DNA from: a bacterium
Lineage (GTDB): Bacteria; Patescibacteriota; Gracilibacteria; UBA1369; GCA-2718715
Direction: 5' to 3'
NCBI GenBank assembly: GCA_002718715.1
Contig: PBFJ01000014.1
Span: 12,447 to 76,446 of the forward strand
DNA length: 64,000 bases
Position 1 is the first letter of the stretch; every line of letters begins with the position of its first letter. The notes below the pieces were generated by a model. That model saw only the letters and a program-made list of their open reading frames with translations, had not been told where the DNA came from and did no database searches. Positions 1 to 64,000 of the stretch are shown here, piece after piece. Both the position numbers and the translations under genes were made by a program.

Positions 1-19
1 TGCAAATTTTTACTAAAAA

Positions 20-28
20 TGTTATAAT
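20..28 (+). promoter_or_regulatory. Extended -10 element (TGtTATAAT) for the 50-418 / 424-2595 unit
   Basis: tgttataat at 20-28, 21 nt before the ATG at 50. A -35 would fall at the window edge (tgcaaa, 1-6) and cannot be judged. Confidence 0.4.
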
Positions 29-49
29 TAAAGGAATTTAACCCATACA

Positions 50-418
50 ATGAAGTCTAGAGTTGAAATGCAACAGTTTTTGATTTCAGAAGTTCAGAAG
101 CAATTTGAAGCCCAAAAAATTTCGGTGGTAGAATTGGCTGAGATTTTGTATATGATTTCAAAAGCCGATGATTCGGAAGAATTTGTGCTGATTTTGGATT
201 TGTTTAAGGATAAATTTGATGTGTTTTTTGCTATCCTAGATAGCTTGAAAATTGAAGATCAAGAAACTTTTGAAGAAGTGATTACAAAAATCATTCCTTT
301 GATTATAAAAGATGATCCCCTTTTGGCATCCCAAGTTTCTAGCCGAGCTACCCAAAGCGGGGTTACAATGGAATCATTAGTAAATGAATTCCCGAACATT
401 AAAAAATATTTAAATTAA
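50..418 (+). CDS. Hypothetical small acidic helical protein (122 aa), upstream partner of the 723-aa gene
   Basis: Intact ORF whose stop lies 5 nt before the next ATG (operonic). D/E-rich, no TM or signal peptide. No family recognised by eye. Confidence 0.65.
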   Translation: MKSRVEMQQFLISEVQKQFEAQKISVVELAEILYMISKADDSEEFVLILDLFKDKFDVFFAILDSLKIEDQETFEEVITKIIPLIIKDDPLLASQVSSRATQSGVTMESLVNEFPNIKKYLN

Positions 419-423
419 TTATT

Positions 424-2595
424 ATGGTTAAAAATGCACAATTAGGATCAATGCTATCTGCAGAGCAGGAGAAAAGCTTAAAACAGCAAACAATTGGAGC
501 TGTTAAAACTGATTTAACTGATTCTCCAGAGCTTATTGGTAAAGTAGATAAAATGCTTTCGTATCTAAGCACAAAAACAAATAGAGATAAGGAATCAGTT
601 TTGAGAACCACAGATAATGAAAAGATGGAAAGAGGTATGAGAACTGTAAAGTCTAAAACATCAAGTTTAGGGGATGGTCAAGATGAATATGAAAAATTAA
701 GTGGTGCTGACTCGCCTTTTACAAATCTTGTTGGAATATTAAGTGGTTTTGCTAAAGAAAACTTTGAAGGTGATGCATCTGAAGCTGCAAAAAAAAGATT
801 GTTTAATTTTGTGGCTGCAGATATTGCAAAAGCTATTACTGAGCATATCGAAGATATCAAGAAAGACTTCAATGATAAAGTTAATGCCATAAATAATGAT
901 GATTTAAAAACTTTTCTTCAAGGTGACTTTTTAATAGGTAAAACTGAATTCGACCATAATGGTAAAACTTACAGCTTAACAAGATCGGAAGAGTTTGAAA
1001 AATTGTTTAGTAAATTTAAAATTACTGATACTGAAACTCAAGCGGTGATTGAAAAAATGGCGATTTTGTTAGATATGAAAGATGATTTCAATAGTAATAA
1101 CGGGGTTATTAGGTTTAATTCAAGTGAAATCATGACTCTTGAGGAAAGAAGAGAGAGATACATTGTGGAAGATGGAGTTTTATATGACATCAATGTTAAA
1201 AATGATTTAAGTGTAGAAAAGGCTGATGTAATAAACCTTCAAAGTGAAGAATATGCTGATTTAGTAAGTGACTTTGCTAATGGCAAATTAAGCTTGGCAT
1301 CAAATCCTAATTTAAAAGGTTTTTTAGATGATCAAGTTGATGCAATTCGACAAAGTCAAGAATTTAAAAATGTAATTAATTACAAATTTGAATCAAAGGA
1401 TAGTTATACTGTAAATAAAAATAATTTTTTAAAGAAAGTTTCTGACAGTATTAATGCGTTATCTAGTGCTACTGAAACTAAGGATAAGGCAGCTTATGCT
1501 TTGATATGTAAAAAATTTAATATAAAGCCAGATGAAAAAGAGGCAAAAGAAGAGCTTTCAAAAAAAATTCAAGATTATTATTTAAGTGTTGTGGTGCCAT
1601 ATGATGAAGAGGCTGAAACAGACGATGTGCAGGGGCACTTGGATAAATTTTTAAAAAAAGGAAATAAATTTACAACTTTTTTATTTGAAGGTTCAAAGAA
1701 AGAAGAACAAAATCACTTAATAAGTTATTTAGAAGCTAAGCAAAATCAGATTCGACATAAACTTGCAAAAAAGTATGCCGATTTAGATTTAAGTGAACCG
1801 AAAAATTTTAATAATTTTAGAAATGAACTGATGGATGAGATCATTGCTGCTAGAACTGAAGTTTATCAAAGAAAAGAAGAGATGATGAAAGATAATTTTG
1901 CGTTAAAATACACGAAAATGTTTTTCAAAAACAAATGGATTCAAAGAACTATGTTTGCCGGAGCAGCTTTTGCTAGTTTGCCAGCTTTAGCAAGTATTGG
2001 TGTAGCTGCCGCTACTGGTGGAGGTGTGGCTGCGGCTACTGGTATTTGGGGGGCAGCAAATTCGGCTTATGCAGCTTCTACTGGTATTATTGGAACAACT
2101 TCAGCACTTGGTTTACTTGGAACAGGAGGTGTTGCTGGTGGGATCGCTGGTGGAATACTTTCTAAACTCTCTAGTTTTGGGGCTGATAAGTATAAAAAGA
2201 ATAAATTAATCTGGGGTAAAAAAAGACCATCTGCAATGATTGGTAGCGATTTAAGAAAATCGTTAATGTCTAAGATTACTTATAATCCAAATGGAGATTT
2301 TGAAACTGTTATTGGACATGCTTTTTCGGAAACACAAGATTTACTTTCAGATGAAATGATGGAAATTAAGTATGCTAAAAGTATTCCGGGTAAAATTGTC
2401 AGTGAAAACGTTTTAATTCCTTTTATGAAAAGTAAATTTATTAAGACTATGTTGCCTACGTTTGGTTGTACAGCAATGCTGGGAGCTGGTGCGGCTGCCT
2501 TGCCAGCTGCTGTTGCACTTGGTGGAATTATGCAAGCTAAGAAAACTCTATTTGGGGGCGATGATCAAAATTCTTCTCAACCTATTCCAGTTTAA
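424..2595 (+). CDS. Hypothetical large protein (723 aa) with Gly/Ala-zipper membrane segments
   Basis: Long ORF. The K/E/D-rich N-terminal ~500 aa have no signal peptide. They are followed by FAGAAFASLPALASIGVAAATGGGVAAATGIWGAANSAYAASTGIIGTTSALGLLGTGGVAGGIAGGIL (nt ~1951-2160) and a C-terminal GCTAMLGAGAAALPAAVALGGIM. Confidence 0.85.
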   Translation: MVKNAQLGSMLSAEQEKSLKQQTIGAVKTDLTDSPELIGKVDKMLSYLSTKTNRDKESVLRTTDNEKMERGMRTVKSKTSSLGDGQDEYEKLSGADSPFTNLVGILSGFAKENFEGDASEAAKKRLFNFVAADIAKAITEHIEDIKKDFNDKVNAINNDDLKTFLQGDFLIGKTEFDHNGKTYSLTRSEEFEKLFSKFKITDTETQAVIEKMAILLDMKDDFNSNNGVIRFNSSEIMTLEERRERYIVEDGVLYDINVKNDLSVEKADVINLQSEEYADLVSDFANGKLSLASNPNLKGFLDDQVDAIRQSQEFKNVINYKFESKDSYTVNKNNFLKKVSDSINALSSATETKDKAAYALICKKFNIKPDEKEAKEELSKKIQDYYLSVVVPYDEEAETDDVQGHLDKFLKKGNKFTTFLFEGSKKEEQNHLISYLEAKQNQIRHKLAKKYADLDLSEPKNFNNFRNELMDEIIAARTEVYQRKEEMMKDNFALKYTKMFFKNKWIQRTMFAGAAFASLPALASIGVAAATGGGVAAATGIWGAANSAYAASTGIIGTTSALGLLGTGGVAGGIAGGILSKLSSFGADKYKKNKLIWGKKRPSAMIGSDLRKSLMSKITYNPNGDFETVIGHAFSETQDLLSDEMMEIKYAKSIPGKIVSENVLIPFMKSKFIKTMLPTFGCTAMLGAGAAALPAAVALGGIMQAKKTLFGGDDQNSSQPIPV

Positions 2596-2652
2596 AAAAA
2601 TTATTTTTTTAAGCTATAATAAATATAACTATAATAATTTAACCTTTAATAT

Positions 2653-3024
2653 ATGAATCAAGAAAATACAAATTTAACTCCTTTATTGAAAGAAATTTAT
2701 CAAAATCTATTTCAAGAATTAGGTGTAGATGAAATGGGTGAGGATGTAAAAGATAAAGTAACAGATACCCTTGAAAAACTTGCAATGAGTAAGTTTAAAC
2801 TAGTGATTTTGGAACTTTTTGCAGATAAACCAGAAGTAATCCAAGCTTTAACAGAAGTTTCAGATATGAAAGCTTTAGAGGAACTTTCAAGTCAATATGA
2901 TTTTAATCCTCAAGCTTTAATGAATGCTTGCTTTAATGAAGCTAAGTTGGAACTTGCAAAAGACATTGCTTTTATTCAAGGTAGCTTGTCGGCTCTTAAA
3001 AAAGAAGTTGGAGCTGATGAATAA
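2653..3024 (+). CDS. Hypothetical small acidic helical protein (123 aa)
   Basis: Intact ORF with TATAAT hexamers at 2615-2620 and 2630-2635 upstream and a strong terminator downstream. No TM or signal peptide. No family recognised. Confidence 0.6.
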   Translation: MNQENTNLTPLLKEIYQNLFQELGVDEMGEDVKDKVTDTLEKLAMSKFKLVILELFADKPEVIQALTEVSDMKALEELSSQYDFNPQALMNACFNEAKLELAKDIAFIQGSLSALKKEVGADE

Positions 3025-3055
3025 ATAAGTTCTTATATTTACTAAGATATATCTT

Positions 3056-3086
3056 AAAAGCCAAGACATAAAGTCTTGGCTTTTTT
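3056..3086. terminator. Bidirectional rho-independent terminator between convergent genes
   Basis: aaaagccaagac-ataaa-gtcttggctttttt: 8-bp GC-containing stem (3060-3067 / 3073-3080) flanked by an A-run and a T-run. Confidence 0.8.
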
Positions 3087-3137
3087 AGTTTATAATTACC
3101 ACTTTACCCGCAGTACTTAGACCAGCTTTGATACGGC

Positions 3138-6100
3138 TTAATCTTCTGATTTTACAATGGAGTATAAAGTTCCTCCTCCTTCTTTATTTTCGGTGATTTT
3201 ATAGCCATCTGGAAGATTGTCTTCAGCAGGTGCTCCTGTTAAATTAGTTAATTTCGTCTTATCATCTAAAATAGCTCCGCTTAAATTAGCTCCTGCTAAA
3301 TTGGCTCCGTAAAATTTGGCTCCTGTTAAATCTACTCCTTTTAAATCGGCTCCTTTTAAATCTGCTCCTTCTAAATTTAAGTTTGGACCTATTATGGTGT
3401 AATAAAATATTCCGTTAATTCTTCGCCTCCCCCCCCAGTAGACTTCTGGAACGTTTTTGGGTCTACCTATAAAATTTACTAGTCTTGTATGTTCTAACTT
3501 AGTGTTAGTTAGATCAACACCTTCTAAGTTGGCTCCTGTTAAATCTACTCCTTTTAAATCGGCTCCTTCTAAAATGGCTCCTTCTAACTTGGCTCCTTCT
3601 AAAATGGCTCCTTCTAACTTGGCTCCGCTTAAATTGGCTCCGCTTAAATTAGCTCTGTATAACCTGGCTCTTTCTAAAATGGCTCCTTCTAACTTGGCTT
3701 CGCTTAAATCCGCTCTGTGTAACCTGGCTCTTTCTAAAATGGCTCCTTTTAAGATGGCTCCTTCTAAGTTGGCTCTGTAAAACCTGGCTCCTTCTAAATT
3801 GGCTCCGCTTAAATTGGCTCCTTTTAGGTTGCATCTTTCTAAAATGGCTCCTTCTAACTTGGCTCCGCTTAAATTGGCTCCGCTTAAATTGGATCCTTCT
3901 AAATTGACTCCTTCTAAATTGGCTCCGCTTAAATTGGCTCCTTTTAAAACAAGATACGGGCCTACTATTGTATAAAGTTTTTTACCATCTACTTCTCTTT
4001 CAATAACTTGATATCCTTCTGGAATGTTTTTGGGTGGAGCTATTAAATCTACTAGTCTTGTAAGTTCTAACTTAGTGTTACTTAGATCAACACCTTCTAA
4101 GTTGGCTCCTTCTAAATTGACTCCTTCTAAATTGGCTCCTTCTAACTTAACACCTCTTAAATCTGCTCCTGCTAAATCTGATTGTGATAGATTAGAATTT
4201 CTTAAATCAGAGTTTGTAAAATTAGCTTCTCTCAATAAATTTTTACTTAGATCTGTATGGTTTAGTAATGAGTTTGAAAAATCAGTATCTTTTAAAGACA
4301 AATAGCTCATAACTAAATTTCTCAGATCTAAATTAGTTAAATTTTTACCTTGGAATGCACTTACATTAACTTCACCAATTAATTTGATATTTTCAGTTAA
4401 TTGATTAGGTTTTTTCTTTGATATTATTGGAAGTAGTGGTTTTTTAAAAGATTGAAGCTTTTCTATAATTTCACCTGATCTATCGTCATCTTGGGATTCA
4501 TTTGATTTAGTTTCTAAATCGATCCAGATTTCTTGAGCTGCAGAGTATAAATCATATAAATCACTTTGATTTTCTTGAGATGGAGATTCATTAAGTGAAT
4601 TTGGAGGTGAATCCTGCTGCTGGATTTGTCTTTCTATTTCAACAGATTCTGAATTTTCCTTTGGTATTTGATCTGTATTTACTTCTTGTGATTGAGGTTC
4701 TGGTGGTACAGATGCTGGTTGAAGATTTACATTTTCTTGATTTAAATCTAATGGAATATCTTGGATTTGAGATGGCTGAGGTTGCTCAATAACTTCTTCA
4801 CCTGATCCTTCTGGAACGCTTTCTGCTTGTGAATCTGTTTCTAGCACTTGAGGTTCTACATATGTTGAAGGAGTTTGGGTTTCTTTTGTTGTATTTAAAT
4901 TTTGATTTTGATCTATATCTAAGGGTTGATCTTGTGTTTGTTGATCTTGAGATTCAGTTAATTGAATATTAAAAGTTCCATCTTTATTCGATTGAATTTC
5001 GTAACCTTCTGGTAGCTTATCTTTATCAGGAACTCCTGTTAAATTAGTTAATTTCGTCTTATCATCTAAAATAGCTCCGCTTAAATTAGCTCCTGCTAAA
5101 TTGGCTCCGTAAAATTTGGCTCCTTTTAAATCTACTCCTTTTAAATCGGCTCCTTTTAAATCTGCTCCGGTTAAAATTAACTTTGGGCCTACTATTGTAT
5201 AAAGTTTTTTACCATCTACTTCTCTTTCAATAACTTGATATCCTTCTGGAAGGGTCTCTTTAATTGGTACTCCTGTTAAATCTACTAAGGTGGCAAAGTC
5301 TAAATACGCTCCGCTTAAATCGGCTCCTCTTAAATCGGCTCCTCTTAAAATAGCAAATAATAACGTCGATCCTCTTAAATTAGCTCCTTGCAATTTGGCT
5401 CCTTTCAAATTGGCTCCTGATAAATCCGCTCCTGATAAATCCGATCCTGACAAATCCGATCCTTCTAAATTGGTTTGGAATAAACGTACTCCTGGGCCTA
5501 TTATCGCATACAATGTCTTCTCTTTCTTCTCTTTTTTCTTGTATTCAATAACTTGATACCCTCTTGGAAGCTTTTCTTTATTTGGCGCTCCTTCTAAATC
5601 AAATAAACTAGCACGCTCTAACTTGGCTCCTTCTAATTTCGCTCCGCTTAAATCCGCTCCTTCTAAGTTCGCTCCTTCCATTTCTACATTTTGTAAGATT
5701 GCTCCTCTTAAATCGGCTCCTGATAAATCGGCATCTTTTAAATTGGCTCCATGAAATATGGCTCCTTGCAATTTGGCTTCTTGCAATTTGGCTCTGCTTA
5801 AATTGGCTCCATAAAATATGGCTCCTTGCAATTTGGCTTTTTGCAATTTGGCTCTGCTTAAATCTAAATTTGGGCCTACTATTGTATAAAGAGTCTTACC
5901 ATCTTCTGTTCTTTCAATAACTTGATATCCTTTTGGGATGTATTCCGGTATATATTCTGAATCTACAAATCTTTGTAATGGAGCTTTACTTGTTTTTAGA
6001 TTTTCTTCATTACTTATGGTTTCTATCTCAGTATTATTTTTAGATGTTTGAGCTTCATTAATAAGTTCTGGATCTTGTATTTCTGAAGCGTTTTCTGGGG

Positions 6101-9100
6101 TATTTACTTGATCTGGAGCCTCTTGTGTTTGTTGATCTTGAGATTCAGTTAATTGAATATTAAAAGTTCCATTACTATTTTCGTGAACTTTGTAACCATC
6201 TGGTAGTTTATCTTCTTCTGGAACTCCTATTAAGTTAACAAGTTTAGAATTTGTTAACTTGGCTCTTGTTAAATTGGCATTTGTTAAATCAGCTCCGGAC
6301 AAGTTAGCATTTGTTAAATCTGCTTCTTCTAACTTTGCTCCTGTTAAATTAGTATTTCTTAAATCAGCTCCTTCTAAATTAGCATTTGTTAAATCTGCTC
6401 CTTCTAATTTGGTATAGCTAAGAATTGCGTAGCTTAGATCTGAATTGCTAAAATTTGCATTTGTTAAATCCTGCTTTCTAAGATGTGCTCTCCTTAGATT
6501 TGCTTTTTCTGTAGCAGTTTTTTTAAATATATCTTTAATTTCATCATCTCTTAAGATCGGGGAAATATCGATATGATTATCATTATTGGATTCTAATGAT
6601 TCTGAAATCTCCAATGTTAGATTGGCTCCTTCTAGATTGGCTCCTTCTAAATTAGCATTTGTTAAATCTGCTCCTGCTAAATTAGCATTTCTTAAATCAG
6701 CTCCTGCTAAATTGGCACTTCTTAAATCAGCTCCCGCTAAATTGGCATTTCTTAAATCAGCGTATAACAAGCTGGTACCCTGTAAGTTGGCTCCTTTTAA
6801 ACTGGCATTTCTTAAATCAGCGTATAACAAGTTGGCTCCTCCTAAGTTTGCTTCCTCTAACTTAGCGAATATCAGATTACTTCTGGATAAGTTTGCTTGT
6901 CTTAAATCAGAATTTTCAAATTCTGCATAATATAAATCACATGAAGATACATTTGCCCCAATTAAAGATGTGTTTTTAAATTCGCAATTAGATAAGATTG
7001 AGCCTTCAAAATTGATATAATCTAAACCTAATTTATTGAATTCAACTGATTCTGCCTTGATATTTTCACAGTTTAAAGCTTTTCCTACAACTAAATAAAG
7101 TGATTGATGACCATCCGTACCTTCATTAATAGTAATTAAGGTATTGGGAGAGAGATCTAAATTAAGGCGTGGATCTGCATAAAAATAATTTCTAGAGCCA
7201 GTTAGGTTAAGACCTGGACCAATTAAAGTCTTATCAACACGGAAAAATCCATTTGGAATAGTACATCTATTATCAAACTCAGCGTTTGAAATTTTAGATC
7301 CAATAAAGTTTGAATTAGAAAGATTGCATTCTTCAAAAATTGCATTTTGAAAATCTATTGGTGAATTTTGAATTGCTATATTTCCTTTGAATGTAGGGTT
7401 ATCCTTAAATAAAATATCACTAGAGTTTATAATACTGGCATTTTCTACTGTTTTTAAAGATGGAAAATTAATATTGCTAGAGTTTATAATACTGGCATTT
7501 TCTACTGTTTCTAAATATGGAAAATTAATATTTGTTTTAGAGTTTTCAATATTTAATTTTTTCAAACTTTTAAGATTTTCTAAATCAAGAGTACAGCTTA
7601 AAGTAGCTTTTAAAATAAATGAATTTAAATGTTCATCTTTAAAAATTATAGTACCTTTAAAATCCCTGAAGGCTTCCTTGTTTTTAGCTACACTTGCGTA
7701 TGAAATATGAATATTTGAATATTTATTTATATTTTCATAATCAATAACTTCTGATTCAGCATCTATAATTGTATCATTTTGAGGTTCATCTTCTTCAAAT
7801 TGTAAGTTTCTTTCACCTAGAAGGGTAAAACTGTTTGGAAGGTCAATATTGAATTTATCTTTTAATAGTTTATGCGTAAGAAAATCTATATTAGTTGGTT
7901 CTGAGAATAATTTAAATAATTCGTTGACTCTTAGTAGTGCAAAATTATATTGAACTTGCTGATTTTCTTGAGTGTAGTCAATTGTACTAGAGATGATTTT
8001 ATGAAAATTAATATATTCTCGAAGAGTGATTGGATATTTGTGATACTTAATATATGAAATAATTAAAGGGTCTTCAAATATACTTTTACACACGTTGGTG
8101 TGAATTTGATCCTTAGAGAGTTGATTTATAGTTCCTAAATTAGGATGTTTTTGCAATAAGAAAAGTTGGTTTGTAAGAGAAAAATTTAAACCTTGTACAT
8201 TAAGAGTTCTTATAGATTTTGGAAGAGTATTCAGCAAATAGCTTGAAAGTAATTTTAGTTGTTCTTCAGACAAAGAGCTAGCCTCTAATTCTAAATCTTG
8301 AATATTTGTAAATTCTAGATTGAAAAAATTGCTTAAATTATCCTCTGTAAGGCTTAATTTTACCTGTCTTTCTTCGATTTTGTGTTTTGTATCAAGTTTA
8401 TGTAAAACACTTTGTAAATTAATTCCCATTATATTACTTCTGGTAAAAGATGTAGTATGATCCCCAACTACATTTATCTTTTCAAGTTTGGGGTTGTTGT
8501 AAAATATTAAGGCTGCTTGCGCATCAATTTCTTGGTCTGGTTTAATATTTAAGACCGAGTTTTTTATGCCTTTAATATTTGAAATGTCATCATTATGGAC
8601 TTCTAAAATCAAGTTGTCGAAAATCTGATGATTACGAAGGGGTAAATGCTTTAAAAAATGAGTTGAAATATTGTGAGGTAAAATTTCAGTCTTGTTAGGA
8701 TCTTTAATTTTATAACAAGAATGAAAGTGATAACGTAAATCAGGAATATTAAAAAATTGATCTACTAAATCTGCATTTGATTCGAAAACTTTAATCAATG
8801 TATTGAAATCATCGAAAGTTTGAAAGTATTCCATGAAGATATGGTTTGCTTCATAAGAAAAACCCGCGTATTTTTTACCATCTTTTTTATACTTTATGTT
8901 TACCTTTTCGGTAGGTCCAATGTATTTATGAGACGTAGTATTAAAAAAATCGAGCGGTTCAAATTCTTTTGGATGATTTACGTGAAGGTCGATTTCAGGA
9001 TAATTTTTAAGATATCCATGTAAGTATGACAAATCAATATTCACTAATTGGGGGATACCCTTTTTAAAGGTAATGTGCTTAGATCCATAAATTTTAGATT

Positions 9101-10859
9101 TAAATTCTAGTAGATTATTAGAACCTTTATCCGTAAATACTTTAAGTTGTGGGTGGGCTTTACAAATTTTATAAATATCTAAAGGATCAATATTTAGAAC
9201 TTTTATTTTTTCTCCTTTGACATTAATAGCAGATTCAAATTCTATTTCATTTCCGTCCTTATCCTTAAGATTATTTTTAAGTTCAATTGTTTGAATTTGA
9301 AAGTTATTTAGTTCTTTTGATAAATCTAAGATTTCTTTAAAAGTGATATCTTGATCGATAACTAATTTTTGAATTTTAATGCTTGCAAAAATATCTTTAT
9401 TGCTTACTTTTTTATAGTCGGAATACTTAACTTCATTAAATTTAATGTTTTCAAATTCATTCACTGTATAACCTGCTGCTATATCTTCTAAAAAAAGAAG
9501 ATCTTTATTGGATTTAGATTTAGATTTGGATTCTAGGATATCAAAAATATGTTGGGAAATTTTTATCGATTCTCCTGTAAGTTTGATTGAATTAACCTTT
9601 TTTAATTGATCGGATTGAATTTTATTTAATTGGTCGGTACTACAGGTCAAAGTTTCAACTCCAGGAAAGCCTGAAGGGAGATTTTCAAAACCACTTATAT
9701 TTAAATCTATTAATTTATCCTTTAGTCTACTAATAATTGAGTCCGGGAGTTTATGATGAATGTTATCAAGAATATTTAAAGCTTCTTGCTGATCTATTGT
9801 ATCCAAATCGATGGCTTTTTGAAATTCAGAATCTTTTGTAGTTTCTTGAGACCGAAATAAGGATAAAATCTTAAGTTTATCTTGGATTGAAAAATCAGTA
9901 TTTTCAAAATCTAATTTACCTTCATCTATTATAATTTCTTGAGTACCATTTTTAAATTGTGTAACTCCATTTGGAATCAAAGACTCTAGAATTTGCAAAG
10001 TGCTTGGGTTTTCGATTTCAAAATTTAGTTTTAAAACTTGCTGTACAGCCTTAGATAAAAATTTTTCAAAATTGAATAAGTTTAGTTCAATCTTAACTGG
10101 ATTATAAGTTTTGGGTGCTTTGTTCATGGATCTAGGTAAAATGTAGAATTTGTCTTCTTTTTTTGCGCAAACCACATCACCTGAATTTAAGTATTGCTTA
10201 TATAAAAATTCTGGAACTTCGGCGTAAAGTGAATGTGTTTTTAAATATTCAACATCTCCAGTAAGTAAAAAATAGTCATTAACACTAATCTCACCTTCTT
10301 TTGATTCAAGAGAAGTTGATACAAGTTTTTTTAATTTTTCGTGATTTAGTTTTTCAGCATACTGAGTTTTAATCTGTTCAAGTGTTTTTTGATCTGGTTT
10401 GGATTTTAATACTGAGCAGATTAATTGATTAAAATTTACATTAAATTTATTTGCAAAATCCTGTAATTCAGGGAGTTGAATTTCTCCATTCTTTAGTAAT
10501 ATATTTAAGAGTTCAAGTTTAAGTTCTGAAATATCTGTTAAAGATGTATCTTCGCTTGAAAGTTTGGAAATTAAAAGCTGGAGTCTTTTACGAATTTCAG
10601 CTTGCTGGGCGATTTCACTTTTAAAAACTTTTGGATCAACCTTAAAAAGTGCCTCTAACATATCTTCAGCTACGTGTAGAAAAAGTCCGGATTCTAACGT
10701 ATCTTCGGTATCAATATTGATGGCATTGTCTAAAATTTCACTTATCTTGTCCTCTTCAGGTGATTTAACTAATTTGGTGTCTAAGAGATTTAGATCTAAT
10801 TTTGGTTCTGGGTTTTCTGTATTTTCTGGCGGTAGATTGTTCTGATTTGTTATGTTCAT
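3138..10859 (-). CDS. Giant pentapeptide-repeat protein (2573 aa) with an LRR-like N-terminal half
   Basis: Uninterrupted 7,722-nt ORF. The C-terminal ~1,350 aa are dominated by A(D/N)LxG pentapeptide repeats (e.g. [43 protein letters not shown]) in about eight blocks. These blocks are separated by 8 copies of a conserved linker (LPxGYxV..DGKxLYTIVGP). The N-terminal ~1,150-1,200 aa are non-repetitive with LRR-like stretches. No signal peptide or TM was seen. Confidence 0.95.
   Translation of the reverse strand: [2573 protein letters not shown]
3233..3368 (-). repeat. Intragenic repeat A, copy 1 (partner 5033-5168)
   Basis: 136 nt aligned by eye to 5033-5168 with a single mismatch (3325 vs 5125). 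Encodes the ...[9 protein letters not shown].P / [15 protein letters not shown]... segment. Confidence 0.9.
3429..3436 (-). repeat. G8 homopolymer on the coding strand of the giant gene
   Basis: Plus strand cctccccccccag, which is tgg ggg ggg agg on the minus strand (..YWGGRRR..). One of only two 8-nt G/C runs I found in the window. Confidence 0.9.
3958..4024 (-). repeat. Intragenic repeat B, copy 1 (partner 5175-5241; diverged third copy ~5873-5935)
   Basis: Identical 67-nt string gggcctactattgtataaagttttttaccatctacttctctttcaataacttgatatccttctggaa, encoding [22 protein letters not shown]. Confidence 0.9.
4930..4981 (-). repeat. Intragenic repeat C, copy 1 (partner 6121-6172)
   Basis: Identical 52-nt string tcttgtgtttgttgatcttgagattcagttaattgaatattaaaagttccat, encoding [16 protein letters not shown]. 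Confidence 0.9.
5033..5168 (-). repeat. Intragenic repeat A, copy 2 (partner 3233-3368)
   Basis: See copy 1; 135/136 identity read directly. Confidence 0.9.
5175..5241 (-). repeat. Intragenic repeat B, copy 2
   Basis: Identical to 3958-4024. Confidence 0.9.
6121..6172 (-). repeat. Intragenic repeat C, copy 2
   Basis: Identical to 4930-4981. Confidence 0.9.
7420..7533 (-). repeat. 2 x 57-nt tandem duplication inside the giant gene
   Basis: ctagagtttataatactggcattttctactgttt.. starts at 7420 and again at 7477. Encodes [17 protein letters not shown] / [17 protein letters not shown] (LRR-like). Confidence 0.85.
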
Positions 10860-10889
10860 GGGACTTTAGGTTAAATTTGAGGTTTTAAT

Positions 10890-11261
10890 TTAAATATTTT
10901 TAATTAATTGATTGATTTGAGCTTGGAGCTCTAAAGGTTCTTGAGCTTTGGCTTGGTTATCTAGGATCTTTTCGACCTCTTTGCTTAGTTTTGGATCATT
11001 GCGTTCTTGCAGAGTATGAGAAAGATCTTCTAAGAAGTCGATGTTCTTAGTCATTTTATCTTTGAAGGCAAATTCAATCAAGACAGGATACTTAGTACAA
11101 AGTTGATTTATCTCTTGCTTAAGAGCTTTTAGATCACGTGCAGAGCCAAGTTCAAAAAGAATTGCAGTAAGAGTAATTTGATCCAAAAAATTTTGGTTAT
11201 AATCCTCTTTCAATTTTAGTAAAAGATTTTGGGCGTAAACAATGGCTTTTTCAGCTAGCAT
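10890..11261 (-). CDS. Hypothetical small acidic helical protein (123 aa), upstream partner of the giant gene
   Basis: Intact ORF whose stop lies 30 nt upstream of the 2573-aa ORF on the same strand. No TM or signal peptide. No family recognised. Confidence 0.65.
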   Translation of the reverse strand: MLAEKAIVYAQNLLLKLKEDYNQNFLDQITLTAILFELGSARDLKALKQEINQLCTKYPVLIEFAFKDKMTKNIDFLEDLSHTLQERNDPKLSKEVEKILDNQAKAQEPLELQAQINQLIKNI

Positions 11262-11360
11262 TAAATCAATTTAATTATCATTTATTATAGCAGAAATTGC
11301 TTTTTTAAGCAAGGTTTTTGTTGTTATTTACTTACTTTCTTGTATGATTTATTATGTATT

Positions 11361-11388
11361 TTACAGTATTGATTAAATGTGATATAAT
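11361..11388 (+). promoter_or_regulatory. Sigma70-like promoter with extended -10 for the 793-aa gene
   Basis: TTACAG (11361-11366), 16-nt spacer, TGaTATAAT (11380-11388); 24 nt upstream of the ATG at 11413. Confidence 0.5.
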
Positions 11389-11412
11389 TAACAGATTAAA
11401 ATAATTTAAAAC

Positions 11413-13794
11413 ATGGTTAAATTCAAAAGTAATTTAGAGAGAAATAAATTCAATCCACATCAGTATATTAAGTTTATAAAAGAACCTAATAATCGAAGAT
11501 TCCATGACTTAGATTGTCTGTTGTGGTCAAAACTTTTTAATACAGATAAAAGGTTAAATGAAATTGTAAAAGATCTAGTAGTAGACTACTCTTACAATGA
11601 AAACGATGAAGCAAATAGAGTATTGATTTATAGATCTGATCCAAGTGGAGAATATCAAGATATAAGAATCTTTATTAGTAAAATGATTAGCGACAAATTT
11701 AAAATTCTTGAAAGTCATAATTTAAATGAATTTCAAATTTTTGAAATTTTTAAAGCGTCTAAGTTTAAATATTTAACATCAATTTCTAAATTTATTAGAG
11801 ACCCTGAAGCGAAAAAATATGCAGAAACTCAAGCTGAAATTGCAAACATCAAGGAACCTAGTTTAAGTGGAGATGACCATCCTGTTTTAGTTAATAATGA
11901 CCCAAGTTTAAGTGGAGACGACAATCCTGCTTACAACCCAGATTTAGAACCTAGACTGACTGACAAAACACCTATTCACGAAAGAAGTACAGTAGAAACT
12001 CCTAAAAATGTAGTTGCAGATGTAGAACTAACAAGAAGATTTGTGCTTAAGGGACTATTAGCTGCCGCTGTCGCCGGCTCAACAATAAAAATTTTAGAGC
12101 CCACTGATGAACTGGTATCAGATTCTAATACTATTCCCGGTTTTGATTCAGTACCTAGCCCGGTAACTCCCCCCCCTGCTGACCATCAAATAAATCATGA
12201 GCCTTTACCTGGTCCAATTAATCCTTCAGAAGAACCTGAAGCAAATGAAAATGCTCTCGAGACTCTGAGTAGAAATCAACTAATAGAGAAGTTAAAAGAG
12301 GTAACTGAAAGTTACAAAGATGCAACTAAGAAGGCTTCTACTTTTATGCTGACCGAAAGCCCAGAAAATGAATTTTTTATAAAAGCCATAGATTTAATAA
12401 GTAAAATCAACCTAAGTGCAGAAGAATTCCTAGAATTAAAGCTAATTGAAAGTTGTAATCTTGTGAAATTTAAATCTGATAAAACTAGAATTGATAATCT
12501 TGCAGGTAAAGCGATGGTCCAAAGTGATAAGTGGTTGATAAAACTTCTTCAAAGAGCTTATGATACTAGAAGAGAAAGAGAAGAAAGAGCTAATGATTTT
12601 GGTGATGGAAACTTTTACAATGCAATTACTTCAGTATGTTCTGAATTAGAAAACGAAGTACATACTGGCACTAAAGATACAGTGGATTTATTTCCAGAAA
12701 TTAAGGATGTTCTTTTTGATCCAAACGTTATTGAATCAATCTTGATGATAGAAGGTGGTTTTAGAGCTGATGATTTAATGAATTCTACAGCAGTTTTAGC
12801 AATCACAAGGTCTTTGATAAATAGCGGTGAATTTAATCCAAATTTTGGTTCTGCAGATGTATATAGTGGTAAACATAGAATGAAAATTGCTCTTAATCAC
12901 ATTCTAACAAGTGTATTTATTCAAAAAGGAAAATTTAACAATAAACATGTTAAAAGATATTTTGATGATCTAGGTATCTTAGAATCTTTTAAAGATAGCA
13001 ATGATAACACTGAAAGAACTTGGACATCTTATCGATTAAAAAAATGTAGCCCTTTCTCTTCTTATAAGCTACGTAACAATCCAGCAAGACATGCTCCTAC
13101 AGAAACTAAAATAGCTGAAATTTTAATTGATCCACAAGCTTCAGTTAAATTAGCGTTAATGTCCTACAGAGAAAATTTACATTATTGTAGATCAGCCCTA
13201 GTAAATAACATTGATAACCTAAGAGAATTTGCAAATCCTCAAGCTGTGTCTAACTTTTGGTTAAAAATTGTAGCTTCTACTAATATTTGTGGAGGACCTA
13301 GAGTAGGAAAATTTTTAAGAGAGTTAGCTAAATACCCTGGATTTATATCAGATGATGAATTTGAAAATTTAAATTTAGAACAAGAACGACAGACTCTTCA
13401 AAAATTTGCAAAACTTATCAAGTTCTCAGAACTAAAAAGTAAAAGACAAATTAGGGCGATGTCTAGATCTGAAAGAAATGATTACTACAATTCTATAAAA
13501 GCTGAATTTCAAAATACCGAAAAATACCCGAAGAAAAAAACTGAAGAAGAACTAAATGAAATGAGTTTAGAAGATCTACAAAAACATATTGCAAATTATA
13601 ATAAAGCTTTAAAAAATTGGTATGAAACTATCTTGAATCAAAAAAGACGTAATAAGTTAATATATCATCCTGAATACTCTGAAAAGGTAGATAATATAAT
13701 GAGTACAATTAACTTAACTCCTCATATTGAAACTCAATTAGACCTAAGTAAAGCTCAAGCCTTAAGCAATCCACTGAACACTGATAATCTTTAA
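11413..13794 (+). CDS. Hypothetical membrane-anchored large protein (793 aa) with an internal Tat-like signal-anchor
   Basis: Long ORF. aa 207-228 read TRRFVLKGLLAAAVAGSTIKIL (nt ~12031-12096). Duplicated motif EPSLSGDDHP / DPSLSGDDNP at aa ~148-172. The ~560-aa C-terminal domain has no recognised family. Confidence 0.85.
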   Translation: MVKFKSNLERNKFNPHQYIKFIKEPNNRRFHDLDCLLWSKLFNTDKRLNEIVKDLVVDYSYNENDEANRVLIYRSDPSGEYQDIRIFISKMISDKFKILESHNLNEFQIFEIFKASKFKYLTSISKFIRDPEAKKYAETQAEIANIKEPSLSGDDHPVLVNNDPSLSGDDNPAYNPDLEPRLTDKTPIHERSTVETPKNVVADVELTRRFVLKGLLAAAVAGSTIKILEPTDELVSDSNTIPGFDSVPSPVTPPPADHQINHEPLPGPINPSEEPEANENALETLSRNQLIEKLKEVTESYKDATKKASTFMLTESPENEFFIKAIDLISKINLSAEEFLELKLIESCNLVKFKSDKTRIDNLAGKAMVQSDKWLIKLLQRAYDTRREREERANDFGDGNFYNAITSVCSELENEVHTGTKDTVDLFPEIKDVLFDPNVIESILMIEGGFRADDLMNSTAVLAITRSLINSGEFNPNFGSADVYSGKHRMKIALNHILTSVFIQKGKFNNKHVKRYFDDLGILESFKDSNDNTERTWTSYRLKKCSPFSSYKLRNNPARHAPTETKIAEILIDPQASVKLALMSYRENLHYCRSALVNNIDNLREFANPQAVSNFWLKIVASTNICGGPRVGKFLRELAKYPGFISDDEFENLNLEQERQTLQKFAKLIKFSELKSKRQIRAMSRSERNDYYNSIKAEFQNTEKYPKKKTEEELNEMSLEDLQKHIANYNKALKNWYETILNQKRRNKLIYHPEYSEKVDNIMSTINLTPHIETQLDLSKAQALSNPLNTDNL
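12169..12176 (+). repeat. C8 homopolymer in the coding sequence of the 793-aa gene
   Basis: act ccc ccc cct (..VTPPPA..), just downstream of the membrane anchor. Confidence 0.9.
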
Positions 13795-13819
13795 GATTGT
13801 ATTAAGTTTTAAAGTAAAA

Positions 13820-13854
13820 AGTGTGATGCTAGATGGTTGGCTCACGCTTTTTTT
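13820..13854 (+). terminator. Rho-independent terminator after the 793-aa gene
   Basis: agtgtga / tcacgct 7-bp stem (one G-U pair) followed by T7 (13848-13854). The loop is rather large. Confidence 0.5.
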
Positions 13855-14056
13855 ATAAAAATATTTGGATACTAATTTGGAAGTTTTATTTAATTGATTT
13901 TGAATCTGTTGTAGTTTCTTTTAAAACTTTCAATACTGATTTACGAATTAAATTACAAGAGCTGGTGAGTGTTAAGGTTGCAACAATAGTTCCAGTAATT
14001 ACAGCTTTATTTAGCCTATGTAAATCATTGGGTTTGAGTTCTTTCATATTAATTAA

Positions 14057-14974
14057 TTAAAAAAATAGCATTATTGTTGGAATGTAAAATAAAGCAAAAA
14101 TGGTACTTATTAAAACTGCGATAGCTGCTTTGTCGGGGTGAACTTTTAGTTCCGTTGCAAGAGCTACAGTGTTTGCAGCTAATGGAACAATCGACATTAA
14201 AATCAAAATACTATGAACCTGTGCACTATAAAAATTTAAATATAAGTTATCAATTACAATAATTGATAAAACTACTGCAGGCCATATTAAAAATTTAGCT
14301 AAGAAAGTTAAACTCATGAATTTAAAGTCGATATGGCTTCTTTTAACACTTGATAGACCCATTCCAATTAACATCATACCCAATAGAGTATAAGCACCTT
14401 TAAAACTTTGAATTGTTGTTACTGCTAATTCTCCTAGATTGAATCCTAGATAATTCAGAGTTAAACCTGCAAAAAAAGCATATACTGTTGGTAATTTAAG
14501 TACTTTTTTAAAACTTTCGTAAGCTGTGTGACTGCCCTTTGCTGTAATAAAAAAACCTAAAGTATTTTCATAAAGTACAAAACCTAAAATCGATAAAACA
14601 GCTAAACTAAAAGCTTCTTCTCCAAGAACACCCATAACAACCGGCAGTCCAAAATAACCTGTATTACCTGTACCGGAAGTAAAGGCCAGAATGTTTTTTG
14701 TAGAGTCATTTTTAAATATTTTATTTCCGATCCAAAGAAAAAGTAAGCAAATCAAACAAGAAATAATTAAAAACAAAAGTGGTAATGTTAAATTGGCAAA
14801 ATTTAATTGTACAGTATAAGTACCATAAAAAATTACAACTGGACCAATCATGTAAATTAAAAGTTTAGCAATTCCTTCTTTTCCAACCTCTAGATATTTT
14901 GTAGCTACAAAACCCAAATAAATCATTAAATAAAGAGGAATTATCTTTAGTAAGATCGTCATAAAAATACTCAT
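14057..14974 (-). CDS. AEC (auxin efflux carrier / Mem_trans) family permease
   Basis: 305 aa and polytopic. The N-terminus MSIFMTILLKIIPLYLMIYLGFVATKYL and overall ~10-TM layout are typical of the AEC family. Confidence 0.7.
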   Translation of the reverse strand: MSIFMTILLKIIPLYLMIYLGFVATKYLEVGKEGIAKLLIYMIGPVVIFYGTYTVQLNFANLTLPLLFLIISCLICLLFLWIGNKIFKNDSTKNILAFTSGTGNTGYFGLPVVMGVLGEEAFSLAVLSILGFVLYENTLGFFITAKGSHTAYESFKKVLKLPTVYAFFAGLTLNYLGFNLGELAVTTIQSFKGAYTLLGMMLIGMGLSSVKRSHIDFKFMSLTFLAKFLIWPAVVLSIIVIDNLYLNFYSAQVHSILILMSIVPLAANTVALATELKVHPDKAAIAVLISTIFALFYIPTIMLFF

Positions 14975-15081
14975 AATAATTAGTTAACAAGTAACATATA
15001 TAATCCTTTTACCAGGTATTGTCAAGAATGCAAAACTGTTCTAATTAAAATAATTTTAACTCTAAATAGATTTAGATTTCT

Positions 15082-16632
15082 TTAAATCTTCTTTAGAACT
15101 AAAAGCGTAATATCATCTTGTTGGCGCGCGCTCTTTGAAAATTCTTTGATGTCGTTAAGAATCAAATCTTGGATTTGTTTAGTATCATGGTTTGCAGCAG
15201 CTTTGGTTAATGATTCTTGAAAGCGAATAAAACCATAGGTTTCTTTGGATTCATTCCAACACTCAGGAATTCCATCACTGTAAATAACCAGGACATCATC
15301 TTTTTGCATATCAATTGTGTGTTGGGTTAATTTATCTTTGATTCCTGGAAAAAGTCCAACTGCAATTCCCCCACTGTCTAAAACTTCAGTTTTTCGACTA
15401 GAATTTCTGTAAATTATAATCTGTTCGTGACCGGCTGAAACATATTGAATTTGAGATTCGTTAATAATTTTAAGCAGAACTAAAGTGATGAAAAAATTAG
15501 GATTGGTTTTAAGTCTTAAAACTTCATTTAAAGAATCAATCAAATCTATTAAATTTTGATTAGATACATTAGCTGAAATAAGTGCATTTGAGATTGCAGC
15601 AATCAAAGCAGCTGGAACTCCATGCCCTGTTACGTCTCCAACATAGAAATAAGTTTGCTGGTTTTGGGTTTGAATTACATCATAAACATCTCCTCCAATT
15701 TCCTCGGCCGGAATTATGATGGAAGACATTTGGAATCCAGATATTTCTGGAAGACTTTGTGGTAATAATCTTTCTTGGATATTACTTGCAATTTCGAGTT
15801 CTTTTTTGACTCTTTCTTTGTAAATTCGATCCTCGGTAGCTTTATTTAAATCATCCGCCATTTTGTTAACATCGGTAGCTAAAAGCTCAAGTTCGTCGTT
15901 AGTATGAACGTTGGCTTTGGTATCAAAATACCCAAGTGCAATTTTTTTAACTACCTCGGTGATACTTAAAATTGGCGATGAAATTTTAGAGGCTAAAAAG
16001 AAGGCCATTAGAACTCCCGATAAAAGAGCAATTGCCAAAATAAAAGTGGAAGCTTTTAAAGCTTGGTAAACAAGAGAATTTAAATTTTCATAATTCATAT
16101 GATAAACCAGCGCATATTGCTGCTCGAGTGGAACTACAAAATTGGTGTATTGTTTTCCATCTGGGAAAAAATTACTTAATGAAAAATCTTTCTCTAAATA
16201 CTGATATTCCCCTACACCGACTTTATCAATATAAAAAATATCTTTGTTTTTTGTTAGTTGAATAGACGGTTTTTGAGCCTTTATTCTATCAATACTGATG
16301 TCTATGTTAATCGAAGATGGAGATAATGTTTTGGATTGATACAATAATTCTCCATTGAAATCATACAAAGAAAACCCATCAGCATTTTGATTTTTAGCTA
16401 AAGTTTCGGCTAAGTCTCTTTCGAAATATATTTCATTTTCTTGTAGATAATAAGTTTTATAACTTTCTAAAATCGATTGATTAGTAAGCTCAGAGTAGGA
16501 TCTGAAATTGTGAAAAATTTCGGTTTGTACATTTATAAGTTCGCCTTTGATTAAAAGCACTCCTGTTCCGATAATAACACCCATTACAAGGAGTGAAATA
16601 TAAACAATAAATTTGGAGCGAATCGAACGCAT
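15082..16632 (-). CDS. Membrane sensor with HAMP domain and PP2C/SpoIIE-type Ser/Thr phosphatase domain
   Basis: Two TM segments flank a ~170-aa outside domain. HAMP-like linker (..DELELLATDVNKMADDLN..). PP2C motifs IGGDVYDV and GDVTGHGVPAALIAA, and a C-terminal QQDDITLLVL. Confidence 0.85.
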   Translation of the reverse strand: MRSIRSKFIVYISLLVMGVIIGTGVLLIKGELINVQTEIFHNFRSYSELTNQSILESYKTYYLQENEIYFERDLAETLAKNQNADGFSLYDFNGELLYQSKTLSPSSINIDISIDRIKAQKPSIQLTKNKDIFYIDKVGVGEYQYLEKDFSLSNFFPDGKQYTNFVVPLEQQYALVYHMNYENLNSLVYQALKASTFILAIALLSGVLMAFFLASKISSPILSITEVVKKIALGYFDTKANVHTNDELELLATDVNKMADDLNKATEDRIYKERVKKELEIASNIQERLLPQSLPEISGFQMSSIIIPAEEIGGDVYDVIQTQNQQTYFYVGDVTGHGVPAALIAAISNALISANVSNQNLIDLIDSLNEVLRLKTNPNFFITLVLLKIINESQIQYVSAGHEQIIIYRNSSRKTEVLDSGGIAVGLFPGIKDKLTQHTIDMQKDDVLVIYSDGIPECWNESKETYGFIRFQESLTKAAANHDTKQIQDLILNDIKEFSKSARQQDDITLLVLKKI

Positions 16633-16637
16633 AAAAA

Positions 16638-18104
16638 TTATTTAGCTTTTAAAAATTTTATATCAATTAAGCCATCTAATCTAGTTTTTAATGAAAAATC
16701 TTTTGACAAAGCATAGTAATTTTGATTTTCAAAAAGAGGAATTCCTAGCCTTTTTTGGTTTACAAGCTCAGCTAAAGTTTGGAGTTTTTGGATCTTTTGG
16801 TTTTCATCTTCAATAGATTTTAACTCTTCTAAAATTTGATCTATTTTGGAATTTGAATATTGGCTAAAATTTAAGTTAGAATCACTTTTTGCAAATGCAT
16901 TGTAAAAGCTTGTTCCATCTGCAAAATCTGCTTTAAATCCAAACATAATCAAATCAAAATCCGCTAATTTTTCTTGATTGTATTCTGCAAATTCTAAGGG
17001 TTGAATTAGAACGTTTAAATTTAAAGTTTGGAATAATTCATTTAAAAATATTTTAAATTTAGAGAATGGTGCTGGAATTGCTAAACTAATTTCTTTACCT
17101 TGAAGTTTTTTAATCTTAGCTGAATCTTTAAGATCTTTTAAACTTTGAAGTTCAAAATCAATATTGGGATTGTATCCAAATACACCTTTAGCTAGGAACT
17201 GATTGGTGTTTTTCCCCATTTTGGAAGTTAAAACTTCAAAATCAATTGATTTAAATATTTGATAAAAGGTATCTTGAAAAGATTTATCTTTAGCAAGTTT
17301 AGATCCGTAATTAAAAAGAATAAAATTACTTGATTGATCTGAATTATTTAAGAGTTGAAATTTTTCAGAATTTAAAATTTGGGTTTCAGGAGAAATTCCA
17401 TAAAGTGCAACTACTTGATTTTCAAGATTGGCATACTCGATTCTTTTAGCAAATTCGGGAATTGCAAGTAAGTCTAGAAATTTAAAATCTGGTTGAGTTG
17501 AATGGTAATTTTGATTGATTTCTAATGCAATTTTATTATCACTTTGTTCAACAAACTTATAATACCCTGTTCCATTTGGAGCGATCTCTAAATTGTCTAT
17601 TTTTTGGAATTTAGCAATTGGAATCAAAGTAAATTTATGAAAAACAAAAGGATCTTCTTGATTTAAATTTAATCTAAAAGTTAGATCGTCAATTACCTCT
17701 ATGGACTTAAAAGTGCTTAAAATTTCCGATAAATTGCTTTGAGTTTTAAGAACTTCAAAAATATCCTTGATACTTCGAGAAGTTAAATCGGCATCATTAT
17801 GAAACTTCACATTTGGTTTTAATTTAAACTCAACTGTTAGAGGATCAATTTTCCCATAAGAAGTTGCTAAAACTGGAAGTAAATTTAAATTTTGATCATA
17901 GGAAATCAAACTTTCGTAAATGTAATTTAATCGAGAAGTATTAAAATCTGAATAAGTATATGGATTTAAAGAATTTAAAGGAGAATCGTAGACAATTTGG
18001 ATCTTAGAAGGTTGGGAAAAAAATTGTAAATAAATTACAGCTACTAAAACTATTAAAATAAGGATTGGAGCTGTAAAAATTTTAAGATTATCTTTAAATG
18101 CCAT
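16638..18104 (-). CDS. Family-5 (peptide/nickel type) extracellular solute-binding protein, N-terminally membrane anchored
   Basis: TM anchor IFTAPILILIVLVAVIYLQFF, then LNPYTY..RLNYIYESLISYDQNLNLLPVLATSYGKIDPLTVEFKLKPNVKFHND, typical of SBP_bac_5. Stop lies 5 nt before the sensor phosphatase. Confidence 0.7.
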   Translation of the reverse strand: MAFKDNLKIFTAPILILIVLVAVIYLQFFSQPSKIQIVYDSPLNSLNPYTYSDFNTSRLNYIYESLISYDQNLNLLPVLATSYGKIDPLTVEFKLKPNVKFHNDADLTSRSIKDIFEVLKTQSNLSEILSTFKSIEVIDDLTFRLNLNQEDPFVFHKFTLIPIAKFQKIDNLEIAPNGTGYYKFVEQSDNKIALEINQNYHSTQPDFKFLDLLAIPEFAKRIEYANLENQVVALYGISPETQILNSEKFQLLNNSDQSSNFILFNYGSKLAKDKSFQDTFYQIFKSIDFEVLTSKMGKNTNQFLAKGVFGYNPNIDFELQSLKDLKDSAKIKKLQGKEISLAIPAPFSKFKIFLNELFQTLNLNVLIQPLEFAEYNQEKLADFDLIMFGFKADFADGTSFYNAFAKSDSNLNFSQYSNSKIDQILEELKSIEDENQKIQKLQTLAELVNQKRLGIPLFENQNYYALSKDFSLKTRLDGLIDIKFLKAK

Positions 18105-18112
18105 TATTAAAT

Positions 18113-18961
18113 TTAATTAGAAATTTGTTTTTCATAGGCAATAATCGTGTTTTCAATTAGGCAAGCAACAGTCATTGGTCCGGCCCCGCCTGGAACTTTG
18201 GAAATGTATGAAACTTTATCTTTTACATTTTCAAAATCAATATCACCTTTAATTCCATTTTCGTCTTTATAAAATCCAACGTCAATAATTACAGCTTGAT
18301 CTTTAACCATATCTTTTTTGATTAAATTTGGAACTCCTGTAGCTGAAATTAAAATGTCGGCTTTTAAGGTTTCGGCTTTAAGGTCACTAGTGTATACATT
18401 GCAAACTGTAATCGTAGCATCTCTGTTTAAAAGCATAACTGCTAAAGGTTTTCCAACAATGTTAGAGTGTCCAACAACTGTAACATGTTTTCCTTTAATT
18501 GGAATTTGATAATGCTCTAGCATTTTAATTACACCTTTTGGAGTGCATGGAGCCATTTCTTCTAAGTCTTTATTTGTAAAAACATGGCCAACATTAAAAG
18601 GATGAAAGCCGTCTACGTCTTTATCGGGGTCAATTGCATCAATAATTTTTTCTGGATTTTCAACAGGTAATGGTAATTGCACTAAAATTCCATGTACGGT
18701 GTTATCATAATTTAATTTTTCAACTTCGTTTACAATTTGAGCTGTTGATAGATCCTGGCTTAAATTTAAAACTTCAGTTAAAAGTCCGACTTTGGCTGCG
18801 GATTTTTGTTTTTGTTTAATATAACTAATACTTGCTGGATTGTCTCCAACCATAACCATTACTAGCTTTGGTGGAATGGTATTTTGATTATAAGAGTCTA
18901 TTTTAGATTTTAAGTCATCTAAAATTTGTTTTGATAAACTACGACCGTCTAGAATTTTCAA
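18113..18961 (-). CDS. folD: Bifunctional methylenetetrahydrofolate dehydrogenase/cyclohydrolase
   Basis: MKILDGRSLSKQI.., VGDNPASISYIKQKQKSAAKVGL, HGILVQLPLP, and Rossmann GHSNIVGKPLA. Confidence 0.95.
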   Translation of the reverse strand: MKILDGRSLSKQILDDLKSKIDSYNQNTIPPKLVMVMVGDNPASISYIKQKQKSAAKVGLLTEVLNLSQDLSTAQIVNEVEKLNYDNTVHGILVQLPLPVENPEKIIDAIDPDKDVDGFHPFNVGHVFTNKDLEEMAPCTPKGVIKMLEHYQIPIKGKHVTVVGHSNIVGKPLAVMLLNRDATITVCNVYTSDLKAETLKADILISATGVPNLIKKDMVKDQAVIIDVGFYKDENGIKGDIDFENVKDKVSYISKVPGGAGPMTVACLIENTIIAYEKQISN

Positions 18962-19529
18962 GTTTTTGAGAGATTAAATTACGAAGCAAGTTTTGAGTAT
19001 CTATCATATCTTCTTGCCTTTGGATTATATTCCAATTTAGCTTATCTGCCAAATTTAACAATGTATTTTTAACATTATCAACAAGTTGATTATCATTTTC
19101 ATGAATATGGCCTTCTTCAATTGAATCCATGGATCTTTGACCATCAATTAAAATCGCTACGTCTTCTTGGAGAAGTTTAGAATTTATACTTTCTAGAAAT
19201 TCTAAATCTTCTCCTTTAGAGCTACCCCAGGCCAAAGCAGTACCAGTGTAGTCTTCTGCGATTATCAAATCATATTCCGATAGCATATTTTTGAGTGTAG
19301 GTTGGAATTGATATCTATTGATTGCAAACCACATTTGCAGCTCAGTTTCAGTGATAGTTTGAACTTTTGACCTTAAAGAAGTATGTAAAAAAACTCCAGA
19401 TGGTGTAATGTCATAGATTGGAAATTTTAAATACTTAGCTTTAAGTCCAATCGAATTGTAGTAATTCACCAGCATTTTGGCTTGGGTTGATTTTCCAATA
19501 TTATTTATTCCATATAAAGTTACAAACAT
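18939..19529 (-). CDS. tmk: Thymidylate kinase-like P-loop nucleotide kinase
   Basis: N-terminal P-loop YGINNIGKSTQ. The NRYQF..DLIIAEDYTGTALAW core resembles the dTMP kinase family. Overlaps folD by 23 nt and lies next to dut. Confidence 0.6.
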   Translation of the reverse strand: MFVTLYGINNIGKSTQAKMLVNYYNSIGLKAKYLKFPIYDITPSGVFLHTSLRSKVQTITETELQMWFAINRYQFQPTLKNMLSEYDLIIAEDYTGTALAWGSSKGEDLEFLESINSKLLQEDVAILIDGQRSMDSIEEGHIHENDNQLVDNVKNTLLNLADKLNWNIIQRQEDMIDTQNLLRNLISQKLENSRRS

Positions 19530-19554
19530 TTTTCTTAGGTTAAATTAATTGTGT

Positions 19555-19989
19555 TTATCCTGTAGATCCAAATCCTCCCCTGTTTTGGTCCTGGGGATTA
19601 AATTCTACAAAATTTGCTTTAAGAACTGGTAAAAAAATTCCTTGCGCAATACGATCTAATTTTGAAATTACGATATCTTGATCTGTAAAGTTGTAGACCT
19701 GCAATAAAATTTCATCGGTTTGGCCGCAATAATCTTGATCAATAACTCCAATTGCATGCGGTTTTAAAAGTCCTTTTTTGCGAGGTGTTGAAGATCTAGA
19801 TACAACTGCCAGCATGTATCCATCTGGAACTTTACAAATTAGATTACTTGGGATCAAGGCAATTTCTTTGGGTTTGACAACTGTTTCTTGTCTAGCATAA
19901 AGATCAAAACCAACGCTGCCTGAAGTTTCGTATTTGGGCATTGGTAGAGTTTTGTCTACTAGAGAAATTTGAACGTTAGGATTTTGCAT
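19555..19989 (-). CDS. dut: dUTP diphosphatase
   Basis: Motifs GSVGFDLYA, GVIDQDYCG and C-terminal RGGFGSTG. Confidence 0.9.
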   Translation of the reverse strand: MQNPNVQISLVDKTLPMPKYETSGSVGFDLYARQETVVKPKEIALIPSNLICKVPDGYMLAVVSRSSTPRKKGLLKPHAIGVIDQDYCGQTDEILLQVYNFTDQDIVISKLDRIAQGIFLPVLKANFVEFNPQDQNRGGFGSTG

Positions 19990-20929
19990 TTTCTTCTATT
20001 TTAAAGGCTTGATCAAGTGCATGAATAGCAACTTCAACTTGTGAAGCATCTGGTTGTTTGGTTGTAAGTCTTTGAAAGGCTAAACCTGGAACTGAAATTA
20101 ATTTGAACATCCAGGTGTGGGAGTATTTACCGGCAAGCTTTAAAATTTCATATGAAAACCCTACTAAAAGCGGTAGAGCTAAAATTCTAGAACCTAGATT
20201 CACCCAAAAGCTTGGGTTTTTAGGAATGAATGTATAAAAAAGTACTGAAAATAAAAATACAAAAACCAAAAATGAAGTTCCGCATCTTGGATGCAGGGTA
20301 GTTTGATTTTGAACATTTTTAACTGTTAAATCTAAGTCTTTTTCATAGGCATGAACGGCCATGTGCTCTGCACCATGAAACTGAAAAACTCTTCTAAGTG
20401 AACTAGATAAAGTTAAAAGTGTAACATATAAAGCGAAGATAGAAATTTTCACTAAAGAATCAATAAAATTAAACAGGACATAATTTTCGGAAACTGAAAC
20501 AAAATTATTAGATAAAATTTCACTGCTTAAAAGTGGAATATATTTAAACAAAAACATTGCAAAAACAAAACTGAAAATCACTGAGAAAATTTGTAAAGTC
20601 GAATGTAAAATTTTTTCAAATTTACTAGCATTTTCTTTGGGTTCTTCATCTAATCCAATGTCTACAGAGTAGTTAATAGCCTTAGTTCCAAGCTTTGTCA
20701 TTTCTACTAAATTAATCATTCCTCTTAGAATTGGTAGATTTAGAAATTTATATCTTTGAGTAAGAGTTTTGTATGGAAAACTCATATTTTGAATTTGTTT
20801 TTTGGGATCTCTAACCGAAATTGAAACTGCATTTGGGGTTCGCATCATCACTCCTTCAAAAACTGCTTGGCCTCCAACTGCTAAATCTTGATACTTTTCT
20901 TTTGCCATAAATTTGCTTATAATTTTCAT
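19976..20929 (-). CDS. DUF1385 family membrane protein
   Basis: GGQAVFEGVMMR and HGAEHM motifs plus TM segments. The start could alternatively be the internal Met (MAKEKY, 20908). Confidence 0.75.
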   Translation of the reverse strand: MKIISKFMAKEKYQDLAVGGQAVFEGVMMRTPNAVSISVRDPKKQIQNMSFPYKTLTQRYKFLNLPILRGMINLVEMTKLGTKAINYSVDIGLDEEPKENASKFEKILHSTLQIFSVIFSFVFAMFLFKYIPLLSSEILSNNFVSVSENYVLFNFIDSLVKISIFALYVTLLTLSSSLRRVFQFHGAEHMAVHAYEKDLDLTVKNVQNQTTLHPRCGTSFLVFVFLFSVLFYTFIPKNPSFWVNLGSRILALPLLVGFSYEILKLAGKYSHTWMFKLISVPGLAFQRLTTKQPDASQVEVAIHALDQAFKIEENAKS

Positions 20930-20949
20930 ACACTATAACAATTCCCCCT

Positions 20950-21675
20950 ATGGAATTCAACTTGCTATTTTTGGGTGAACATGAATCAAGCCAGACCGAT
21001 AGAATTTATCATATAGCAAATCACACAAGTTCTGTGGCTTTAATAACTGACTTTAAAAACCATTATGTTTTACTTGATACCGGTTCAGTGTGGGCTCAGG
21101 ATAAATTACTAGAAAAACTAAAAGATTTAAATGTTAAACCAGAGCAAATTACGCATTTAGCATTGACTCATGGACACTTAGACCATGTTGGAAACATAGG
21201 ACTTTTTAAAAACGCTTTAGTGCATATTCATGCTTGTCATATGGATAGTAAGACAGGATTAACTTCTCTTTACAAAGATATGCATGAAAAACCACTTCCG
21301 TTTGGAATTGAAGTTTTTCCATCAAGGGGTCACACCTACGAACATGTAAGTTATTTCTTTGAATACGAAGGACTTCGATATTGCTTTGCAGGAGATGCGG
21401 TTCGCGAAAATCATTTTACGGATAAAGTGCCAGAATATTATTCTATGGAACGTAGATTAAGATATTTAGATTCAGCAAGGCATATATTTGAAAGCTGTGA
21501 TGTAATCATCCCTGGACACTTTGGAGTAATTGAGGGTGAACAGAAAACTTTTTTGTATAAAAATCTTTTAAAACAAGAAGAAGAGATTTTAAAAAGGCTC
21601 TCCATATATGATAAATTCAAATATAGAAAGCTCTTAAAAGAAATTTATTACAGAAGAAAATTCCTACAAAATTAG
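20950..21675 (+). CDS. MBL-fold metallo-hydrolase
   Basis: HxHxDH motif (THGHLDHVGN) with later His/Asp ligands (GHTYEH, GD, PGH). Confidence 0.8.
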   Translation: MEFNLLFLGEHESSQTDRIYHIANHTSSVALITDFKNHYVLLDTGSVWAQDKLLEKLKDLNVKPEQITHLALTHGHLDHVGNIGLFKNALVHIHACHMDSKTGLTSLYKDMHEKPLPFGIEVFPSRGHTYEHVSYFFEYEGLRYCFAGDAVRENHFTDKVPEYYSMERRLRYLDSARHIFESCDVIIPGHFGVIEGEQKTFLYKNLLKQEEEILKRLSIYDKFKYRKLLKEIYYRRKFLQN

Positions 21676-22004
21676 TCTTTTCTTTTTATATAATATAAAA
21701 CTGGTAGACCAATTAATAATGCAGATAAAGACCAAGCATATTCGTATTTAACATCTGTTTCTAGTCTTTCGGTGGCTCGTTTGAATTCTCGTTCTTCGCA
21801 TTCGCTTATTTCTTGCGGCGTAAGTATTCTTGTGTTTTCATCCGGATATCTTGAATTTTCACATTGATAATAGTCAACATTTCTTGGAGGTAACTCTAGC
21901 AATTCGTGAGATATAAGATTGTAAGCTAAATTAACTGAACTAAAAAAAACTGTTATGCTTAAAACTAAAACAAACAGATCTTGGAATAAATCTTTAAATT
22001 TCAT
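21672..22004 (-). CDS. Hypothetical small membrane protein (110 aa)
   Basis: Two hydrophobic segments at the N- and C-termini flank a Cys-containing acidic loop. No family recognised. Confidence 0.55.
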   Translation of the reverse strand: MKFKDLFQDLFVLVLSITVFFSSVNLAYNLISHELLELPPRNVDYYQCENSRYPDENTRILTPQEISECEEREFKRATERLETDVKYEYAWSLSALLIGLPVLYYIKRKD

Positions 22005-22030
22005 AATTTTGGGTTATAGATAGATAATAC

Positions 22031-22056
22031 AAAAAAAAGCTGGGATTTTCCAGCTT
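22031..22056 (-). terminator. Rho-independent terminator after rplA
   Basis: Minus strand reads agctgg-aaaatc-ccagct followed by T8. Confidence 0.75.
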
Positions 22057-22062
22057 TTAAAT

Positions 22063-22755
22063 TTATTTAAGTTCTGCGACATCAAGTTGAATACTTGGTC
22101 CCATAGAAGTTGTAAGGTAAATGGATTTAAGGTATTGACCTTTAGCACCTTCTGGTTTGTTTTTCTTAACTCCAGTAATTAAATCTAAGATATTTGCTTC
22201 TAATTTTTCTGAACCGAAAGAAACTTTACCAACAATATTGTGAGTTGAACCAAATTTATCAGTTCTAACTTCAATTTGTCCTCCCATAAGATTTCCAATT
22301 GCTTCTACTACATTTTGGGCAACTGTTCCATTTTTTGGAGTAGGCATTTTTCTTGCTTGTCCTAATTGTTTTGCAATCTTACCAAGATTTTTCATTACAG
22401 ATGGATGAGCAACAGCTAAATCGAAATCCATAAATCCTCCAGAGATTTTTGCAACTAAGTCTTCAAGACCAGCTTCAATAGCTCCAGCTTTTTTAGCTTC
22501 AGCAACCATTTCATCAGGTACAAAAGCTACGATTTTAACTTTTTTACCAGTTCCATTAGGAAGTAAAGTTGTAAATCTTAGAATTTGATCAGCGTGTTTT
22601 GGATCTAATCCAGTATTAATATGAGCTTCTACTGAAGCATCAAATTTTACTTTTGAAGTTTGTGGAAGTAATTCCAAAGCTTCTTTTAGACTGTAAAAAT
22701 CTTTAGTTACAAGACTTTTAGCAGCTAACATGTTTTTACTTGTTTTATTTGCCAT
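22063..22755 (-). CDS. rplA: 50S ribosomal protein L1
   Basis: Strong L1 similarity (..DASVEAHINTGLDPKHADQILR.., ..VAHPSVMKNLGKIAKQLG..). I place the start at MANKTSKN (ATG 22755), not at the ORF-track start 22803. Confidence 0.93.
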   Translation of the reverse strand: MANKTSKNMLAAKSLVTKDFYSLKEALELLPQTSKVKFDASVEAHINTGLDPKHADQILRFTTLLPNGTGKKVKIVAFVPDEMVAEAKKAGAIEAGLEDLVAKISGGFMDFDLAVAHPSVMKNLGKIAKQLGQARKMPTPKNGTVAQNVVEAIGNLMGGQIEVRTDKFGSTHNIVGKVSFGSEKLEANILDLITGVKKNKPEGAKGQYLKSIYLTTSMGPSIQLDVAELK

Positions 22756-22810
22756 TTTAATTTTGGTTAGTGGTACGAGCCTGACCAAGTTAGTCAGTCC
22801 CACGTTTGCT

Positions 22811-22838
22811 ATTATATAGAGTTTTTGCTTTTTTGCAA
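22811..22838 (-). promoter_or_regulatory. Sigma70-like promoter for rplA
   Basis: Minus strand TTGCAA (22833-22838), 16-nt spacer, TATAAT (22811-22816), located between the rplK terminator and rplA. Confidence 0.5.
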
Positions 22839-22864
22839 GCTGTTTTTAGCTTAATTTAAATACT

Positions 22865-22887
22865 AAAAAAACCTCCGGAGTGGAGGT
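22865..22887 (-). terminator. Rho-independent terminator immediately after rplK
   Basis: Minus strand reads acctcc-actcc-ggaggt followed by T7. Confidence 0.75.
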
Positions 22888-22895
22888 TTATATAT

Positions 22896-23327
22896 TTAGT
22901 CTAAATCTGGAGTTTCAATTCCCATTCTTTTGGCTGTTCCAGCAATAATTTTTACTGCAGCTTCAAGTGTATTAGCATTTAAATCAGGCATTTTAGCTTT
23001 AGCTACGTTTTCAAGTTGTTCTACTGTAATTGAACCAACTTTATCCTTTTGAGGAACTCCTGAACCTTTTTTAAGACCAAGTTCTTTTTTAATTAAGAAA
23101 GAAGCTGGTGGAGTTTTACAAATGAAAGAGAAAGATCTATCAGTGTAAACTGTAATTTCTACTGGGATAATTTCACCCATTTTATCACGAGTTTTATCGT
23201 TGAACTGAGTACAAAAATCTTGAATTGGAATACCGTGTTGACCAAGTGCAGGACCTACTGGAGGTGCTGGATTAGCTTTACCAGCTTGGATTTGCAACTT
23301 GATGACAGTTTGAATTTCTTTGTTCAT
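22896..23327 (-). CDS. rplK: 50S ribosomal protein L11
   Basis: [25 protein letters not shown].. is the L11 signature. Confidence 0.97.
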
Positions 23328-23404
23328 CTTAAGTTTTTAATTTTAAGTAAGCTGATTTTACAGTATCATGCTAAATAAAGTCAAGAGAATAAATAGATAA
23401 ATAT

Positions 23405-24187
23405 CTAAAGAAGGATTTCGTAGAAACCTTTGAAGCTCTCATGGATGTCTTTATGGTATGAAAAACAATAGATTTTTTGATTGTCCATAATAACTAAACT
23501 CACAAAAAAAGGTTTAGATGGATTGTTAATATAAAAAGACTCTTGGAATTGATTGTTTTTATTAATTTGGATTCCTTCATATGATTTTGTAACAGCTTGT
23601 AAAAGAGTATAAAAATAATCAGCTTTTTGAGAGTCTTCAAAAGTAATTTCTGTACCTTTGGCCATTAAACTATTTTGCTTAGTGTACTTATAATTTTTGA
23701 ATGACTGAAAATCCTCTTTTGATAAATCGATCGTGTCAAAAATCAAGGTTTGATTTTCATCTAAAGAAATTTCTAAGTCTTGAATATCGATAGAGGCAAA
23801 ATATTTTATAAGTTTAGACTCAACTTCTTGTGTTTTTGAAAGTGAAACTTCTTCTTGTGATGAGTCTTCTTGATCTGAACTTTTTAAAAAGTCTTTAAAA
23901 AATTCGGTGTTAAAACTTACCTCTTGGGATTCCTGGTTTAAATTTAAAGATTCTGAATCCTGGGAGATTTGAGAATCATTATTTTTTTGCTCTAAAGCTT
24001 GCTCTTGGAAATCTTGAACTTGAGAGCCTTGAGGCTCTGAAGTTTTAGAGTTTGAGGTTTGAAAGAAAGCTGAATTGGCTTGCAGTTGATTAGCTGGAGC
24101 CGATGGAGCTGTATTGAACTGGCTTTCTAGCAAAATTGTGATTGAAAAGAAGGCAAATATTGCCAAGAAAATTGTACTTTTGTGCAT
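23405..24187 (-). CDS. Hypothetical secreted Q/S/E-rich protein (260 aa)
   Basis: Signal-like N-terminus MHKSTIFLAIFAFFSITILLES. A low-complexity acidic region is followed by a ~130-aa globular C-terminus. Confidence 0.7.
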   Translation of the reverse strand: MHKSTIFLAIFAFFSITILLESQFNTAPSAPANQLQANSAFFQTSNSKTSEPQGSQVQDFQEQALEQKNNDSQISQDSESLNLNQESQEVSFNTEFFKDFLKSSDQEDSSQEEVSLSKTQEVESKLIKYFASIDIQDLEISLDENQTLIFDTIDLSKEDFQSFKNYKYTKQNSLMAKGTEITFEDSQKADYFYTLLQAVTKSYEGIQINKNNQFQESFYINNPSKPFFVSLVIMDNQKIYCFSYHKDIHESFKGFYEILL

Positions 24188-24218
24188 GTTTTTTCTTTAT
24201 TATAAAAAAAAATTCAAA

Positions 24219-24247
24219 GAAAAAAAAGGCTTGATGAGCCTTTTTGA
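24219..24247 (-). terminator. Rho-independent terminator after nusG
   Basis: Minus strand reads aaaggct-catca-agccttt followed by a T-run. Confidence 0.7.
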
Positions 24248-24270
24248 ATATTTTTGCTGAAAAAATAAAA

Positions 24271-24816
24271 TTATTTCTTTTTAACTTGGTTAAAATCAAG
24301 TTCAACAGGAGTTTCTCTTCCGAACATTGAAATAAGAACAACAACCTTACCTTTATCTTGTTCAATTTTTTCAATTTCACCTTCGTAATTTTGAAAGGGA
24401 CCTTCAAGAACAGTAACTTGATCACCTTCTTCAACAGAAATTTGGAATTTTGCATCTTTTTTACCCATATGTTTTTCTACAATTTGCCATTCTTCTACTG
24501 ATACTGGTACAGGAATTGTTCCAGATCCAACGAAACCAGTTACATTTGGAGTATTTCTAACCATAAACCAAGAATCATCGTTTACATCCATTTTCACACA
24601 AACGTAACCTGGGAAAATTACCTTTTCTACTTCTTTAGGCTCCCCTTTTTTCATTACAATTTGTTTTTCTTTTGGAACAACTACATCAAAAATGTAATCT
24701 TGCATATTCATAGTGTCGATTCTTTGTAGTAAGGCTTCTCTTACTGCATCTTCGTATCCAGAATAGGTGTGAATCACATACCAATTTGTTCCTGTGTTTT
24801 GAGCTTGTCTAGACAT
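24271..24816 (-). CDS. nusG: Transcription termination/antitermination factor NusG
   Basis: NWYVIHTYSGYEDAV.. NGN domain and a C-terminal KOW (GDQVTVLEGPFQNYEGEI). Confidence 0.95.
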   Translation of the reverse strand: MSRQAQNTGTNWYVIHTYSGYEDAVREALLQRIDTMNMQDYIFDVVVPKEKQIVMKKGEPKEVEKVIFPGYVCVKMDVNDDSWFMVRNTPNVTGFVGSGTIPVPVSVEEWQIVEKHMGKKDAKFQISVEEGDQVTVLEGPFQNYEGEIEKIEQDKGKVVVLISMFGRETPVELDFNQVKKK

Positions 24817-24838
24817 TTATATAAAATTAATTTTTGAA

Positions 24839-25159
24839 TTATTCAGCAGAAGCTTCTAGAGCGTCTGTTGATACTGGGTTAATTTGAATTGCACTTGAAT
24901 CAATTTCGTTACCGTCTTGATCTGTTAACTTGATTGCAGATGTATCAATTTGGGGTTGAATTGGAGCTACAGCTTGAGATTTAGGAGAAATATCAATTAG
25001 ATAGTTGTAGAATTCTTTAAATCCACCATCTACTACTGTTAGAAAACCAGTTGCGATAACTGTAAACACAACTGTTAATACAGTTATTGAAATGGCATGA
25101 TTTTTAGTCGGCCAAGTTACTTTTTCTAATTCTTTGTAACTATCTTTAAGAAATTTCAT
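24839..25159 (-). CDS. secE: Preprotein translocase subunit SecE (with C-terminal extension)
   Basis: ELEKVTWPTKNHAISITVLTVVFTVIATGFLTVVDGGF, and a position directly upstream of nusG. Confidence 0.8.
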   Translation of the reverse strand: MKFLKDSYKELEKVTWPTKNHAISITVLTVVFTVIATGFLTVVDGGFKEFYNYLIDISPKSQAVAPIQPQIDTSAIKLTDQDGNEIDSSAIQINPVSTDALEASAE

Positions 25160-25331
25160 GGGGTTTGATTTAAATTTAAATACCTTTAAAAAGCAGGTCT
25201 TTTTTTTATATATTATTAGAATTCACCAAAATTGCAAGCAAAAAATCAATTTCTTAAAGCTTAATTTATGCTGGTAATTAAATTGCAGAAAAATTATAAT
25301 TAGTGTATAATTATAGGAATTAAATGTATTT

Positions 25332-26255
25332 ATGAAATTTTTAAAGAAATTAGTAATTTTAGTTGGTGTTTTATTAATGGGTTTGAATCTAGCTTTTGCC
25401 GAGGAAGTTAATGAAATTCCTGCAAGACCTTTTTTACCAATTAATAACGAAGCTTTTGAGGAAGATTTTGTGAATATTTCAGATACCGAAAAGGAAGATT
25501 TCTTTGGTAAGTCTAGTATTTTACTAAAAGATGTAACTTTTATTATTCAACTATTAATTGGAGCCTTAGCTAGTATACTGACCATATCTTCTGTTTTATC
25601 TATGCTTACTGCTGGTATGGATAGTGAGGAAGGCATGACGAAATTAAAAGATACTATATTATATATAGTAATGGGTATTGGTCTTGTTTTCTTAGCTGGA
25701 GAAATTGGATCTTTATTAAGTCTGCAAAAAGGTGGGGTTATTGGATCTAAAACGGATGTGCTAAAAAGAGTTCAAATTTTTGATCAAAATGTAGAAGTGT
25801 TGATTGCTCTGATAAGATATACTTTAGCCGGACTTGCCGTTTTATTTATAACAATTTCAGGAGTTAAAATGGTAGCTGGGGCTGGAAGCGAAGAAGATGC
25901 AGCTAAAGAAAAATCTTACATTACTTATGCAGCAATGGGTTTGATATTATTTTTAATCTTCGACAATATATTAGGTAACATAATATATAGTATAGGTTCG
26001 CCTTTTACGGATCCGACTATTTCACCAAGCGGAGCTAAGATGGAGCTAATTGGATTTACTAATTTGGTAGTTTCCTTTGTAGGACCGGTTGCAATACTTT
26101 CAACTGTAATTGGTGGAGTTATGTATGCCTCAAGCGGATTTGATGAAGAACAAGCTGCGAAAGCCAAAAGAATGATTGGAGTTTCTTTAGCTGGAATTAT
26201 CTTAATCTATGCGGCTTATAGTATTATTGCAACTGTAGTTGCTGGACAATTTTAA
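25332..26255 (+). CDS. Secreted membrane protein made of three tandem VirB2/TrbC-like 'T4SS pilin' hairpin units (307 aa)
   Basis: Signal peptide MKFLKKLVILVGVLLMGLNLAFA. Then three copies of [TM - (A/S)G..(S/D)EE...K.K - TM]: LTAGMDSEEGMTKLKD, VAGAGSEEDAAKEKS, ASSGFDEEQAAKAKR. Confidence 0.75.
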   Translation: MKFLKKLVILVGVLLMGLNLAFAEEVNEIPARPFLPINNEAFEEDFVNISDTEKEDFFGKSSILLKDVTFIIQLLIGALASILTISSVLSMLTAGMDSEEGMTKLKDTILYIVMGIGLVFLAGEIGSLLSLQKGGVIGSKTDVLKRVQIFDQNVEVLIALIRYTLAGLAVLFITISGVKMVAGAGSEEDAAKEKSYITYAAMGLILFLIFDNILGNIIYSIGSPFTDPTISPSGAKMELIGFTNLVVSFVGPVAILSTVIGGVMYASSGFDEEQAAKAKRMIGVSLAGIILIYAAYSIIATVVAGQF

Positions 26256-26264
26256 CCTTTAAAT

Positions 26265-27248
26265 ATGCTTTCTTTTATAAAAAAATTTTTAATCTCACTT
26301 GGACTAATTAGTACCCTACTTTTTACAAACCTAGCTTTTGCTGAAACTCCTGATTCAAGTAACCCTCAAGGTTTCTTAAAAGATAGATTAGACTTAATTT
26401 TCGAAAAGTATTCAGCAGAAACTGGATTACTTCCTGTGTCTGATACCTCGTCGAAATTTGTTCTTGAAGAAAGAGGTTACTTTAATATAACATCTGTAGT
26501 TTATGCAATTATTGGTCTTATGAAATATGTAGCTTATGCCATAATGTCTATTACTATTGTGATTTCGATTGTTAAATTAATAACCGCTGGAAGCGAAGGG
26601 GCTGAAGAAGTTTGGGGGAATATGAAAAAGTACTTACTGCAAATTTTAATTGCAGTGGGGGTTATATTAACCGCTGAGTTTATTTTTAATAAAGTAATAA
26701 TGCCATCAGCTGTAAGTTCGATCGCAGGAGCCAAAGAGGCTGCCGGGCAAATTGGTGGAGAACTAGCTGGAATTGTTGGAATCATTCAAGGTTTAATTGT
26801 GATATTCTCAATCTGTATGCTAATTTTTGCTGGGAGTAAAATGGTTGCAAATATGGGAGATGAAGAAGCTATGAGTAAAGCTAAAAATCAAATTTTCTGG
26901 GGAGCTGGTGGTCTACTTGTAGTAATGTTGGGTGGAACTTTAGTTAATGAAATAATTTTTGTAAATGCCGAGTCGGTAGACCCAATAGCTGGATCTAGAT
27001 TGATTGTAAATATTACTAATTTTATTTCAGGAATAATTGGAACTATAAGTTTAATGGCATTCTTTTATGCCGGCGGCCAATACATTGTGGGTGGATTTAC
27101 AGAAGTCAACCAGGACTCAATTAAAAATGCGATATTTGGTGGAATAATTGGACTTGTGATAGCTCTTGGAGCATTTGCGATTGTTAACACTGTAATTGAC
27201 TTAGATAATCCAAGTGTACAGGTTTTTGATCAACAGCCAGAGTTTTAG
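26265..27248 (+). CDS. Second triple pilin-hairpin protein (327 aa), paralogue of 25332-26255
   Basis: Signal peptide ..LLFTNLAFA. Units ITAGSEGAEEVWGNMKK, VANMGDEEAMSKAKNQ and VGGFTEVNQDSIKNA, each flanked by TM helices. Ends with ..AFAIVNTVIDLD. Confidence 0.75.
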   Translation: MLSFIKKFLISLGLISTLLFTNLAFAETPDSSNPQGFLKDRLDLIFEKYSAETGLLPVSDTSSKFVLEERGYFNITSVVYAIIGLMKYVAYAIMSITIVISIVKLITAGSEGAEEVWGNMKKYLLQILIAVGVILTAEFIFNKVIMPSAVSSIAGAKEAAGQIGGELAGIVGIIQGLIVIFSICMLIFAGSKMVANMGDEEAMSKAKNQIFWGAGGLLVVMLGGTLVNEIIFVNAESVDPIAGSRLIVNITNFISGIIGTISLMAFFYAGGQYIVGGFTEVNQDSIKNAIFGGIIGLVIALGAFAIVNTVIDLDNPSVQVFDQQPEF

Positions 27249-27274
27249 TTTTTCAATCACAATATAATTTTTAT

Positions 27275-27302
27275 AACTAAGTTTTAGGACTTAGTTTTTT
27301 TT
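27275..27302 (+). terminator. Rho-independent terminator after the two pilin-like genes
   Basis: aactaagt-tttagg-acttagtt followed by T8. Confidence 0.65.
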
Positions 27303-27438
27303 ATTGAAAAAACTTTGTGCAAGATTTTTCAAAACCATGTATAATATACTTGTTAAAATTGTGCATTTCTGTGGTTTTTTGTTGTCAAAAAGCCCAAAAT
27401 TTGATACAATATAGGGAATAATAATTAATTAATTTTAA

Positions 27439-30400
27439 ATGGCGAAATTTAATAGAATTAAAAATTGTTTAAAAGCTGTATTTGTAGGCTTTTTTGCGAT
27501 TTTACTACTTGGAGCTTTAGGAGGCTCAAGTTATACAACTCATGCGGATTTTTGTTCGGATGTATCTTCTGAATTCGGAGGATTTTTGGAGTGTGATGAA
27601 AAATTTTCATCTTTTTCAAGTTTCCGAGGAGGAATCAAAGCTCCAACTGGAGATGGTCTTGATCCAAGTTTAACGCAAACTGACAGTGCTCAGGATTTTG
27701 TTTTAAATATTGCAAACTTTGCTCTTGGATTTTTAGGAACGATTGCAATTTTAGTAATTGTTTATTCTGGATTCTTATATGTGACTTCTGCGGTGGATGA
27801 CTCAAATATTGAATCTGCAAAAAACAATATAAAATACTCAATCTATGGAATCTTAGTAATCTTAGGTTCATACGCCATTGTGAACACAGTTATTCAAGCT
27901 CCAGGTGGAGACAGCTCTTCTCAACTAGCCAACCAATCAAACTTAGAACAATTAGATAGATTTAATTCAGTTGCTTTTGAATTAAAAGATATTGCAAGAG
28001 ACATGACGCAAGCCTATGAAATCTATCGCCAGGATACTACTAACCTTCGAAGTTTATTAGCTACCAAACCATCGGAGTTTAATACGAGAAAAAATACTAT
28101 TACACAACTGCAAAGAATGCGTAATGCATTTATTAACCTTGAAAAACAAAGAGGTGCACTTTCTAACACAGGATTTCTAGCAAGAGATGTAGTCGAATTT
28201 GGTATAGACCCTACAATTACTACCTTAAATGGTATTATTACTGCCGAAAGAGAAAGTGAATTGGAAAATCGATATAAAGATTCACCTGCGGCAAATTTAA
28301 TAGAAAACATCGCAGGAGGTGTAGCTAACTTTTTCGCAAATCTATTTGAAAAAGACGATGAAATGCTTTTTTATGTATGTTCATTAGAACCTGAAGATAG
28401 GCCTATAAGCTATAAAGTAGAAGACTGTGAAAATGCCTTTAGACCTCAAGCTCAAGGAATTGAATTAACTATTGATTTCAATCCAAATAGTAATATCGAC
28501 CCAGATGATGATAAATCAAAAACTCTTGGTGATTTGTATCCACTAACAAGTAAACTTGTAAAAGATTACAACGATATGAAAAACGATGATAACGATAACT
28601 CTGGAAATAAAATTCATGATTTTGTCTATTATAGAAATGCTATATTGATAGCTTACACTCTTGAAGCTGGTGTTAAAGAAGATTTTGATCTACAACTTTC
28701 AAATATTAAAACTAGAATGAAAGTGATAAAAGACTTGGTTTCTTCTTACCCAGAATTAAAAAATAATCTACAAGCTTTAATTGATGATCTTCCAGATGTA
28801 GTTGATGCCTCAAACAATGCAACTGCTGATTTTAAAGATGACGATGGAGCTGGATCTGATTGGCACGTATTTGATTTGAAAACAAGTGCAAAATCAACTC
28901 TTAGTTTTTCAGGTGAATCTACTCAAAAGAAAGTGGCAGGATTTATTCAATCCTTATCAGAAATTCATACTAAAATTGAAAATGCTAAATTCACTGTACC
29001 GGTGATTGATGTAAATGTAGTTGAAGGTTCAGCACCACTTGTTGTGACTTTTGATGCAAGTGGAAGTTATGATCCAAGTAATAGATCTGTGCTAACAGAT
29101 AGTCAAGATTCGGGAGTTAATGATAATGTAAATAGATTACTGTGGGACGTAAATGGAAATGGAAAATTTGAGTCTTCGGTAGGAGTTACTAGTAATACAG
29201 AGCCTTTCTCTGCTATTAATTCTGAGCAAATTAGCTGTAGTAATTATGAGTCTGAAAGCGTTTCTTTTACATGTACATTTAAACAACCTGGATCTTTTAG
29301 AGTAGGGTTAATGCTTAAATCCCTTTCGCAAACTTCAACAGTTGATGCTGCTCCGTGGGTAGAAGCAATGAGTGATCAACCAGTTACTGGTCCTATTCTA
29401 CTTGATGTGGAATCTGAGCTGAAAAATATTCTGACTGGGATTGCTTATCAAACAATTAGAGTAAAACCTCCGACTTCGAGGATTAACCTGCTTGGATACT
29501 CCTCTACAAATAGTGCTTTTAGTGGAGATATGTTAATGAACTCTCTAAATTCAATTGATACAATTGGTGACAAGGGTTTAAGATGGCATTCAGAGAGTGG
29601 AATTTTATTATATGACAATCCTGAAATTAAATTTACCTTAGCTGAAGCTAGCTCTGGGATTACTTTTGATGCTTCATTTTCTGAACCAAGCGAAAATTTA
29701 AATAGGTTTTCATGGAGATTTTCAGATAAAGCTGGTAACTTTTCTGGAACTACTGGTACACCAGAGAATTTACCTGATAATCTAATTAATGATTCAAATA
29801 CAGAGATTATTCAAGATAATCTTTTGGGGCCGAAAATCACGCGGAATTTTGACAAGAGAGGTCGAGTGCAAGTGCAACTTGAAGTGGAAGATAATAATGG
29901 AAACTTAGATAGAAAAATGTTTGATGTTGTGGTTGGAAGCTTGGTTGCAAGATTAAGAACCAATAAAACTTCTGGATTTATTGGTGAAGAGTTTACATTA
30001 AGTGCAGAAGACTCAAGATCAGACTTTGGATCAATTACTTATAAATGGACAGTAGATGGTGAAGAAAATGCCTTGGATTGTAATGCTGATAACGATGATT
30101 TTGTATGTTCTTTCAATGAAGATGGAGATGTTTTAAGATTTAGAGCTTTGCAACCTAAAGATTTTAATATTTCGGTAGAAGTTTCTTCGGAAAGTGCTGA
30201 GGGTGTATCTGAATCGGCTTCGGTGAATTTGGATGTGAATCCAAGACCGCTTGAACCGCTAATTGTGATTGATCAAAATAGTCTGTTTGATCCGGCTAAA
30301 TTTACTTTAAATGCAAGTTTAACTTCTGATCCAGATGAGCAAATTGATAATTTTAATCCAGCTGCAAGCTATACCACTGAATATGAATGGAAAGTTTTAA

Positions 30401-33400
30401 ATGGAGTTGAAAATACTGATTATCAAGAATTAATTCCTGATAATCAAGAAGAAACAGAAATAACTTTCTTAAAACCGGGAACTTACCGAATTGGTTTGAA
30501 GGCTAGTAAAGTTTCTACTGATGAACCTAATGAGGTTTTAGTGAGTAGTACTGCGGAAAGCTCGTTGCTGGTAAGTGGTGTTATGAACTTAGTATTAGAT
30601 AATCCTGGAGCTGGAACGCTTGAAGCCAATGTAGAAACTGGATTACTTGAAAGTGGTGAAGTAGTTGTGACTGTGACTTCAAGAACTGCGAATCGAGTTA
30701 CTTTGGACTTTGGAGATGGAACTCGTGAATCATTAAAAAGACCTGCAGGTATAGCTTCAGGTCAGGATCATAGATTTGAGTTTACACATACTTATGCCTT
30801 AGCTGGTTCATATAAAATTGGGGTTTTTGCAGAAAGTGAAACTGAATCAAAAGCTTTAAGTAGTACGATTATTATTGGTGGTGGAGATACTCCTACTGCG
30901 GTAATTGCGGCTACTGTGGGTGGAAACACTTTCTTAAGTGGAGCTAATGATCTGCCTGATGTATTTAGAAAAACTAGAATTGAGTTTGATGCTTCGAAAT
31001 CTTTGAACTTAGATGGGACAAATAAAGGTCTTAAATATTCATGGGATTTAGGAGATGGTACTACTAGAACTCAAAAGAAATTTATTTATAACTATAAAGA
31101 TTATCCGCCTCTTGGGGAACCTGGATTTGATGTTACTTTAACTATTACGGATGCCAAAGATCCGGAAGTTACAAATACTGCAAATTTATTTGTACCACTT
31201 GGTAAAGCGAAACCTTCGATTGAAAATATCTCAGCTGAAAGTATTAATGGTCCAGTTACACCTTTTGATGTAAGAGTTAAAGCTGTGGGTCCTTATGATG
31301 CTGATGGTAGAATCGAAACATTTAGATACTACTACTTCCCTCTTGATGATCCAGATGAACAATTAGGAGTGAGAGTTTCTAAATCAGCAACTGAAGTACT
31401 TAGAATAGGAACTAGGGGTGATGAAGGCGAAGAAGTTGACTATGGAATTTGTATTGATGTGATTGATAACGAAGGAATTGAAAGAAAATGTGAAGTTATG
31501 TTCTTAGAAGGAACTCCGGCTGTGATTACAGCAATAAATGGAGAAAATAAATTACCTTCTTCTAAATTTAGAGCTGATAAAACTTCGGTGAAAATTGGAG
31601 AAAGCGTGACTTTCTTTGACCAATCTTTCGATCCAGATGGAACAGTAGTTGAAAGAAAATATGATATTTTAGGTGATGGAAGTTTTGCGAACGATGAAGT
31701 TTTTATTTCTAGAGCTTCTGTAATTAATTACGATACTATTTCTCCTAGAAAAGGATTTAGAGTTGTGCAACAAGTTGTGGATGACAAAGGTGGAGTTGCA
31801 GTTAGTAATCCTATCTTTATATATGTAGAATCAAATTTTGAACCACCTGAAGCTGCCTTTGTGGTTGAAGTAGATGGAATGGATATTTCTATCCAAAATA
31901 ATTCTCAAGCGGACGTAAATGCAAATATTGCGAGTTATGGATGGGATTTTGATATTAAAACAGATTCAGATGGAAATGATGTTGCAGATGACGACTTGGA
32001 CTCTACTGAAAACGAACCAAACTTTACTTATACAAGAAGTGGTCAAAAAACTATTAAACTAACTGTTACTGATAATGAAGGAAATGTGGATACAGCTACT
32101 GAAACTATTGAAATTGGTGGAAAATTAGCCCTTCCAAGAGCAGCCTTTAATTTCTCGAGAGATAAATTAAAAGTTGTTACAAAAAACAATTCTGAAGCGG
32201 ACTTTATTAACGGTGGTGAAATTGTTTCATATGAATGGGATTTTGATATTGCTACGGATTCCAAAGGTGGAAAAGATCCGGCAAACAATGTTGATTCAAC
32301 TAGTAAAAATCCAGTTATAAATTACGATAAGCCAGGAACTTATACAGTTGCATTAACTGTGGAAGATAACGAAGGTAACCGTGATAGAATTGAAAAAGCA
32401 ATCGCGGTTCAAGAAGAAAAAACTGCTAAACCCCAAGCTGCCTTTACCTATGAAGTTTTAGAGGATAAAACTGTGAAATTCACCAGCAATGCAAAAGTTG
32501 CTGAAGGATCTAATTTAACAATTCGAGAAATTTATTGGGATTTTAATATAAATCCAAATGATCCAAATGCGGATGCAGATGGAAATGGATTTGCAGACGA
32601 TGATCAAGAAGAAGTTGGAAACAACTCTCCTTCTTTCACTTACGATAGTTATGGAGTAAAAAGAGTTTCATTAACTGTTACTGATTCGGCTTTAAGTACA
32701 GATACTGTTGAAAGAATAATTGAGATTCCTTTTCCTCAGGCTGCAACTCCCACTCAACAAGCTATAAATGATTTAAGTAATAGTGGACAAGCTCCTCAAA
32801 ATGCAACAAATGTTCCAACTAATCAGCAAATATTTCCTGGAAATATTAATCCTAATGCAAGCGGACTTTCTGCTGACAATAATAGAATTTTTCAAAAAAC
32901 TCCTGAACAAATTGCAATCGAAAGAGAACTTGGAATTGGACAAGATTCACAAGATGACTCTAGTACAGTTCAAGATAGTTTAGATTCATCGCAAAGCTTA
33001 ACGGATTTTAATCCAAATAAATTTATTATTACTGAGCCTGCCTACAATGAGTTTACAGATAAATTAACTTCAACTGAAAACTCTCAAGTTGTGACTTTTA
33101 AATTTGATCATCTTCCAAGTGAAATTATTGAAATTCAAGTTGATTCTAATGTTTATGTAGATACTAGTAACGATGGGATTTTTAACAACGATGTGGATTT
33201 TAGAACTATAAGTAAACAAGATTTCACAACAACTTATACATCTACATCAAGCGATATTAGAGCCAGAGTTACTTTAATTGATAACACTGGAGTCAAATAC
33301 TATGATTCGATTGATATTGAATTTAAAGGGTTGGATTTCTCTGCATCTTTAAACTTAGATGGAGATAAAACTATGCAAACTGCTTCAGTTGCTGTTTTTC

Positions 33401-33447
33401 TAACAGGAGCTTCAGCATTATTAGTTCGTTTGATAAGACTTTTTTAG
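27439..33447 (+). CDS. Giant surface protein (2002 aa): signal peptide + one pilin-like hairpin + helical stalk + long PKD/Ig-like array + C-terminal TM anchor
   Basis: N-terminus ..LGFLGTIAILVIVYSGFLYVTSAVDDSNIESAKNNIKYSIYGILVILGSYAIVNTVI shares the AIVNTVI end motif with 26265-27248. There are >=12 PKD-type modules with WDF/WDL..GDG signatures (YSWDLGDGT, YGWDFDIKTDSDGN, YEWDFDIATDS, IYWDFNINPND). C-terminus ..ASVAVFLTGASALLVRLIRLF. Confidence 0.9.
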   Translation: MAKFNRIKNCLKAVFVGFFAILLLGALGGSSYTTHADFCSDVSSEFGGFLECDEKFSSFSSFRGGIKAPTGDGLDPSLTQTDSAQDFVLNIANFALGFLGTIAILVIVYSGFLYVTSAVDDSNIESAKNNIKYSIYGILVILGSYAIVNTVIQAPGGDSSSQLANQSNLEQLDRFNSVAFELKDIARDMTQAYEIYRQDTTNLRSLLATKPSEFNTRKNTITQLQRMRNAFINLEKQRGALSNTGFLARDVVEFGIDPTITTLNGIITAERESELENRYKDSPAANLIENIAGGVANFFANLFEKDDEMLFYVCSLEPEDRPISYKVEDCENAFRPQAQGIELTIDFNPNSNIDPDDDKSKTLGDLYPLTSKLVKDYNDMKNDDNDNSGNKIHDFVYYRNAILIAYTLEAGVKEDFDLQLSNIKTRMKVIKDLVSSYPELKNNLQALIDDLPDVVDASNNATADFKDDDGAGSDWHVFDLKTSAKSTLSFSGESTQKKVAGFIQSLSEIHTKIENAKFTVPVIDVNVVEGSAPLVVTFDASGSYDPSNRSVLTDSQDSGVNDNVNRLLWDVNGNGKFESSVGVTSNTEPFSAINSEQISCSNYESESVSFTCTFKQPGSFRVGLMLKSLSQTSTVDAAPWVEAMSDQPVTGPILLDVESELKNILTGIAYQTIRVKPPTSRINLLGYSSTNSAFSGDMLMNSLNSIDTIGDKGLRWHSESGILLYDNPEIKFTLAEASSGITFDASFSEPSENLNRFSWRFSDKAGNFSGTTGTPENLPDNLINDSNTEIIQDNLLGPKITRNFDKRGRVQVQLEVEDNNGNLDRKMFDVVVGSLVARLRTNKTSGFIGEEFTLSAEDSRSDFGSITYKWTVDGEENALDCNADNDDFVCSFNEDGDVLRFRALQPKDFNISVEVSSESAEGVSESASVNLDVNPRPLEPLIVIDQNSLFDPAKFTLNASLTSDPDEQIDNFNPAASYTTEYEWKVLNGVENTDYQELIPDNQEETEITFLKPGTYRIGLKASKVSTDEPNEVLVSSTAESSLLVSGVMNLVLDNPGAGTLEANVETGLLESGEVVVTVTSRTANRVTLDFGDGTRESLKRPAGIASGQDHRFEFTHTYALAGSYKIGVFAESETESKALSSTIIIGGGDTPTAVIAATVGGNTFLSGANDLPDVFRKTRIEFDASKSLNLDGTNKGLKYSWDLGDGTTRTQKKFIYNYKDYPPLGEPGFDVTLTITDAKDPEVTNTANLFVPLGKAKPSIENISAESINGPVTPFDVRVKAVGPYDADGRIETFRYYYFPLDDPDEQLGVRVSKSATEVLRIGTRGDEGEEVDYGICIDVIDNEGIERKCEVMFLEGTPAVITAINGENKLPSSKFRADKTSVKIGESVTFFDQSFDPDGTVVERKYDILGDGSFANDEVFISRASVINYDTISPRKGFRVVQQVVDDKGGVAVSNPIFIYVESNFEPPEAAFVVEVDGMDISIQNNSQADVNANIASYGWDFDIKTDSDGNDVADDDLDSTENEPNFTYTRSGQKTIKLTVTDNEGNVDTATETIEIGGKLALPRAAFNFSRDKLKVVTKNNSEADFINGGEIVSYEWDFDIATDSKGGKDPANNVDSTSKNPVINYDKPGTYTVALTVEDNEGNRDRIEKAIAVQEEKTAKPQAAFTYEVLEDKTVKFTSNAKVAEGSNLTIREIYWDFNINPNDPNADADGNGFADDDQEEVGNNSPSFTYDSYGVKRVSLTVTDSALSTDTVERIIEIPFPQAATPTQQAINDLSNSGQAPQNATNVPTNQQIFPGNINPNASGLSADNNRIFQKTPEQIAIERELGIGQDSQDDSSTVQDSLDSSQSLTDFNPNKFIITEPAYNEFTDKLTSTENSQVVTFKFDHLPSEIIEIQVDSNVYVDTSNDGIFNNDVDFRTISKQDFTTTYTSTSSDIRARVTLIDNTGVKYYDSIDIEFKGLDFSASLNLDGDKTMQTASVAVFLTGASALLVRLIRLF

Positions 33448-33467
33448 TTTTTAATCAAAGTTTATTT

Positions 33468-33476
33468 TGCTATAAT
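33468..33476 (+). promoter_or_regulatory. Extended -10 element (TGcTATAAT) upstream of the 713-aa PKD gene
   Basis: tgctataat at 33468-33476, 23 nt before the ATG at 33500. The -35 is weak. Confidence 0.4.
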
Positions 33477-33499
33477 TTGTTTGTAATAATTTTTACTTT

Positions 33500-35641
33500 A
33501 TGAATGAGAACGAAAACTTTAATGAATTTAACGATAGTAACGAAATCCATAATGATTTTGAAGACTTTGATGAAATCTTAATTGATAACGATTTTAAGAA
33601 TGATGCTGAGCCATCAAAAGATAAAAAAAAGAAAAAATCTGCCAATAAAGGCCTGACTCTAATGATGATTTCTATCGCTGGAGTTTTGGTTTTATCTTTT
33701 GTATTAACTGGACTTCTATTTGGATTATCCTCTGGAGAAGATAATGCAATTTTAGCTTCAATTGGAATCTCAGCTTTGAATGCTGTTAACTTTTTAAAAC
33801 TAAGTCTTACTTTAGTATTCGGACTTTCAAGTTTGGTGGGTCTTTTGTTTTTCTTAATTAATTTATTTTCATATACACAAATTGATTTTTTGGAAGTAGA
33901 AGAAAGAAAACTCAAATTTAAAAATGTAATTTTTGGTGGAGTGACCTTTTTTGTATCGGTTGTACTAGCATTATTAATCGCTGTATTTTGGAATACAGGT
34001 CCTAAAGAAGAAGTTAAAATTGAATATATTGGAACTAATTTAGAATCGACTTTAAACTTAACTGCTCCAATTGAAATTGAATTTTCTGCTAAAAATTTAC
34101 CTATAGATACATCCAAAGCTCAAATTGTATCATATAATTGGAACTTTGGTGATGGTGACTCTGGAACTGGACAAACTATTTTTAAGACTTATAAAGATAA
34201 ACCAGCAACTGGAGTTTATGAAGTTAAACTTGGAGTGAGTTATTTTGAGGTAGCTGATAAATCTCAAGAAATTAAAACTCTGGAATTTACAAGATTAGTT
34301 GGAATCGACAATGTAGAGGTTACTGCAGACTTTGAAATGCAACCTAAAACAGGATTTGCTCCTTTATTAGTAGAATTTGATGCTTCAAGTTCTGTGGATC
34401 CAGATGGTTCAATTATTTTATATGAATGGGATTTTAATGGAGACTCAGTAGTTGATAGCGAAGGAGTTAAAGGTGAGTTTACTTATGAAAACGTAGGTTT
34501 ATTTAAACCAACTTTGATTGTAACTGATAACAATGGAAGAAGTTCAAAAGTATCTAAAGATTTAATTGTTAAGACGGATGAAGTTTTTACACCAAGAATT
34601 AAAGTTAGTCCTAGTGATGATGTTTTGACTCCGAATAGAAGTTATCAATTTGATGCCTCTGATTCATTAAGCCTAGAAGGTGAAATTACAAATTACAAAT
34701 GGAACTTTGGTGATGGAAAAGAAAGAGTTGGAAGAAAAGTTTCTTACAGCTTTGAAAACGAAGGTATTTATGAAATAACTTTAGAACTTTTAGATGATGC
34801 AGGAAACAAGACTCAATACTTTGAAAACTTTACTGTGTCTTCCTCCCCTTCTGGATTATTTCCAAAGATTACTTCAATCCCTGAAATTGTAGATGGAAAA
34901 ATTGAAGGTCAAATTCCTTTTAAAATACAACTTGATGCTGGAGCTTCATCGGGAGCTAAAATTGTTGAGTATTCTTGGGATTTTGAAAACGATTCAGTTT
35001 TGGATGCTTCTGGTCAATTAGTTGAGCATGTTTATACTGTTCCAGGTAAATATGATTTGAAACTTACTATAACTTCAGCAGCTGGAAAAACAGCAAGTAA
35101 AATTGTAGAAGTTGAAGTATTTGATTCAGATTTAAGACCTGAAGTAAGTGCTAACCCTAGCCTTGGAAATGTACCTTTAGAAGTAACTTTTGATGCATCT
35201 GCAACTAAAGCACCTGTAGGAGCTAATATTGTACAGTTTAGATGGAATTTTGATGATGGAACTCCAGTTTTAAGAGCTGGTTCGACTGTAACTCACCTCT
35301 TTACAAGAACTGGAGAATTTAATGTTGAAGTTACAGCTGTAACTGATGAGAATGAAATAGCTTCGACTAACATTTTAGTATTTGTAAATGAAATCCCTTT
35401 GAAAGCTTGTTATAAATCTTCAAGAATTGAAGGTCCTGCGCCTTTGACTGTATTATTTAATCCTAATTGTACTACTGGAAATGTAGCTAGATTTGAATGG
35501 GATTTTGCAGGTCTGGGAGACTCTGAAGATAGAAAGCCAAGCTTTACATTTGAAGAAGCTGGAGAATTTGAAGTAATTTTAAAAGCTTTTGATCCAGATA
35601 ATAACCTTTCAACTTTCAAAGAAACTATTAAAGTAAAATAA
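33500..35641 (+). CDS. Membrane protein (713 aa) with N-terminal TM hairpin(s) and ~7 PKD domains
   Basis: Acidic N-terminus, then TM segments around ..GLLFGLSSGEDNAILASIGISAL.. Repeated PKD signatures follow: YNWNFGDGDSG, YEWDFNGDS, YKWNFGDGKE, YSWDFENDS, FRWNFDDGT, FEWDFAGLG. Confidence 0.9.
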   Translation: MNENENFNEFNDSNEIHNDFEDFDEILIDNDFKNDAEPSKDKKKKKSANKGLTLMMISIAGVLVLSFVLTGLLFGLSSGEDNAILASIGISALNAVNFLKLSLTLVFGLSSLVGLLFFLINLFSYTQIDFLEVEERKLKFKNVIFGGVTFFVSVVLALLIAVFWNTGPKEEVKIEYIGTNLESTLNLTAPIEIEFSAKNLPIDTSKAQIVSYNWNFGDGDSGTGQTIFKTYKDKPATGVYEVKLGVSYFEVADKSQEIKTLEFTRLVGIDNVEVTADFEMQPKTGFAPLLVEFDASSSVDPDGSIILYEWDFNGDSVVDSEGVKGEFTYENVGLFKPTLIVTDNNGRSSKVSKDLIVKTDEVFTPRIKVSPSDDVLTPNRSYQFDASDSLSLEGEITNYKWNFGDGKERVGRKVSYSFENEGIYEITLELLDDAGNKTQYFENFTVSSSPSGLFPKITSIPEIVDGKIEGQIPFKIQLDAGASSGAKIVEYSWDFENDSVLDASGQLVEHVYTVPGKYDLKLTITSAAGKTASKIVEVEVFDSDLRPEVSANPSLGNVPLEVTFDASATKAPVGANIVQFRWNFDDGTPVLRAGSTVTHLFTRTGEFNVEVTAVTDENEIASTNILVFVNEIPLKACYKSSRIEGPAPLTVLFNPNCTTGNVARFEWDFAGLGDSEDRKPSFTFEEAGEFEVILKAFDPDNNLSTFKETIKVK

Positions 35642-35651
35642 CCCTAAAAAA

Positions 35652-35735
35652 ATGATGAAACAAGTAATGTCAATTTTAGTAATTGTTGGTCTTCTAAGCA
35701 TGATGATTCTACCTGCTTTTTTATTTGCTACTTAG
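35652..35735 (+). CDS. Candidate 27-aa hydrophobic micro-protein
   Basis: Below the ORF-track cutoff. ATG lies 10 nt after the PKD gene stop. MMKQVMSILVIVGLLSMMILPAFLFAT is a single TM helix. No homology evidence. Confidence 0.35.
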   Translation: MMKQVMSILVIVGLLSMMILPAFLFAT

Positions 35736-35815
35736 GTTATACAATATTTACTAATTCACACAATTTTAAGACTTAGTAAAGTTAGTTATAATTTAAATGT
35801 TAATAATTTTCTACT

Positions 35816-36682
35816 GTGCCAACTAATTTAATGGACAACTCGAATTTAGACTCAAATGATCAATCTTCGAACTCTACAAACCCTATAACTTCAAGTAAAG
35901 TTTCTGAAATAAAACTATCTGATCCTAAAAGTTCAGATATGGGTTTTGTGGATGACTTTAAACTTTTCCTAGCAGAAAACTCTAATTTAGTAATTGGAGT
36001 TAGCGTTGGTACATTAATTTTAGTTTTTGGAGTATTGTTTGCACTAAGTTCAAATCAATCAATCGAAAACCAAAATACACTTTCAGAAATTGCATCAAGT
36101 GCTACTGGGGCCTTGATTGTAGATGAACCATCAAGTTCTGCCAGTGATAAACCTCCAACTTTAGTTGCAAAAACTGATACCAACTCAGGAACTTCAAATA
36201 CAAATTCTAGTAAAGACTCCTCTACTTCTTCGAATAAAAAACCGATTACATTGCCGCCTTTGAGTATCAATGAATTGCAAGATAGTCAAAATAGTAATAA
36301 TACTTTGAACGTAAATGATATTAGTTCAGGAAATTTATCTAACCAAGCTCTAAGCAATCAAAATCCAAATGGACAAAGTCCGTTTGCTGGAGGCTCTTCA
36401 TTTTTAGGAGCTAATACTCAGGCTGCTAATCAAGTTGGATCTCCGGCTGGAGGAATTCAAAATTTATCTGCAAATATTCCTGCGGCTTCTGCTAATACAG
36501 CTAATAGTTTGGGAGCTAATCCAAATATGAATCGAACTGGTGGATTTTTATCGAATACACAATCTCAGGTTTTACAATCTAGAAATGTTCAAGGAAACAC
36601 AGGTCCTGCTGTTTACTATACTTTAGCGTTTAGCTTTTTAGCTTCCTTTTTGTATAGACTAAGAAAAAAGAAGACTGATTAG
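35816..36682 (+). CDS. Ser/Asn/Thr-rich low-complexity membrane protein (288 aa) anchored at both ends
   Basis: GTG start (or ATG at 35831). TM LVIGVSVGTLILVFGVLFAL, a long S/T/N/Q-rich region, and a C-terminal hydrophobic segment plus basic tail (VYYTLAFSFLASFLYRLRKKKTD). Confidence 0.7.
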   Translation: MPTNLMDNSNLDSNDQSSNSTNPITSSKVSEIKLSDPKSSDMGFVDDFKLFLAENSNLVIGVSVGTLILVFGVLFALSSNQSIENQNTLSEIASSATGALIVDEPSSSASDKPPTLVAKTDTNSGTSNTNSSKDSSTSSNKKPITLPPLSINELQDSQNSNNTLNVNDISSGNLSNQALSNQNPNGQSPFAGGSSFLGANTQAANQVGSPAGGIQNLSANIPAASANTANSLGANPNMNRTGGFLSNTQSQVLQSRNVQGNTGPAVYYTLAFSFLASFLYRLRKKKTD

Positions 36683-36936
36683 TCCTCTTTTTTGCTAGAT
36701 TTTTTAGCTTCTTTAACTTCTTCTTTAAGTTCTTTTTTTAGATCATCGAATTCTTCTTTGAGTTCTTTTCTTAAATCTTTAAAGAAACTTTTGGCTTTAT
36801 CAATCCATTTTTCTTTCTTGATTTTCGACTTTATGTTTTTTCTGATGTTTTCACCTTTATCTGGAGAAAATAAAACGCCTACAGTTGCACCTGTGATAAC
36901 TCCGAGAATCAGGGAAATTATTCCTTTTTTCTTCAT
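36679..36936 (-). CDS. YtxH-like small membrane-associated protein (85 aa)
   Basis: MKKKGIISLILGVITGATVGVLFSPDKGENIRKNIKSKI.. matches the YtxH G-x3-G..FAP/FSP..G motif. I use the internal ATG at 36936 rather than the ORF-track start 37095. Confidence 0.7.
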   Translation of the reverse strand: MKKKGIISLILGVITGATVGVLFSPDKGENIRKNIKSKIKKEKWIDKAKSFFKDLRKELKEEFDDLKKELKEEVKEAKKSSKKED

Positions 36937-37056
36937 ATTAATTGTGTTATTTATTACATTATACAGCAGAATTAATTTAATAAAAACATATTTTTTAAAT
37001 TGAATTGACTTTTGCTTTGAATATATGTAGTCTTTTGTTACTAATAATGAAAATAT

Positions 37057-37323
37057 ATGCCAATTATTAAATCTGCTAAAAAGAGAGTAAAACAAGCTTT
37101 AAAAAGAAAGCTTAATAACAATAGATTTAAAAGAAGATTACACGATTTACAAAAATCTTTCTACGATGCTATTAAAGCCAATGATATGAAAAAAGCTGAA
37201 GGTGAACTTTCAGGTGTTTATAAAATCATTGATACTTGCGCAAAGAAAAATATCTTACCAAACAACAGAGCTAACAGAATGAAATCTAAAGCTCAAAAAT
37301 CTGTAAGCCCTAAAGCTAAATAA
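37057..37323 (+). CDS. rpsT: 30S ribosomal protein S20
   Basis: MPIIKSAKKRVKQALKRKLNNNRFKRRL.. is typical of S20. Confidence 0.9.
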   Translation: MPIIKSAKKRVKQALKRKLNNNRFKRRLHDLQKSFYDAIKANDMKKAEGELSGVYKIIDTCAKKNILPNNRANRMKSKAQKSVSPKAK

Positions 37324-37326
37324 TTT

Positions 37327-37635
37327 ATGACTCAAGACAACAAATGTAAAGTTGTTTTTCGTAAAGATGGTGAAAAAATTCAACTTGACGACATAGATAC
37401 AGGAAAAACTCTACTTGAAATTGCAAATGAAAATGATGTTCAAATAGATCAAGCATGTGGTGGAAATGGTGTTTGTACAACTTGCATGGTAAAAGTAAAA
37501 TCGGGATCTGAGAACCTAAATGAAATGACAGAAAAAGAAGAAATGATGGGACTTGACCCAGAGCAACCAGAAGTAAGACTTGGATGCCAATGCATTGTAA
37601 ATGGTGGATGCTGTGATGCAGAAATTGCATTCTAA
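37327..37635 (+). CDS. 2Fe-2S ferredoxin (adrenodoxin/putidaredoxin-like spacing)
   Basis: CGGNGVCTTC (C-x5-C-x2-C) and a later LGCQC. 102 aa. Confidence 0.8.
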   Translation: MTQDNKCKVVFRKDGEKIQLDDIDTGKTLLEIANENDVQIDQACGGNGVCTTCMVKVKSGSENLNEMTEKEEMMGLDPEQPEVRLGCQCIVNGGCCDAEIAF

Positions 37636-37647
37636 ATTAAAAACTTA

Positions 37648-37675
37648 AACTCTCTAAATCTAGAGAGTTTTTTTG
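37648..37675 (+). terminator. Rho-independent terminator after rpsT-ferredoxin
   Basis: ctctcta-aatc-tagagag followed by T7. Confidence 0.75.
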
Positions 37676-37723
37676 TTTTGTTTAGCTTTTAGTAGATTTA
37701 TTTTTTTAAAATGTTTTAATAAT

Positions 37724-37751
37724 TTGACAATTCCCAATGCCCTGTTATAAT
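37724..37751 (+). promoter_or_regulatory. Near-consensus sigma70 promoter with extended -10
   Basis: TTGACA (37724-37729), 16-nt spacer, TGtTATAAT (37743-37751); 25 nt upstream of the ATG at 37777. Confidence 0.7.
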
Positions 37752-37776
37752 TAAAACATATTATTAATAAAAACAA

Positions 37777-39150
37777 ATGAAAACCCTACAAAAATTTGCT
37801 ATGAGCCTTTCTTTAATGTCTGCTGCTTGTAGTGTAAATCCTAGGATTCAACTCCCTAGTGATTTAAGAGACTCACATAGTTTGATTGAATCAAAAAGTG
37901 ATCCGATTAATAAAGCTCTGCACTCAGTATATTCTGTTGCTTATTCGACCGTAAACGCGTTTACCTTAAGTTCCTTGATTAAAACTCACGAAGGATTTGA
38001 CACAACAAAACCTGGAGCTTATAGAATTGGAAATTCTGTTGTTTACTTTAAAGATATAGAAGATGGTTATAAACTTAGTATTGAAAACGAAGGTAAATCT
38101 GATCAAGAGGTAAATATAGAAGCAAATGAATTACTATCAACAATTTATGAGATTTACTATGCATCTTTTGGATTAAAAGTAATTGGACTTTCATTTGATG
38201 AAAATATGAAACCACAAATTAAAAAGTTAACTGGAGAAAATATTTCTAATAAAATTATAACAACTGGTGTGGAAGAAATAGAACTTACTACTTCAGAAAG
38301 TGTTAGCTTAAGGTATATAAGACAGTTCACAGGAAAAGTTTCACTACCAAATGCTACAGATTTACATACCGTAATTGATCCTTTATTTTTCCAAGAATTT
38401 TCAGCACCAAGCGTAACTGAAATTATTTTCTCTTTAACCCTACCTTTTGCAAGCCAAGTAAACTTAATTAACTTAAAAGATATAAGAGCTATATTGGTAC
38501 CTAAAATCCAAGAACTAAGACTTCCTAATCTAAAAAATGCAAAAAATATAGAGGCTTCAAGCGCAAAGTTAGTTGAAATCCCATCATTAGAAACTATGGA
38601 TGGCGTTTTAGATATTAGATCTTGTGAAGAATTAACAATAAATGAAAAAATTGAAAAAACTTTTACTAATATATGGAAAATTGGATTTGCAGTAAAAAGA
38701 GTTGGGGACTTTCCTAATTTTCCAAAAGTAATTCTTGGTCCGGAGAATTTTGAAACTTTGAAATCTAAATTCAATTTAGATGAAAAATTTATCTATCCTT
38801 ATGCAAGTAGGACTAACTCGAATCAAAAAATTGCAAGATTTGAATCTCATGATCCTCTAAAAGAAATTGAGTCTATTAATATAGGATCTTCAGATTACCC
38901 TTACGAAGGTTCAAGCATTGAATTGGAGCAGATCATAAAAGAATTAAGTCAAAATGACTTACCTGAAGGAAAAACTATCAAAGTCTTTATTTCAAGAAAT
39001 AACTTTGACTCAGTAACAAATATTTTTAGAAATGAAATTGAAAAGCTACCTGATCATAATCATCTTAAAACTGTAAAAATTATTATTAACGGAATAGAAT
39101 ACATCTTCAACAAGGATGAAAAAAGAAGATACTTTGAGATGATAAAATAA
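37777..39150 (+). CDS. Hypothetical lipoprotein (457 aa) with LRR-like segment
   Basis: Lipobox-like LSLMSAACS. The central region (..LRLPNLKNAKNIEASSAKLVEIPSLETMDGVLDIRS..) resembles BspA-type LRRs. Confidence 0.75.
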   Translation: MKTLQKFAMSLSLMSAACSVNPRIQLPSDLRDSHSLIESKSDPINKALHSVYSVAYSTVNAFTLSSLIKTHEGFDTTKPGAYRIGNSVVYFKDIEDGYKLSIENEGKSDQEVNIEANELLSTIYEIYYASFGLKVIGLSFDENMKPQIKKLTGENISNKIITTGVEEIELTTSESVSLRYIRQFTGKVSLPNATDLHTVIDPLFFQEFSAPSVTEIIFSLTLPFASQVNLINLKDIRAILVPKIQELRLPNLKNAKNIEASSAKLVEIPSLETMDGVLDIRSCEELTINEKIEKTFTNIWKIGFAVKRVGDFPNFPKVILGPENFETLKSKFNLDEKFIYPYASRTNSNQKIARFESHDPLKEIESINIGSSDYPYEGSSIELEQIIKELSQNDLPEGKTIKVFISRNNFDSVTNIFRNEIEKLPDHNHLKTVKIIINGIEYIFNKDEKRRYFEMIK

Positions 39151-39154
39151 ATAA

Positions 39155-39189
39155 ATAAAAAACTCTCCTTACTTGGAGAGTTTTTTTTA
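39155..39189. terminator. Bidirectional rho-independent terminator
   Basis: aaaaaactctcc-ttactt-ggagagtttttttt between convergent genes. Confidence 0.8.
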
Positions 39190-39192
39190 GGT

Positions 39193-40251
39193 CTATCTTT
39201 TTAACTTATTTATATCATCACCACAAAAAATATTTATTTTATATTCATCCTCTATTGTATCGGGATTAACAATTCCAACGAAGCATGTACTTTTTTCTGC
39301 AATTTTTAATAGTTCTCTTAACTTTGCTTCAGTATCTAGACTTGATTTTGAAACCAGCATAAATCCACTATTTGGAAGGGATAAAAATTCAGCTCTTAAT
39401 TCCTCAATTTCTTTCTGACTACCTCCATTCAAGTGTGCATACATAGGATTAATAAAACTTTCATAGGAATGGATTTCAAAACCAGCTGACTCTAAATTAA
39501 TTATGAAATCCTCTAATGGATCAATCCCGTATGAATCTAATTCTAAATCTAGCTGTTTGCAAGTTTGAGCAGAAGTTTCAGAAGTGATTTGATTTACATC
39601 TGAATGATCGATAGGATTTACAACTTCTGAAATATCAACTGCAATAGCGATTAATCTTTGATTATCAGAATCATTAAATACAATAGGTGTATATTTTGTC
39701 TGAGTAAGAATATCCTTTAGTAAAGTTTCTAAGTTTGGATATCTCACGATTTTTTTATAAACCTCAAAATAAAATGAATTTATCGTAAACTGTGAGTCAA
39801 TTTGAAAATTATCTGTATCACCTACGTATATTTTTTGCCTCTCAAAGTGATAATGAAGATCATCTTCATCAATTAAACAAGGATTTGAATTCTTTAAAGA
39901 TAAGAACTCAGATTTGTTAAGTGCAATATAAAATGTCTTTTGATCTGTATTTATTTCAAGACTAACATAGCCTAATTCTTTGTAAATAGCTTGAAGGTAA
40001 TCTTTATCAAGTTTTGAGTAATTTGAACTTGTGAAAACAAAAGATGCTTTTGAAGTTTCTGATGCAATTTGTAATTTTCTAATCTGACTTATCTCTAAAC
40101 CATTCTCTCTTAATTTATAAAACAATTGATCTGATTTAGATTTAATTCTTTGTTCTAAAACTGAAGGCTTAGTATTGTTTTGATTTGCACTTGTACACGC
40201 ATTTGCAAGTAAAAAACTTGCCCCTAGAGTTATATTTTTTAGTAATTTCAT
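39193..40251 (-). CDS. Hypothetical lipoprotein (352 aa)
   Basis: Lipobox-like SFLLANACTS. No family recognised. Confidence 0.75.
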   Translation of the reverse strand: MKLLKNITLGASFLLANACTSANQNNTKPSVLEQRIKSKSDQLFYKLRENGLEISQIRKLQIASETSKASFVFTSSNYSKLDKDYLQAIYKELGYVSLEINTDQKTFYIALNKSEFLSLKNSNPCLIDEDDLHYHFERQKIYVGDTDNFQIDSQFTINSFYFEVYKKIVRYPNLETLLKDILTQTKYTPIVFNDSDNQRLIAIAVDISEVVNPIDHSDVNQITSETSAQTCKQLDLELDSYGIDPLEDFIINLESAGFEIHSYESFINPMYAHLNGGSQKEIEELRAEFLSLPNSGFMLVSKSSLDTEAKLRELLKIAEKSTCFVGIVNPDTIEDEYKINIFCGDDINKLKR

Positions 40252-40353
40252 ATTTTTTGTTTTTAAATTTTATTTAATTTACTTAATTTTCAACCTTAAA
40301 AAAACTTTTATTTGAATTTAGTTTTATAGGTTTGTAGATTTTAAGAAGTTGTT

Positions 40354-40713
40354 TTATTTTCTAAACTTTTTAGGTGATCGTTTTGCAGATCCTAATTTAA
40401 TAATTATTTTTCTTTTTACCTTAGGTCCGGTATCAATATCACCTACCCCAACCAATTTTGTTGATTTTTGGTAATCATGGTCGACTAAATGATCGATATT
40501 AGATTTTGGATCTTCAATTAATTCAGTTTCTGCATTGGCACCTGTTTTTTTTGGAGCTGGTATTTGATTTGTATCTAAAACTTCGTTCGTTGCATGATTA
40601 ATAGATTTAATTAAAACTGAAAGTTTGCTTTGTTCATTATTTGTCTCGTTTGCATAAACTGTATTTGAGAATAACGATAGACACATTAGAGTATTTAATA
40701 TTTTTTTATTCAT
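40354..40713 (-). CDS. Hypothetical small secreted protein (119 aa)
   Basis: Signal-like MNKKILNTLMCLSLFSNTVYA and a basic C-terminus. Confidence 0.6.
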   Translation of the reverse strand: MNKKILNTLMCLSLFSNTVYANETNNEQSKLSVLIKSINHATNEVLDTNQIPAPKKTGANAETELIEDPKSNIDHLVDHDYQKSTKLVGVGDIDTGPKVKRKIIIKLGSAKRSPKKFRK

Positions 40714-40918
40714 GATATTTTATTTTACTACGCCTATTTTACACATTTGTTAAATTTTGTCAAGCAAATGACGTACGAAGATAGTAATTAATATATCAAA
40801 AAGCATAAAAATAAGATTTGTTTGCTGTTGATACAAATATAATTAATGACTTAGATGTGTACTTTACGGAATTTTATATGATTTCTTTTGTAAAAAATAA
40901 AAGTATAAACTTTTATTT

Positions 40919-40966
40919 GGTGGACCGCGGTGGATTACCCCACACACAGCAAGCTGTAAACGGCCC
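40919..40966. other. Isolated GC-rich island of unknown nature in an AT-rich intergenic region
   Basis: ggtggaccgcggtggattaccccacacacagcaagctgtaaacggccc. Contains the 8-bp palindrome ACCGCGGT and a short ACAGC/GCTGT inverted repeat. It does not fit a tRNA cloverleaf by eye. Confidence 0.3.
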
Positions 40967-41011
40967 ATTTAATGTAAAATCATTTTATCAAACTTTGTCT
41001 TGATTGCAAGT

Positions 41012-41518
41012 TTACCACCAAACATCTTTAATTTTTAGCTTATAGCTAATATAGTTTGTAGCAAAATGTAAAAAAGGAGTTATTATTAAAATCAATAATG
41101 TTTCAAAAAGTGGCAGTTTATAAAATGGTAACGTACAAATAATTGCTCCTAGTATTAAATCAATTTGGTCGAATGGAAACCAGGGTTGTCCAGACTGAAT
41201 CCCCTTTTTTCTTTTAAAATATGATTTTAATGCATCTCCTCCAAGGGCACCTAAAGTCATTAGAAATGATAAGATAAATATATTTTCCTGGCTATAATTA
41301 ATTAAATTAAAGTTTTCTATCAAATAGATTTTTTGAAGATAGACTGTAAGTAAAGCAGCTAAGTATCCAAAAATTAGGCCACGATAAGTTTTGTTTTTTC
41401 CTAGTTTTCTTTCGTTTAGAGATTTATCAAATGGAAGATTAAGCTTCTTTGCTAGTACTGGAGCCATATTTGCAATGTATGCTGGAAGAAAAAAATAAAA
41501 TGTTTGAAGTAATAACAT
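41012..41518 (-). CDS. carS: CDP-archaeol synthase-like (CarS / DUF46 family) integral membrane protein
   Basis: 168 aa. FFLPAYIANMAPVL, GKNKTYRGLIFG, LGALGGDALKSYFKRKKGI, FPFDQID and C-terminal ITPFLHFATNYISYKLKIKDVWW line up with the archaeal CarS pattern as I remember it. Confidence 0.7.
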   Translation of the reverse strand: MLLLQTFYFFLPAYIANMAPVLAKKLNLPFDKSLNERKLGKNKTYRGLIFGYLAALLTVYLQKIYLIENFNLINYSQENIFILSFLMTLGALGGDALKSYFKRKKGIQSGQPWFPFDQIDLILGAIICTLPFYKLPLFETLLILIITPFLHFATNYISYKLKIKDVWW

Positions 41519-41659
41519 TGTAATTTGTTAATTTTTTAAATTATACCAAAATTAAGAGCCTTAAAAAACTTGTGCCTTTTCAAATTGTGATATTTGTTTT
41601 GAAATATAATTGCGTTATGGCAAATCTAGTATATAATCAATATGATTTAAATTTTAAAA

Positions 41660-41824
41660 ATGAAACAAAAAGGATTAAATCTTGGAGATAAAACTTTTGT
41701 TGTAGGTGCAAAAGCATTATTTGCTCTAAATATTGCTGGTGCTATTGTTGTAACTGAAATTGAAGATAAAATAAATACAGCAAGAAAGACTTACAATAGC
41801 TTTAAAAAATCCATGGCTAAATAA
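41660..41824 (+). CDS. Candidate 54-aa small membrane protein
   Basis: Below the ORF-track cutoff. TATAAT at 41632-41637. MKQKGLNLGDKTFVVGAKALFALNIAGAIVVTEIEDK.. It overlaps the 3' end of the convergent NUDIX gene by 34 nt, so this is speculative. Confidence 0.25.
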   Translation: MKQKGLNLGDKTFVVGAKALFALNIAGAIVVTEIEDKINTARKTYNSFKKSMAK

Positions 41825-42318
41825 GCTGATTCCAAATGAGTAAGCTGACCTTTAAATAAATGGGCTCTAAAATCTTTGATATTAAGTAAATCAATTTCTA
41901 AAAATTCAGATTCATCAAGACTAGGCTCCTGATTTTTTGTGGCGTTTTTAGCTACAAATATGTGTCTTTTGATAGTTGAATAAGAATCAGGAAATATAGT
42001 TTGAACGTATATTAAATCCCCCTTAAACCCTGTCTCTTCTAAAAGTTCTCTTTCTGCAGCTTGTAAAGGTGTTTCACCTTCATCTACAAATCCACCAGGG
42101 AGTTCGGTCATTAGTTTTTTAGGCCCTACTCTATATTGAGTAACACAAACTACTTTGTTGTCATTTGTTAAAGGTAGTATTATGACAACCTCTCCCCCTT
42201 TATGAACCTCAAAAGACTTTTGGATGCCATTTGGCATCACAAAAAATTGCTTTACCACATTTAGATACTTTGAAGGATAAACGTTTTCTTCGGATAAAAA
42301 TTTAAAATCTAAATTCAT
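41791..42318 (-). CDS. NUDIX hydrolase (ADP-ribose pyrophosphatase-like)
   Basis: Nudix box GGFVDEGETPLQAAERELLEETGF. Confidence 0.9.
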   Translation of the reverse strand: MNLDFKFLSEENVYPSKYLNVVKQFFVMPNGIQKSFEVHKGGEVVIILPLTNDNKVVCVTQYRVGPKKLMTELPGGFVDEGETPLQAAERELLEETGFKGDLIYVQTIFPDSYSTIKRHIFVAKNATKNQEPSLDESEFLEIDLLNIKDFRAHLFKGQLTHLESAYLAMDFLKLL

Positions 42319-42347
42319 AATTAAAATTACATTTAACTTAAAATAAC

Positions 42348-43310
42348 ATGAAGACTAAATCAATTCTAGCTTTAAGTCTTGCTTTAAATGCCTGTAGTTC
42401 TAGACCTGATAATATTGTGACCACAAACTCTGTAGAGCAGGTAAGAGAGATACAAAGATCATTGAAATTTTCAGCGTTTGTAAATATAGAAACTAGAGAA
42501 GAGTGTAATCGAATGCCTGTTTTTTTAATTGATTTTTTAAATCAAAATAATGTAATAATCAAGCATGATTTTGAAAGATTAAGAAATAGGCCACCTAATA
42601 TGGATTCAGATTCCTCTTTGGAAAGACAGTTAATATCATATAATAACGGGAGCCTTTCATTTCCTCCTTATATTTACCTTACAGATCAAACAGAGTGTCT
42701 GGATGAAGTTTTAAATTTTTATATATCTAGACAAAATTTTAAAACAAGAGATTTTGAGAAAAGACTAGTTTTGGATTCGCAAGGTAGTTTTAATGAAATT
42801 CATAGATTTGATCAACTTGCAATAGATCATGTTTCTTTCTTACTGAGTACTATAGATTTGGTAGCAGAACGCGGAAAAGTTGACGACTCAGAATTACCAC
42901 AAGAAACTATTTTTGATTTTTTAAACTACCTTGAAAATATCTATATGATTTTACATAAGCTTCAGATAAATTCTGAAGATTTAATAATGGAAATTAACAA
43001 TCATAACTATAGTTCTGAATTAAGTATTTTATCTTCGAGTTTGTATAATTTAAATGATTTGATTACTTTGCTTTTAGAGCAAGGTGAAAGTCAAGAAGTG
43101 ATAAATGAGTTTGCCATAGCAACAAGTAGATTTGAATCAGAATTTAGATATTCTTTAGCTTCCAGCTCTTTTTATTATGTCGTGAAAAGTGCTATGAAAT
43201 TTTTGATAAACCCAGCAAGCTTAAACCTTAATGACTTTAGATTTGGATTTGATCCAAAAGTAATTAATTACATTAGAACAAGGTACCAAGATTTTCAAGA
43301 GCTCCCATAA
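42348..43310 (+). CDS. Hypothetical lipoprotein (320 aa)
   Basis: Lipobox-like LSLALNACSS. No family recognised. Confidence 0.7.
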   Translation: MKTKSILALSLALNACSSRPDNIVTTNSVEQVREIQRSLKFSAFVNIETREECNRMPVFLIDFLNQNNVIIKHDFERLRNRPPNMDSDSSLERQLISYNNGSLSFPPYIYLTDQTECLDEVLNFYISRQNFKTRDFEKRLVLDSQGSFNEIHRFDQLAIDHVSFLLSTIDLVAERGKVDDSELPQETIFDFLNYLENIYMILHKLQINSEDLIMEINNHNYSSELSILSSSLYNLNDLITLLLEQGESQEVINEFAIATSRFESEFRYSLASSSFYYVVKSAMKFLINPASLNLNDFRFGFDPKVINYIRTRYQDFQELP

Positions 43311-43354
43311 ACTTGAATTTTCTATATAATACTTTAAAATTAGGCTAATATTTA

Positions 43355-44287
43355 ATGAAAATAAACATGTATATTATTGGACATAAGAACCCTGACACTG
43401 ATGCAATTGTTTGCGCTTTAATTGCCGCTGATTATTTTACTCAGCTTGGAATGGAAGTTACTCCAATCAGGCTTGGTGAATTAAATAAAGAAACTGAATT
43501 TATTCTAAAACACCTAGGAATTCAAGCGCCTGAATTAAAAACTGAACTTGAACAAGATGCTAAAATTTGTTTAGTGGATCACAATGAAAAATCTCAATCC
43601 ATTGATGAATTAGAAAAGTATCAAATTGAATGGATCATTGATCATCATAAATTTAGCTTAAATACTGCTACCCCTTTAAATATTAGAGCTGAAAGTTTAG
43701 CTAGTACAGCGTCTGTTTTGTATAAAATGTATATTGAGAATGATTTAGAAATTTCTAAAAAAATTGCAAAATTAATGATCTGTGGAATTTTATCAGATAC
43801 CTTATATTTCAGATCACCAACAACAACTACTATTGATAAACAAATTGCCTTAGCTTTAAATGAAATTGCTGGATTTGAAGACTTGGAAGCTTTTTCACTT
43901 CAAATGTTTGATGCAAAAAGTGATTTAAGTGATTTTTCAGCTCGAGAAATTGTAACACTTGACTATAAACCATTTGAATTCAATGGAAAGAAAGTAAATA
44001 TTGGTGTAATGGAAACAACTAACCCAAAGTTTGCACTTGATATTAAATCGGATATTTTAGAGGCAATGAAACAAGAAAAACTTGAGCAAGGATTGGATGG
44101 AATTTTGTTTGTAGCTGTAGATATTCTAAATGAAAAAGGTACTGCTTTTACCTTAGATGAATTTGAAATTAATATGATTGAATCTGCATTTGATTCTAAA
44201 AAACTAGAGGATAATTTATTTGATATTGGAAGTGTTGTTTCTAGAAAGAAACAAATTGTACCAAAACTTGAAAGTTACTTTGCATAA
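43355..44287 (+). CDS. ppaC: Family II (Mn-dependent, DHH/DHHA2) inorganic pyrophosphatase
   Basis: IIGHKNPDTDAIVCALIAA, VDHNE and IIDHHK motifs, ~310 aa. The true start may be the Met at 43367 (MYIIGH). Confidence 0.85.
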   Translation: MKINMYIIGHKNPDTDAIVCALIAADYFTQLGMEVTPIRLGELNKETEFILKHLGIQAPELKTELEQDAKICLVDHNEKSQSIDELEKYQIEWIIDHHKFSLNTATPLNIRAESLASTASVLYKMYIENDLEISKKIAKLMICGILSDTLYFRSPTTTTIDKQIALALNEIAGFEDLEAFSLQMFDAKSDLSDFSAREIVTLDYKPFEFNGKKVNIGVMETTNPKFALDIKSDILEAMKQEKLEQGLDGILFVAVDILNEKGTAFTLDEFEINMIESAFDSKKLEDNLFDIGSVVSRKKQIVPKLESYFA

Positions 44288-44295
44288 TTTATTTT

Positions 44296-44321
44296 AAAAA
44301 CCTCCAGCAGGAGGTTTTTTT
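44296..44321. terminator. Bidirectional rho-independent terminator
   Basis: aaaaacctcc-agca-ggaggttttttt between convergent genes. Confidence 0.8.
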
Positions 44322-44322
44322 A

Positions 44323-45237
44323 TTATCTTGATTTTTTGGCTTGCTTTTTAGCGGCTTTCTTTTTAGCTCTTTGGGCTCTTCTTTTTTCAGCTCTGGTGTT
44401 TTTTGGTTTTGTTTTTTTATCGTAAATATCTTGGATTTCAACCCATTGTCCGTATTCGTGAAAATATCTCATGCTGTAAACTTTTACGTCGTAATCATTT
44501 GAAAGAATCATTGGTTTATCTCCGCATAGGTTATAGGAATTTATTAATTCCTTACATTTTGAGACTCTAGCTCTTTCTAGTTCAGACTCCAATTGATCAT
44601 CAGCGATAAATATATCTCTTACTTTATACATAAATTCCTCAAATGATACCTTTGAATCTTCTGAAAGAATACTATGGAAAGTTCTATTGAAAATATTTAC
44701 ATATTCGCTTATGAAATTTTCCTTGAAATTACGTGAGATTCTATTAATCTCTTTATTCATTTGATCAAAGTTAAAAGTGGAAATATCAAATTTAACTTCT
44801 TCTTTAGTTATTTGTGGGTATTCTTCAATAGTTGCATAATATATTTCCTCTACCGTTTCTGCAATATTACTTGTGTGTCCTTGGATTTTTGTAGAGACAG
44901 AAACTTGATGAAGAGTATCTACAAAACCTTTTCCTGTAAACATTTTCGCGAAATTCTCAGATAAAATTTCTTCAAATAAAACTTGTAGAATTACGTAAGA
45001 AATAAAATTAGTCCCATAATCATCTTCTACTGAATATGCTAAACTTGAAAATAACTCTTGTTGAATATGAGTACTAATACCATCATATACAGTTTCATAC
45101 ATTAGTTTATCGTCAGTATAAAGAGTTGAAATTTCTGGTAGTAGCTCAAAAGTTAGCTCTTTGTCTTTTTCGTCTAATTGTTCAGACCATGGTATTAATA
45201 ATTCTTGCATATTTGTATTGTTAAATATCATATGCAA
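44323..45237 (-). CDS. Hypothetical protein (304 aa) with strongly basic C-terminal tail; paralogue of 45265-45879
   Basis: Shares YGTNFISYVILQVLFEEIL / GFVDTLHQVS / ISEYVNIFNRTFHSILSEDSKVSFEEF with the upstream gene. The tail reads KPKNTRAEKRRAQRAKKKAAKKQAKKSR. Confidence 0.75.
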   Translation of the reverse strand: MHMIFNNTNMQELLIPWSEQLDEKDKELTFELLPEISTLYTDDKLMYETVYDGISTHIQQELFSSLAYSVEDDYGTNFISYVILQVLFEEILSENFAKMFTGKGFVDTLHQVSVSTKIQGHTSNIAETVEEIYYATIEEYPQITKEEVKFDISTFNFDQMNKEINRISRNFKENFISEYVNIFNRTFHSILSEDSKVSFEEFMYKVRDIFIADDQLESELERARVSKCKELINSYNLCGDKPMILSNDYDVKVYSMRYFHEYGQWVEIQDIYDKKTKPKNTRAEKRRAQRAKKKAAKKQAKKSR

Positions 45238-45264
45238 CCTAGCATTTATTTACATTGTGTCAAG

Positions 45265-45879
45265 TTATTTTATCGCACTAGATTCTTTTGTAATTTCAAT
45301 AAACTGATTAAAGTCTGATTTAGAGGAATGACTAAGTAATGCGTAAAAAATTTTTGTGAAAACTTCTATATATTGACTTATATAAGCTTGTTTCAGAGCA
45401 AATGGTATATTTAGGGTATAAGCATTAATTTGGCTTAAATTACATTTGTTAATTTGGATTGGATGTATGAAATCTACAGTTATTGCGGGATCAATAGATA
45501 TATAATAATTATACCTTTGAGAAATTAAAGAAGTTAAATCTTCTGAAAAACCTTGATTTTGAATTGCATCTGTTAAAAGCTGGAGAGAATCTACAAAATT
45601 GTTTGTATTTAACATCACAGGAAGAGATCTTAATAAAATATCGTTTGTTAAAACCTCTAAACATACATAAGATAAAAAGTTTGCACCATAAACGTATTCA
45701 AATGTATTAGCAATTTTTTTGTATACTTTGATAGAAATTGATGAAACAATCTTTTCTGCAATTGATCTTAAAATTTCTTGAGACTTTTGATCTGATGCAT
45801 CTAGGCTAATTAAGTTCTCATTAATTTTAAATTCTTTATTTTGAAACTCTTCAGGAAGATTTTGTGACCAAAGATTCAT
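45265..45879 (-). CDS. Hypothetical protein (204 aa), tandem paralogue of 44323-45237
   Basis: YGANFLSYVCLEVLTNDIL / NFVDSLQLLT / ISQYIEVFTKIFYALLSHSSKSDFNQF. Confidence 0.75.
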   Translation of the reverse strand: MNLWSQNLPEEFQNKEFKINENLISLDASDQKSQEILRSIAEKIVSSISIKVYKKIANTFEYVYGANFLSYVCLEVLTNDILLRSLPVMLNTNNFVDSLQLLTDAIQNQGFSEDLTSLISQRYNYYISIDPAITVDFIHPIQINKCNLSQINAYTLNIPFALKQAYISQYIEVFTKIFYALLSHSSKSDFNQFIEITKESSAIK

Positions 45880-45996
45880 TTTTGATATATGTTAAATTTT
45901 ATATAAATTAGCAATTTTTTTTTACCTGTCAAATTCTTTTGTGTTTTTCGTGGTTTTGTTTATAATAAAATTGTCTATTAAAAATAATATAATAAT

Positions 45997-47088
45997 ATGA
46001 AAAAAAGTTTACTTTCAATTTTATTAGTACTTTCTTTAACTGCTTGCTCTAGCTCTGTAGTTGAAGATGAATCAAAAACATCTGAACCTGTGAAAATTGG
46101 CGTTTTACTTCCTTTAAGCGGAGGGGCTTCAGCTTACGGTGAAGAAATGATGATGGTTTTAAATCACCAAAATTCAAATTTAGAAACTCCTGCTGAATTA
46201 TATTTTGAAGATTCTAAGTGTGAAGCTGCTAGTGCAGTAACTGGGTTTCAAAAATTAGTTGATATACAAGGAGTTGACGCTATTTTAGGTGGATTTTGTT
46301 CTTCTGAAACTTTAGCTATTGAGCCTTTATTAGAACAAAATGATATTGTTGCTTTATCTGCAACTTCTTCTAGTCCTGAAATCGAAGGAAAATCTAAAAA
46401 CTTAATGACTTTATCTTATAGTGATAATGTAATTGCTCAAACCATGGCTGAGGACATTATGGAATCTGATAGTATTGCAATCATTTCTGAGCAAAATGAT
46501 TATAATATTGCATTGAAAAATTCTTTAGAGTCTATCCTTGGAGAAAAGATTATTACAAATGAAACTTTTGAGAAAAATTCAACTGATATGAGAAATATTA
46601 TTGAAAAAGTTAAAGCTAGTAATCCTGAAGTATTAATTCTAAATCCTAATGTAGGAGATACTTCTATTAATCTATTGAATCAATTAGCTGAATCTCAAGA
46701 TTTCTTTGCTAATGTAAGATTAGTATCACAAGAAACTTATGTAGCTGATGATAGCCGAACACAAGCTCCTGAACTAGCGGAATCTATGACTTTATTTGCT
46801 GCACCTAATTTAACAAGTCAAGAAGTTGATAGCTTTGTAGCTTCTCTACCTTCTACAATTGATACATTAGGAGTATTTTATTCATCTACTGCTAGTGATG
46901 CTCTTGAAAATTTAGTAAGAAGTATTCAAGACTCAAGAAGTAATGGAACTTCTGTTCAAGAAGAATTATCTTCTAATCCTCTTTCTGGATTAGCTTCAAG
47001 TGGTAAATCTTTTGATGGTAATAATTTCCTTCAAGGAATTAAAGCAGGTAAATATATGATAGTTGATGGTAAAGCGGTTTTACAATAA
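45997..47088 (+). CDS. Branched-chain amino acid (Liv-type) ABC transporter substrate-binding lipoprotein
   Basis: Lipobox LSLTACSS, then VKIGVLLPLSGGASAYGEEM, typical of the LivJ/Peripla_BP_6 family. Confidence 0.8.
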   Translation: MKKSLLSILLVLSLTACSSSVVEDESKTSEPVKIGVLLPLSGGASAYGEEMMMVLNHQNSNLETPAELYFEDSKCEAASAVTGFQKLVDIQGVDAILGGFCSSETLAIEPLLEQNDIVALSATSSSPEIEGKSKNLMTLSYSDNVIAQTMAEDIMESDSIAIISEQNDYNIALKNSLESILGEKIITNETFEKNSTDMRNIIEKVKASNPEVLILNPNVGDTSINLLNQLAESQDFFANVRLVSQETYVADDSRTQAPELAESMTLFAAPNLTSQEVDSFVASLPSTIDTLGVFYSSTASDALENLVRSIQDSRSNGTSVQEELSSNPLSGLASSGKSFDGNNFLQGIKAGKYMIVDGKAVLQ

Positions 47089-47093
47089 TCTGT

Positions 47094-47122
47094 CTAAGGC
47101 CTGCTTTGAGTGGGCCTTTTTA
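47094..47122 (+). terminator. Hairpin/attenuator between the binding-protein gene and the permease genes
   Basis: aaggcc-tgctttgagtg-ggccttttt. Confidence 0.55.
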
Positions 47123-47140
47123 AATATTTAAAATTTATTT

Positions 47141-48022
47141 ATGGAATTCTTTTTACAAATTATTGCAAACAGTTTGGTACTGGGAACTCAGGTTTTATTT
47201 TTATCTTTATCTTTATATTTAATTAAAGCTGTTTCTAAAATTGAACATGTAGCTATTGGAGCTATTGCAACCGCCTGTGGTTATGGATTTTATCAAGGTT
47301 TGCAAATGGGATCTAATATTATGGCCATAATTATAAGTGGATTAGTTGCTATCACTCTGGGCTATATATCATTTTTAACTTTAGAAAAGTTTTATAAAAA
47401 TAAAGAGCCTTTACTAGGACTGATTGTAAGTTTATCGATGGGACTTTTAATTGAGGCCTTAATTGCAATTGTATTTAAGAGTAGTTCAAAATCATTAATT
47501 GAAGGGATACTTCCAATTGTAGAATTTATGGGTGTGAAATTTACCTTGCCTGGAGTTTACACTTTGGCTATTGGATTAGTCTTAGCTTTGACTGCCTTTT
47601 TATTGGTAAACAAAACTCCGATTGGAAGAACACTTAGAAGTGTATCTGAAAATTCCAGTTTAGTTTCAAGCCTTGGAATTAACCAATTAAAAATCAGAAA
47701 AAGTGTATACATTATAAGCTCAATAATTGCAGGTATTGTTGGAGTTTTGACTGCAATGAATACATCACTAACTCCTAATATGGGATTTAACTTAACTATT
47801 ACAGCTTTTATAGCTCTTTTCGTTGGTGGATCTTCGGATATAAAAGGTACAATTGTGGCGAGTTTTTTATTAAGCTTAATACCCGAGTTTTTTATTAACT
47901 ATGCGCCATCAAGTTTTGAATTTACCAATTCGTATAGAATGTTCTTTGTATTTGGATTAGCATTAATTATTTTAAGCTTTAAACCAAGAGGAATTTTTTC
48001 AAAAAACATAAGACAATCATAA
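47141..48022 (+). CDS. livH: Branched-chain amino acid ABC transporter permease (LivH-like)
   Basis: 293 aa and polytopic, with a GRTLRSVSEN-type loop typical of LivH/LivM permeases. Confidence 0.8.
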   Translation: MEFFLQIIANSLVLGTQVLFLSLSLYLIKAVSKIEHVAIGAIATACGYGFYQGLQMGSNIMAIIISGLVAITLGYISFLTLEKFYKNKEPLLGLIVSLSMGLLIEALIAIVFKSSSKSLIEGILPIVEFMGVKFTLPGVYTLAIGLVLALTAFLLVNKTPIGRTLRSVSENSSLVSSLGINQLKIRKSVYIISSIIAGIVGVLTAMNTSLTPNMGFNLTITAFIALFVGGSSDIKGTIVASFLLSLIPEFFINYAPSSFEFTNSYRMFFVFGLALIILSFKPRGIFSKNIRQS

Positions 48023-48031
48023 TTTTTTACT

Positions 48032-48889
48032 ATGGGATATTTATTAACAGTTTTAACTAGATTCTTTTGGGCCACGGTCCAAGGAGTAGCTGGCCAACTA
48101 AGTATTGGGATGGCTGGAATATTTTTACTTTCTTTATCTGTATGCTTTAGCTTTTCAGCTTATAGCTTTGCAATTTTAAGTAAAAATTTTGAATTTAGTT
48201 TTTGGATTACATTTATTTTAAGCTTGGGACTTACTTCTTTAGTTGGTTTTTTATTTAGCTATTTGTATACTAAAGTCTCTAAAGATAGTTTTACCGTTCT
48301 AGCTCTAAGTAGCATTTTAGGGTTTGATGCATTTGTAAAATCATTTGATGGCTTAACTGGAGGGGTTCTGGGGATCTCTGGAATTCTAAGACCTGCGTTT
48401 ATTGGCAAATTATCATCTTTAGTTATATTTTCAGGGATAATTTTCTTGATAGTTTTAACTATGCACTATTTGGTTGTGAAAAGTAGCTTAGGAAGAAAAA
48501 TTAGAGCTTTTAAAGAACATCCAGTTGCACTTGAATCTCTGGGTACAAGTAAAAATAGTGTTTCTAGATTCGTAATTATCTGGGGATCTATGATTAGTGG
48601 AATTGCAGGAACCTTAGAGCTCATGAGACTGCAATTTTTGGATCCTTCATTTGGTGGGATTCCAAATCTGATTTTGTTTGTATCGATTGCTATTTTAGCA
48701 TTAAAACCCAAAGTTAGCTCTGTAGTGCTAGCAAGTATGTTTGTGGTTTTTGTACCGGAAATTATTAGCTTTTTAAATTTCCCTTCACAATTTGTTGGGC
48801 ATTTAAGAAGTATATTCTATTGTGTTTTACTGATTTTCTTGGTGAGACAAGTTTCAGGAAAATTTACAATATCTAAACGTGAAATTTAA
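48032..48889 (+). CDS. livM: Branched-chain amino acid ABC transporter permease (LivM-like)
   Basis: 285 aa and polytopic, with a GRKIRAFKEH loop. Adjacent to livH/livG. Confidence 0.75.
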   Translation: MGYLLTVLTRFFWATVQGVAGQLSIGMAGIFLLSLSVCFSFSAYSFAILSKNFEFSFWITFILSLGLTSLVGFLFSYLYTKVSKDSFTVLALSSILGFDAFVKSFDGLTGGVLGISGILRPAFIGKLSSLVIFSGIIFLIVLTMHYLVVKSSLGRKIRAFKEHPVALESLGTSKNSVSRFVIIWGSMISGIAGTLELMRLQFLDPSFGGIPNLILFVSIAILALKPKVSSVVLASMFVVFVPEIISFLNFPSQFVGHLRSIFYCVLLIFLVRQVSGKFTISKREI

Positions 48890-48897
48890 TAATTATT

Positions 48898-49647
48898 ATG
48901 ACTAAAAAATCTATATTAAAAATCGAAAATTTACATGTTCAACTTGGACAAAGAATGATCAATCAAGATATTTCTTTAGAAGTTTTTGACGGTGAAATCG
49001 TTGGAATAGTAGGACCAAATGGTTGTGGAAAAACTACTTTCTTTAATGCTATTTCTGGTTTTGCACCAATCGATACAGGACTTGTAAGCATTAACGGACT
49101 AGAAGTTAATAATTTATCTCCTTCTAAAAGAGCTAAGCAAGGCTTAGCAAGAGGCTTTCAAAACGTGGGGATTTTTAAAGAAATGACCTTAGAAGAAAAT
49201 TTAATTATGGCAGTTGAGAATGCTTTGGAGCTACCAATGTACTGGATGTTTAGTTCAAAGCAAAAAAAGAAAGTTGATAAATTAGTAAATAAAGCCTTAA
49301 AAGATGTTGAGCTTTTTGAACATAAAAATTCCTTGGCTGGAGTGCTTTCAGGTGGACAGCTAAGACTGCTTGAAATGGCAAAATTAAATCTAAGTAATGC
49401 TAATTTACTTTTAATAGACGAACCTACGGCTGGTGTATCCCCTGTTTTACGAAATCAATTAGCAGACTCAATCAAACAATTGTCTCAAAAACATGGGAAA
49501 ACTATTGTGATTATTGAGCATGACTTAAAGTTCTTATTTAGCTTGGTTGATAGAGTGATTGTACTAGTTGACGGGAAAAAATATATGGAAGGAAAACCAA
49601 AAGAAGTTCAAAATGATAAGCGTTTGAAGGAAGTTTATTTTGGATAA
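48898..49647 (+). CDS. livG: Branched-chain amino acid ABC transporter ATP-binding protein (LivG-like)
   Basis: Walker A GPNGCGKTT, ARGFQNVGIFKEMTLEENL, signature LSGGQLRLLEMA, Walker B LLLIDEP. Confidence 0.85.
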   Translation: MTKKSILKIENLHVQLGQRMINQDISLEVFDGEIVGIVGPNGCGKTTFFNAISGFAPIDTGLVSINGLEVNNLSPSKRAKQGLARGFQNVGIFKEMTLEENLIMAVENALELPMYWMFSSKQKKKVDKLVNKALKDVELFEHKNSLAGVLSGGQLRLLEMAKLNLSNANLLLIDEPTAGVSPVLRNQLADSIKQLSQKHGKTIVIIEHDLKFLFSLVDRVIVLVDGKKYMEGKPKEVQNDKRLKEVYFG

Positions 49648-49710
49648 ATTTCATGATCTTATTTTGACATTTTAATGTAAGATGATATTATTAGGAAAAT
49701 ATTTTTTATT

Positions 49711-50349
49711 ATGAAAAATTTAATTTTAACTACATTAATCGGACTAGGATCTATGGCTTGCTCTGGAATTAACTTTTCAGAGAAAGAAAATATTATAGGA
49801 AATTCAAGTGTAGAAAACCCAGAAGATGTTAATTCTATGGAAAAACATTTTCTAAACACCAACCGGACTCAACTTTTAATAGATTCGTTAAGTCAAGATT
49901 ACTTTAATGCTATTGAAGAAATTGATGACTATGAAAATAACACTGGTATAGAAAATCAAAATTTGCAAGATCAGAATTTATCTGGACCATATAATGATTT
50001 TTTCAGAATGAATTCTATAAAACTAAATAATAGAATACATTCACTTAATAACTATATAGATTATAATTTTGGTTTTTCAGCTGTTGGTTATGAAGTTGTA
50101 AGAGAAGAACCTAATTTGATTACATCCCCTTTTGCTTCTTTTAGATGTTATGGAAGTGGTGATGAAGTCGAATATATAAAACAAGAATTCTCTCAAGCAA
50201 CTGTGATTATTGACGTTATAGAATCCAAAAAATTTATAATTTATAATGGAGGCTTAATTAGTGTTTCTAATTTAGAAATCGAGCAAACAGATGAAATTTT
50301 TGAGATTAACGATGGGGAATTCTTAGGTGAGTTTTCAGCAGAAAATTAA
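49711..50349 (+). CDS. Hypothetical lipoprotein (212 aa)
   Basis: Lipobox-like LGSMACSG. No family recognised. Confidence 0.65.
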   Translation: MKNLILTTLIGLGSMACSGINFSEKENIIGNSSVENPEDVNSMEKHFLNTNRTQLLIDSLSQDYFNAIEEIDDYENNTGIENQNLQDQNLSGPYNDFFRMNSIKLNNRIHSLNNYIDYNFGFSAVGYEVVREEPNLITSPFASFRCYGSGDEVEYIKQEFSQATVIIDVIESKKFIIYNGGLISVSNLEIEQTDEIFEINDGEFLGEFSAEN

Positions 50350-50690
50350 TCTAACAATTTTACTTCAATTGCTAAAACACCATAGGTTTCTTCTTGGGTT
50401 TTTGTGTAAATAGAATAAAGTGACTTTAAAAACTCTTGAATATCGTGGTTTTGGGGATATCCAAATTTTCCCATAGGCGTATTTAATAATAGTTCGTGAA
50501 AATTTGGAAAATTTTTTAAGTTTAAAATTTCAACAATTATCTTTTCTTTCGGATTCTCAAGATTGGTAAATTGAATTAATTCATTGACTTTTAACTTTTG
50601 TCTTTTTTCATCGAATAGCCTAATTTCTACTTTTTTAGAACCATTTTTTATCCTTTCAAATGGAGAAGGATTGAGTTTCATACTGTGCAT
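50346..50690 (-). CDS. ASCH domain protein
   Basis: MKLNPSPFERIKNGSKKVEIRLFDEKRQKLKVNELIQF.. matches the ASCH beta-barrel N-terminal pattern. Confidence 0.7.
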   Translation of the reverse strand: MHSMKLNPSPFERIKNGSKKVEIRLFDEKRQKLKVNELIQFTNLENPKEKIIVEILNLKNFPNFHELLLNTPMGKFGYPQNHDIQEFLKSLYSIYTKTQEETYGVLAIEVKLLD

Positions 50691-50894
50691 TTTTTAATTT
50701 TAATTTTAATTTTTATTACTTTACCTTGTTTTTTGGAATTAGACAAATTATAAAACAATGAATAATCTTGACAAGGGTAGAAATATTAGTTTATTGTGCT
50801 AATGTTGATTTTAATGTTGAAATCGACACGCAAGGTCCTGTTTTAAAATTTAAAACAGAGCTATTTTCTATGTTTATTTTTTAATCCCATAAAC

Positions 50895-52442
50895 ATGCCA
50901 ATTAGAGAAGAGCGTTTGATTACCTTACGTAATCTAAACCCAAAACAAATAAATCCTTATTTAGGAAAGGATAAACTCATCCATTTGAATTCTGATGAAA
51001 TACACAGAGCGGTGCATCTTTGTAATTGGCAAATGTTTGTAGATCTGGGAATATTTACTGAGGAAGAAGCTAAGGGACCATTAGTAGAAAGAAACCTTGG
51101 AATGGGATCTGCTATAACATCTTTGAATCCAAATAGAGGATATCTAGCAAGTGGACTACCTAATGATATTAGCAAACCTATTCGAAATATTTTTAACGAC
51201 ATTTTTGAATTTAATGATCAGTATAACCAAATTACGAATTCTGGACCTATAAATGAAATCACCTATGGCCAAGCAAATAGTCTTACTGGTGCAAGCTCAC
51301 TAACACCTGAAGTTATTGATGAGGTTTTAAATTTAAGAGCGAGTCTTTTCTTTGATAGAAACTCATCTTTGATTGATCATCATTTAGGTTCGCTACAAGC
51401 AGCTTTAGACTTAAATAATAAAGCTTATTTTCACCGACTACTTGAGCAATCAGACTTAAAAGCTCCAGAAACTTTTATGGTTAGTTTAAGTAATTCTGAT
51501 TTAAATATATTACTTGAAGATGAATCCAAAGCAAAAGAAAATTTTTTACAATTATTAATTGCGAAATACCCAAGTTTTTCATTATCTACTAATTACTTCC
51601 TGAAGGTAAGTATTGGAGCTGGTGGAATAGGTTTAATTAGAACTGAATCCTCAAACGAAGATTTTCTAGGAATGCTTAAATTCTATAAAGCTACTAAAGA
51701 AAGAAATAGTGAAGTTGAAATTTTAGTTGCAAAACCTCTAGATATAGTTAGTCTTCCTGAAATTGATCCTTTAGATGTGGAAAATCAAATTGCATTTTCT
51801 CCATGTATGACAATGGTAATGACTCCAGATAATTTCATTTTGAGGCAAGCTGCAGAGCAGGTTTTAAAAAATGGAACTGCCTACATTGGAAGTATGTGGA
51901 ATATTCAAATGCAAGAAAATTTACTTTCTGTATTAGGAGAAAGATTTAATGAATTTGGAAGGTTAATTCAATCAACTGGATATACTGGAATTCTTGGAAC
52001 GGATTATATTTTAACACAAGTTCCAGGTGGACCAACAAGTTTAAGCATGGACGATTTACGCAAAATAAATCAAATGCAAGGAAGTGAAAAAGTTGAAGTA
52101 ATGAGATCTATGTTTGATTACACTTTGATTGGAGATTTAAATGCTCGTCAAAATGGTAATGGAGTAGGTGAAAAGGTTAAAACCTCACTTTTGTTAAGTG
52201 GAGTAAATGTCGAGAAAGCTTTTCAATGCGCAAAAACATTAGAAGGATCAAGTGAAAACACATTAGAACTATTAAATGATTCTTTTGGTAGTATGCAAAT
52301 TCAAAGAGTTGGTGATACTTTTAGTGGTGTTGTAATTCTACCTAGTTTAACACCTGAATTTGAAAATAAACTTGGATTAACAACCGTTTTTGTAAATCCA
52401 CAGCTTAGGCCTCAAGAATTTCAAAAATTACTTGATATGTAA
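50895..52442 (+). CDS. ATP-grasp-like protein of unknown specificity (515 aa)
   Basis: Ordered ATP-grasp-like motifs: DLNNKAYFHRLLEQSDLKAPETF, YFLKVSIGAGGIGLIR, EILVAKPLDI, GYTGILGTDYIL, IGDLNARQNG. The ~170-aa N-terminal domain is unrecognised. Confidence 0.5.
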   Translation: MPIREERLITLRNLNPKQINPYLGKDKLIHLNSDEIHRAVHLCNWQMFVDLGIFTEEEAKGPLVERNLGMGSAITSLNPNRGYLASGLPNDISKPIRNIFNDIFEFNDQYNQITNSGPINEITYGQANSLTGASSLTPEVIDEVLNLRASLFFDRNSSLIDHHLGSLQAALDLNNKAYFHRLLEQSDLKAPETFMVSLSNSDLNILLEDESKAKENFLQLLIAKYPSFSLSTNYFLKVSIGAGGIGLIRTESSNEDFLGMLKFYKATKERNSEVEILVAKPLDIVSLPEIDPLDVENQIAFSPCMTMVMTPDNFILRQAAEQVLKNGTAYIGSMWNIQMQENLLSVLGERFNEFGRLIQSTGYTGILGTDYILTQVPGGPTSLSMDDLRKINQMQGSEKVEVMRSMFDYTLIGDLNARQNGNGVGEKVKTSLLLSGVNVEKAFQCAKTLEGSSENTLELLNDSFGSMQIQRVGDTFSGVVILPSLTPEFENKLGLTTVFVNPQLRPQEFQKLLDM

Positions 52443-52446
52443 TTTT

Positions 52447-52469
52447 AAGGGGGGAAATCCCCCTTTTTT
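52447..52469 (+). terminator. Rho-independent terminator
   Basis: aagggggg-aaat-ccccctttttt. Confidence 0.8.
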
Positions 52470-52505
52470 AGTTTATAATAAATTTATACTATTTAACTTT
52501 TTATA

Positions 52506-53465
52506 ATGAGTAATAAATATGTAATTATGATCCATGGAGGAGCCGGAAATATTAAAGAAATGGATGATGAAAAAAAAGCAAAGTATCACAAAAGTTTAGA
52601 AATTATTTTAAAAAAATCTAGCCAAATTTTGCAAGAAGGTGCAAGCAGCTTAGAGGCTGTTACATTGGCAGTTAAACTACTTGAAGACGATGAACTATAT
52701 AATGCTGGGAAAGGATCGGTTTTGAATCACAAAGGAGAGTTTTCAATGGATGCCTCGATTATGGATGGTAAAAACTTAATGTCTGGTGCTGTAGCTGGAA
52801 TCTCCAAAATAAAAAACCCTGTAATGCTCGCGAAAAAAGTTTTAGAAGAATCTGAGCATGTAATGTTGATCTCGAATGAAGCAATGGATTTTGCCAAACA
52901 ATTTGATTTAGAGGCAAAAGAAAATTCTTACTTTGAAACTGAATATAGAAGAAAACAGTTTGAAGAGGCTTTAAAATCAAATAAAGTTGTCTTGGATCAC
53001 TCCTCTTTTGATAAAAAAGGAATTCAAGGTGATGAAAAGAAATACGGAACAGTTGGAGCTGTGGCTGTAGATAAAGATGGAAATATTGCAGCGGCTACAT
53101 CGACAGGTGGAATTGTAAATAAAAAATTTGGAAGAGTTGGCGACTCCCCTATTGTAGGATCTGGAGTTTATGCAGATAATGAAACTGCGGCTGTAAGTTC
53201 GACAGGTTATGGGGAACAATTTATTCGAACTGTAATTGCCAAGCATTTGGCTGATTTGATTGCAATGAAAGGTTTAAATTTAGTTGATGCAATGAATGAA
53301 TCTATTGAATACTTAACCAAAAAAGTTTCTGGACTGGGTGGAATGATTAGCGTTACTAAAGATTATAAATATGCCTCAAACTATAATACTCCAGGAATGA
53401 TCCATGGTGTTGCTAGCTCAGAAGGTGGAATTAATACTTCTTTAGAAAAGCCCTTAAATGCTTAA
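52506..53465 (+). CDS. Isoaspartyl peptidase / plant-type L-asparaginase (Ntn hydrolase)
   Basis: IMIHGGAGN, NAGKGSVLN, the autoprocessing site GTVGAVAVDKDGNIAAATSTGG, and GRVGDSPIVGSG. Confidence 0.9.
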   Translation: MSNKYVIMIHGGAGNIKEMDDEKKAKYHKSLEIILKKSSQILQEGASSLEAVTLAVKLLEDDELYNAGKGSVLNHKGEFSMDASIMDGKNLMSGAVAGISKIKNPVMLAKKVLEESEHVMLISNEAMDFAKQFDLEAKENSYFETEYRRKQFEEALKSNKVVLDHSSFDKKGIQGDEKKYGTVGAVAVDKDGNIAAATSTGGIVNKKFGRVGDSPIVGSGVYADNETAAVSSTGYGEQFIRTVIAKHLADLIAMKGLNLVDAMNESIEYLTKKVSGLGGMISVTKDYKYASNYNTPGMIHGVASSEGGINTSLEKPLNA

Positions 53466-53484
53466 AACACTTTTTGTACAAAAA

Positions 53485-53514
53485 TACCTACTTTATAAAC
53501 AAGTAGGTTTTTTG
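53485..53514. terminator. Bidirectional rho-independent terminator
   Basis: tacctactt-tataaac-aagtaggttttttg between convergent genes, flanked by A- and T-runs. Confidence 0.75.
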
Positions 53515-56500
53515 TTATTTTTTGTTTTCATTTTCCCAGATCAAGGCTCCACTGTCATAACTATAGGCACCTCCAAGGTGTATATTCTCTCCATATTTGA
53601 TTATTGCTCTGTCTTTTATTCTTTTTTGATTGATAAGATTTGGGAATTCTCCTCCTCTGTTAGTACAAGCCCCTAGAACCGCACCTTCTTTTTCAGGTAT
53701 TACAACTCCGTCAAAATCATTATCTAAAGCAAACTGAGAAACTCTTTCATACATAAAATCTAAACATGCTGAGTCACTAACACTCTCTAAAAAACTTTCA
53801 AATGGATTAGGGCCAAAGAAAAGATATTTTTTCCCATTTTTAAGTTCTATTTTTTGAAGCATAACTACTCCAACACATCGACCTTTTTCAGGATCCATTA
53901 ATACAAATTCAAAATAGTTTGGGTTCTCCCACATTCTTGCATCTCCGGCTATACATAAGTAAGCACCCATTCTGGCATTAGTAGTTTCTTGTGTTTTTGC
54001 AAAATAACCTTTTATAAGTCTTTCTTTTGATGATTTTTTATAAACTTCACCATTTGAATCATTCATTGACCTTTGCTTTTTACCCGTTGCTAATTTCTCT
54101 TGATATTTATTAACCTCCTGAAGAATTTGATTAATATCATATCCAATTGTTTGCTCAACTAGAGACTCTAAATTATTCTTAAACTTAAATCTAAGCTGTA
54201 AAAATTCTGACTTTAGCTCTTGAAATTTTTCAAAGGTGAATTCTCCAGAAAATTTTTCAAAAATAACATTAAACTCTTTATCAAATCTTTCTTTCTCTAA
54301 TTTATCTTTTAGATCTACCGCATTTGAGGATACCAACCTATTTAGAGTTCCTCGAATCATTTGAGGTTTTCTATCAGCAGGAATTTTTGTATTTTCAAAA
54401 GAGGCTTTTAATTTTTTCAATTGGGATTCTTTAAAGTCTTCGACTCCTAGTTTTTCTCCAGCTTGGTTTTCAAAAATTTCTTGAACGGCTGGCATATTAG
54501 GAGATTCTAAGCTCTTTTGAAAAATTTCATTTTGAAAAATATGTTTCATGTTTTCTCCATAGATAACAGATAATTCTTTTAACGTTAGATATTCTTTAGA
54601 TTTCTCATCATCAATTTTATTAACGCTCGTATTACTTTCTAATATATAATCGGCTAAATTTTCTTGAAAAACGTATTTATAAATTACAAGTAAATCCAAA
54701 ATATTTTGATCTCTATCTTTTGCAGGCTTTAAAGATTCGTGAAGAATCATTGAGAGAATTTTTTCATTTAATTCAAGATCTAAGTCTATATATGGATTAT
54801 CTGGATTTGCTAAAAATATTTGATCTACAAGATTATTAAAATCTGAAACTAAAGATTCTTGATTGGCATCCCTAGAGTTTACAAAATCTTTGATTTTATA
54901 AATTCTCTTAGAATAAGCATCAATTACTTCTGGATTAAGAATCATACCCTCTTTAACTTCATACCCAAGTAATCCACTTAAAGTTGTTTCATATCCATTT
55001 CTATCAAATGTGAAGTGGTCAAGATGGGAAGTTTGATCTCCAAGGGTGGCATTTTTTTCATGAGTAGAATAGTTTCCAGGTGGATAAACCATTTTACACA
55101 TTGAAATATAATAAGGAAGAGATCGGTATTCTTCTAGTTGGTCTTGTGACAAATTCAAATCAATAAGATTTCTTGATTCAATTTTAATTTTTTCAATAAT
55201 TTGAAAAGCCTCTTCTTTTGATTGTGATTTATATACGTCAATGAATGAATTAATGATATGTTTATCAATCGGTCCATCTAACTTAGAATACTCGAAGTAA
55301 TACTTTAAATTTTCAACAGGTTGATTTTTAAGATTAGTTTTGTTAAAAAACTCCAAAAGAAGGTCATAACCAAATTGTTCTCTATATTTACAAACAAATT
55401 TGGCGTAGATATGAGTTTGTTCATTTAATCCTAACTCCTCAAAATTAAACTTTGAAAATAAATATCTATTATCTTTATCGCTTAAGTCGTTTTGAACTAA
55501 ATTATTTAAAATATTTATTGACTCAATTGGAGATTCAAAATTAATACAATTAATAAGATGTAAGAAATCAAAATCCAATTTAAAAATTTCTTGTATAGTA
55601 TTCAAATCATGAATATTCTTACAAAGTTTTTCAAAAGCATTTTCTAAATTGTAATCTTTTTTCTGATAAGAGTTTGATAATGCTTTTTCAAGAGTTGTTA
55701 AATTTTGGGTAATAAAATTAACAAGATCTTGTTTATTAGGAAAGTATTTTTCAAGAATAATAATTTCTCCTATAAAATGGGGTTCTTTTAAAACAAACTC
55801 AAAAAGCATTGATGATCTTAAATCCTCTTTTGAAGTTAATTGGGAAATTCTATGAACTTCAATTCTATTTTCAGAAAGTTTTGTGTAGATTTCATCTAAG
55901 TCATTTAAAGAATATTCTAATATTAAATCATTATTAATCAAACACTCTAAAATGCTTTCAAATTTTTGAGGTTGTGTTTCTTCTAAGAAAAATTTAATTT
56001 TTGGATGATCTAAATTAAAATCAACTGAATCTAATAACTTTATTATATTCTTAGATTTAATTTTTTGGATAACAATAATTATTTTATCTAACTTCAGTTT
56101 ATCGAGTTGGGAAATATTAAGTATTTCGTCTAGAATTCCAACTACGAATCTAGAAGTGAAAATTGATGAATTAGTTTTCAAGAAATCAATAAATTCTTCA
56201 GGTTTAAATTGATTAAGGGTATTACAGTTAAATAGCTTTAAGAAAAATCTAACACCCAAAATCGAATTGGATTCGAAAACTGTTTTTAAGTAAATAAAAT
56301 CTTCAACAGTAGCAATTGCAGAAAAAGAAGTAAATTCTGTAGAATCAAAAAGATTTACAAATTCTGAAAAACTATATTTACCAGCTGATGATGTGATGAT
56401 CTCAAAAATTTCTTTATATTCAATACCAGAGTTGGATGCAACTTCTTTTAACTTATCAAAAAGTTTTTGATGTCCAAAATATGCCTTGCTGGATAAAATA

Positions 56501-57918
56501 AAATCTAATTCAAAGACTTCTTTAACATTTGATAATTGTTTTATTCTATTATGAGTCTGAGAGGATGTTGTATTGCCAATAAAGGCGTTTACTCTTTTTA
56601 ATTGTTCCAAAACTTTAGTGGCATCAGAATCGAATTCAACTAAAGAATTTAATAACTCATTGATGAAATCATCAATCAATGTATGTAAAACTGCTCTTCT
56701 AGCTGAACGGTTAGGCTGTGATTTAATTTCTTTTAATTCCTCTAAAATAGCATTAGCATTTTCTTTTGAAATATTTTCTAATCTAAGAATTTGAGTAAAA
56801 ATTTTAAAATTTAAATCTCTTAAATTTGATTGATCTATATTTTCAAATATTTCTACAAAAAGATCGGAATTCGAAAATAAAACTTCTGAATTTTCATCAA
56901 TAATTTGTAGTAGATCAGTATATGACTCAAAATCAAATTTGTTATAAAATTTTATAAAAATAGGAATACTGTTGGTCGATTTGAAATCATAATCATCAAG
57001 AATACTGTAGATATCATCGTTTAAACGAAACCTCATAAATTTTTGAGATAAAGCGTTATTAAATTCACTTAAATAATCCTGATATTTCGGAGAATCTTTA
57101 TACTTGAAAGCTAATGTAAAAGCATCATAATTATTAAATAAATAATCAATATGATTTATGATGAACTGTTCATCGTAAAATTCATTTCGAATAAAAAAGT
57201 TAAGAATAACATTTATTTTTGATGCAAAAGTGCTTCTTTTAAACAGTTCTAAAATTGTATCATTTGAAAAATTATTAAGAATTTCTTCATGTCTTTCCAT
57301 AAATAAACTTAACTTTTCAAATCCACCGTATCTTGGCTGTGGTCCAAAGGACATATCATTCGAATCTAAAATTTGAACACATAATTTTTGAATTTCTGGT
57401 TGATTTGAAAAATTATCAGCAATTAATTTAAATGAATTGTTAAAATAATAATTATTAAGGAGCCTTTCATGTGGCAGAAATAAATTTAAAAAATTATTAA
57501 AACTTTGGGGGGAAGAAAATTGTTCTTGAAGAGATAAAATTTCGAAAAATTGATTAATTTTTTTGTTTTGTTTTTTTACTATTTCAAGACATAAACTTAC
57601 TGATTCCCATTTAAACATATCACTTTTAAGAGTTGAATATAGTTTTTTTACTTGTTGAGATAATTCTTTTTTATCTAGGAAAAATTCATCTTTCAATAAT
57701 TGATTGATTTGAAGTTTGCAGTTTGAAATAAAAGAAGACTCTTGTCTTTCGACTTCCCTTGCTACTCTTAAAATTTCTTTTTCGTTATCATCACCTAGTA
57801 ATCTTTGAATAGAACTTTGAATGAAGGAAGTTGTTTTATTTATTTCTTTAATGTCTTCGATTTTATACCCCAAAGCTTCCGCTCTTTTAATCAATGAATC
57901 ATTATAAATTTCTACCAT
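53515..57918 (-). CDS. Giant soluble orphan protein (1467 aa)
   Basis: Uninterrupted 4.4-kb ORF. N/K/E/F/L-rich, apparently helical for ~1,250 aa, with no TM or signal peptide. A distinct ~200-aa C-terminal globular region (..YLCIAGDARMWENPNYFEFVLMDPEKGRCVGVVMLQKIELKNGKKYLFFGPNPF..GACTNRGGEFP..) has no recognised family. Confidence 0.9.
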   Translation of the reverse strand: MVEIYNDSLIKRAEALGYKIEDIKEINKTTSFIQSSIQRLLGDDNEKEILRVAREVERQESSFISNCKLQINQLLKDEFFLDKKELSQQVKKLYSTLKSDMFKWESVSLCLEIVKKQNKKINQFFEILSLQEQFSSPQSFNNFLNLFLPHERLLNNYYFNNSFKLIADNFSNQPEIQKLCVQILDSNDMSFGPQPRYGGFEKLSLFMERHEEILNNFSNDTILELFKRSTFASKINVILNFFIRNEFYDEQFIINHIDYLFNNYDAFTLAFKYKDSPKYQDYLSEFNNALSQKFMRFRLNDDIYSILDDYDFKSTNSIPIFIKFYNKFDFESYTDLLQIIDENSEVLFSNSDLFVEIFENIDQSNLRDLNFKIFTQILRLENISKENANAILEELKEIKSQPNRSARRAVLHTLIDDFINELLNSLVEFDSDATKVLEQLKRVNAFIGNTTSSQTHNRIKQLSNVKEVFELDFILSSKAYFGHQKLFDKLKEVASNSGIEYKEIFEIITSSAGKYSFSEFVNLFDSTEFTSFSAIATVEDFIYLKTVFESNSILGVRFFLKLFNCNTLNQFKPEEFIDFLKTNSSIFTSRFVVGILDEILNISQLDKLKLDKIIIVIQKIKSKNIIKLLDSVDFNLDHPKIKFFLEETQPQKFESILECLINNDLILEYSLNDLDEIYTKLSENRIEVHRISQLTSKEDLRSSMLFEFVLKEPHFIGEIIILEKYFPNKQDLVNFITQNLTTLEKALSNSYQKKDYNLENAFEKLCKNIHDLNTIQEIFKLDFDFLHLINCINFESPIESINILNNLVQNDLSDKDNRYLFSKFNFEELGLNEQTHIYAKFVCKYREQFGYDLLLEFFNKTNLKNQPVENLKYYFEYSKLDGPIDKHIINSFIDVYKSQSKEEAFQIIEKIKIESRNLIDLNLSQDQLEEYRSLPYYISMCKMVYPPGNYSTHEKNATLGDQTSHLDHFTFDRNGYETTLSGLLGYEVKEGMILNPEVIDAYSKRIYKIKDFVNSRDANQESLVSDFNNLVDQIFLANPDNPYIDLDLELNEKILSMILHESLKPAKDRDQNILDLLVIYKYVFQENLADYILESNTSVNKIDDEKSKEYLTLKELSVIYGENMKHIFQNEIFQKSLESPNMPAVQEIFENQAGEKLGVEDFKESQLKKLKASFENTKIPADRKPQMIRGTLNRLVSSNAVDLKDKLEKERFDKEFNVIFEKFSGEFTFEKFQELKSEFLQLRFKFKNNLESLVEQTIGYDINQILQEVNKYQEKLATGKKQRSMNDSNGEVYKKSSKERLIKGYFAKTQETTNARMGAYLCIAGDARMWENPNYFEFVLMDPEKGRCVGVVMLQKIELKNGKKYLFFGPNPFESFLESVSDSACLDFMYERVSQFALDNDFDGVVIPEKEGAVLGACTNRGGEFPNLINQKRIKDRAIIKYGENIHLGGAYSYDSGALIWENENKK

Positions 57919-57946
57919 TGTCTAAAATATTAACTATAATCATATT

Positions 57947-57975
57947 ATCATAGCATGCTTTTGACTTTTTATCAA
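57947..57975 (-). promoter_or_regulatory. Sigma70-like promoter with extended -10 for the 1467-aa gene
   Basis: Minus strand TTGATA (57970-57975), 17-nt spacer, TGcTATGAT (-10 at 57947-57952). Confidence 0.5.
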
Positions 57976-58002
57976 CTCAGGTATCCTGCTTAGTTGTAAG
58001 TT

Positions 58003-58416
58003 TTACTTTTGTTTAAGAACTGTTAAAAATTGACTTCTTAATTGGTCTAAATTTTCATCTATAATTTCAGGAGAGAAATTGTGAGGCGGGATAGTTTCTG
58101 GAATATCTTCTTCTTTAATTTCTCTATAAGCCTCTTGATCAGCGATTTGCCATCCTTTAATTCCGCTGGTTTTAAAGATATCAATGGTTGTTTTTACAAT
58201 AAAATTATCACGCATTGAAATTAAAAATGCCCTTTGTGAATTTGGTACTTCATTAATTCTTTGATAATCATAGTTAATACCTTCGAGAATTCTAAGCGCT
58301 CTATTTGAATCTACGTTAGATAAAAATTGATTATACCTTTGCTCTGCATCAGCATCGTTTTTTAAAGGGTTAACGTTAAAAGTTAAACCTTCCCTTGAAA
58401 TACTTAGTTTTGTCAT
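58003..58416 (-). CDS. Hypothetical protein (137 aa)
   Basis: Intact ORF upstream of the 1467-aa gene on the same strand. No TM or signal peptide. No family recognised. Confidence 0.6.
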   Translation of the reverse strand: MTKLSISREGLTFNVNPLKNDADAEQRYNQFLSNVDSNRALRILEGINYDYQRINEVPNSQRAFLISMRDNFIVKTTIDIFKTSGIKGWQIADQEAYREIKEEDIPETIPPHNFSPEIIDENLDQLRSQFLTVLKQK

Positions 58417-58454
58417 ATTTTTCTTTAAATGTAAGTATATATATTAAAACTCTA

Positions 58455-58490
58455 TAACAAAAAGTCAAGCATTTGATAACTTGACTTTTA
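58455..58490 (-). terminator. Rho-independent terminator after the DM13-like gene
   Basis: Minus strand reads aaaagtcaag-ttatcaaatg-cttgactttttgtt. Confidence 0.6.
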
Positions 58491-58495
58491 TATCT

Positions 58496-58981
58496 TTAAA
58501 GACTGGCGTAGCTAAAAACTTTTTTAAATGGTACACAATAAACCTGGACTTGATCATATTGATTTAAATCCAAGCTTTCAGGAATTTGATAATTTACATT
58601 TCCCTTAGTAGCTTTGATTGGGCCTAAATCATGATAAATATCTTTGTTTTTAGAATTAACTAAATATATATTCAAACTTGGTCCGTTGATGGTTTCAAAA
58701 TTTTCGAACCTTAAGATTCTTTGATTATTTTGTTGTAGAACTAAGGCTTGACCTTTTACGTCATAAGCAGCTTTTTGAAAGTCATTTTGACTTAAAATCT
58801 CAGGCTGACCTTGAATATTTTTCTGCTTAGGATCTTGTAATTCAGAATTTCCTGGTTTTTCAAACGATATTTCTTCATTTTTTTCAAGTACAATAAAAGC
58901 TGGTAAAACTAGGTAATACCCCAGTACAAAAACTAGTATAAATATTGGAATAAGGAATTTTTTTTGAAGTAATTTTTTCAT
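58496..58981 (-). CDS. DM13-domain-like membrane-anchored protein
   Basis: N-terminal TM, then ..VKGQALVLQQNNQRILRFENFETINGPSLNIYLV.., which matches the DM13 pattern (F.t.nGPdL.vyL). Confidence 0.55.
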   Translation of the reverse strand: MKKLLQKKFLIPIFILVFVLGYYLVLPAFIVLEKNEEISFEKPGNSELQDPKQKNIQGQPEILSQNDFQKAAYDVKGQALVLQQNNQRILRFENFETINGPSLNIYLVNSKNKDIYHDLGPIKATKGNVNYQIPESLDLNQYDQVQVYCVPFKKVFSYASL

Positions 58982-59016
58982 AATATTTTACAAGATTAAT
59001 TTACATCTTCCGATGA

Positions 59017-59838
59017 TTATCGGTTTAGGGGAAGATTGAAAAAAGTTCCAGAATCACTAGATGTAGAATACATTGGAAGTTTTCCATCCCATTTTTCTAT
59101 TGCCTTAAGCTTAACGTAGTTTTCACCACCTTGTTTTGAAATTGATTCGGCTTGAATACGAATTGCCTCTGCTTCAGCTTTAGCATATTGAATTTTTTGT
59201 TCAGCCTCAAATTTCACTCTCTCTAAATCGTTTTTAGCTTTTAAAGCTTGTTGAACGGCTGTTTGCTTTGCCTCTAAAGCATTGTCGAAACTTTCTGAGA
59301 ACTCCAGGTTGTTTACTGAAACCGCTACAACGTTGATGTTGTGTTGAGTTAATCTTTCTTGAAGAATGGCTCTCATCATTTCTCCAACTTCCGCACGATT
59401 TTGTAGGATTTCTACAGCATCATACTTAGCTGTTGATTGTTTAATTGCTTCATTTACGGCAGGGTAAATCACATTGTATTCATAACCTTTAGAAAGAGTT
59501 TGATAGATTTTATCTACTTTTTCTGGTTGGAGTGAATAATTTACTGAAATAGTTGTAAAAACTGATTGTCCATCTTTTGAAGCGGCTTGACTTTTTTGGA
59601 TGTCAAACCTTTGGACTTTCACATCCATTTTTACAACAGAATCAACAATTGGCATTTTAAAATTAAGTCCTTCATTGAAGACTTTTCCTGTTACTTGTCC
59701 CAAACGAACAACTACTCCTCTTTGTCCCGGTCCTACAATTGTGAAAGTCGATCCTACAAAAAGGATTGCAAGTATTATTAAATAAATAAAACTTTTTTTA
59801 ACTGGAAAGCCATTGGAGCTTAAATCAAATTGGTTCAT
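59017..59838 (-). CDS. SPFH/band-7 (prohibitin-like) membrane protein
   Basis: N-terminal TM, GPGQRGVVVRLGQVTGKVFNEGLNFKMPIVDSVVKMDVKVQ, and a C-terminal coiled coil. Confidence 0.9.
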   Translation of the reverse strand: MNQFDLSSNGFPVKKSFIYLIILAILFVGSTFTIVGPGQRGVVVRLGQVTGKVFNEGLNFKMPIVDSVVKMDVKVQRFDIQKSQAASKDGQSVFTTISVNYSLQPEKVDKIYQTLSKGYEYNVIYPAVNEAIKQSTAKYDAVEILQNRAEVGEMMRAILQERLTQHNINVVAVSVNNLEFSESFDNALEAKQTAVQQALKAKNDLERVKFEAEQKIQYAKAEAEAIRIQAESISKQGGENYVKLKAIEKWDGKLPMYSTSSDSGTFFNLPLNR

Positions 59839-59854
59839 TGTATATAGTTAAATT

Positions 59855-60424
59855 TTAGATAAATGGATTTTTAGATTCAAAAGATAAAATTTTTGTTTGA
59901 TTAACTTTATCCCTGGAAATATTATATTTCTTTGCATACTGATAATCAACAGAATCAAAAATTGCATGATTATAATTGAAGCCTAGTTTTTGTGATAGTT
60001 TTTTTACATTTTCTTCATTTGTAGATTCTATCTCAACAAATGGATCTAAAAATGGCCAGGTATCAAGCATGATTTGACAACCATCAATCTCCCAGAGTTC
60101 TCTTTTGGTTTCTTGGAAACTTTTTTGTTTAAATCCTGTAAACTCTAAGAAACTTATAGCTTCTTCAAAAGAATCAATTTTTAATTCTACTTCTTTTTGT
60201 CTATGTATAGAATCATCTTCTTCGAAAACTTTAAGAGTTAAAGTTATTTTATCGAATTCTTTTCTGACTCTAACAAAAGCATTTTTATTTGCAGTTGGTA
60301 AATTAAAATTACTTCGAACTTGTATAAATTCTTTTTGAATTAAAGATGCGCCTAAGCTATTTAATTTTTTTCGTAATTGCTCATGATCAACACATGAAAA
60401 GGTTGCTTCAAATTCAGTTTTCAT
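59855..60424 (-). CDS. CYTH-domain protein (CyaB-like class IV adenylyl cyclase / triphosphatase fold)
   Basis: N-terminal TEFEATF, FVRVRKE..ITLTLK, KEVELKI, and LDTWPFLDPFVEIES at the C-terminal end of the domain. Confidence 0.7.
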   Translation of the reverse strand: MKTEFEATFSCVDHEQLRKKLNSLGASLIQKEFIQVRSNFNLPTANKNAFVRVRKEFDKITLTLKVFEEDDSIHRQKEVELKIDSFEEAISFLEFTGFKQKSFQETKRELWEIDGCQIMLDTWPFLDPFVEIESTNEENVKKLSQKLGFNYNHAIFDSVDYQYAKKYNISRDKVNQTKILSFESKNPFI

Positions 60425-60656
60425 CTTTGTTTTTCTTTAATTTATCATACTCCTTGTAGTAACTTTTTCCCATGTTACCGAAAAAACCTGCAACTTTTCT
60501 TCCATACTCGAAAGCTTTTGGCTCATCTTTAGATGGTTTTTGTTTCTCAAAATTAGCAAGTTTTTTAAAACCTTTAGTTACTAAATTATCAACCGTATTT
60601 TGAACATGAGCAAAGGTTTTACCTATTAATTTTGGGATCTGATTTTTTTTAGTCAT
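60414..60656 (-). CDS. Hypothetical small basic protein (80 aa)
   Basis: Intact ORF overlapping the CYTH gene start by 11 nt. No family recognised. Confidence 0.5.
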   Translation of the reverse strand: MTKKNQIPKLIGKTFAHVQNTVDNLVTKGFKKLANFEKQKPSKDEPKAFEYGRKVAGFFGNMGKSYYKEYDKLKKNKDEN

Positions 60657-60768
60657 GTCATAAAATTATTTAATTTATTATAGCAATATAGTTGTGATTT
60701 ACAAAATTGCAACCTAGTTGCGTTTTGGGATTACACATGTAAAATATAATTGTATATAATATTTTGTT

Positions 60769-61764
60769 ATGAAAAAACTATCAATTGCACTTTTAAGCTT
60801 ACTATTAATTGCATGCTCAAACGGTGTGCAAAACAGCCAAGAAAATTTAGCTGCAGACTCTACTGATGTAAAAGTAGCCACAGTAATATACCCTAATGAA
60901 TATATTTTAAATGAACTTTTAGATAACAATGTTTTAGGATTAGCTGGAGACAAGCACTTACACGAGTACAGTCCAAGCGCAAAAGAATTAAGTAGTCTAT
61001 ATGAACAAGATCTAATTGTGATTCAATCTAGAAATTTAGAGAATTTTGTGTGGGAGCTAAAAGATCAATTAAATGAAAAAGGAGTTGAAATTTTAGAGCT
61101 AGAACCTAATGGAAATTACCATACCTGGCTTGACCCAATACGAACAATTGAAAATGCCGAAATTATTACGAATAAGATAATCGAAGTTAAGCCAGATCTA
61201 AAAAACGATCTTAGTAAAAATCTTGAAACTTTAAAAGGAAAATTAGAAAACATTAACTTCGATTATGTTTCTGCATTAGAAAATTGTGAAAGTAGTAGTG
61301 TTTTAGTTTCTCACAACTTTCTAGAGCCTCTTGCAAATAGTTATGGATTCGAAGTTGATTCACTTGTAAATGAAGACCATTTTGTTGGATTTTCAGCTCA
61401 AAAATTTGTAGAATCAATGAAATCAAAACATGAATTTATTCTTAGCGAACCACAATACAAAGAAGATATTCAAGAAGTATTGGGTGATCACGACAAACAC
61501 AAAGGACATGAGGGGCACCATGATGGACACGAAGAGCACCATGATGAACATGAAGAACATCATGATGAAGAGGAAGGACATGAGGGGCACCATGATGATC
61601 ACCATGGACACGGTCATGAAAGTGTAGAGGAAATTTTAGGTGATGACTTGGCAAACTTTGAAGTTTTAGAGATAATACCTATGGAGGATTCAAAAGTTGA
61701 TTATTTTGAAGCCTTAGATAAGAACATAAAAGCTATTAAGACTGCACTAAAATGTCAGAAATAA
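60769..61764 (+). CDS. znuA: Zinc/metal ABC transporter substrate-binding lipoprotein (ZnuA/TroA family) with a long His/Asp/Glu-rich loop
   Basis: Lipobox LLLIACSNG, the YHTWLDP motif, and the loop DHDKHKGHEGHHDGHEEHHDEHEEHHDEEEGHEGHHDDHHGHGHE. Confidence 0.85.
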   Translation: MKKLSIALLSLLLIACSNGVQNSQENLAADSTDVKVATVIYPNEYILNELLDNNVLGLAGDKHLHEYSPSAKELSSLYEQDLIVIQSRNLENFVWELKDQLNEKGVEILELEPNGNYHTWLDPIRTIENAEIITNKIIEVKPDLKNDLSKNLETLKGKLENINFDYVSALENCESSSVLVSHNFLEPLANSYGFEVDSLVNEDHFVGFSAQKFVESMKSKHEFILSEPQYKEDIQEVLGDHDKHKGHEGHHDGHEEHHDEHEEHHDEEEGHEGHHDDHHGHGHESVEEILGDDLANFEVLEIIPMEDSKVDYFEALDKNIKAIKTALKCQK

Positions 61765-62480
61765 AAATTGAAAATCTAAATTTAAAATTTGGAATAAAAA
61801 CTATTCTAGAAGATATAAACCTTGAAATTAATTCAGGTGAATATGTGGGGCTTATTGGTCCAAATGGGGCAGGTAAATCAAGTTTATTAAAATGTATATT
61901 AGGTTTATTACCCCCTACTTCTGGGAGGATAACCATTGAAGATGGTATTAATTTTTCTTACGTTCCTCAATATTTCTTAGGAGAAACTGGCTTTTCAATA
62001 AGCGTTCTGGAGGTAATAAGTATGGGTCTTGAAAATAAATCTATTTTCAATAAAAGCAAAAATTCAAACGATATAAATACTGCTTTAAAAAAAGTTGATT
62101 TGAATCCGAGTATTTTAAAAGAAAACTTTTTAAACTTATCTGGTGGTCAAAAACAAAGAGTCGTTATAGCAAGAGCTTTGGTAGGAAATCCAAATGTTTT
62201 AATATTTGATGAAGCCTTTAGTAATGTAGATATGATTTCAAAAATTAAAATATACGAGCTTTTAGCAAAAATAAACAAAGAAGATAAAACTACAATTATA
62301 TTTGTATCCCATGAAGTTGACACTATCATTCAAAAATGTAAAAGGATAATATGTTTAAATAAGCATCTTCACGAAGGCTGTCACCCTGTGAAATTTATGC
62401 AAGGAAAACTTCAAAGATCAGAAGATAAGACTTTACAAATAAATCAAATTCACCATCACCATAACCATGAAAAATGTTAG
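61752..62480 (+). CDS. znuC: Zinc/metal ABC transporter ATP-binding protein
   Basis: GPNGAGKSS, LSGGQKQRVVIARAL, LIFDEAF, and a C-terminal His-rich tail IHHHHNHEKC. Overlaps znuA by 13 nt. Confidence 0.9.
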   Translation: MSEIKIENLNLKFGIKTILEDINLEINSGEYVGLIGPNGAGKSSLLKCILGLLPPTSGRITIEDGINFSYVPQYFLGETGFSISVLEVISMGLENKSIFNKSKNSNDINTALKKVDLNPSILKENFLNLSGGQKQRVVIARALVGNPNVLIFDEAFSNVDMISKIKIYELLAKINKEDKTTIIFVSHEVDTIIQKCKRIICLNKHLHEGCHPVKFMQGKLQRSEDKTLQINQIHHHHNHEKC

Positions 62481-63280
62481 AATTTTTAAACTATACCTTT
62501 ATCGTTAGAAGCTTATTAGTCGGAAGTTTATTTTCAGTCTTTGCTGCCTTTTTGGGTAATTTCTTAGTGGCTGGTAAAAGATCCAATATGTCAGATATGC
62601 TATCTCATTTTAGTTTGGCAGGGGTTGGTCTTGGAATATTTCTAGGTAGTGGAGTTGGACTCCTTCCTATAGTATTTTCTTTGTTAGCTGGTTTTTCACT
62701 TTACTTTTTGTCTAATAAAAGTCATTTAAATAAGGAAGCTTTCAACGTTTTAATTTTATCTTTGGGGTTAGCCTTAGCAATATTTTTTGTGAATATGTCC
62801 CCCTCTTCAAACGTTTCTTTAGAAACCTACTTATTTGGTTCTATTCTGACAATATCTAAATCAGAAGTCTGGATAATTTCTTCCTTTATATTAATTGCCT
62901 TTGGATTATTATTATTTAATTACCAAAAGTTGATTGGATTGGTATTTGATCCTGATTTTTTGAAATCGCAATTTAAAAAAGTTAGAAAATACGAATTACT
63001 TTTAATGGCAGTAACAAGTATTTTTGTTGCAATAAGCCTTAAGATTGTCGGTGGTTTACTTGTAAGTGCCTTTTTGATAATTTCAGTTTTAAGTGCTCAA
63101 CAGATTAGTTCAAGCTTTAAAAATTCTATCTTTCTAAGCATTGGATTTAATCTTGTATCTACTATTAGCGGAATAATTTTATCCTTTTACTATAACATCC
63201 CAACCAGTAGTGCTATTATTTTTGTACTATCAGGAATTTTTATATTTACTTTAATTAGCAAGCGTTATGTACAAAACTAA
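62474..63280 (+). CDS. znuB: Zinc/metal ABC transporter permease (ABC-3 family)
   Basis: 268 aa and polytopic. Overlaps znuC by 7 nt. Confidence 0.8.
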   Translation: MLEFLNYTFIVRSLLVGSLFSVFAAFLGNFLVAGKRSNMSDMLSHFSLAGVGLGIFLGSGVGLLPIVFSLLAGFSLYFLSNKSHLNKEAFNVLILSLGLALAIFFVNMSPSSNVSLETYLFGSILTISKSEVWIISSFILIAFGLLLFNYQKLIGLVFDPDFLKSQFKKVRKYELLLMAVTSIFVAISLKIVGGLLVSAFLIISVLSAQQISSSFKNSIFLSIGFNLVSTISGIILSFYYNIPTSSAIIFVLSGIFIFTLISKRYVQN

Positions 63281-63647
63281 AACCAAAGAATTGATCTACA
63301 ATATTATCAAAGACTCAGAGAAACCAATCTCAGCCTTGGAAATTTCACAATTTTTAAAATCAAAAAATAAGAATCTTCACAAAACTACTGTATATAGAAC
63401 TCTAGAAAAATTATTAGATATGGATTTAATAAATAAAGTAAATTCAGTTTCTGGAATTGTTTTTTATGAATCTTTAGATGAACATCATATTCATATTGAA
63501 TGCAGTAAATGTAAATTAGTAAAGTGTGTAAATGACCAGGAAATTGAAAAGAAACTTTATGAGATCGAAGCTTTAATTAAATTAAAAGGCTTCAAGGTTA
63601 AACAAGAAGATTTAAGCTTCCAAGGAGTCTGTAATTCATGTAACTAA
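63267..63647 (+). CDS. zur: Fur-family metalloregulator, probably Zur
   Basis: Winged-helix ISALEISQFLKSKNKNLHKTTVYRTLEKLLDMDLINKV. Metal sites HHIHIECSKCKLVKC and GVCNSCN. Last gene of the znu operon, overlapping znuB by 14 nt. Confidence 0.75.
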   Translation: MYKTKTKELIYNIIKDSEKPISALEISQFLKSKNKNLHKTTVYRTLEKLLDMDLINKVNSVSGIVFYESLDEHHIHIECSKCKLVKCVNDQEIEKKLYEIEALIKLKGFKVKQEDLSFQGVCNSCN

Positions 63648-64000
63648 GATTTGGTCTTGGCTCCGGCTTTGGATTCAAGATTGGTTTTACTTATAGATTT
63701 ATCTTTTGACATGGCAATTGACAACCCTAGTTTATTTTGATGATTATCTAACACTTTGTAACCAAACTTTTTATAAAATTCTACAGCATAGGGGGATGAA
63801 TCTAAAACAACCAGCTGATGATTTTTAAATATTTTGGACTCTGCAAATTCCAGAAGTTTTTTCCCAATCCCAATCCTATGAAATTTTGGATCCACAAACA
63901 AATTGTGAATTTGATTTTCCTTAAATGCTACCGATCCAACAATTTGACTGTTTAATTCACATACGTAAAAATTAAAATCTTTAGAACTTTGCTTTAGCTT
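63644..64000 (-). CDS. GNAT-family N-acetyltransferase (5' end outside the window)
   Basis: Motif A LFVDPKFHRIGIGKKLLEFAE. The frame stays open from 63901 to the window edge (..VCELNSQIVGSVAFKENQIHN..), so the ORF-track TTG start is not the real start. Confidence 0.75.
   Translation of the reverse strand, partial: KLKQSSKDFNFYVCELNSQIVGSVAFKENQIHNLFVDPKFHRIGIGKKLLEFAESKIFKNHQLVVLDSSPYAVEFYKKFGYKVLDNHQNKLGLSIAMSKDKSISKTNLESKAGAKTKS

Follow-up and report, generated by a model that had tools for sequence, protein, structure and literature searches.

A conserved, predicted beta-hairpin recurs at the ends of pentapeptide-repeat segments in a giant protein from a hypervariable bacterial island

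We describe a giant protein of 2,573 amino acids (aa) whose C-terminal tail combines pentapeptide-repeat segments with a conserved connector of about 40 residues that is predicted to fold into a beta-hairpin. The pentapeptide beta-helix fold itself is known; the conserved, predicted hairpin at the ends of its segments appears to be new. Judged by sequence comparison, this connector recurs within the pentapeptide family as an accessory that has so far gone undescribed. The giant protein is the product of a genuine single gene, mosaic and non-enzymatic; the protein is well described here, and its setting in a fast-evolving island suggests a role in interaction. "The window" denotes the whole 64-kb stretch of DNA that was analysed, and coordinates refer to it.

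There are tens of thousands of pentapeptide repeat proteins, and functions are known for only a handful. To our knowledge, all solved members are short. A capping or joining hairpin, shared by what seem to be proteins of bacteria and of giant viruses or eukaryotes, would be a new structural rule for this family. It would also supply annotators with a new profile, and protein designers with a natural joint for solenoids. The giant gene also flags a hypervariable island of an uncultured marine bacterium of very small size; should its N-terminal module and a small partner serve in export or docking, the island would show how such cells meet hosts or viruses.

The open reading frame (ORF) spans 3138..10859 on the minus strand, 2,573 aa and a stop codon. 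It has an ATG start and an in-frame stop two codons upstream, in agreement with the uninterrupted frame reported in the initial annotation. The host is an uncultured low-GC (~30%) marine bacterium; the gene is also present in Tara Oceans samples, including the 0.22-0.45 um size fraction. Repeat-rich frames can be questioned as products of assembly collapse, expansion or chimerism, and two observations point that way: many metagenome short-read contigs break off within it (near aa 1090, 1820, and 1914; several of them at aa 1087-1093, just before a 19-aa repeat), and one ANLEG unit at aa 1401 separates two full-length versions. An artefact is nevertheless most improbable, because the longest DNA-level repeats inside the gene are only 84-90% identical over 117-207 nt, and because fragments and full copies from at least 5 independent metagenome assemblies, made from different samples with different assemblers, agree with the ORF at 100% identity wherever they overlap, with the ANLEG unit as their sole difference. 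A collinear 2,690-aa orthologue of like architecture, 26% identical, also argues against it. A search for a hydrophobic signal at the N-terminus found none, no transmembrane segment emerged from the hydropathy scan (Kyte-Doolittle means over 19 residues peak at 1.14), and neither Pfam nor NCBIfam revealed a catalytic family; the earlier impression of a protein devoid of signal peptide, transmembrane helix, and catalytic motif stands.

The tail of about 1,400 aa holds 8-9 pentapeptide-repeat segments, together about 700 residues or roughly 35 coils. A profile search of the kind proposed at the outset was strongly positive: the Pfam Pentapeptide model matches 20 stretches (E 9.5e-205 for the whole protein), Pentapeptide_4 and Pentapeptide_3 score 286 and 233 bits, and all pentapeptide models lie above their curated cutoffs, with matches confined to aa ~1170-2573. 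The superfamily (Pfam PF00805 and relatives) is delimited by at least 8 contiguous A(D/N)LxX-type five-residue repeats, and the giant protein contains such runs. The AlphaFold2 (AF2) model of aa 1690-1976 is confident (pLDDT 90.5, pTM 0.82) and places single-residue strands every 5 residues; among the matches that Foldseek listed from the PDB, the best 45 (E down to 1e-10) are either structures of pentapeptide-repeat proteins or designed solenoids that use this fold. The blocks are thus predicted to form right-handed quadrilateral beta-helices with four repeats per coil. Pfam and AF2 therefore agree with the original view of the C-terminal half as a series of such helices with a conserved non-pentapeptide element, and the rod-like segments proposed there are predicted with high confidence as rigid modules.

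All parts of the gene lie on the minus strand. Block B0 (6615..7073, aa 1263-1415, about 30 repeats) holds the ANLEG length difference and is followed by a non-repeat linker (6504..6614, aa 1416-1452) and block B1 (6246..6503, aa 1453-1538). Downstream are blocks B2 (5613..5855, aa 1669-1749), B3 (5295..5474, aa 1796-1855), B4 (5058..5165, aa 1899-1934), B5 (4062..4364, aa 2166-2266), B6 (3489..3938, aa 2308-2457, about 30 repeats), and B7 (3258..3365, aa 2499-2534). The B4 and B7 regions share 90% DNA identity and constitute repeat family D5. Two further linkers are acidic, one of 50 aa (5976..6125, aa 1579-1628, net charge about -7) and a long Q/P-rich one of 190 aa (4365..4934, aa 1976-2165, net charge -26); the blocks are near neutral (-8 to +2). 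Rigid pentapeptide units are separated by these acidic linkers, which are probably disordered.

Eight connector copies were scored, as originally counted, each reaching 44-68 bits against their own profile. Their consensus reads L-x-(D/N)-L-x-G-x-P-x2-4-LP-x-G-Y-x-V-x-E…G…Y-T-I-V-G-P-x-L-x-L. Run against the six-frame translation of the 64-kb window, the profile finds the giant protein at E 5.5e-130 and no other connector-bearing ORF. The first copy, C1 (6126..6245, aa 1539-1578, 47.5 bits, DNA repeat family D4), belongs to a terminating subtype GTFNIQLTESQDQQTQ; so does C5 (4935..5057, aa 1935-1975, 43.7 bits), and each is followed by an acidic/Q/P-rich linker (50 and 190 aa), just as the initial annotation had it for a two-copy subtype. 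C2 (5856..5975, aa 1629-1668, 63.4 bits) is an initiating hairpin with no block before it, which amends the first description, as does B0, the first long block, which ends in the non-conserved linker rather than in a connector. The remaining copies are C3 (5475..5612, aa 1750-1795, 50.2 bits, with a KKKEKKEK insertion in the hairpin turn), C4 (5166..5294, aa 1856-1898, LPEGYQVIEREVDGKKLYTIVGP, 63.0 bits), C6 (3939..4061, aa 2267-2307, 67.6 bits, the best stretch in a search of 1.84 billion proteins), C7 (3366..3488, aa 2458-2498, 57.1 bits, with the divergent first strand PEVYWGGRRR), and C8 (3141..3257, aa 2535-2573, 51.3 bits), the terminal hairpin, with which the protein ends in …TLYSIVKSED. 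Two additional degenerate connectors lie at aa ~1200-1222 (IPNGFFRVDKTLIGPGLNL) and ~1240-1260, and an iterated profile recovered a ninth copy.

Modelling of block, connector, and block together gave a confident structure in which the connectors form strand pairs. In the three modelled copies the strands are 5-7 residues long (model residues 80-86 and 92-98 for C3, 186-192 and 195-201 for C4, and 264-268 and 274-278 for C5), and pLDDT averaged over 10 residues is about 76-95 in the connector regions. The connector is accordingly predicted to be a short turn followed by a beta-hairpin of up to 7+7 residues between pentapeptide coils. A block is present on one side only of C1, C2, C5, and C8, and likewise in the relatives P0012 and P0033; the other copies stand between blocks. 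Since the hairpin sits between blocks, ahead of a block that has none before it, or behind a block that has none after it, it may be read as a cap or joint: it would close the open end of one beta-helix and prime the next, filling the role of the alpha-helical caps in solved pentapeptide proteins. Foldseek TM-scores to straight pentapeptide helices are low (0.2-0.3) and could reflect a kink, an offset, or a mere register shift in the alignment; in geometry, the connector may be a joint or a loop protruding from a continuous helix.

Searches of Pfam, NCBIfam, and PDB sequences returned no match to the connector, in keeping with the initial annotation, which did not recognise it from described members of the family; it is not special to the giant protein, since it recurs elsewhere. 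Against 1.84 billion protein representatives, the connector profile gave 36 matches at E<=1e-3, about 12 of which are other pentapeptide proteins or clusters with near-full connectors; a metagenomic search had been suggested for this very point. We group as "hairpin-jointed pentapeptide proteins" those with at least 2 connectors flanked by repeats (P0002, P0009, P0012-15, P0021, P0022, P0028, P0033, P0035, and P0041), a grouping defined in this analysis and no curated family; the giant protein, with 8-9 copies, belongs to it. The relatives carry 2-18 copies each and probably come from bacteria and from giant viruses or eukaryotes.

In these relatives, as in the giant protein, connector and pentapeptide runs alternate: this holds for P0035 (1,244 aa, 18 connectors), P0013 (810 aa, 12 connectors), and P0015 (919 aa), as well as for P0014, P0021, P0022, P0028, P0041, and P0012/P0033. 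Their consensus, …G-x-P-x-x-LP-x-G-Y/W…Y-x-I-I/V-G-P-G-x-D-L, is close to that above, and Pentapeptide is their only Pfam label. They differ in being shorter, with blocks of 15-60 aa between hairpins (P0035 and P0013 included), and the N-terminal 1,100 aa of the giant protein are absent from all listed unannotated relatives with hairpins and pentapeptides. Some, unlike the giant protein, bear secretion signals, a connector cysteine pair, or partner domains such as F5/8 type C and Laminin_G_3: P0035 has a signal-peptide-like and P0015 a lipoprotein-like N-terminus, and in the connectors of these two the cysteines co-occur 21 times against 2 singletons. Cysteine pairs, secretion-like N-termini, and adhesion-type domains together fit an extracellular setting for those relatives. 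This context need not carry over to the giant protein, whose hairpins are without the cysteine pair. A looser resemblance is to He_PIG/Big_9/cadherin-like Ig repeats (e.g. P0008, 3,678 aa), whose LPEGWEFTDNEDGTGTF strand pair (LP-x-G-W/Y-x-F/V-x-D/E-N-x-D-G-T) is like the first half of the connector, which explains the partial matches to giant proteins in the profile search. Here only profile columns ~5-28 match and pentapeptide repeats are lacking, and the likeness is most likely a convergent short strand-turn motif.

Upstream of the tail, the protein has three parts. A constant N-terminal module (10410..10859, aa 1-150) is acidic and predicted to be helical, at low confidence in AF2, and has no family match; in successive 50-aa windows it is 60-62%, 88-90%, and 52-56% identical to three orthologues, falling to ~20% beyond. 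The middle region (7590..10409, aa 151-1090) is fast-evolving (about 10-38% identity to orthologues), of mixed alpha/beta character, and without a family match; its AF2 model is mostly below pLDDT 50, with alternating strands and helices at aa 770-905, and Foldseek returned nothing for it at E<=1e-3. The model of the N-terminal 1,200 aa as a whole is unusable (pLDDT 41.8). The third part (7074..7589, aa 1091-1262) is built on a 57-nt tandem unit, NINFPxLxTVENASIINSS, and also holds the first short pentapeptide run (aa ~1169-1197) and the two degenerate connectors. Leucine-rich repeats (LRRs) had been suspected in the N-terminal half. What is found instead is this 19-aa unit, with tandem copies of 19-20 aa of the form (F/L)PxLxxxxxIxIxNxxxLN, and no LRR model matches the giant protein at E<=0.1, two orthologues at E<=0.01, or aa 954-1200 at E<=5. 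Low-confidence AF2 models give roughly two strands per unit, an orthologue's array matches CAP/CARP beta-helices of the PDB weakly (E 5e-4), and Foldseek of the region yields NLRP/LRR-type matches that are non-significant; the repeats look more like a two-strand-per-turn beta-solenoid than an LRR.

By sequence comparison between strains, the giant gene sits in a hypervariable, fast-evolving island of an otherwise nearly identical backbone. Relative to the metagenome-assembled genome (MAG) SI074_bin149, ten backbone proteins, products of flanking housekeeping genes, are 94-98% identical, while identity of the giant protein is 51% across the first 274 aa and drops to about 20% thereafter. The SI074 allele (1,794 aa) has neither pentapeptide repeats nor a Pfam match; the allele fragment P0009 matches the end of the SI074 allele at 78% identity and continues with a linker and four hairpin/pentapeptide units, and allele P0002 (2,690 aa) has 6-7 connectors. 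The pentapeptide/hairpin tail thus appears to be gained, lost, or resized between alleles.

The neighbours of the giant gene combine constancy and change. A 123-aa acidic protein (10890..11261, minus strand), without a family match, is encoded 30 nt upstream, with no terminator-like site in the gap; it is 89-92% identical and always directly upstream in all orthologous loci. Adjacency and shared conservation mark it as a possible partner of, or chaperone for, the constant N-terminal module. On the other side, a terminator-like hairpin flanked by an A-run and a T-run (3056..3084, no strand assigned) lies between the convergent genes, followed by a conserved three-gene unit (50..3024, plus strand) that encodes an acidic protein of 122 aa (identity between strains 86-98%), a fast-evolving 723-aa protein (25-28%) whose C-terminal segments are hydrophobic and rich in Gly/Ala, and an acidic protein of 123 aa (64-70%). 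Every recovered locus shows the same succession of small protein, giant, and convergent three-gene unit. A divergent gene of the same island (11413..13794, plus strand) encodes a fast-evolving 793-aa protein that shares 35-50% identity among strains and contains a single internal hydrophobic segment (aa ~205-228). Searches of Pfam, NCBIfam, PADLOC, and PHROGs assigned neither the N-terminus, nor the non-pentapeptide tail, nor the neighbours to a family. Among the ~30 window ORFs scanned, VirB2-like pilin domains are the sole secretion-type components, and no secretion-system ATPase or channel gene was found.

We tentatively favour the view that the giant protein is a hypervariable, non-enzymatic interaction protein, in which a constant N-terminal handling module is combined with exchangeable rigid tail modules. 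Its place in a fast-evolving island and its constant N-terminal module suggest contact with other cells or viruses as its probable task. The variable part would be a rigid, exchangeable surface for binding or spacing, serving in an interaction of the arms-race type, be it with a partner cell, a host, or a virus; the constant module and the invariant 123-aa protein would form the handling part, for export, docking, or stabilisation. Any export would have to be Sec-independent, because the protein has no signal peptide; no recognisable secretion or trafficking domain was found in it. An effector of a host-associated bacterium, as raised at the outset, may be considered too, and close to the giant gene no secretion-system gene was identified.

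The same features, together with the lack of a transmembrane segment and of a nearby secretion-system gene, mean that the protein could simply be cytoplasmic. On that footing it might belong to a "conflict" island and act as a repeat-based sensor, decoy, or scaffold, in anti-phage or other intracellular roles, and never be exported. We consider this somewhat unlikely. Islands that vary between near-identical strains are typical of defence loci too, and NCBIfam lists the Hailong effector HalA as a very weak match (32 bits, cutoff 250); yet PADLOC returned no match for any of the six island proteins, Pfam and NCBIfam reveal no NTPase, nuclease, or other effector domain, and the hydrophobic, membrane-type segments of two neighbouring variable proteins point to the envelope; some connector-bearing relatives, moreover, have secretion signals and adhesion-type domains.

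Two alternatives start from the pentapeptide fold itself, and both are highly unlikely. Qnr, MfpA, and AlbG dimerise through a C-terminal alpha-helix and resemble DNA in their anionic surface. A DNA mimic of this kind, binding topoisomerases or other DNA-binding proteins, would share the fold class, and Qnr and MfpA structures and NCBIfam models do align to the blocks. All of these models fall below cutoff (Qnr 191.5 bits against 240, MfpA 197.2 against 360), the Qnr subfamily models far below; the giant protein is more than 10 times the size of those ~180-220-aa proteins, its blocks are near neutral by net charge rather than strongly anionic, and the entire tail is dispensable in close alleles. 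Hairpins, moreover, are predicted to close the helix ends where the mimics have their dimerising helix (AF2; PMC8145042). Homology to type III secretion effectors (PipB/PipB2, SopA/NleL), delivered into a eukaryotic host, draws on an NCBIfam PipB score of 292 bits, nominally over the cutoff of 274, on PipB2 and HECT effector matches (285.6 and 98.8 bits), and on NleL among the Foldseek fold matches. These scores are sums over 7-10 separate stretches (10 for PipB) and reflect generic repeats only; PipB2 and the HECT model stay below their cutoffs of 354 and 500, no HECT or other catalytic domain is present, the N-terminal regions are unlike any family, and the 64 kb of the window yielded no type III gene.

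A bolder extension of the interaction reading joins these threads, and we regard it as doubtful. The hairpin would be a distinct structural domain, as yet without a name, and would define a cross-kingdom pentapeptide subclass whose helix segments, capped by hairpins, act as modular binding rods, extracellular or secreted. In the marine lineage of the giant protein it would be fused to a new, hypervariable, Sec-independent exported family, whose constant 150-aa module is recognised by a dedicated, invariant 123-aa chaperone or adaptor. Such proteins would be a new substrate class, possibly of a relaxase-less type IV system, which an array of VirB2-like pilins in the window hints at.

Among known systems, the closest are the single-domain pentapeptide proteins: MfpA, Qnr proteins, AlbG, HetL, Np275/276, Rfr proteins, and At2g44920 share the A(D/N)LxX repeats and the beta-helix (predicted for the giant protein), and every block finds its best matches, in sequence and in fold, among them. 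Solved single-domain members measure ~100-260 aa, form one uninterrupted helix, and are capped by alpha-helices, not hairpins (2021 review, PMC8145042). The giant protein, in contrast, has 8-9 helix segments in 2,573 aa and, at segment ends, a conserved beta-hairpin that matches no PDB sequence. Loops A and B of QnrB1, of 8 and 12 residues, project from its helix and, like the connector, are non-pentapeptide insertions within it (PMC8145042). They are short, away from the helix ends, and without a family-wide conserved motif, whereas the connector has ~40 aa and its own consensus, serves also as an N- or C-terminal end piece, and occurs in up to 18 copies in relatives.

The multi-domain effectors SopA/NleL and PipB2, and DotG/IcmE with its long repeat region, contain pentapeptide-type repeats as one module, are secretion-linked, and give weak to moderate NCBIfam matches (DotG 54 bits against a cutoff of 750). 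Only the generic repeats match; the giant protein shares with them no HECT domain, N-terminus, or secretion-system context. Polymorphic effector and toxin loci combine a constant N-terminal trafficking domain, a variable C-terminus, and small cognate proteins. No trafficking or toxin domain, immunity gene, or nearby secretion-system gene was identified for the giant protein, and the analogy is in logic only: a constant N-terminus of ~150 aa precedes a hypervariable remainder with exchangeable C-terminal modules, and small, highly conserved acidic proteins are encoded alongside.

Window 3138-10859 (minus strand) holds one uninterrupted, ATG-started ORF of 2,573 codons, as the initial annotation stated; its start is not extendable because an in-frame stop lies two codons upstream. 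The encoded giant is a mosaic: its head is constant, its body evolves fast, and its tail is modular, with pentapeptide blocks and hairpin connectors that form rigid units on acidic linkers. Twenty Pentapeptide stretches (Pfam, E 9.5e-205), plus Pentapeptide_4 and Pentapeptide_3, are confined to the C-terminal ~1,400 aa; Pfam has no match in the first ~1,150 aa. The pentapeptide residues number ~700, or roughly 35 coils. Pentapeptide structures rise ~4.8 A per coil, which would give ~17 nm if all coils were stacked. A hydrophobicity scan found no window at transmembrane level, in agreement with the earlier reading. Equivalog status with HetL, Alr5209, or PipB was rejected: the above-cutoff scores are sums across many repeat stretches, and the giant is 10-20 times longer than members of those families.

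The tail is punctuated by eight connectors of ~40 aa, C1 to C8, at aa 1539-1578, 1629-1668, 1750-1795, 1856-1898, 1935-1975, 2267-2307, 2458-2498, and 2535-2573. All eight previously described copies are present, scoring 44-68 bits each against a profile built from them; in a six-frame translation of the window, this profile matched no ORF besides the giant. Two of the eight (C1 and C5) belong to the GTFNIQLTESQDQQTQ subtype, and an acidic linker does come after each, 50 aa long (net charge ~-7) behind C1 and 190 aa (net -26) behind C5. The generalization that each block ends in a connector holds less strictly: the first long block (aa 1263-1415) closes in an unconserved linker, and C2 has no block in front. 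From ~aa 1169, a short pentapeptide run leads up to two extra, degenerate connectors (aa ~1200-1222 and ~1240-1260). A 2,690-aa orthologue (P0002, 26% identity) is collinear and follows the same plan.

A protein this repetitive could be a product of repeat collapse or expansion during assembly, which had been named as a possible refutation. The NCBI record contains the same protein, Tara scaffolds in ENA and JGI carry a version of 2,578 aa, and contigs from other samples and assemblers hold N- or C-terminal fragments. Wherever these copies and fragments overlap they are 100% identical, the sole difference being an extra ANLEG at aa 1401 (window ~6657) in the 2,578-aa version. At DNA level, the long internal repeats share just 84-90% identity across 117-207 nt. 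Many short-read contigs stop within the giant, at aa ~1090 (directly ahead of a 57-nt tandem repeat, 7413-7532), ~1820, and ~1914, some of them inside pentapeptide runs; the copy number in perfect short tandems may therefore be one unit off. Repeat-number variation or assembly ambiguity is limited to such tandems, the architecture is sound, and an artefactual origin is scarcely credible.

We modelled aa 1690-1976 (block-connector-block-connector-block-terminating connector) with AF2 from a four-row alignment that combined paralogous and orthologous segments. Mean pLDDT was 90.5 and pTM 0.82. The modelled blocks show one strand residue per five, the pentapeptide-coil pattern. In the prediction, each connector makes a short helical turn at P-x-K-E and then a pair of antiparallel strands, 5-7 residues long (GYQVIER / KLYTIVG), after which pentapeptide coils resume at G-P. 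Foldseek matched this model in the PDB to designed solenoids, HetL, Np275/276, MfpA, Qnr, AlbG, and NleL with E to 1e-10 and TM-scores of just 0.2-0.3, which may reflect a kink, an offset, or a mere register shift. A straight continuous rod is not claimable for the tail, as these TM-scores are low. Against viral models, Foldseek retrieved generic pentapeptide proteins only (best TM 0.40).

The connector's position relative to the blocks takes three forms. C3, C4, C6, and C7 lie between two blocks; C2 precedes a block and has nothing upstream, as is the case for the opening copy in each of two shorter connector-bearing proteins, P0012 and P0033; and C1, C5, and C8 follow a block and have nothing downstream. 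Because of this distribution, we infer that it is an end-cap able to serve as a joint too. The initial annotation had not recognized the connector, and by sequence it has no match in Pfam or NCBIfam; its profile found nothing below E 0.3 among all PDB sequences, where alignments span blocks only. The element is not unique to the giant. A HMMER search with a 13-sequence connector profile against 1.84 billion representative proteins returned 36 matches at E<=1e-3, which fall into two classes.

Class A comprises ~12 clusters of pentapeptide proteins with near-full connectors. Within the giant's family, P0009 and P0029 are further alleles or fragments. P0012 (635 aa) and P0033 (900 aa) resemble the giant's lineage in composition and connector sequences; each has one hairpin-pentapeptide-hairpin unit with a GTFNIQL-type end, preceded by a coiled-coil-like N-terminus and followed by an unrelated C-terminal domain. 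From this placement, the unit behaves as a portable module. The gene for P0012 adjoins PriA, tRNA synthetase, and CTP synthase genes. Other class A proteins are clearly unrelated to the giant: P0013 (810 aa, 12 connector copies), P0015 (919 aa, lipoprotein-like signal, six copies), P0035 (1,244 aa, signal peptide, 18 copies), P0014, P0021, P0022 (with an F5/8 type C domain), P0028, and P0041. In contrast to the giant, their inter-hairpin pentapeptide runs span merely 15-60 aa. P0013 is encoded on a 473-kb contig near TFIIS, Rpb6, Rpb9, and E2 (ubiquitin-conjugating-enzyme) genes, and P0035 adjoins a mitochondrial-carrier gene; both probably originate in giant viruses or eukaryotes. The surroundings on the 473-kb contig look like a giant-virus or small eukaryote genome, and three adjoining pentapeptide genes lie at its positions 2822-9493, encoding 741 aa (Laminin_G_3), 810 aa (P0013), and 682 aa. 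In the connectors of P0015 and P0035, a Cys pair co-occurs 21 times versus two singletons, a pattern that would fit a disulfide of exported proteins.

Class B consists of giants without pentapeptide repeats, such as P0008 (Big_9/He_PIG/cadherin), which match the profile's first half only (LPEGWEFTDNEDGTGTF). There, LPEGWEFTDNEDGTGTF is a strand pair of Ig-like repeats in unrelated surface proteins of 2,000-6,400 aa. In these partial matches, a short strand-turn motif has probably arisen by convergence. Although curated resources contain no description of the connector, it recurs as an accessory within a subclass of pentapeptide proteins; in all, ~70 copies were gathered. A literature search on giant pentapeptide proteins and pentapeptide repeats in Patescibacteria returned nothing relevant. 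Word-indexed searches with the connector profile (14 candidates, none scored) and the N-terminal 1,166 aa (8,000 candidates, none scored) missed the query itself and hence carry no weight; the same search with the whole giant recovered the giant and one orthologue only.

The N-terminal region is less tractable. An AF2 model of aa 1-1200, built from a two-sequence alignment, was poor (pLDDT 41.8) and was used for secondary-structure hints only: helical at aa 1-225, alternating strand and helix at 770-905, and beta at 1098-1190, all at low confidence. Foldseek with this model found nothing at E<=1e-3, and a profile of the constant N-terminal module found nothing below E 0.19 among PDB sequences. 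Scans with two 8-residue N-terminal patterns recovered one extra locus each in 185,579 species genomes and JGI metagenomes, and the family appears rare in these collections. The stretches first taken as LRR-like are copies of a 19-aa unit, (F/L)PxLxxxxxIxIxNxxxLN, with ~2 copies in the giant and many in orthologues. LRR membership was rejected, as no LRR model matches the giant or any orthologue, and an orthologue's array of this type weakly matches a CAP/CARP beta-helix (E 5e-4); for both reasons, we label the unit a putative short beta-solenoid-type repeat.

The central result comes from comparison among strains. Ten backbone proteins adjoining the giant's gene are 94-98% identical to those of the metagenome-assembled genome SI074_bin149, whereas the giant itself is 60%, 88%, and 56% identical in the first three 50-aa windows and ~20% beyond. 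Between strains, identity is 25-28% for the neighboring 723-aa protein and 35-50% for the 793-aa one, and two acidic proteins of 122 and 123 aa reach 86-98% and 89-92%. A third small protein (123 aa, 2653-3024) is intermediate, at 64-70%. Aligned with three recovered loci (L004, from SI074_bin149, L001, and L005), window 1-13794 reads as a hypervariable island, its three large proteins (2,573, 723, and 793 aa) at 20-50% identity. Gene order is the same in all recovered loci: the giant is preceded on its strand, at a distance of 30 nt, by the gene for a 123-aa protein, and is followed by a terminator-like hairpin and then a convergent unit of genes for 122-, 723-, and 123-aa proteins. The SI074 allele has 1,794 aa and zero pentapeptide repeats; the P0009 fragment is 78% identical to that allele's end and continues into four hairpin/pentapeptide units; and P0002 has 6-7 connectors. 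It follows that the family is defined by its constant N-terminus, and that the tail is an optional module that can change in size.

The island's other products are orphans. PADLOC, PHROGs, and NCBIfam yielded nothing for its proteins except where pentapeptide repeats drove NCBIfam matches to the giant; lenient Pfam scanning of five neighbors and two giant sub-regions returned pentapeptide repeats only; and the three small acidic proteins have no detectable mutual relation (hhalign probability below 3%). The 793-aa protein (11413-13794, plus strand) has a twin-arginine-like motif and a hydrophobic stretch (TRRFVLKGLLAAAVAGS) at aa ~205-228, not N-terminal, followed by a proline-rich segment. 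Its sequence suggests a single-pass membrane protein whose cytoplasmic head is conserved and whose outer part varies. The 723-aa protein (424-2595, plus strand), which has no family matches, carries Gly/Ala-rich hydrophobic segments towards its C-terminus (~aa 510-560 and 680-705) that recall glycine-zipper membrane-inserting regions, and two small conserved acidic proteins flank it.

Our confidence in the structural and evolutionary description of the giant is high; it is low for localization and partner protein. As a mechanism, we tentatively propose that the variable parts would act as binding or spacer surfaces in an arms-race-type interaction, that the constant head may form an export, docking, or stabilizing device together with the invariant 123-aa protein encoded upstream, and that export would be Sec-independent; this account as a whole is somewhat less than an even bet. 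The main rival, a purely cytoplasmic conflict or defence protein, is the less probable of the two and rather unlikely; PADLOC finds nothing. That the giant is a DNA mimic like Qnr or MfpA is very improbable: the giant scores under the cutoffs of those families, its blocks are close to neutral, and its family can dispense with the tail. Homology to type III effectors is just as hard to sustain, since the matches in question are to generic repeats only.

The wider window has a GC content of ~30%, and cluster members of its proteins come from Tara Oceans samples, including the 0.22-0.45 um fraction. Neither Rfam nor tRNA scanning detected anything in the window, which thus yields no taxonomic marker. 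Pfam has no family for about half of the ~30 scanned ORFs, which suggests a very divergent lineage; examples include a 1,467-aa ORF (53515-57918, minus strand) and those at 23405-24187, 37777-39150, 39193-40251, 42348-43310, and 50895-52442. Window 25332-35641 (plus strand) carries tandem VirB2-like T4SS_pilin genes (307 and 327 aa). Next come genes for two larger proteins, one of 2,002 aa that combines PKD domains with a T4SS_pilin-like N-terminus and one of 713 aa with PKD. Such pilin arrays are reportedly common in Patescibacteria type IV systems without a relaxase (preprint, bioRxiv 10.1101/2025.01.22.634366), and we take the array as a lifestyle hint, not a classification.

The fold and repeat family of the giant are already well known. 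New are the description of a conserved, predicted hairpin cap or joint, the protein's extreme size, its modular layout, and the setting of a constant N-terminal module within a hypervariable island. None of these features alters a paradigm, and the roles proposed are candidates. Among 13 single-domain pentapeptide proteins of solved structure, the caps are alpha-helical, and the sole loops mentioned are the short ones of QnrB1 (2021 review, PMC8145042); the giant, in contrast, would cap and join its blocks with beta-hairpins.

Follow-up and report, generated by a model that had tools for sequence, protein, structure and literature searches.

A conserved four-gene cassette of VirB2-like hairpin and PKD proteins beside secE-nusG in Peregrinibacteria and Peribacteria

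Introduction

What might a bacterium build from a row of conjugative-pilin-like genes that lies apart from any recognizable secretion machinery? A sizeable part of bacterial diversity falls within the CPR/Patescibacteria, which apparently live attached to other cells; to our knowledge, attachment and exchange of material in this group are little understood except in a few cultured Saccharibacteria.

Published descriptions of the Patescibacteria type IV secretion system (T4SS) include PF18895 pilins and arrays of several pilin genes (PMC10633639, PMC12102498, PMC12857230). A VirB2-like pilin array has been defined as 2–11 pilin genes, in tandem or one gene apart (PMC12102498), and the arrays of Southlakia epibionticum are essential and located in its T4SS cluster (PMC10633639). 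We investigated a locus within a 64-kb stretch of DNA (the window), which an original prediction put forward as a candidate undescribed surface-appendage system of pilin-like and PKD proteins.

Results

A four-gene cassette conserved across the lineage

All six co-oriented plus-strand ORFs that the original prediction placed between secE and ytxH are present (Table 1). As a six-gene locus, however, only part of this arrangement is kept: g1–g4 (25332-35641) form the conserved unit, whereas the micro-ORF and g6 are local accessories that recur only in relatives ~90% identical at the DNA level, and gene content 3' of g4 varies between lineages. The micro-ORF is intact and of the same length in two such relatives, with no counterpart detected in other lineages; it is an accessory and possibly not a true gene. 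The g6 product (TM at aa 58-76; hydrophobic C-terminus with an RKKK tail) had no match in Pfam or NCBIfam and homologues only in loci L001 and L007; it is a lineage-specific accessory.

Table 1 Features of the cassette and its flanks (positions in the window).
Feature	Position (nt)	Strand	Protein or residues (aa)	Description
secE	24839-25159	-		flank of cassette (Pfam)
secE(-)/g1(+) intergenic region	25160-25331			divergent; presumed cassette promoter region
g1	25332-26255	+	307 aa	tri-hairpin "poly-pilin"
g1 signal peptide			1-23	cleavage AFA/EE
g1 hairpin 1	~25515-25709	+	~62-126	VirB2/TrbC-type helix-loop-helix
g1 hairpin 2	~25776-25988	+	~149-219	VirB2/TrbC-type helix-loop-helix
g1 hairpin 3	~26037-26243	+	~236-304	VirB2/TrbC-type helix-loop-helix
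g2	26265-27248	+	327 aa	second tri-hairpin protein, g1 paralogue
g2 hairpin 1	~26487-26702	+	~75-146	behind signal peptide
g2 hairpin 2	~26760-26960	+	~166-232	
g2 hairpin 3	~26991-27200	+	~243-312	
g3	27439-33447	+	2002 aa	giant hairpin-PKD surface protein
g3 signal peptide or anchor			10-30	
g3 outer segment				Cys-containing; after N-terminal signal/anchor, before hairpin
g3 hairpin	27688-27897	+	84-153	h3-type, VirB2-like
g3 variable region			~160-520	helical
g3 ectodomain			~1,800 aa overall	Ig/PKD-rich, includes PKD repeats
g3 C-terminal TM	33388-33444	+	1984-2002	with basic tail
g4	33500-35641	+	713 aa	PKD membrane protein
g4 N-terminus			1-50	acidic/Lys-rich, cytoplasmic
g4 TM1			56-74	
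g4 hairpin (TM2-TM3)	~33782-33982	+	~95-161	divergent
micro-ORF	35652-35735	+	27 aa	hydrophobic; from ORF listing
g6	35816-36682	+	288 aa	S/N/T-rich
YtxH-family gene	36679-37095	-		other flank (Pfam)

We compared 86 loci (L001-L006 and the GTDB species loci L007-L086) from relatives titled Candidatus Peregrinibacteria or Peribacteria. In essentially all of them with a contig that reaches far enough, g1, g2, g3 and g4 follow one another in this order and diverge from secE-nusG, across ~80 Peregrinibacteria/Peribacteria species, at a protein identity of ~30% compared with 68% for NusG. By comparative genomics, locus conservation proved to be lineage-wide for g1–g4, always beside secE-nusG, and this fixed housekeeping position is on the leading strand. 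Neither the spread nor the fixed position had been noticed at first reading. The cassette is a four-gene operon encoding eight distinct conjugative-pilin-like membrane hairpins, distributed 3+3+1+1 over g1, g2, g3 and g4, with the g3 and g4 hairpins joined to large PKD-rich ectodomains.

Hairpin proteins of the VirB2/TrbC family

Profile searches against Pfam PF18895 (T4SS_pilin) returned three stretches in g1 (E 8.6e-16, 58.2 bits), three in g2 (E 3e-10, 40.5 bits) and aa 81-149 of g3 (E 8.5e-7, 29.4 bits), all above the gathering cut-off of 26.6 bits; a hairpin HMM built here likewise found three domains in g1, three in g2 and the g3 hairpin (E 1.9e-23). All 60 g1-family proteins examined matched PF18895 and 43 of the 60 matched PF04956 (TrbC/VirB2; best E 1.3e-10). 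The predicted assignment to the VirB2/TrbC family, in fused form, is upheld by these scores. Pfam/NCBIfam profiles did not assign the hairpin proteins to any transporter family; the original prediction had regarded such an assignment as refuting.

The proteins carry the VirB2/TrbC signature of a signal peptide, two hydrophobic helices and a short charged loop (hydropathy, AlphaFold2). The topology of g1 and g2 is a signal peptide followed by six TM segments (hydropathy), with seven hydrophobic segments in 73/77 g1 orthologues. Three hairpins were present in every g1 (77/77) and g2 (78/78) orthologue, g2 follows g1 in 78 orthologous loci, and the units of the two proteins correspond one-to-one (h1 to h1, h2 to h2, h3 to h3). 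AlphaFold2 modelling of g1 confidently predicted helix-loop-helix hairpins (blocks mostly pLDDT 75-91) joined by low-confidence linkers (pLDDT <50).

Hairpin units give each other only 13-59 bits, and the best match of a hairpin in another genome was of the same class, among eight, in 545/545 cases. This positional orthology suggests that each class occupies its own, non-equivalent place in a single assembly. Concatemers of 3-8 hairpins are present in other lineages, and in a second lineage (L087; 47% GC, other neighbours) a row of four genes repeats the cassette arrangement, encoding proteins with eight hairpins, with one hairpin and with a hairpin-PKD fusion, and a PKD protein resembling g4; it is an independent recurrence of the concatemer/hairpin-PKD/PKD-protein module.

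Hairpins joined to PKD ectodomains

Across 46 g3 orthologues the hairpin contained 11 invariant columns, and aa 160-520 none. Pfam also detected PKD and PKD_4 repeats in g3, and roughly 40 of 59 orthologues have the C-terminal TM (21 under strict rules, the others judged by eye), with one subclade ending in a PKD-like domain in its place. The g4 protein has six PKD_4 stretches outside the membrane (E 4.5e-72, Pfam), and its orthologues show three N-terminal hydrophobic segments and a cytoplasmic tail of 50-150 aa. An HMM of the g4 hairpin matched 54/56 orthologues and cross-matched g1, g2 and g3, with a marginal score for the window's own g4 (E 0.0024; NCBIfam NF045849, E 0.0094 at aa 103-161). 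The proposed sharing of the hairpin by the two PKD proteins holds, with g3 above the PF18895 cut-off and the window's g4 copy divergent and marginal. First reading had overlooked this divergent g4 hairpin.

These data bear on an alternative in which no joint structure exists: the hairpin would be a reusable membrane anchor, g3 and g4 independent adhesins, and g1 and g2 unrelated polytopic proteins (e.g. stress or lipid-organising proteins, co-transcribed by historical chance). AlphaFold2 did not show confident hairpin-hairpin packing in g1 (pTM 0.32), as this alternative would have it; however, at ~30% identity the four genes keep their order and operon-like spacing across ~80 species, L087 has a similar module in another lineage and context, and the hairpin is the most conserved part of g3. 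We consider the alternative improbable.

Transcription signals

A division of the locus into three transcription units, as originally proposed, is weakly supported because g1–g4 are tightly packed in relatives (median gaps of 2.5 nt for g1-g2, 52 nt for g2-g3 and 9 nt for g3-g4); the window's g2-g3 gap of 190 nt is near the top of the range seen in the lineage. The terminator proposed after g2 is a genuine hairpin (27275-27302, plus strand; ACTAAGT-TTTAGG-ACTTAGT then T8, read directly), but it is AT-rich and fails the G+C rule of the terminator scan; judging from sequence, it may act as a terminator-like or attenuator-like element. Hexamers do occur at the promoter-like elements proposed before 27439 and 33500, namely the best sigma-70-like match 5' of g3 (TTGTCA-17-TACAAT with TG, 27382-27410, plus strand, 10/12 matches) and a TATAAT at ~33472-33477 before g4; however, promoter-like matches number 32 compared with 46.7 expected from shuffles, showing no enrichment, so the 27382-27410 match is a candidate promoter only. 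Nearly all of 80 related loci keep the divergent secE/g1 arrangement, with a median of 127.5 nt between the two genes, and a promoter role for this region is presumed, since the -10/-35-like matches there are weak.

Secretion machinery near the cassette

We searched the window with Pfam (ORFs of at least 100 aa up to 61764, less the three at 61752-63647 and a handful of overlapping internal ones), with NCBIfam for proteins left without assignment, and with a Walker A scan over its full length. These searches revealed no VirB4, VirB6, VirD4, VirB11 or type IV pilus ATPase in the 64 kb, and Pfam and NCBIfam (the latter on unknowns) no prepilin peptidase, sortase or usher. In the 86 loci, no unassigned ORF of at least 380 aa with a Walker A motif lay within 10 kb of the cassette. 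The predicted lack of nearby machinery was borne out in the window and extends, within 10 kb, to ~80 related genomes.

Type IV, Tad and competence pili were rejected as candidates: the N-termini carry type I signal peptides of the ordinary kind (AFA/E) rather than class III ones, and PilB-type ATPase, PilC platform and prepilin peptidase families are absent from the window's Pfam matches. Sortase-assembled pili or adhesins were likewise rejected, as the g3 and g6 C-termini are a TM with a basic tail and no LPXTG, and the window has no sortase. Foldseek and PDB sequence searches returned no supporting match.

Discussion

We see an even chance that the cassette encodes a hetero-oligomeric hairpin lattice that mounts PKD adhesins and is served by a T4SS elsewhere. 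The proteins would enter the cytoplasmic membrane via Sec/YidC, with the charged hairpin loops cytoplasmic and the linkers outside, and the hairpins would pack side by side, like VirB2/TraA in conjugative pili, into one membrane-rooted hetero-oligomeric stalk or platform. The bulk of the lattice would come from the g1/g2 tri-hairpin concatemers; by co-assembling into it, the hairpins of g3 and g4 would display PKD adhesin arms with which to contact a partner or host cell, and the variable g3/g4 ectodomains would determine specificity. Assembly or extrusion would most likely be served by a putative VirB4-type T4SS of the patescibacterial kind, encoded at another site in the genome. Co-assembly of g1–g4 is suggested by their shared domains and gene linkage. 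The fused hairpins, the uncleaved-looking N-terminal tail and TM1 of g4, and the C-terminal anchor of most g3 orthologues fit poorly with free extraction into a long filament, and we know of no experiment showing a PF18895 protein forming a pilus.

A T4SS-independent envelope structure is possible but, in our view, doubtful: Sec/YidC-inserted hairpins would self-assemble into a closed membrane ring or raft of fixed stoichiometry that anchors the PKD arms. It would never leave the membrane as a pilus. A Sec-dependent, self-assembling envelope structure was the second option of the original prediction, the first being machinery encoded elsewhere. The positional orthology of the eight hairpins and the two fixed trimers suit a defined complex over an open-ended polymer; both PKD proteins look permanently membrane-bound because of the cytoplasmic tail and extra TM of g4 orthologues and the C-terminal TM of most g3 orthologues; and the cassette keeps its leading-strand site by secE-nusG with no candidate ATPase near it in ~80 species. 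On the other hand, VirB2, TraA and TrbC are made as propilins with long leaders, so the g4 N-terminus could conceivably be cleaved, and one g3 subclade is without the C-terminal anchor. Elsewhere the hairpin domain family is associated with T4SS clusters (PMC10633639, PMC12102498), and absent virB4 linkage proves nothing and is common in the pilin family: a pilin gene lies near virB4 in only 1135 of the 1948 assemblies having VirB4 and a VirB2-like pilin (PMC12102498). VirB4 itself occurs in 2417/3035 Patescibacteria assemblies, and in class Gracilibacteria the TrsD and VirB3 homologues are mostly distant from virB4 (PMC12102498); we found no Peregrinibacteria-specific VirB4 frequency in the literature.

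A third possibility is that the hairpin bundle forms a membrane pore or short wall-crossing tube for uptake of host molecules, with the PKD arms holding the pore against the host as a stand-in for scarce or absent VirB6 homologues. The VirB2 lattice of known pili surrounds a lumen, and the hairpin loops follow a conserved acidic-then-basic pattern, G-x-(S/D)-EE...K-x-K (alignments). VirB6 homologues are scarce in Microgenomatia and were not detected in class Gracilibacteria (PMC12102498). Profile searches nevertheless found no sequence similarity to VirB6/TrbL or any transporter family, and we regard this purely speculative conduit as a long shot. Rather unlikely, and offered tentatively, is a combination in which VirB2-derived hairpins, Sec-inserted and ATPase-independent, would form a 3+3+1+1 ring or short tube acting as adhesin anchor and organelle of host contact or conduit. 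If true, this would represent a new class of VirB2-derived envelope organelle, possibly replacing the undetected VirB6 in class Gracilibacteria.

The cassette represents a lineage-wide, evidently indispensable envelope module of Peregrinibacteria. Since it joins VirB2-like pilins to adhesins via a shared hairpin, it provides a concrete model in which pilin arrays mount adhesins on a lattice; the natural experiments that it offers are fixed concatemers with 3-8 hairpins, eight positions that are not equivalent, and g3 with or without a C-terminal anchor. If the structure is VirB4-independent, the conjugative pilin fold would have been reused as a self-assembling membrane scaffold.

Among known systems, fused c-subunit hairpins set the stoichiometry of the hairpin ring in rotary ATPases, where a TM hairpin is doubled or tripled within one polypeptide. 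This is an analogy only; the cassette hairpins have neither a sequence relationship to them nor an ion-binding site. Pam pili (PamA/PamB) are CPR-specific Ig-like filaments; unlike the cassette proteins, their pilins have an Ig fold and link up by donor-strand exchange, with chaperone-like factors taking part (bioRxiv 10.64898/2026.03.03.709456). The cassette PKD regions matched PamR faintly (19.8 and 18.4 bits; cut-off 300), none of the scanned proteins matched another Pam model, and a Pam pilus was rejected. The "Mbov_0395 family pilin-like conjugal transfer protein" of Mycoplasma ICEs (NF045849) is likewise pilin-like and set in a wall-poor monoderm, and it matched weakly (g2, E 7.5e-8; g3, E 3.6e-7), with all cassette scores below the 40-bit cut-off; unlike the cassette proteins, it is single-hairpin and ICE-borne.

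With VirB2/TraA/TrbC (PF04956) the cassette shares the helix-loop-helix, charged loop and Sec-dependent insertion. Canonical pilins, however, are small single-hairpin mature proteins encoded beside VirB4, VirB6 and other T4SS parts and form a homopolymeric tube, whereas g1 and g2 have three hairpins, g3 and g4 are large adhesin fusions, no such machinery adjoins them in the 64-kb window, and the bacterium is thought to be monoderm.

The closest likeness is to the Patescibacteria T4SS pilin arrays (Southlakia epibionticum SEML1_0006-0019; Nanosynbacter lyticus TM7x), in PF18895 membership within the TrbC/VirB2 group, divergent paralogous hairpins side by side, signal peptides and frequent separation from virB4. 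As adjacent PF18895 genes of low mutual identity, g1, g2 and g3 fall within the published array definition (PMC12102498). We found no report of hairpin fusions or PKD linkage in the literature on these arrays. To call the locus an undescribed system was an overstatement, given published PF18895 arrays, the commonness of unlinked pilins and the name "pilin" that NCBI already gives some cassette orthologues. It is an unusual Peregrinibacteria/Peribacteria form of the known Patescibacteria VirB2-like pilin array rather than a wholly new system, distinguished by hairpins fused three per polypeptide, two hairpins fused to PKD adhesins, a site beside secE-nusG rather than within a T4SS cluster, and individual conservation of every hairpin position.

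Gene organization and protein anatomy of the locus

The original prediction had read 25161-36682 as a putative surface-appendage locus of six co-oriented genes between secE and a YtxH gene. All six ORFs lie on the plus strand (see table), and Pfam identified secE on one side and a YtxH-family gene on the other. G+C content of the window is ~31%; in 2-kb blocks, G-C skew is almost always positive or close to zero, and cumulative skew climbs across the window, placing the locus on the G-rich, presumed leading strand. The terminator-like hairpin predicted at 27275-27302 is present, as are the promoter-like hexamers, although such promoter-like matches show no enrichment over shuffled sequence.

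Table. Features of the locus, other ORFs of the window, and related loci. The last two rows refer to loci in other genomes or metagenomes.
Feature	Position	Strand	Length	Match or description
g1	25332-26255	+		PF18895 T4SS_pilin, three stretches, E 8.6e-16 (Pfam)
g2	26265-27248	+		PF18895, three stretches, E 3e-10 (Pfam)
g3	27439-33447	+		PF18895 at aa 81-149, PKD repeats (Pfam)
g4	33500-35641	+		Six PKD domains (Pfam)
micro-ORF	35652-35735	+	27 aa	Hydrophobic
g6	35816-36682	+		No Pfam match
ORF between nusG and rplK	23405-24187	-	260 aa	Hydrophobic N-terminus; no Pfam match
Pentapeptide-repeat protein	3138-10859	-	2573 aa	Nearly all pentapeptide repeats (PF00805, E 9.5e-205)
Small helical ORFs flanking it	50-418, 2653-3024, 10890-11261		122-123 aa	No family match
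Large ORF	424-2595	+	723 aa	No credible Pfam/NCBIfam match; hydrophobic Gly/Ala-rich stretches close to C-terminus
Large ORF	11413-13794	+	793 aa	No credible Pfam/NCBIfam match
Large ORF	37777-39150	+	457 aa	No credible Pfam/NCBIfam match
Large ORF	50895-52442	+	515 aa	No credible Pfam/NCBIfam match
Large ORF	53515-57918	-	1467 aa	No credible Pfam/NCBIfam match
CarS-like CDP-archaeol synthase family	41012-41518	-		PF01864, E 2.4e-35; archaeal-type lipid enzyme family within a bacterial genome
L004 (distant relative), 3' of cassette	20846-20963 and downstream			Small membrane proteins and SLH-domain (S-layer homology) protein
L087 four-gene row (JGI 3300029288, Ga0265297_10004127)	9925-16481		820, 155, 383, 718 aa	Eight VirB2-like hairpins; single hairpin; hairpin-PKD; PKD membrane protein

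Protein layouts were derived from hydropathy analysis and an iterated hairpin HMM. Both g1 and g2 consist of a type I signal peptide followed by six TM helices, arranged as three linker-joined helix-loop-helix hairpins, and their units match position by position. In g3, a signal peptide or anchor and a short Cys-containing outer segment precede one hairpin, whose nearest relatives are the third units of g1 and g2; a variable helical region (aa ~160-520), a ~1,450-aa ectodomain including the PKD domains, and a TM with a basic tail follow. Conservation in g3 is concentrated in the hairpin (11 invariant columns versus none in the next 360 residues); a word-index homologue search with its N-terminal region returned only 3 proteins, and AlphaFold2 with single-sequence input gave this region a pLDDT of 37. 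g4 begins with a charged cytoplasmic segment of 50 aa; TM1, a divergent hairpin (TM2-TM3) and the six PKD domains come after it. A g3 subclade (L004, L018, L020, L021, L033, L038, L040, L043, L051, L054, L055, L063, L070, L072 and L073 among the related loci) has no C-terminal TM anchor and ends instead in the conserved motif NFEKxWGKTVVKLTVxDIYGN...EIKF; g3 orthologues outside it carry the TM and basic tail.

An AlphaFold2 model of g1 built with 60 homologues placed most 10-residue blocks of the hairpins at pLDDT 75-91, with linkers below 50 and a whole-model pTM of 0.32. The low linker confidence and low pTM suggest that g1 resembles hairpins on a string, whose mutual packing is not fixed. 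Foldseek comparison of the model with the PDB gave nonspecific helical matches only (E >0.5), and a g1 profile search of PDB sequences found nothing at E up to 10.

PF18895 matches all 60 members of the g1 family; canonical TrbC/VirB2 PF04956 matches 43 of the 60, at best with E 1.3e-10, and DUF6112 matches 38. Weak NCBIfam matches to NF045849, a pilin-like family of Mycoplasma ICEs, agree with this, and some orthologues already bear the NCBI label "pilin". On the PF18895, PF04956 and NF045849 matches and these labels, homology to conjugative pilins is well supported. A type IV pilus reading was rejected on the wrong signal-peptide type and the absence of the required enzymes from the window, and a sortase reading on the absence of both the LPXTG motif and, in the window, the enzyme.

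Conservation across Peregrinibacteria and Peribacteria

We scanned one genome per GTDB species with the g1 alignment and recovered 80 loci, titled mostly Candidatus Peregrinibacteria or Peribacteria and otherwise mostly Gracilibacteria or Patescibacteria group; one, from a marine MAG, is 95% identical. ORF maps revealed the order g1-g2-g3-g4, divergent from secE-nusG-(unknown ORF)-rplK-rplA, and both the order and the divergence from secE are kept in essentially every locus whose contig reaches far enough. Complete Peribacteria chromosomes with the cassette include OY969931.1, OZ246396.1, OY782391.1, OZ246407.1 and OY970195.1. Median identity to the window is ~30% for g1-g4 versus 68% for NusG. 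The short median intergenic gaps within g1-g4 (2.5, 52 and 9 nt) indicate that the four genes form an operon. The slot between nusG and rplK holds an ORF of ~200-310 aa in nearly all related loci, an unusual, conserved break in the secE-nusG-rplKA cluster.

Exactly three hairpins were found in 77/77 g1 and 78/78 g2 orthologues, and one in 58/59 g3 and, using a g4-specific HMM, 54/56 g4 orthologues. When the hairpins were treated as eight classes (three each from g1 and g2, one each from g3 and g4), the best match in another genome belonged to the same class in 545 of 545 cases. The micro-ORF and g6 are restricted to the closest relatives, and genes downstream of g4 are not conserved. The SLH-domain protein near the distantly related L004 cassette is a hint that the structure may sit in an S-layer setting.

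Search for secretion machinery

Pfam was run on window ORFs of at least 100 aa up to 61764, and unknown ORFs were then compared with NCBIfam. Together with Walker A scans, these searches found no recognisable VirB4, VirB6, VirD4 or VirB11, nor any type IV pilus ATPase, prepilin peptidase, sortase or usher, bearing out the original prediction of no nearby machinery in the window. P-loops in the window belong to ABC transporters, thymidylate kinase, or bare motif matches in proteins without an NTPase-family match. Across the related loci, no unassigned ORF of at least 380 aa within 10 kb of the cassette contains a Walker A motif.

Some relatives carry extra ORFs between secE and g1, 81-936 aa long, with the larger ones spanning 267-936 aa, and the additional upstream and downstream genes of such lineages are unrelated and not conserved. 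Considered as ATPase or VirB6 candidates, these extra ORFs and the large ones 3' of g4 were rejected: they match no Pfam family, lack Walker A motifs and have few TM segments or none. One or two of the 267-936-aa ORFs lie on the plus strand directly upstream of g1 in L009, L015, L016, L017, L019, L022, L025, L048, L052 and L064; TM segments are predicted in hardly any of them, Walker A motifs occur in none, and 0/6 of those scanned matched Pfam.

The locus is a lineage-wide operon encoding eight individually conserved VirB2-type hairpins, two of which are each carried by a PKD surface protein, with no adjacent ATPase.

Hairpin concatemers in other lineages

Searched exhaustively with phmmer (E up to 1e-3), 1.84 billion representatives yielded 1032 relatives. 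Among the best 150 of these, three hairpins were counted in 113, four in 18, five in 2, six in 4 and eight in 1. The eight-hairpin protein (P0076, locus L087) lies on a contig of 47% G+C with RecO and FtsX as neighbours, unlike the window. Next in the row come a protein with one hairpin, a hairpin-PKD protein and a PKD membrane protein of 718 aa that shares 30% identity with g4. No ATPase was found within 10 kb of this row, and a metagenome scan with P0076 returned its own contig only. Four other multi-hairpin proteins whose context was looked up all adjoin further pilin genes, three of them within arrays that also contain single-hairpin pilins. Because multi-hairpin proteins occur beyond this lineage, hairpin concatenation is a general trait of CPR pilins, and concatemers are linked to PKD proteins in at least two lineages, that of the window and that of L087.

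Interpretation and comparison with known systems

We propose that Sec/YidC would insert the hairpin proteins, that the hairpins may pack laterally to build a single hetero-oligomeric stalk or platform resembling a pilin lattice, and that the PKD arms would be mounted on it for cell-cell contact. Judging from the positional non-equivalence of the hairpins and the additional anchors carried by g3 and g4, the base of the structure, if not more of it, seems to be membrane-retained and of defined composition. That the hairpins are instead independent anchors seems improbable, and a conduit function is comparably doubtful.

As to assembly, VirB4 was detected in 2,417 of 3,035 surveyed genomes (PMC12102498). 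VirB2-like pilins (PF18895/PF04956) occurred in 1,948 VirB4-containing assemblies, of which only 1,135 had them close to virB4, 441 pilin arrays of 2-11 genes were recorded, and in class Gracilibacteria T4SS parts are scattered and VirB6 is undetectable (PMC12102498). Because VirB4 is common and dispersal is typical of this class, we give roughly even chances that assembly or extrusion of the structure relies on VirB4 machinery encoded at another place in the genome, somewhat likelier than a fully autonomous structure, which we regard as a possible but less probable reading. Peregrinibacteria, Peribacteria and GCA_018701435 have no entry in the PMC12102498 supplement, and our literature search found no paper naming Peregrinibacteria together with VirB4.

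Fused hairpins, hairpin-PKD fusions and a secE-linked cassette are not described in PMC10633639, PMC12857230, PMC12102498 or the Peribacteria genome paper (PMC4736985), and literature searches for them found nothing. Pam pili, recently reported from CPR, are an Ig-fold system different from the hairpin cassette; PamR matches were faint, scoring far under the NCBIfam cut-off, and Pam pilins are of the Ig-fold, donor-strand type. Patescibacteria possess a monoderm-type T4SS with VirB2-like pilins, and epibiotic growth of Southlakia epibionticum requires the T4SS cluster, six-gene pilin array included (PMC10633639; review PMC12857230). The original observation is borne out, and its interpretation holds in part: the cassette is a form of the known Patescibacteria VirB2-like pilin array rather than a categorically new system, and its hairpin concatemers, hairpin-adhesin fusions, eight fixed positions and housekeeping location are features without earlier description.

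Follow-up and report, generated by a model that had tools for sequence, protein, structure and literature searches.

What do the VirB2-like pilins of Patescibacteria build? Few proteins of the group are as abundant or as lineage-enriched, and they are essential in the one species tested genetically. We analyzed a stretch of 64,000 nucleotides from a member of the Gracilibacteria (hereafter the window), in which a first-pass annotation had pointed to two tandem genes, each said to encode three VirB2/TrbC-like hairpins in a single chain. It had called such chains unusual and had proposed that they are either polyproteins cut into monomers or pseudo-trimeric building blocks of a filament or channel. 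The locus raises the questions of whether these proteins are pilins, whether their chains stay intact, and what they might assemble into.

A and B each join three VirB2/TrbC-like hairpins

Both open reading frames lie exactly where they had been placed, A at 25332–26255 (plus strand, 307 aa) and B at 26265–27248 (plus strand, 327 aa), and all six loops quoted for them are present in the translations. They encode the A-type and B-type paralogues, respectively, of a triple-hairpin T4SS_pilin protein. A signal peptide, described earlier as cleavable-looking, occupies residues 1–23 of A (…NLAFA/EE) and 1–26 of B (…NLAFA/ET). It ends in AFA in both proteins, and conservation of the final Ala across the family is 90% or higher. 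Measured against the 91–95% identical orthologues of locus L003, dN/dS is 0.049 for A and 0.113 for B, indicating real genes under purifying selection. The two genes share a frame and are 9 nt apart. Read-through from A into B, or an alternative genetic code, was considered and rejected: A terminates in TAA, B starts with a signal peptide of its own and would have its topology inverted if joined to A, and the spacing varies in other species.

A hydropathy scan of each protein gives a signal-like N-terminal helix followed by six TM helices, and AF2 models of the full chains contain three hairpins of long helices each, in agreement with the three TM–loop–TM units first noted. The modeled hairpins are H57–94/H99–129, H140–182/H187–218, and H232–267/H272–303 in A (pLDDT 72.6) and H73–107/H113–144, H153–195/H200–231, and H240–276/H280–310 in B (pLDDT 71.9); the models are of moderate confidence only (pTM 0.50–0.52), and their predicted inter-hairpin packing is not reliable. 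Helix 1 of every hairpin spans 35–43 residues in these models, well above what a bilayer requires. Each unit would begin and end outside the cell, leaving both linkers extracellular, and the G-x-x-E-E-x3-K-x-K loops would point toward the cytoplasm or, in an assembled tube, toward its lumen.

The units are 67–75 aa long, within the size range of mature conjugative pilins. On the plus strand, A contains unit 1 at 25512–25712 (residues 61–127, loop AGMDSEEGMTKLK), unit 2 at 25776–25991 (residues 149–220, loop AGAGSEEDAAKEK), which holds the best Pfam stretch within A, and unit 3 at 26034–26249 (residues 235–306, motif GFTNLVVSFVGP, loop SGFDEEQAAKAKR). In B, also on the plus strand, unit 1 lies at 26484–26708 (residues 74–148), unit 2 at 26748–26966 (residues 162–234), and unit 3 at 26991–27200 (residues 243–312, motif ITNFISG … GAFAIVNTVI). 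Unit HMMs recover all six. The units align over ~74 columns with few gaps and a common pattern, G..A.L.I..G....T.G..EE...K.K..I.YA.IGL, in which the polar EE…K.K loop motif is in register throughout, and unit-class HMMs score the other unit classes at a median of 14–58 bits. Judged by these alignments, all six units are homologous, as had been proposed from the loops, and their resemblance is far beyond chance. Unit 3 of A is orthologous to unit 3 of B. The two score 54–55 bits against each other, compared with 14–25 bits for A unit 3 against A units 1 and 2, so that the separation of unit 3 from units 1/2, at the least, is older than the A/B duplication.

Pfam scans placed three T4SS_pilin (PF18895) stretches in A (E = 8.6e-16, 58.2 bits) and three in B (E = 3e-10, 40.5 bits), the gathering score being 26.6 bits. 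All 33 units scanned in isolation, including the window's six, matched PF18895 at E ≤ 1 (best E = 4e-12), and A unit 1 alone reached 27.7 bits. By these profile matches, every unit is a PF18895 domain, at or close to the curated threshold. For TrbC/VirB2 (PF04956, gathering score 27.9 bits), A scores below threshold (14.9 bits, E = 0.031), B had no match in the Pfam scan, and 23 of the 33 isolated units matched at E ≤ 1 (best E = 3.6e-5; one of these matches, at 18.2 bits, is sub-threshold). Precomputed PF04956 matches exist on several homologues, and the NCBIfam Mbov_0395 pilin-like conjugal transfer model matches A, B, and the downstream ORF C, in each case below threshold. An hhalign comparison of the unit profile with mature A. 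tumefaciens VirB2, whose sequence we checked by tblastn against annotated virB2, was not significant (probability 0.3%). PDB sequence searches with the full-length and unit profiles gave no meaningful match to solved pilins, and a Foldseek search of the PDB with the AF2 model of A returned only 14-3-3-type/generic helical proteins (E ≥ 0.25, TM ~0.2), an outcome of no diagnostic value. The original pilin label is thus upheld through PF18895, while its direct tie to VirB2 stays below significance.

Could A and B instead be generic polytopic membrane proteins that resemble pilins through hydrophobic composition? Hydrophobic helices can produce spurious HMM matches, and the lack of a significant match to any solved pilin would fit such a reading. 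We consider it scarcely credible, given that every isolated unit matches PF18895 and 23 also match TrbC, that the loop motif keeps its register in each unit, that the Mbov_0395 model picks out A, B, and C even if below threshold, and that homologues are embedded in single-hairpin pilin gene arrays. As far as profile evidence reaches, the Pfam stretches, the unit alignment, and the isolated-unit matches effectively refute it.

As paralogous membrane proteins exported by Sec, A and B each contain three covalently joined VirB2/TrbC-like hairpins, and the hairpin design (signal peptide, then helix–short polar loop–helix of ~70 aa) is found alike by hydropathy, AF2, and unit alignment. They share with VirB2, TrbC, and TraA the two-helix hairpin of ~70 aa left after leader removal, the polar or positively charged loop, and, unit by unit, recurrent sub-threshold PF04956 matches. 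They differ from them in having neither an above-threshold PF04956 match nor a significant alignment to VirB2, and neither VirB4, VirB6, nor any other T4SS gene is linked to them. Canonical pilins are also single-unit proteins, some of them cyclized. A pilus role of A and B is predicted.

The closest relatives are the single-hairpin T4SS_pilin proteins of CPR bacteria, which belong to the same Pfam family and the same phylum-level group (Patescibacteria), have the same signal peptide and helix–polar loop–helix plan, and whose arrays contain multi-unit relatives. Their genes often form arrays of 2–11 (PMC12102498, PMC10633639), and in Southlakia epibionticum the pilin array, located in the T4SS cluster, is essential (PMC10633639). 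In contrast to the typical single unit in a protein of ~100–150 aa, A and B join three units per polypeptide, twice, and these units have diverged in a position-specific manner. They form a fixed core-genome pair beside secE–nusG, not a variable array near virB4, and are coupled to a giant hairpin–PKD protein and a TM–PKD protein. The virB4/T4SS neighborhood that is frequent, though not obligatory, for PF18895 was found neither among the window's main ORFs nor in the stored annotation of the L001 and L035 flanks.

Linkers and chain integrity

VirB2, TrbC, and TraA mature by proteolysis, and a peptidase, perhaps signal peptidase acting after helix 2 of each unit, might likewise cut the chains of A and B in their extracellular linkers. 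Three single-hairpin pilins at 1:1:1 would result and assemble like ordinary VirB2-type pilins. The unit has the size of a mature pilin, and helix 2 would run from inside to outside as a signal peptide does, making such a cut topologically possible. We nevertheless regard cleavage as quite improbable. The linkers, residues 128–148 and 221–234 in A and 149–161 and 235–242 in B, are gap-free in the family alignment (column occupancy ~100%) and carry 2.1–2.6 bits of information per column, near the 2.5–3.2 bits of the hairpins (N-terminal regions, 1.8–2.4 bits). Their conserved motifs, L..GGFL.DPN.IL in A-type and F[PV].G..L[DN] in B-type proteins, are not cleavage-like, and the family alignment contains no conserved small-x-small cleavage motif in the linkers. 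Conserved peptidase sites in linkers of low conservation and variable length, as would be expected of a cleaved polyprotein, are not what A and B present in this alignment. In addition, in both AF2 models the first helix of unit 2 and that of unit 3 reach into the linker region, the A/B architecture is still collinear at ~20% identity, and recently fused six-unit proteins have short linkers of about 15–30 residues.

Gap-free, conserved linkers that have no peptidase motif favor intact pseudo-trimers over a cleaved polyprotein, and on linker conservation we infer that A and B are uncleaved. Of the two mechanisms put forward initially, the pseudo-trimeric building block is therefore favored, though not proven, and the polyprotein is disfavored. 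Intact linkers restrict which subunits can be neighbors in any assembly.

The A-B-C-D cassette and its multi-unit relatives

Downstream of B, ORF C (27439–33447, plus strand, 2002 aa) combines an N-terminal signal/anchor, one pilin hairpin, a PKD-repeat ectodomain of ~1,850 aa, and a C-terminal TM helix with a basic tail (about 33379–33444). Its hairpin (27688–27897, plus strand, residues 84–153) is the seventh and last of the window and is of the unit-3 type by unit HMMs and alignment; against PF18895, ORF C scores 29.4 bits. The C-terminal TM helix and basic tail are found in most C orthologues and are missing in those of L018, L020, and L024. ORF D (33500–35641, plus strand, 713 aa), the fourth conserved gene, has an acidic/lysine-rich N-terminus, 3 TM helices, and six PKD domains. 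On the other side of A, nusG and secE (24271–25159, minus strand) form a divergent flank conserved at every related locus, which we take as context and not as a functional part. The neighborhood consists of core housekeeping genes beside secE and is not a T4SS or mobile locus.

The interval between B and C contains a terminator-like element (27275–27302, plus strand), a 9-bp hairpin AACTAAGTT/GACTTAGTT with a T-run behind it, which was recognized by sequence reading and folding; a consensus terminator scan missed it because of its AT-rich stem. A promoter-like site, identified by consensus match only, precedes C (27382–27410, plus strand; TTGTCA-17-TACAAT with TG upstream). The hairpin after B suggests that A-B is transcribed separately from C-D, and together the two signals fit A and B as major and C as minor subunits.

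A genome scan with a B-type alignment recovered 31 loci, labeled mostly as Peregrinibacteria, Peribacteria, or Gracilibacteria. As far as sequence reaches, all 31 have the identical layout of rplA-rplK-nusG-secE beside A-B-C-D, and the hairpin count of A, B, and C is exactly 3+3+1. From this count a stoichiometry can be predicted. A-B-C-D is a vertically inherited chromosomal cassette of the Peregrinibacteria/Peribacteria lineage. We found no description of a triple-hairpin pilin architecture in the searchable literature, so the pair does not seem to be a common, already described form, the case that would have counted against the first-pass annotation. A triple-hairpin pilin pair conserved throughout a class of uncultured, ultra-small bacteria together with a hairpin-bearing giant PKD adhesin does not seem to have been described before. 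Such a strongly constrained covalent trimer pair, with fixed unit order and linker lengths and a hairpin-tagged adhesin as partner, is a well-defined system for learning what these pilins build.

How rare are multi-unit chains? The full-length profile retrieved 467 protein clusters at E ≤ 1e-30, compared with 54,308 at E ≤ 1e-3, and multi-unit forms are thus a small fraction of the pilin superfamily. In this sense the word unusual was apt; it does not describe the 31 loci, in which 3+3+1 is fixed, or the relatives elsewhere with 4 to at least 15 units (copy numbers in the wider family are 1, 2, 4, 6, 8, and at least 15). Two six-unit proteins, P0067 and P0122, are embedded in arrays of single-hairpin PF18895 genes. 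At L035, pilin, pilin+PKD, and PKD genes come after the gene of an 8-unit protein, and the neighboring genes differ from those of the cassette; single-unit pilin genes at L036 and L037 encode 118–150 aa. The positions of the six-unit proteins and the gene order at L035 support a pilin context and an origin by fusion, and A and B are most likely the product of pilin genes that stood in tandem arrays and merged in frame. Fusion within such arrays can produce chains with 3 to at least 15 units, and each such chain enters current T4SS survey counts as a single 'VirB2'.

Candidate assemblies

We see about an even chance that A and B are uncleaved pseudo-trimeric subunits of a membrane-rooted, pilus-like polymer that adhesin C joins and D supports. 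As the major subunits, they would pack their hairpins side by side as in VirB2-type pilins, and the three units, having ceased to be equivalent, would be locked by fusion into one order and one stoichiometry. C would enter the polymer through its own hairpin and display its PKD adhesin toward a partner or host cell, with D giving support at the membrane. The T4SS components needed for assembly would be supplied by genes at other sites of the genome. Published figures are consistent with such a distant T4SS: in 813 of the 1,948 CPR assemblies that carry pilins, none of the pilin genes lies near virB4, and T4SS genes are dispersed in the class Gracilibacteria (PMC12102498). Against the polymer, Pfam scans found no VirB4, VirB6, VirD4, or other hairpin-extracting ATPase among the window's main ORFs, and the stored annotation of the L001 and L035 flanks lists no T4SS components. 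Homology to structurally solved pilins was likewise not demonstrable in the PDB, Foldseek, and hhalign searches. We know of no PF18895 protein that has been experimentally shown to form a pilus.

Alternatively, the hairpins of A, B, and C may never leave the membrane, their pilin similarity reflecting ancestry only. The 7 hairpins (14 helices) would then form a fixed-stoichiometry array or ring that, with the 3 TM helices of D, keeps the PKD-repeat surface proteins C and D in place as their platform, anchor, or channel. We rate this as possible but doubtful. The invariance of 3+3+1 across the 31 loci points to a complex of fixed stoichiometry more than to an open polymer. With its usual second anchor and basic cytoplasmic tail, C would have both ends fixed to the membrane, and a membrane-resident complex accounts for that no less well than an extruded pilus does. 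The 3-TM nature of D, the setting beside secE instead of a T4SS/mobile locus, and the lack of an assembly ATPase among the window's main ORFs and in the L001/L035 flank annotation also favor it. However, multi-unit proteins elsewhere lie inside ordinary pilin arrays, and their variable copy number argues for interchangeable polymer subunits. The first helices far exceed what a bilayer requires, as do those of pilus-forming VirB2/TraA, and the C orthologues of L018, L020, and L024 have no C-terminal anchor.

A bolder proposal, which we think unlikely, is that the 3+3+1 set builds a T4SS-independent envelope ring or conduit of fixed stoichiometry, a c-ring-like repurposing of the pilin fold coupled to the giant PKD adhesin, as a lineage-defining contact organelle of Peregrinibacteria. 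If true, T4SS pilin concatenation, which ranges from 3 units to at least 15 and is also seen on an archaeal-looking contig, would be a general, unrecognized route from pilin arrays to new envelope machines.

The hairpin c/K subunits of rotary ATPases are duplicated in V-type enzymes, triplicated in Methanocaldococcus jannaschii, and present 13-fold in Methanopyrus kandleri. As in A and B, the hairpins of a homo-oligomer are concatenated there in variable copy number, and the copies diverge by position. We keep this as an analogy only. Identity with an ATP synthase c subunit was rejected, as the Pfam scan of A and B gave no ATP-synt_C match at E ≤ 1 and the conserved acidic residue is misplaced for it, at the outer end of helix 2 and not mid-membrane. 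A and B also differ from these subunits in having no sequence relationship to them, no mid-helix membrane carboxylate, and no nearby ATPase genes.

Another analogy, to ORF C, comes from modular type IV pilins, in which a pilin module is fused to further pilin or adhesive modules; Clostridioides difficile has the dual-pilin PilJ, and Streptococcus sanguinis has domain-grafted pilins. Their fold is unrelated (type IV pilus, not T4SS), and they use other assembly machinery. The Pam pilus system was rejected as well: C matches NF058578 (PamR) at 19.8 bits, below the 300-bit cut-off, in its PKD-rich ectodomain, and Pam pilins, which are Ig-fold, donor-strand proteins, are unrelated to the hairpin proteins described here.

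A tandem pair of triple-hairpin proteins in a conserved cassette

Genes A (25332-26255; 307 aa) and B (26265-27248; 327 aa) lie on a stretch of bacterial chromosome with a low GC content (~31%), at exactly the positions where the first-pass annotation had placed two tandem genes for triple pilin hairpins, and all six loop peptides quoted there are present in the translations. A Pfam scan matched PF18895 (T4SS_pilin) to three stretches of each protein (E = 8.6e-16 for A and 3e-10 for B), and a hydropathy scan gave each one N-terminal signal-like helix followed by six TM helices, in keeping with the predicted unit count and topology. Both signal peptides end in AFA, whose Ala is at least 90% conserved across the family. 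Full-chain AlphaFold2 models likewise contain three long helical hairpins in A (pLDDT 72.6, pTM 0.52) and in B (pLDDT 71.9, pTM 0.50), with first helices of 35-43 residues and second helices of 31-32.

Gene C (27439-33447) encodes a 2002-aa protein with one PF18895 hairpin (residues 81-149) followed by many PKD domains by Pfam, and gene D (33500-35641) encodes a protein with three TM helices and six PKD domains. With this hairpin-PKD fusion and this TM-PKD protein, the triple PF18895 proteins A and B make up a conserved four-gene cassette. A terminator-like hairpin 3' of B (27275-27302) and a promoter-like site preceding C suggest separate transcription of A-B and C-D.

Scanning one genome per GTDB species, we found 31 loci, most labelled Peregrinibacteria, Peribacteria or (GTDB-style) Gracilibacteria; that of MAG SI074_bin149 shares 91-99% protein identity with the window. 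Every locus with enough flank has the gene order rplA←rplK←nusG←secE, then →A-type→B-type→C→D, and all loci with complete sequence carry three, three and one hairpins in A, B and C. Given this constant synteny and hairpin count, the cassette is a core feature that the lineage has inherited vertically, as opposed to a mobile T4SS. Pfam scans revealed no T4SS components among the window's main ORFs, nor does the annotation stored for the regions flanking L001, an orthologous cassette locus, contain any. The secE-nusG-rplKA cluster has an unusual insertion between rplK and nusG, a gene (23405-24187, minus strand) whose 260-aa product is secreted, of low complexity and rich in Q/S/E, and matches nothing in Pfam. 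Several relatives have weakly similar sequence in this slot, where L001 has an unannotated 207-aa gene.

Hairpin units, their history and their relatives

The units of A, B and C are 67-75 residues long, a length covered by the size range of mature VirB2, TrbC and TraA pilins. Judged by sequence, they are true repeats: 33 isolated units, drawn from all six A/B positions and the hairpin of C, give an alignment of ~74 columns, with few gaps, and have the pattern G..A.L.I..G....T.G..EE...K.K..I.YA.IGL in common. Scanned singly, all 33 matched PF18895 (best 4e-12), and 23 matched TrbC/VirB2 PF04956 at sub-threshold scores (best 3.6e-5). A unit HMM found exactly seven hairpins in the whole 64-kb window, three in A, three in B and one in C. 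When position-specific HMMs were scored against one another, the third units of A and B were each other's best match (54-55 bits, versus 14-25 bits for A units 1 and 2), indicating that unit 3, at least, had split from units 1/2 before the A/B duplication. Units 1 and 2 resemble each other about equally in both paralogues, and the C hairpin belongs to the unit-3 type.

By HMM and topology, A and B belong to PF18895, although they depart from its typical single-hairpin architecture. Membership of TrbC/VirB2 proper (PF04956) could not be demonstrated at these sub-threshold scores; PDB sequence searches with the full-length and unit profiles gave no matches, hhalign against verified A. tumefaciens VirB2 returned a probability of 0.3%, and structure comparison with Foldseek was uninformative. 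The Pam pilus of CPR is unrelated. Rotary ATPase c/K subunits, which are also multiplied, provide the closest functional analogy for the hairpin concatenation, and modular type IV pilins provide one for C.

Proteins of the A and B type are already in public databases. Word-based homology searches retrieved 15 relatives for A and 62 for B; almost all are 300-400 aa long and contain PF18895, and those that have a name are called "hypothetical protein" or "pilin". An alignment of 34 sequences is collinear over three hairpins and both linkers down to ~20% identity. Among 1.84 billion cluster representatives, a profile search matched 54,308 at E ≤ 1e-3; of these, 5,098 passed E ≤ 1e-10 and 467 passed E ≤ 1e-30. 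Among the best 150, three units per protein is the usual number (107 proteins), followed by four (18), two (12, short and probably fragments), six (6), five (2) and seven (2), with single proteins of eight, at least ten and at least 15 units. In searches of the open literature, the PF18895 family came up solely in the form of single "VirB2-like" pilins and arrays of their genes, and neither covalent multi-hairpin forms nor the A-B-C-D cassette were found mentioned.

Elsewhere in CPR, six-unit proteins are embedded in arrays of single-hairpin PF18895 genes, and downstream of an eight-unit protein (L035) come pilin, pilin+PKD and PKD genes. Mixed single- and multi-hairpin arrays on CPR-like contigs occur at L035 9925-16481 (8+1+1, with PKD partners), L036 6571-10913 (2+1+1+6+1+1+1), L037 194-3941 (1+2+1+6+1) and L038 177-3482 (4+4), and suggest that pilin genes have fused in frame repeatedly within such arrays. 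The protein counted above with at least 15 units, at L034 10001-15328 (CDLKIH010000037.1, GCA_975902405.1), is 1,775 aa long, and its TrbC/T4SS_pilin hairpins number at least 14-15 in a row. It lies on an archaeal-looking contig, with ribosomal protein L39e immediately upstream of the multi-hairpin gene and Cas4 nearby, so that extreme pilin concatenation is not confined to CPR bacteria.

Chain integrity and possible assembly

The first-pass annotation had proposed either polyproteins cleaved into monomers or pseudo-trimeric building blocks. The linker columns are essentially gap-free. Their information content is 2.1-2.6 bits, compared with 2.5-3.2 bits in the hairpins and 1.8-2.4 bits in the N-terminal regions with the signal peptide. 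Motifs are conserved in the linkers (A-type L..GGFL.DPN.IL…LF.Q; B-type F[PV].G..L[DN]), and no conserved small-x-small peptidase site was found there in A or B. In the AlphaFold2 models, helix 1 of units 2 and 3 extends into the linker region, and dN/dS against the close relative L003 is 0.049 in A and 0.113 in B (nusG, 0.015). Linkers, modelled helices and dN/dS favour, without proving, intact pseudo-trimers with non-equivalent positions over cleaved polyproteins.

Our preferred reading, which we hold at even confidence, is that the hairpins are extruded as a pilus, because the helices are very long and because relatives vary in unit number and occur inside pilin arrays. Each unit would begin and end extracellularly, its EE…K.K loop facing the cytoplasm or a lumen; A and B would assemble side by side with each other and with the C hairpin, and C would display a PKD adhesin. 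A serious rival, which we rate as rather unlikely, is a membrane-resident complex of fixed stoichiometry. It is supported by the invariant 3+3+1 count, by the lack of an ATPase nearby and by the C-terminal TM helix and K/R-rich tail, without an LPXTG-like motif, on most C orthologues (L001-L033; window 33379-33444), so that in most cases the giant PKD protein would have an anchor at each end. A few C orthologues (L018, L020, L024) are missing this anchor. With regard to pilus extrusion, published work shows that in CPR a large number of pilin genes are not located near virB4 and that class Gracilibacteria has its T4SS genes scattered (PMC12102498).

Other features of the window

The 45 non-overlapping ORFs of at least 90 aa end in TAA (37) or TAG (8) and never in TGA, and no real gene contains an in-frame TGA, against 1,518 TGA on the plus strand. 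TGA stops are likewise absent from the close relative L003 and the low-GC relatives L004, L008, L013 and L019, and are used freely in GC-richer relatives. This low-GC branch, whose GTDB class also includes the code-25 (UGA=Gly) Gracilibacteria, may avoid UGA or leave it unassigned. Three long ORFs have no Pfam match at E ≤ 0.01: 53515-57918 (minus strand; 1,467 aa), 11413-13794 (plus; 793 aa) and 424-2595 (plus; 723 aa). A 2,573-aa pentapeptide-repeat protein (3138-10859, minus strand) consists almost entirely of repeats (Pfam E = 9.5e-205, at least 20 stretches), and a 168-aa protein (41012-41518, minus strand) matches CarS-like/CDP-archaeol synthase over its full length (PF01864, E = 2.4e-35) in an otherwise bacterial genome.
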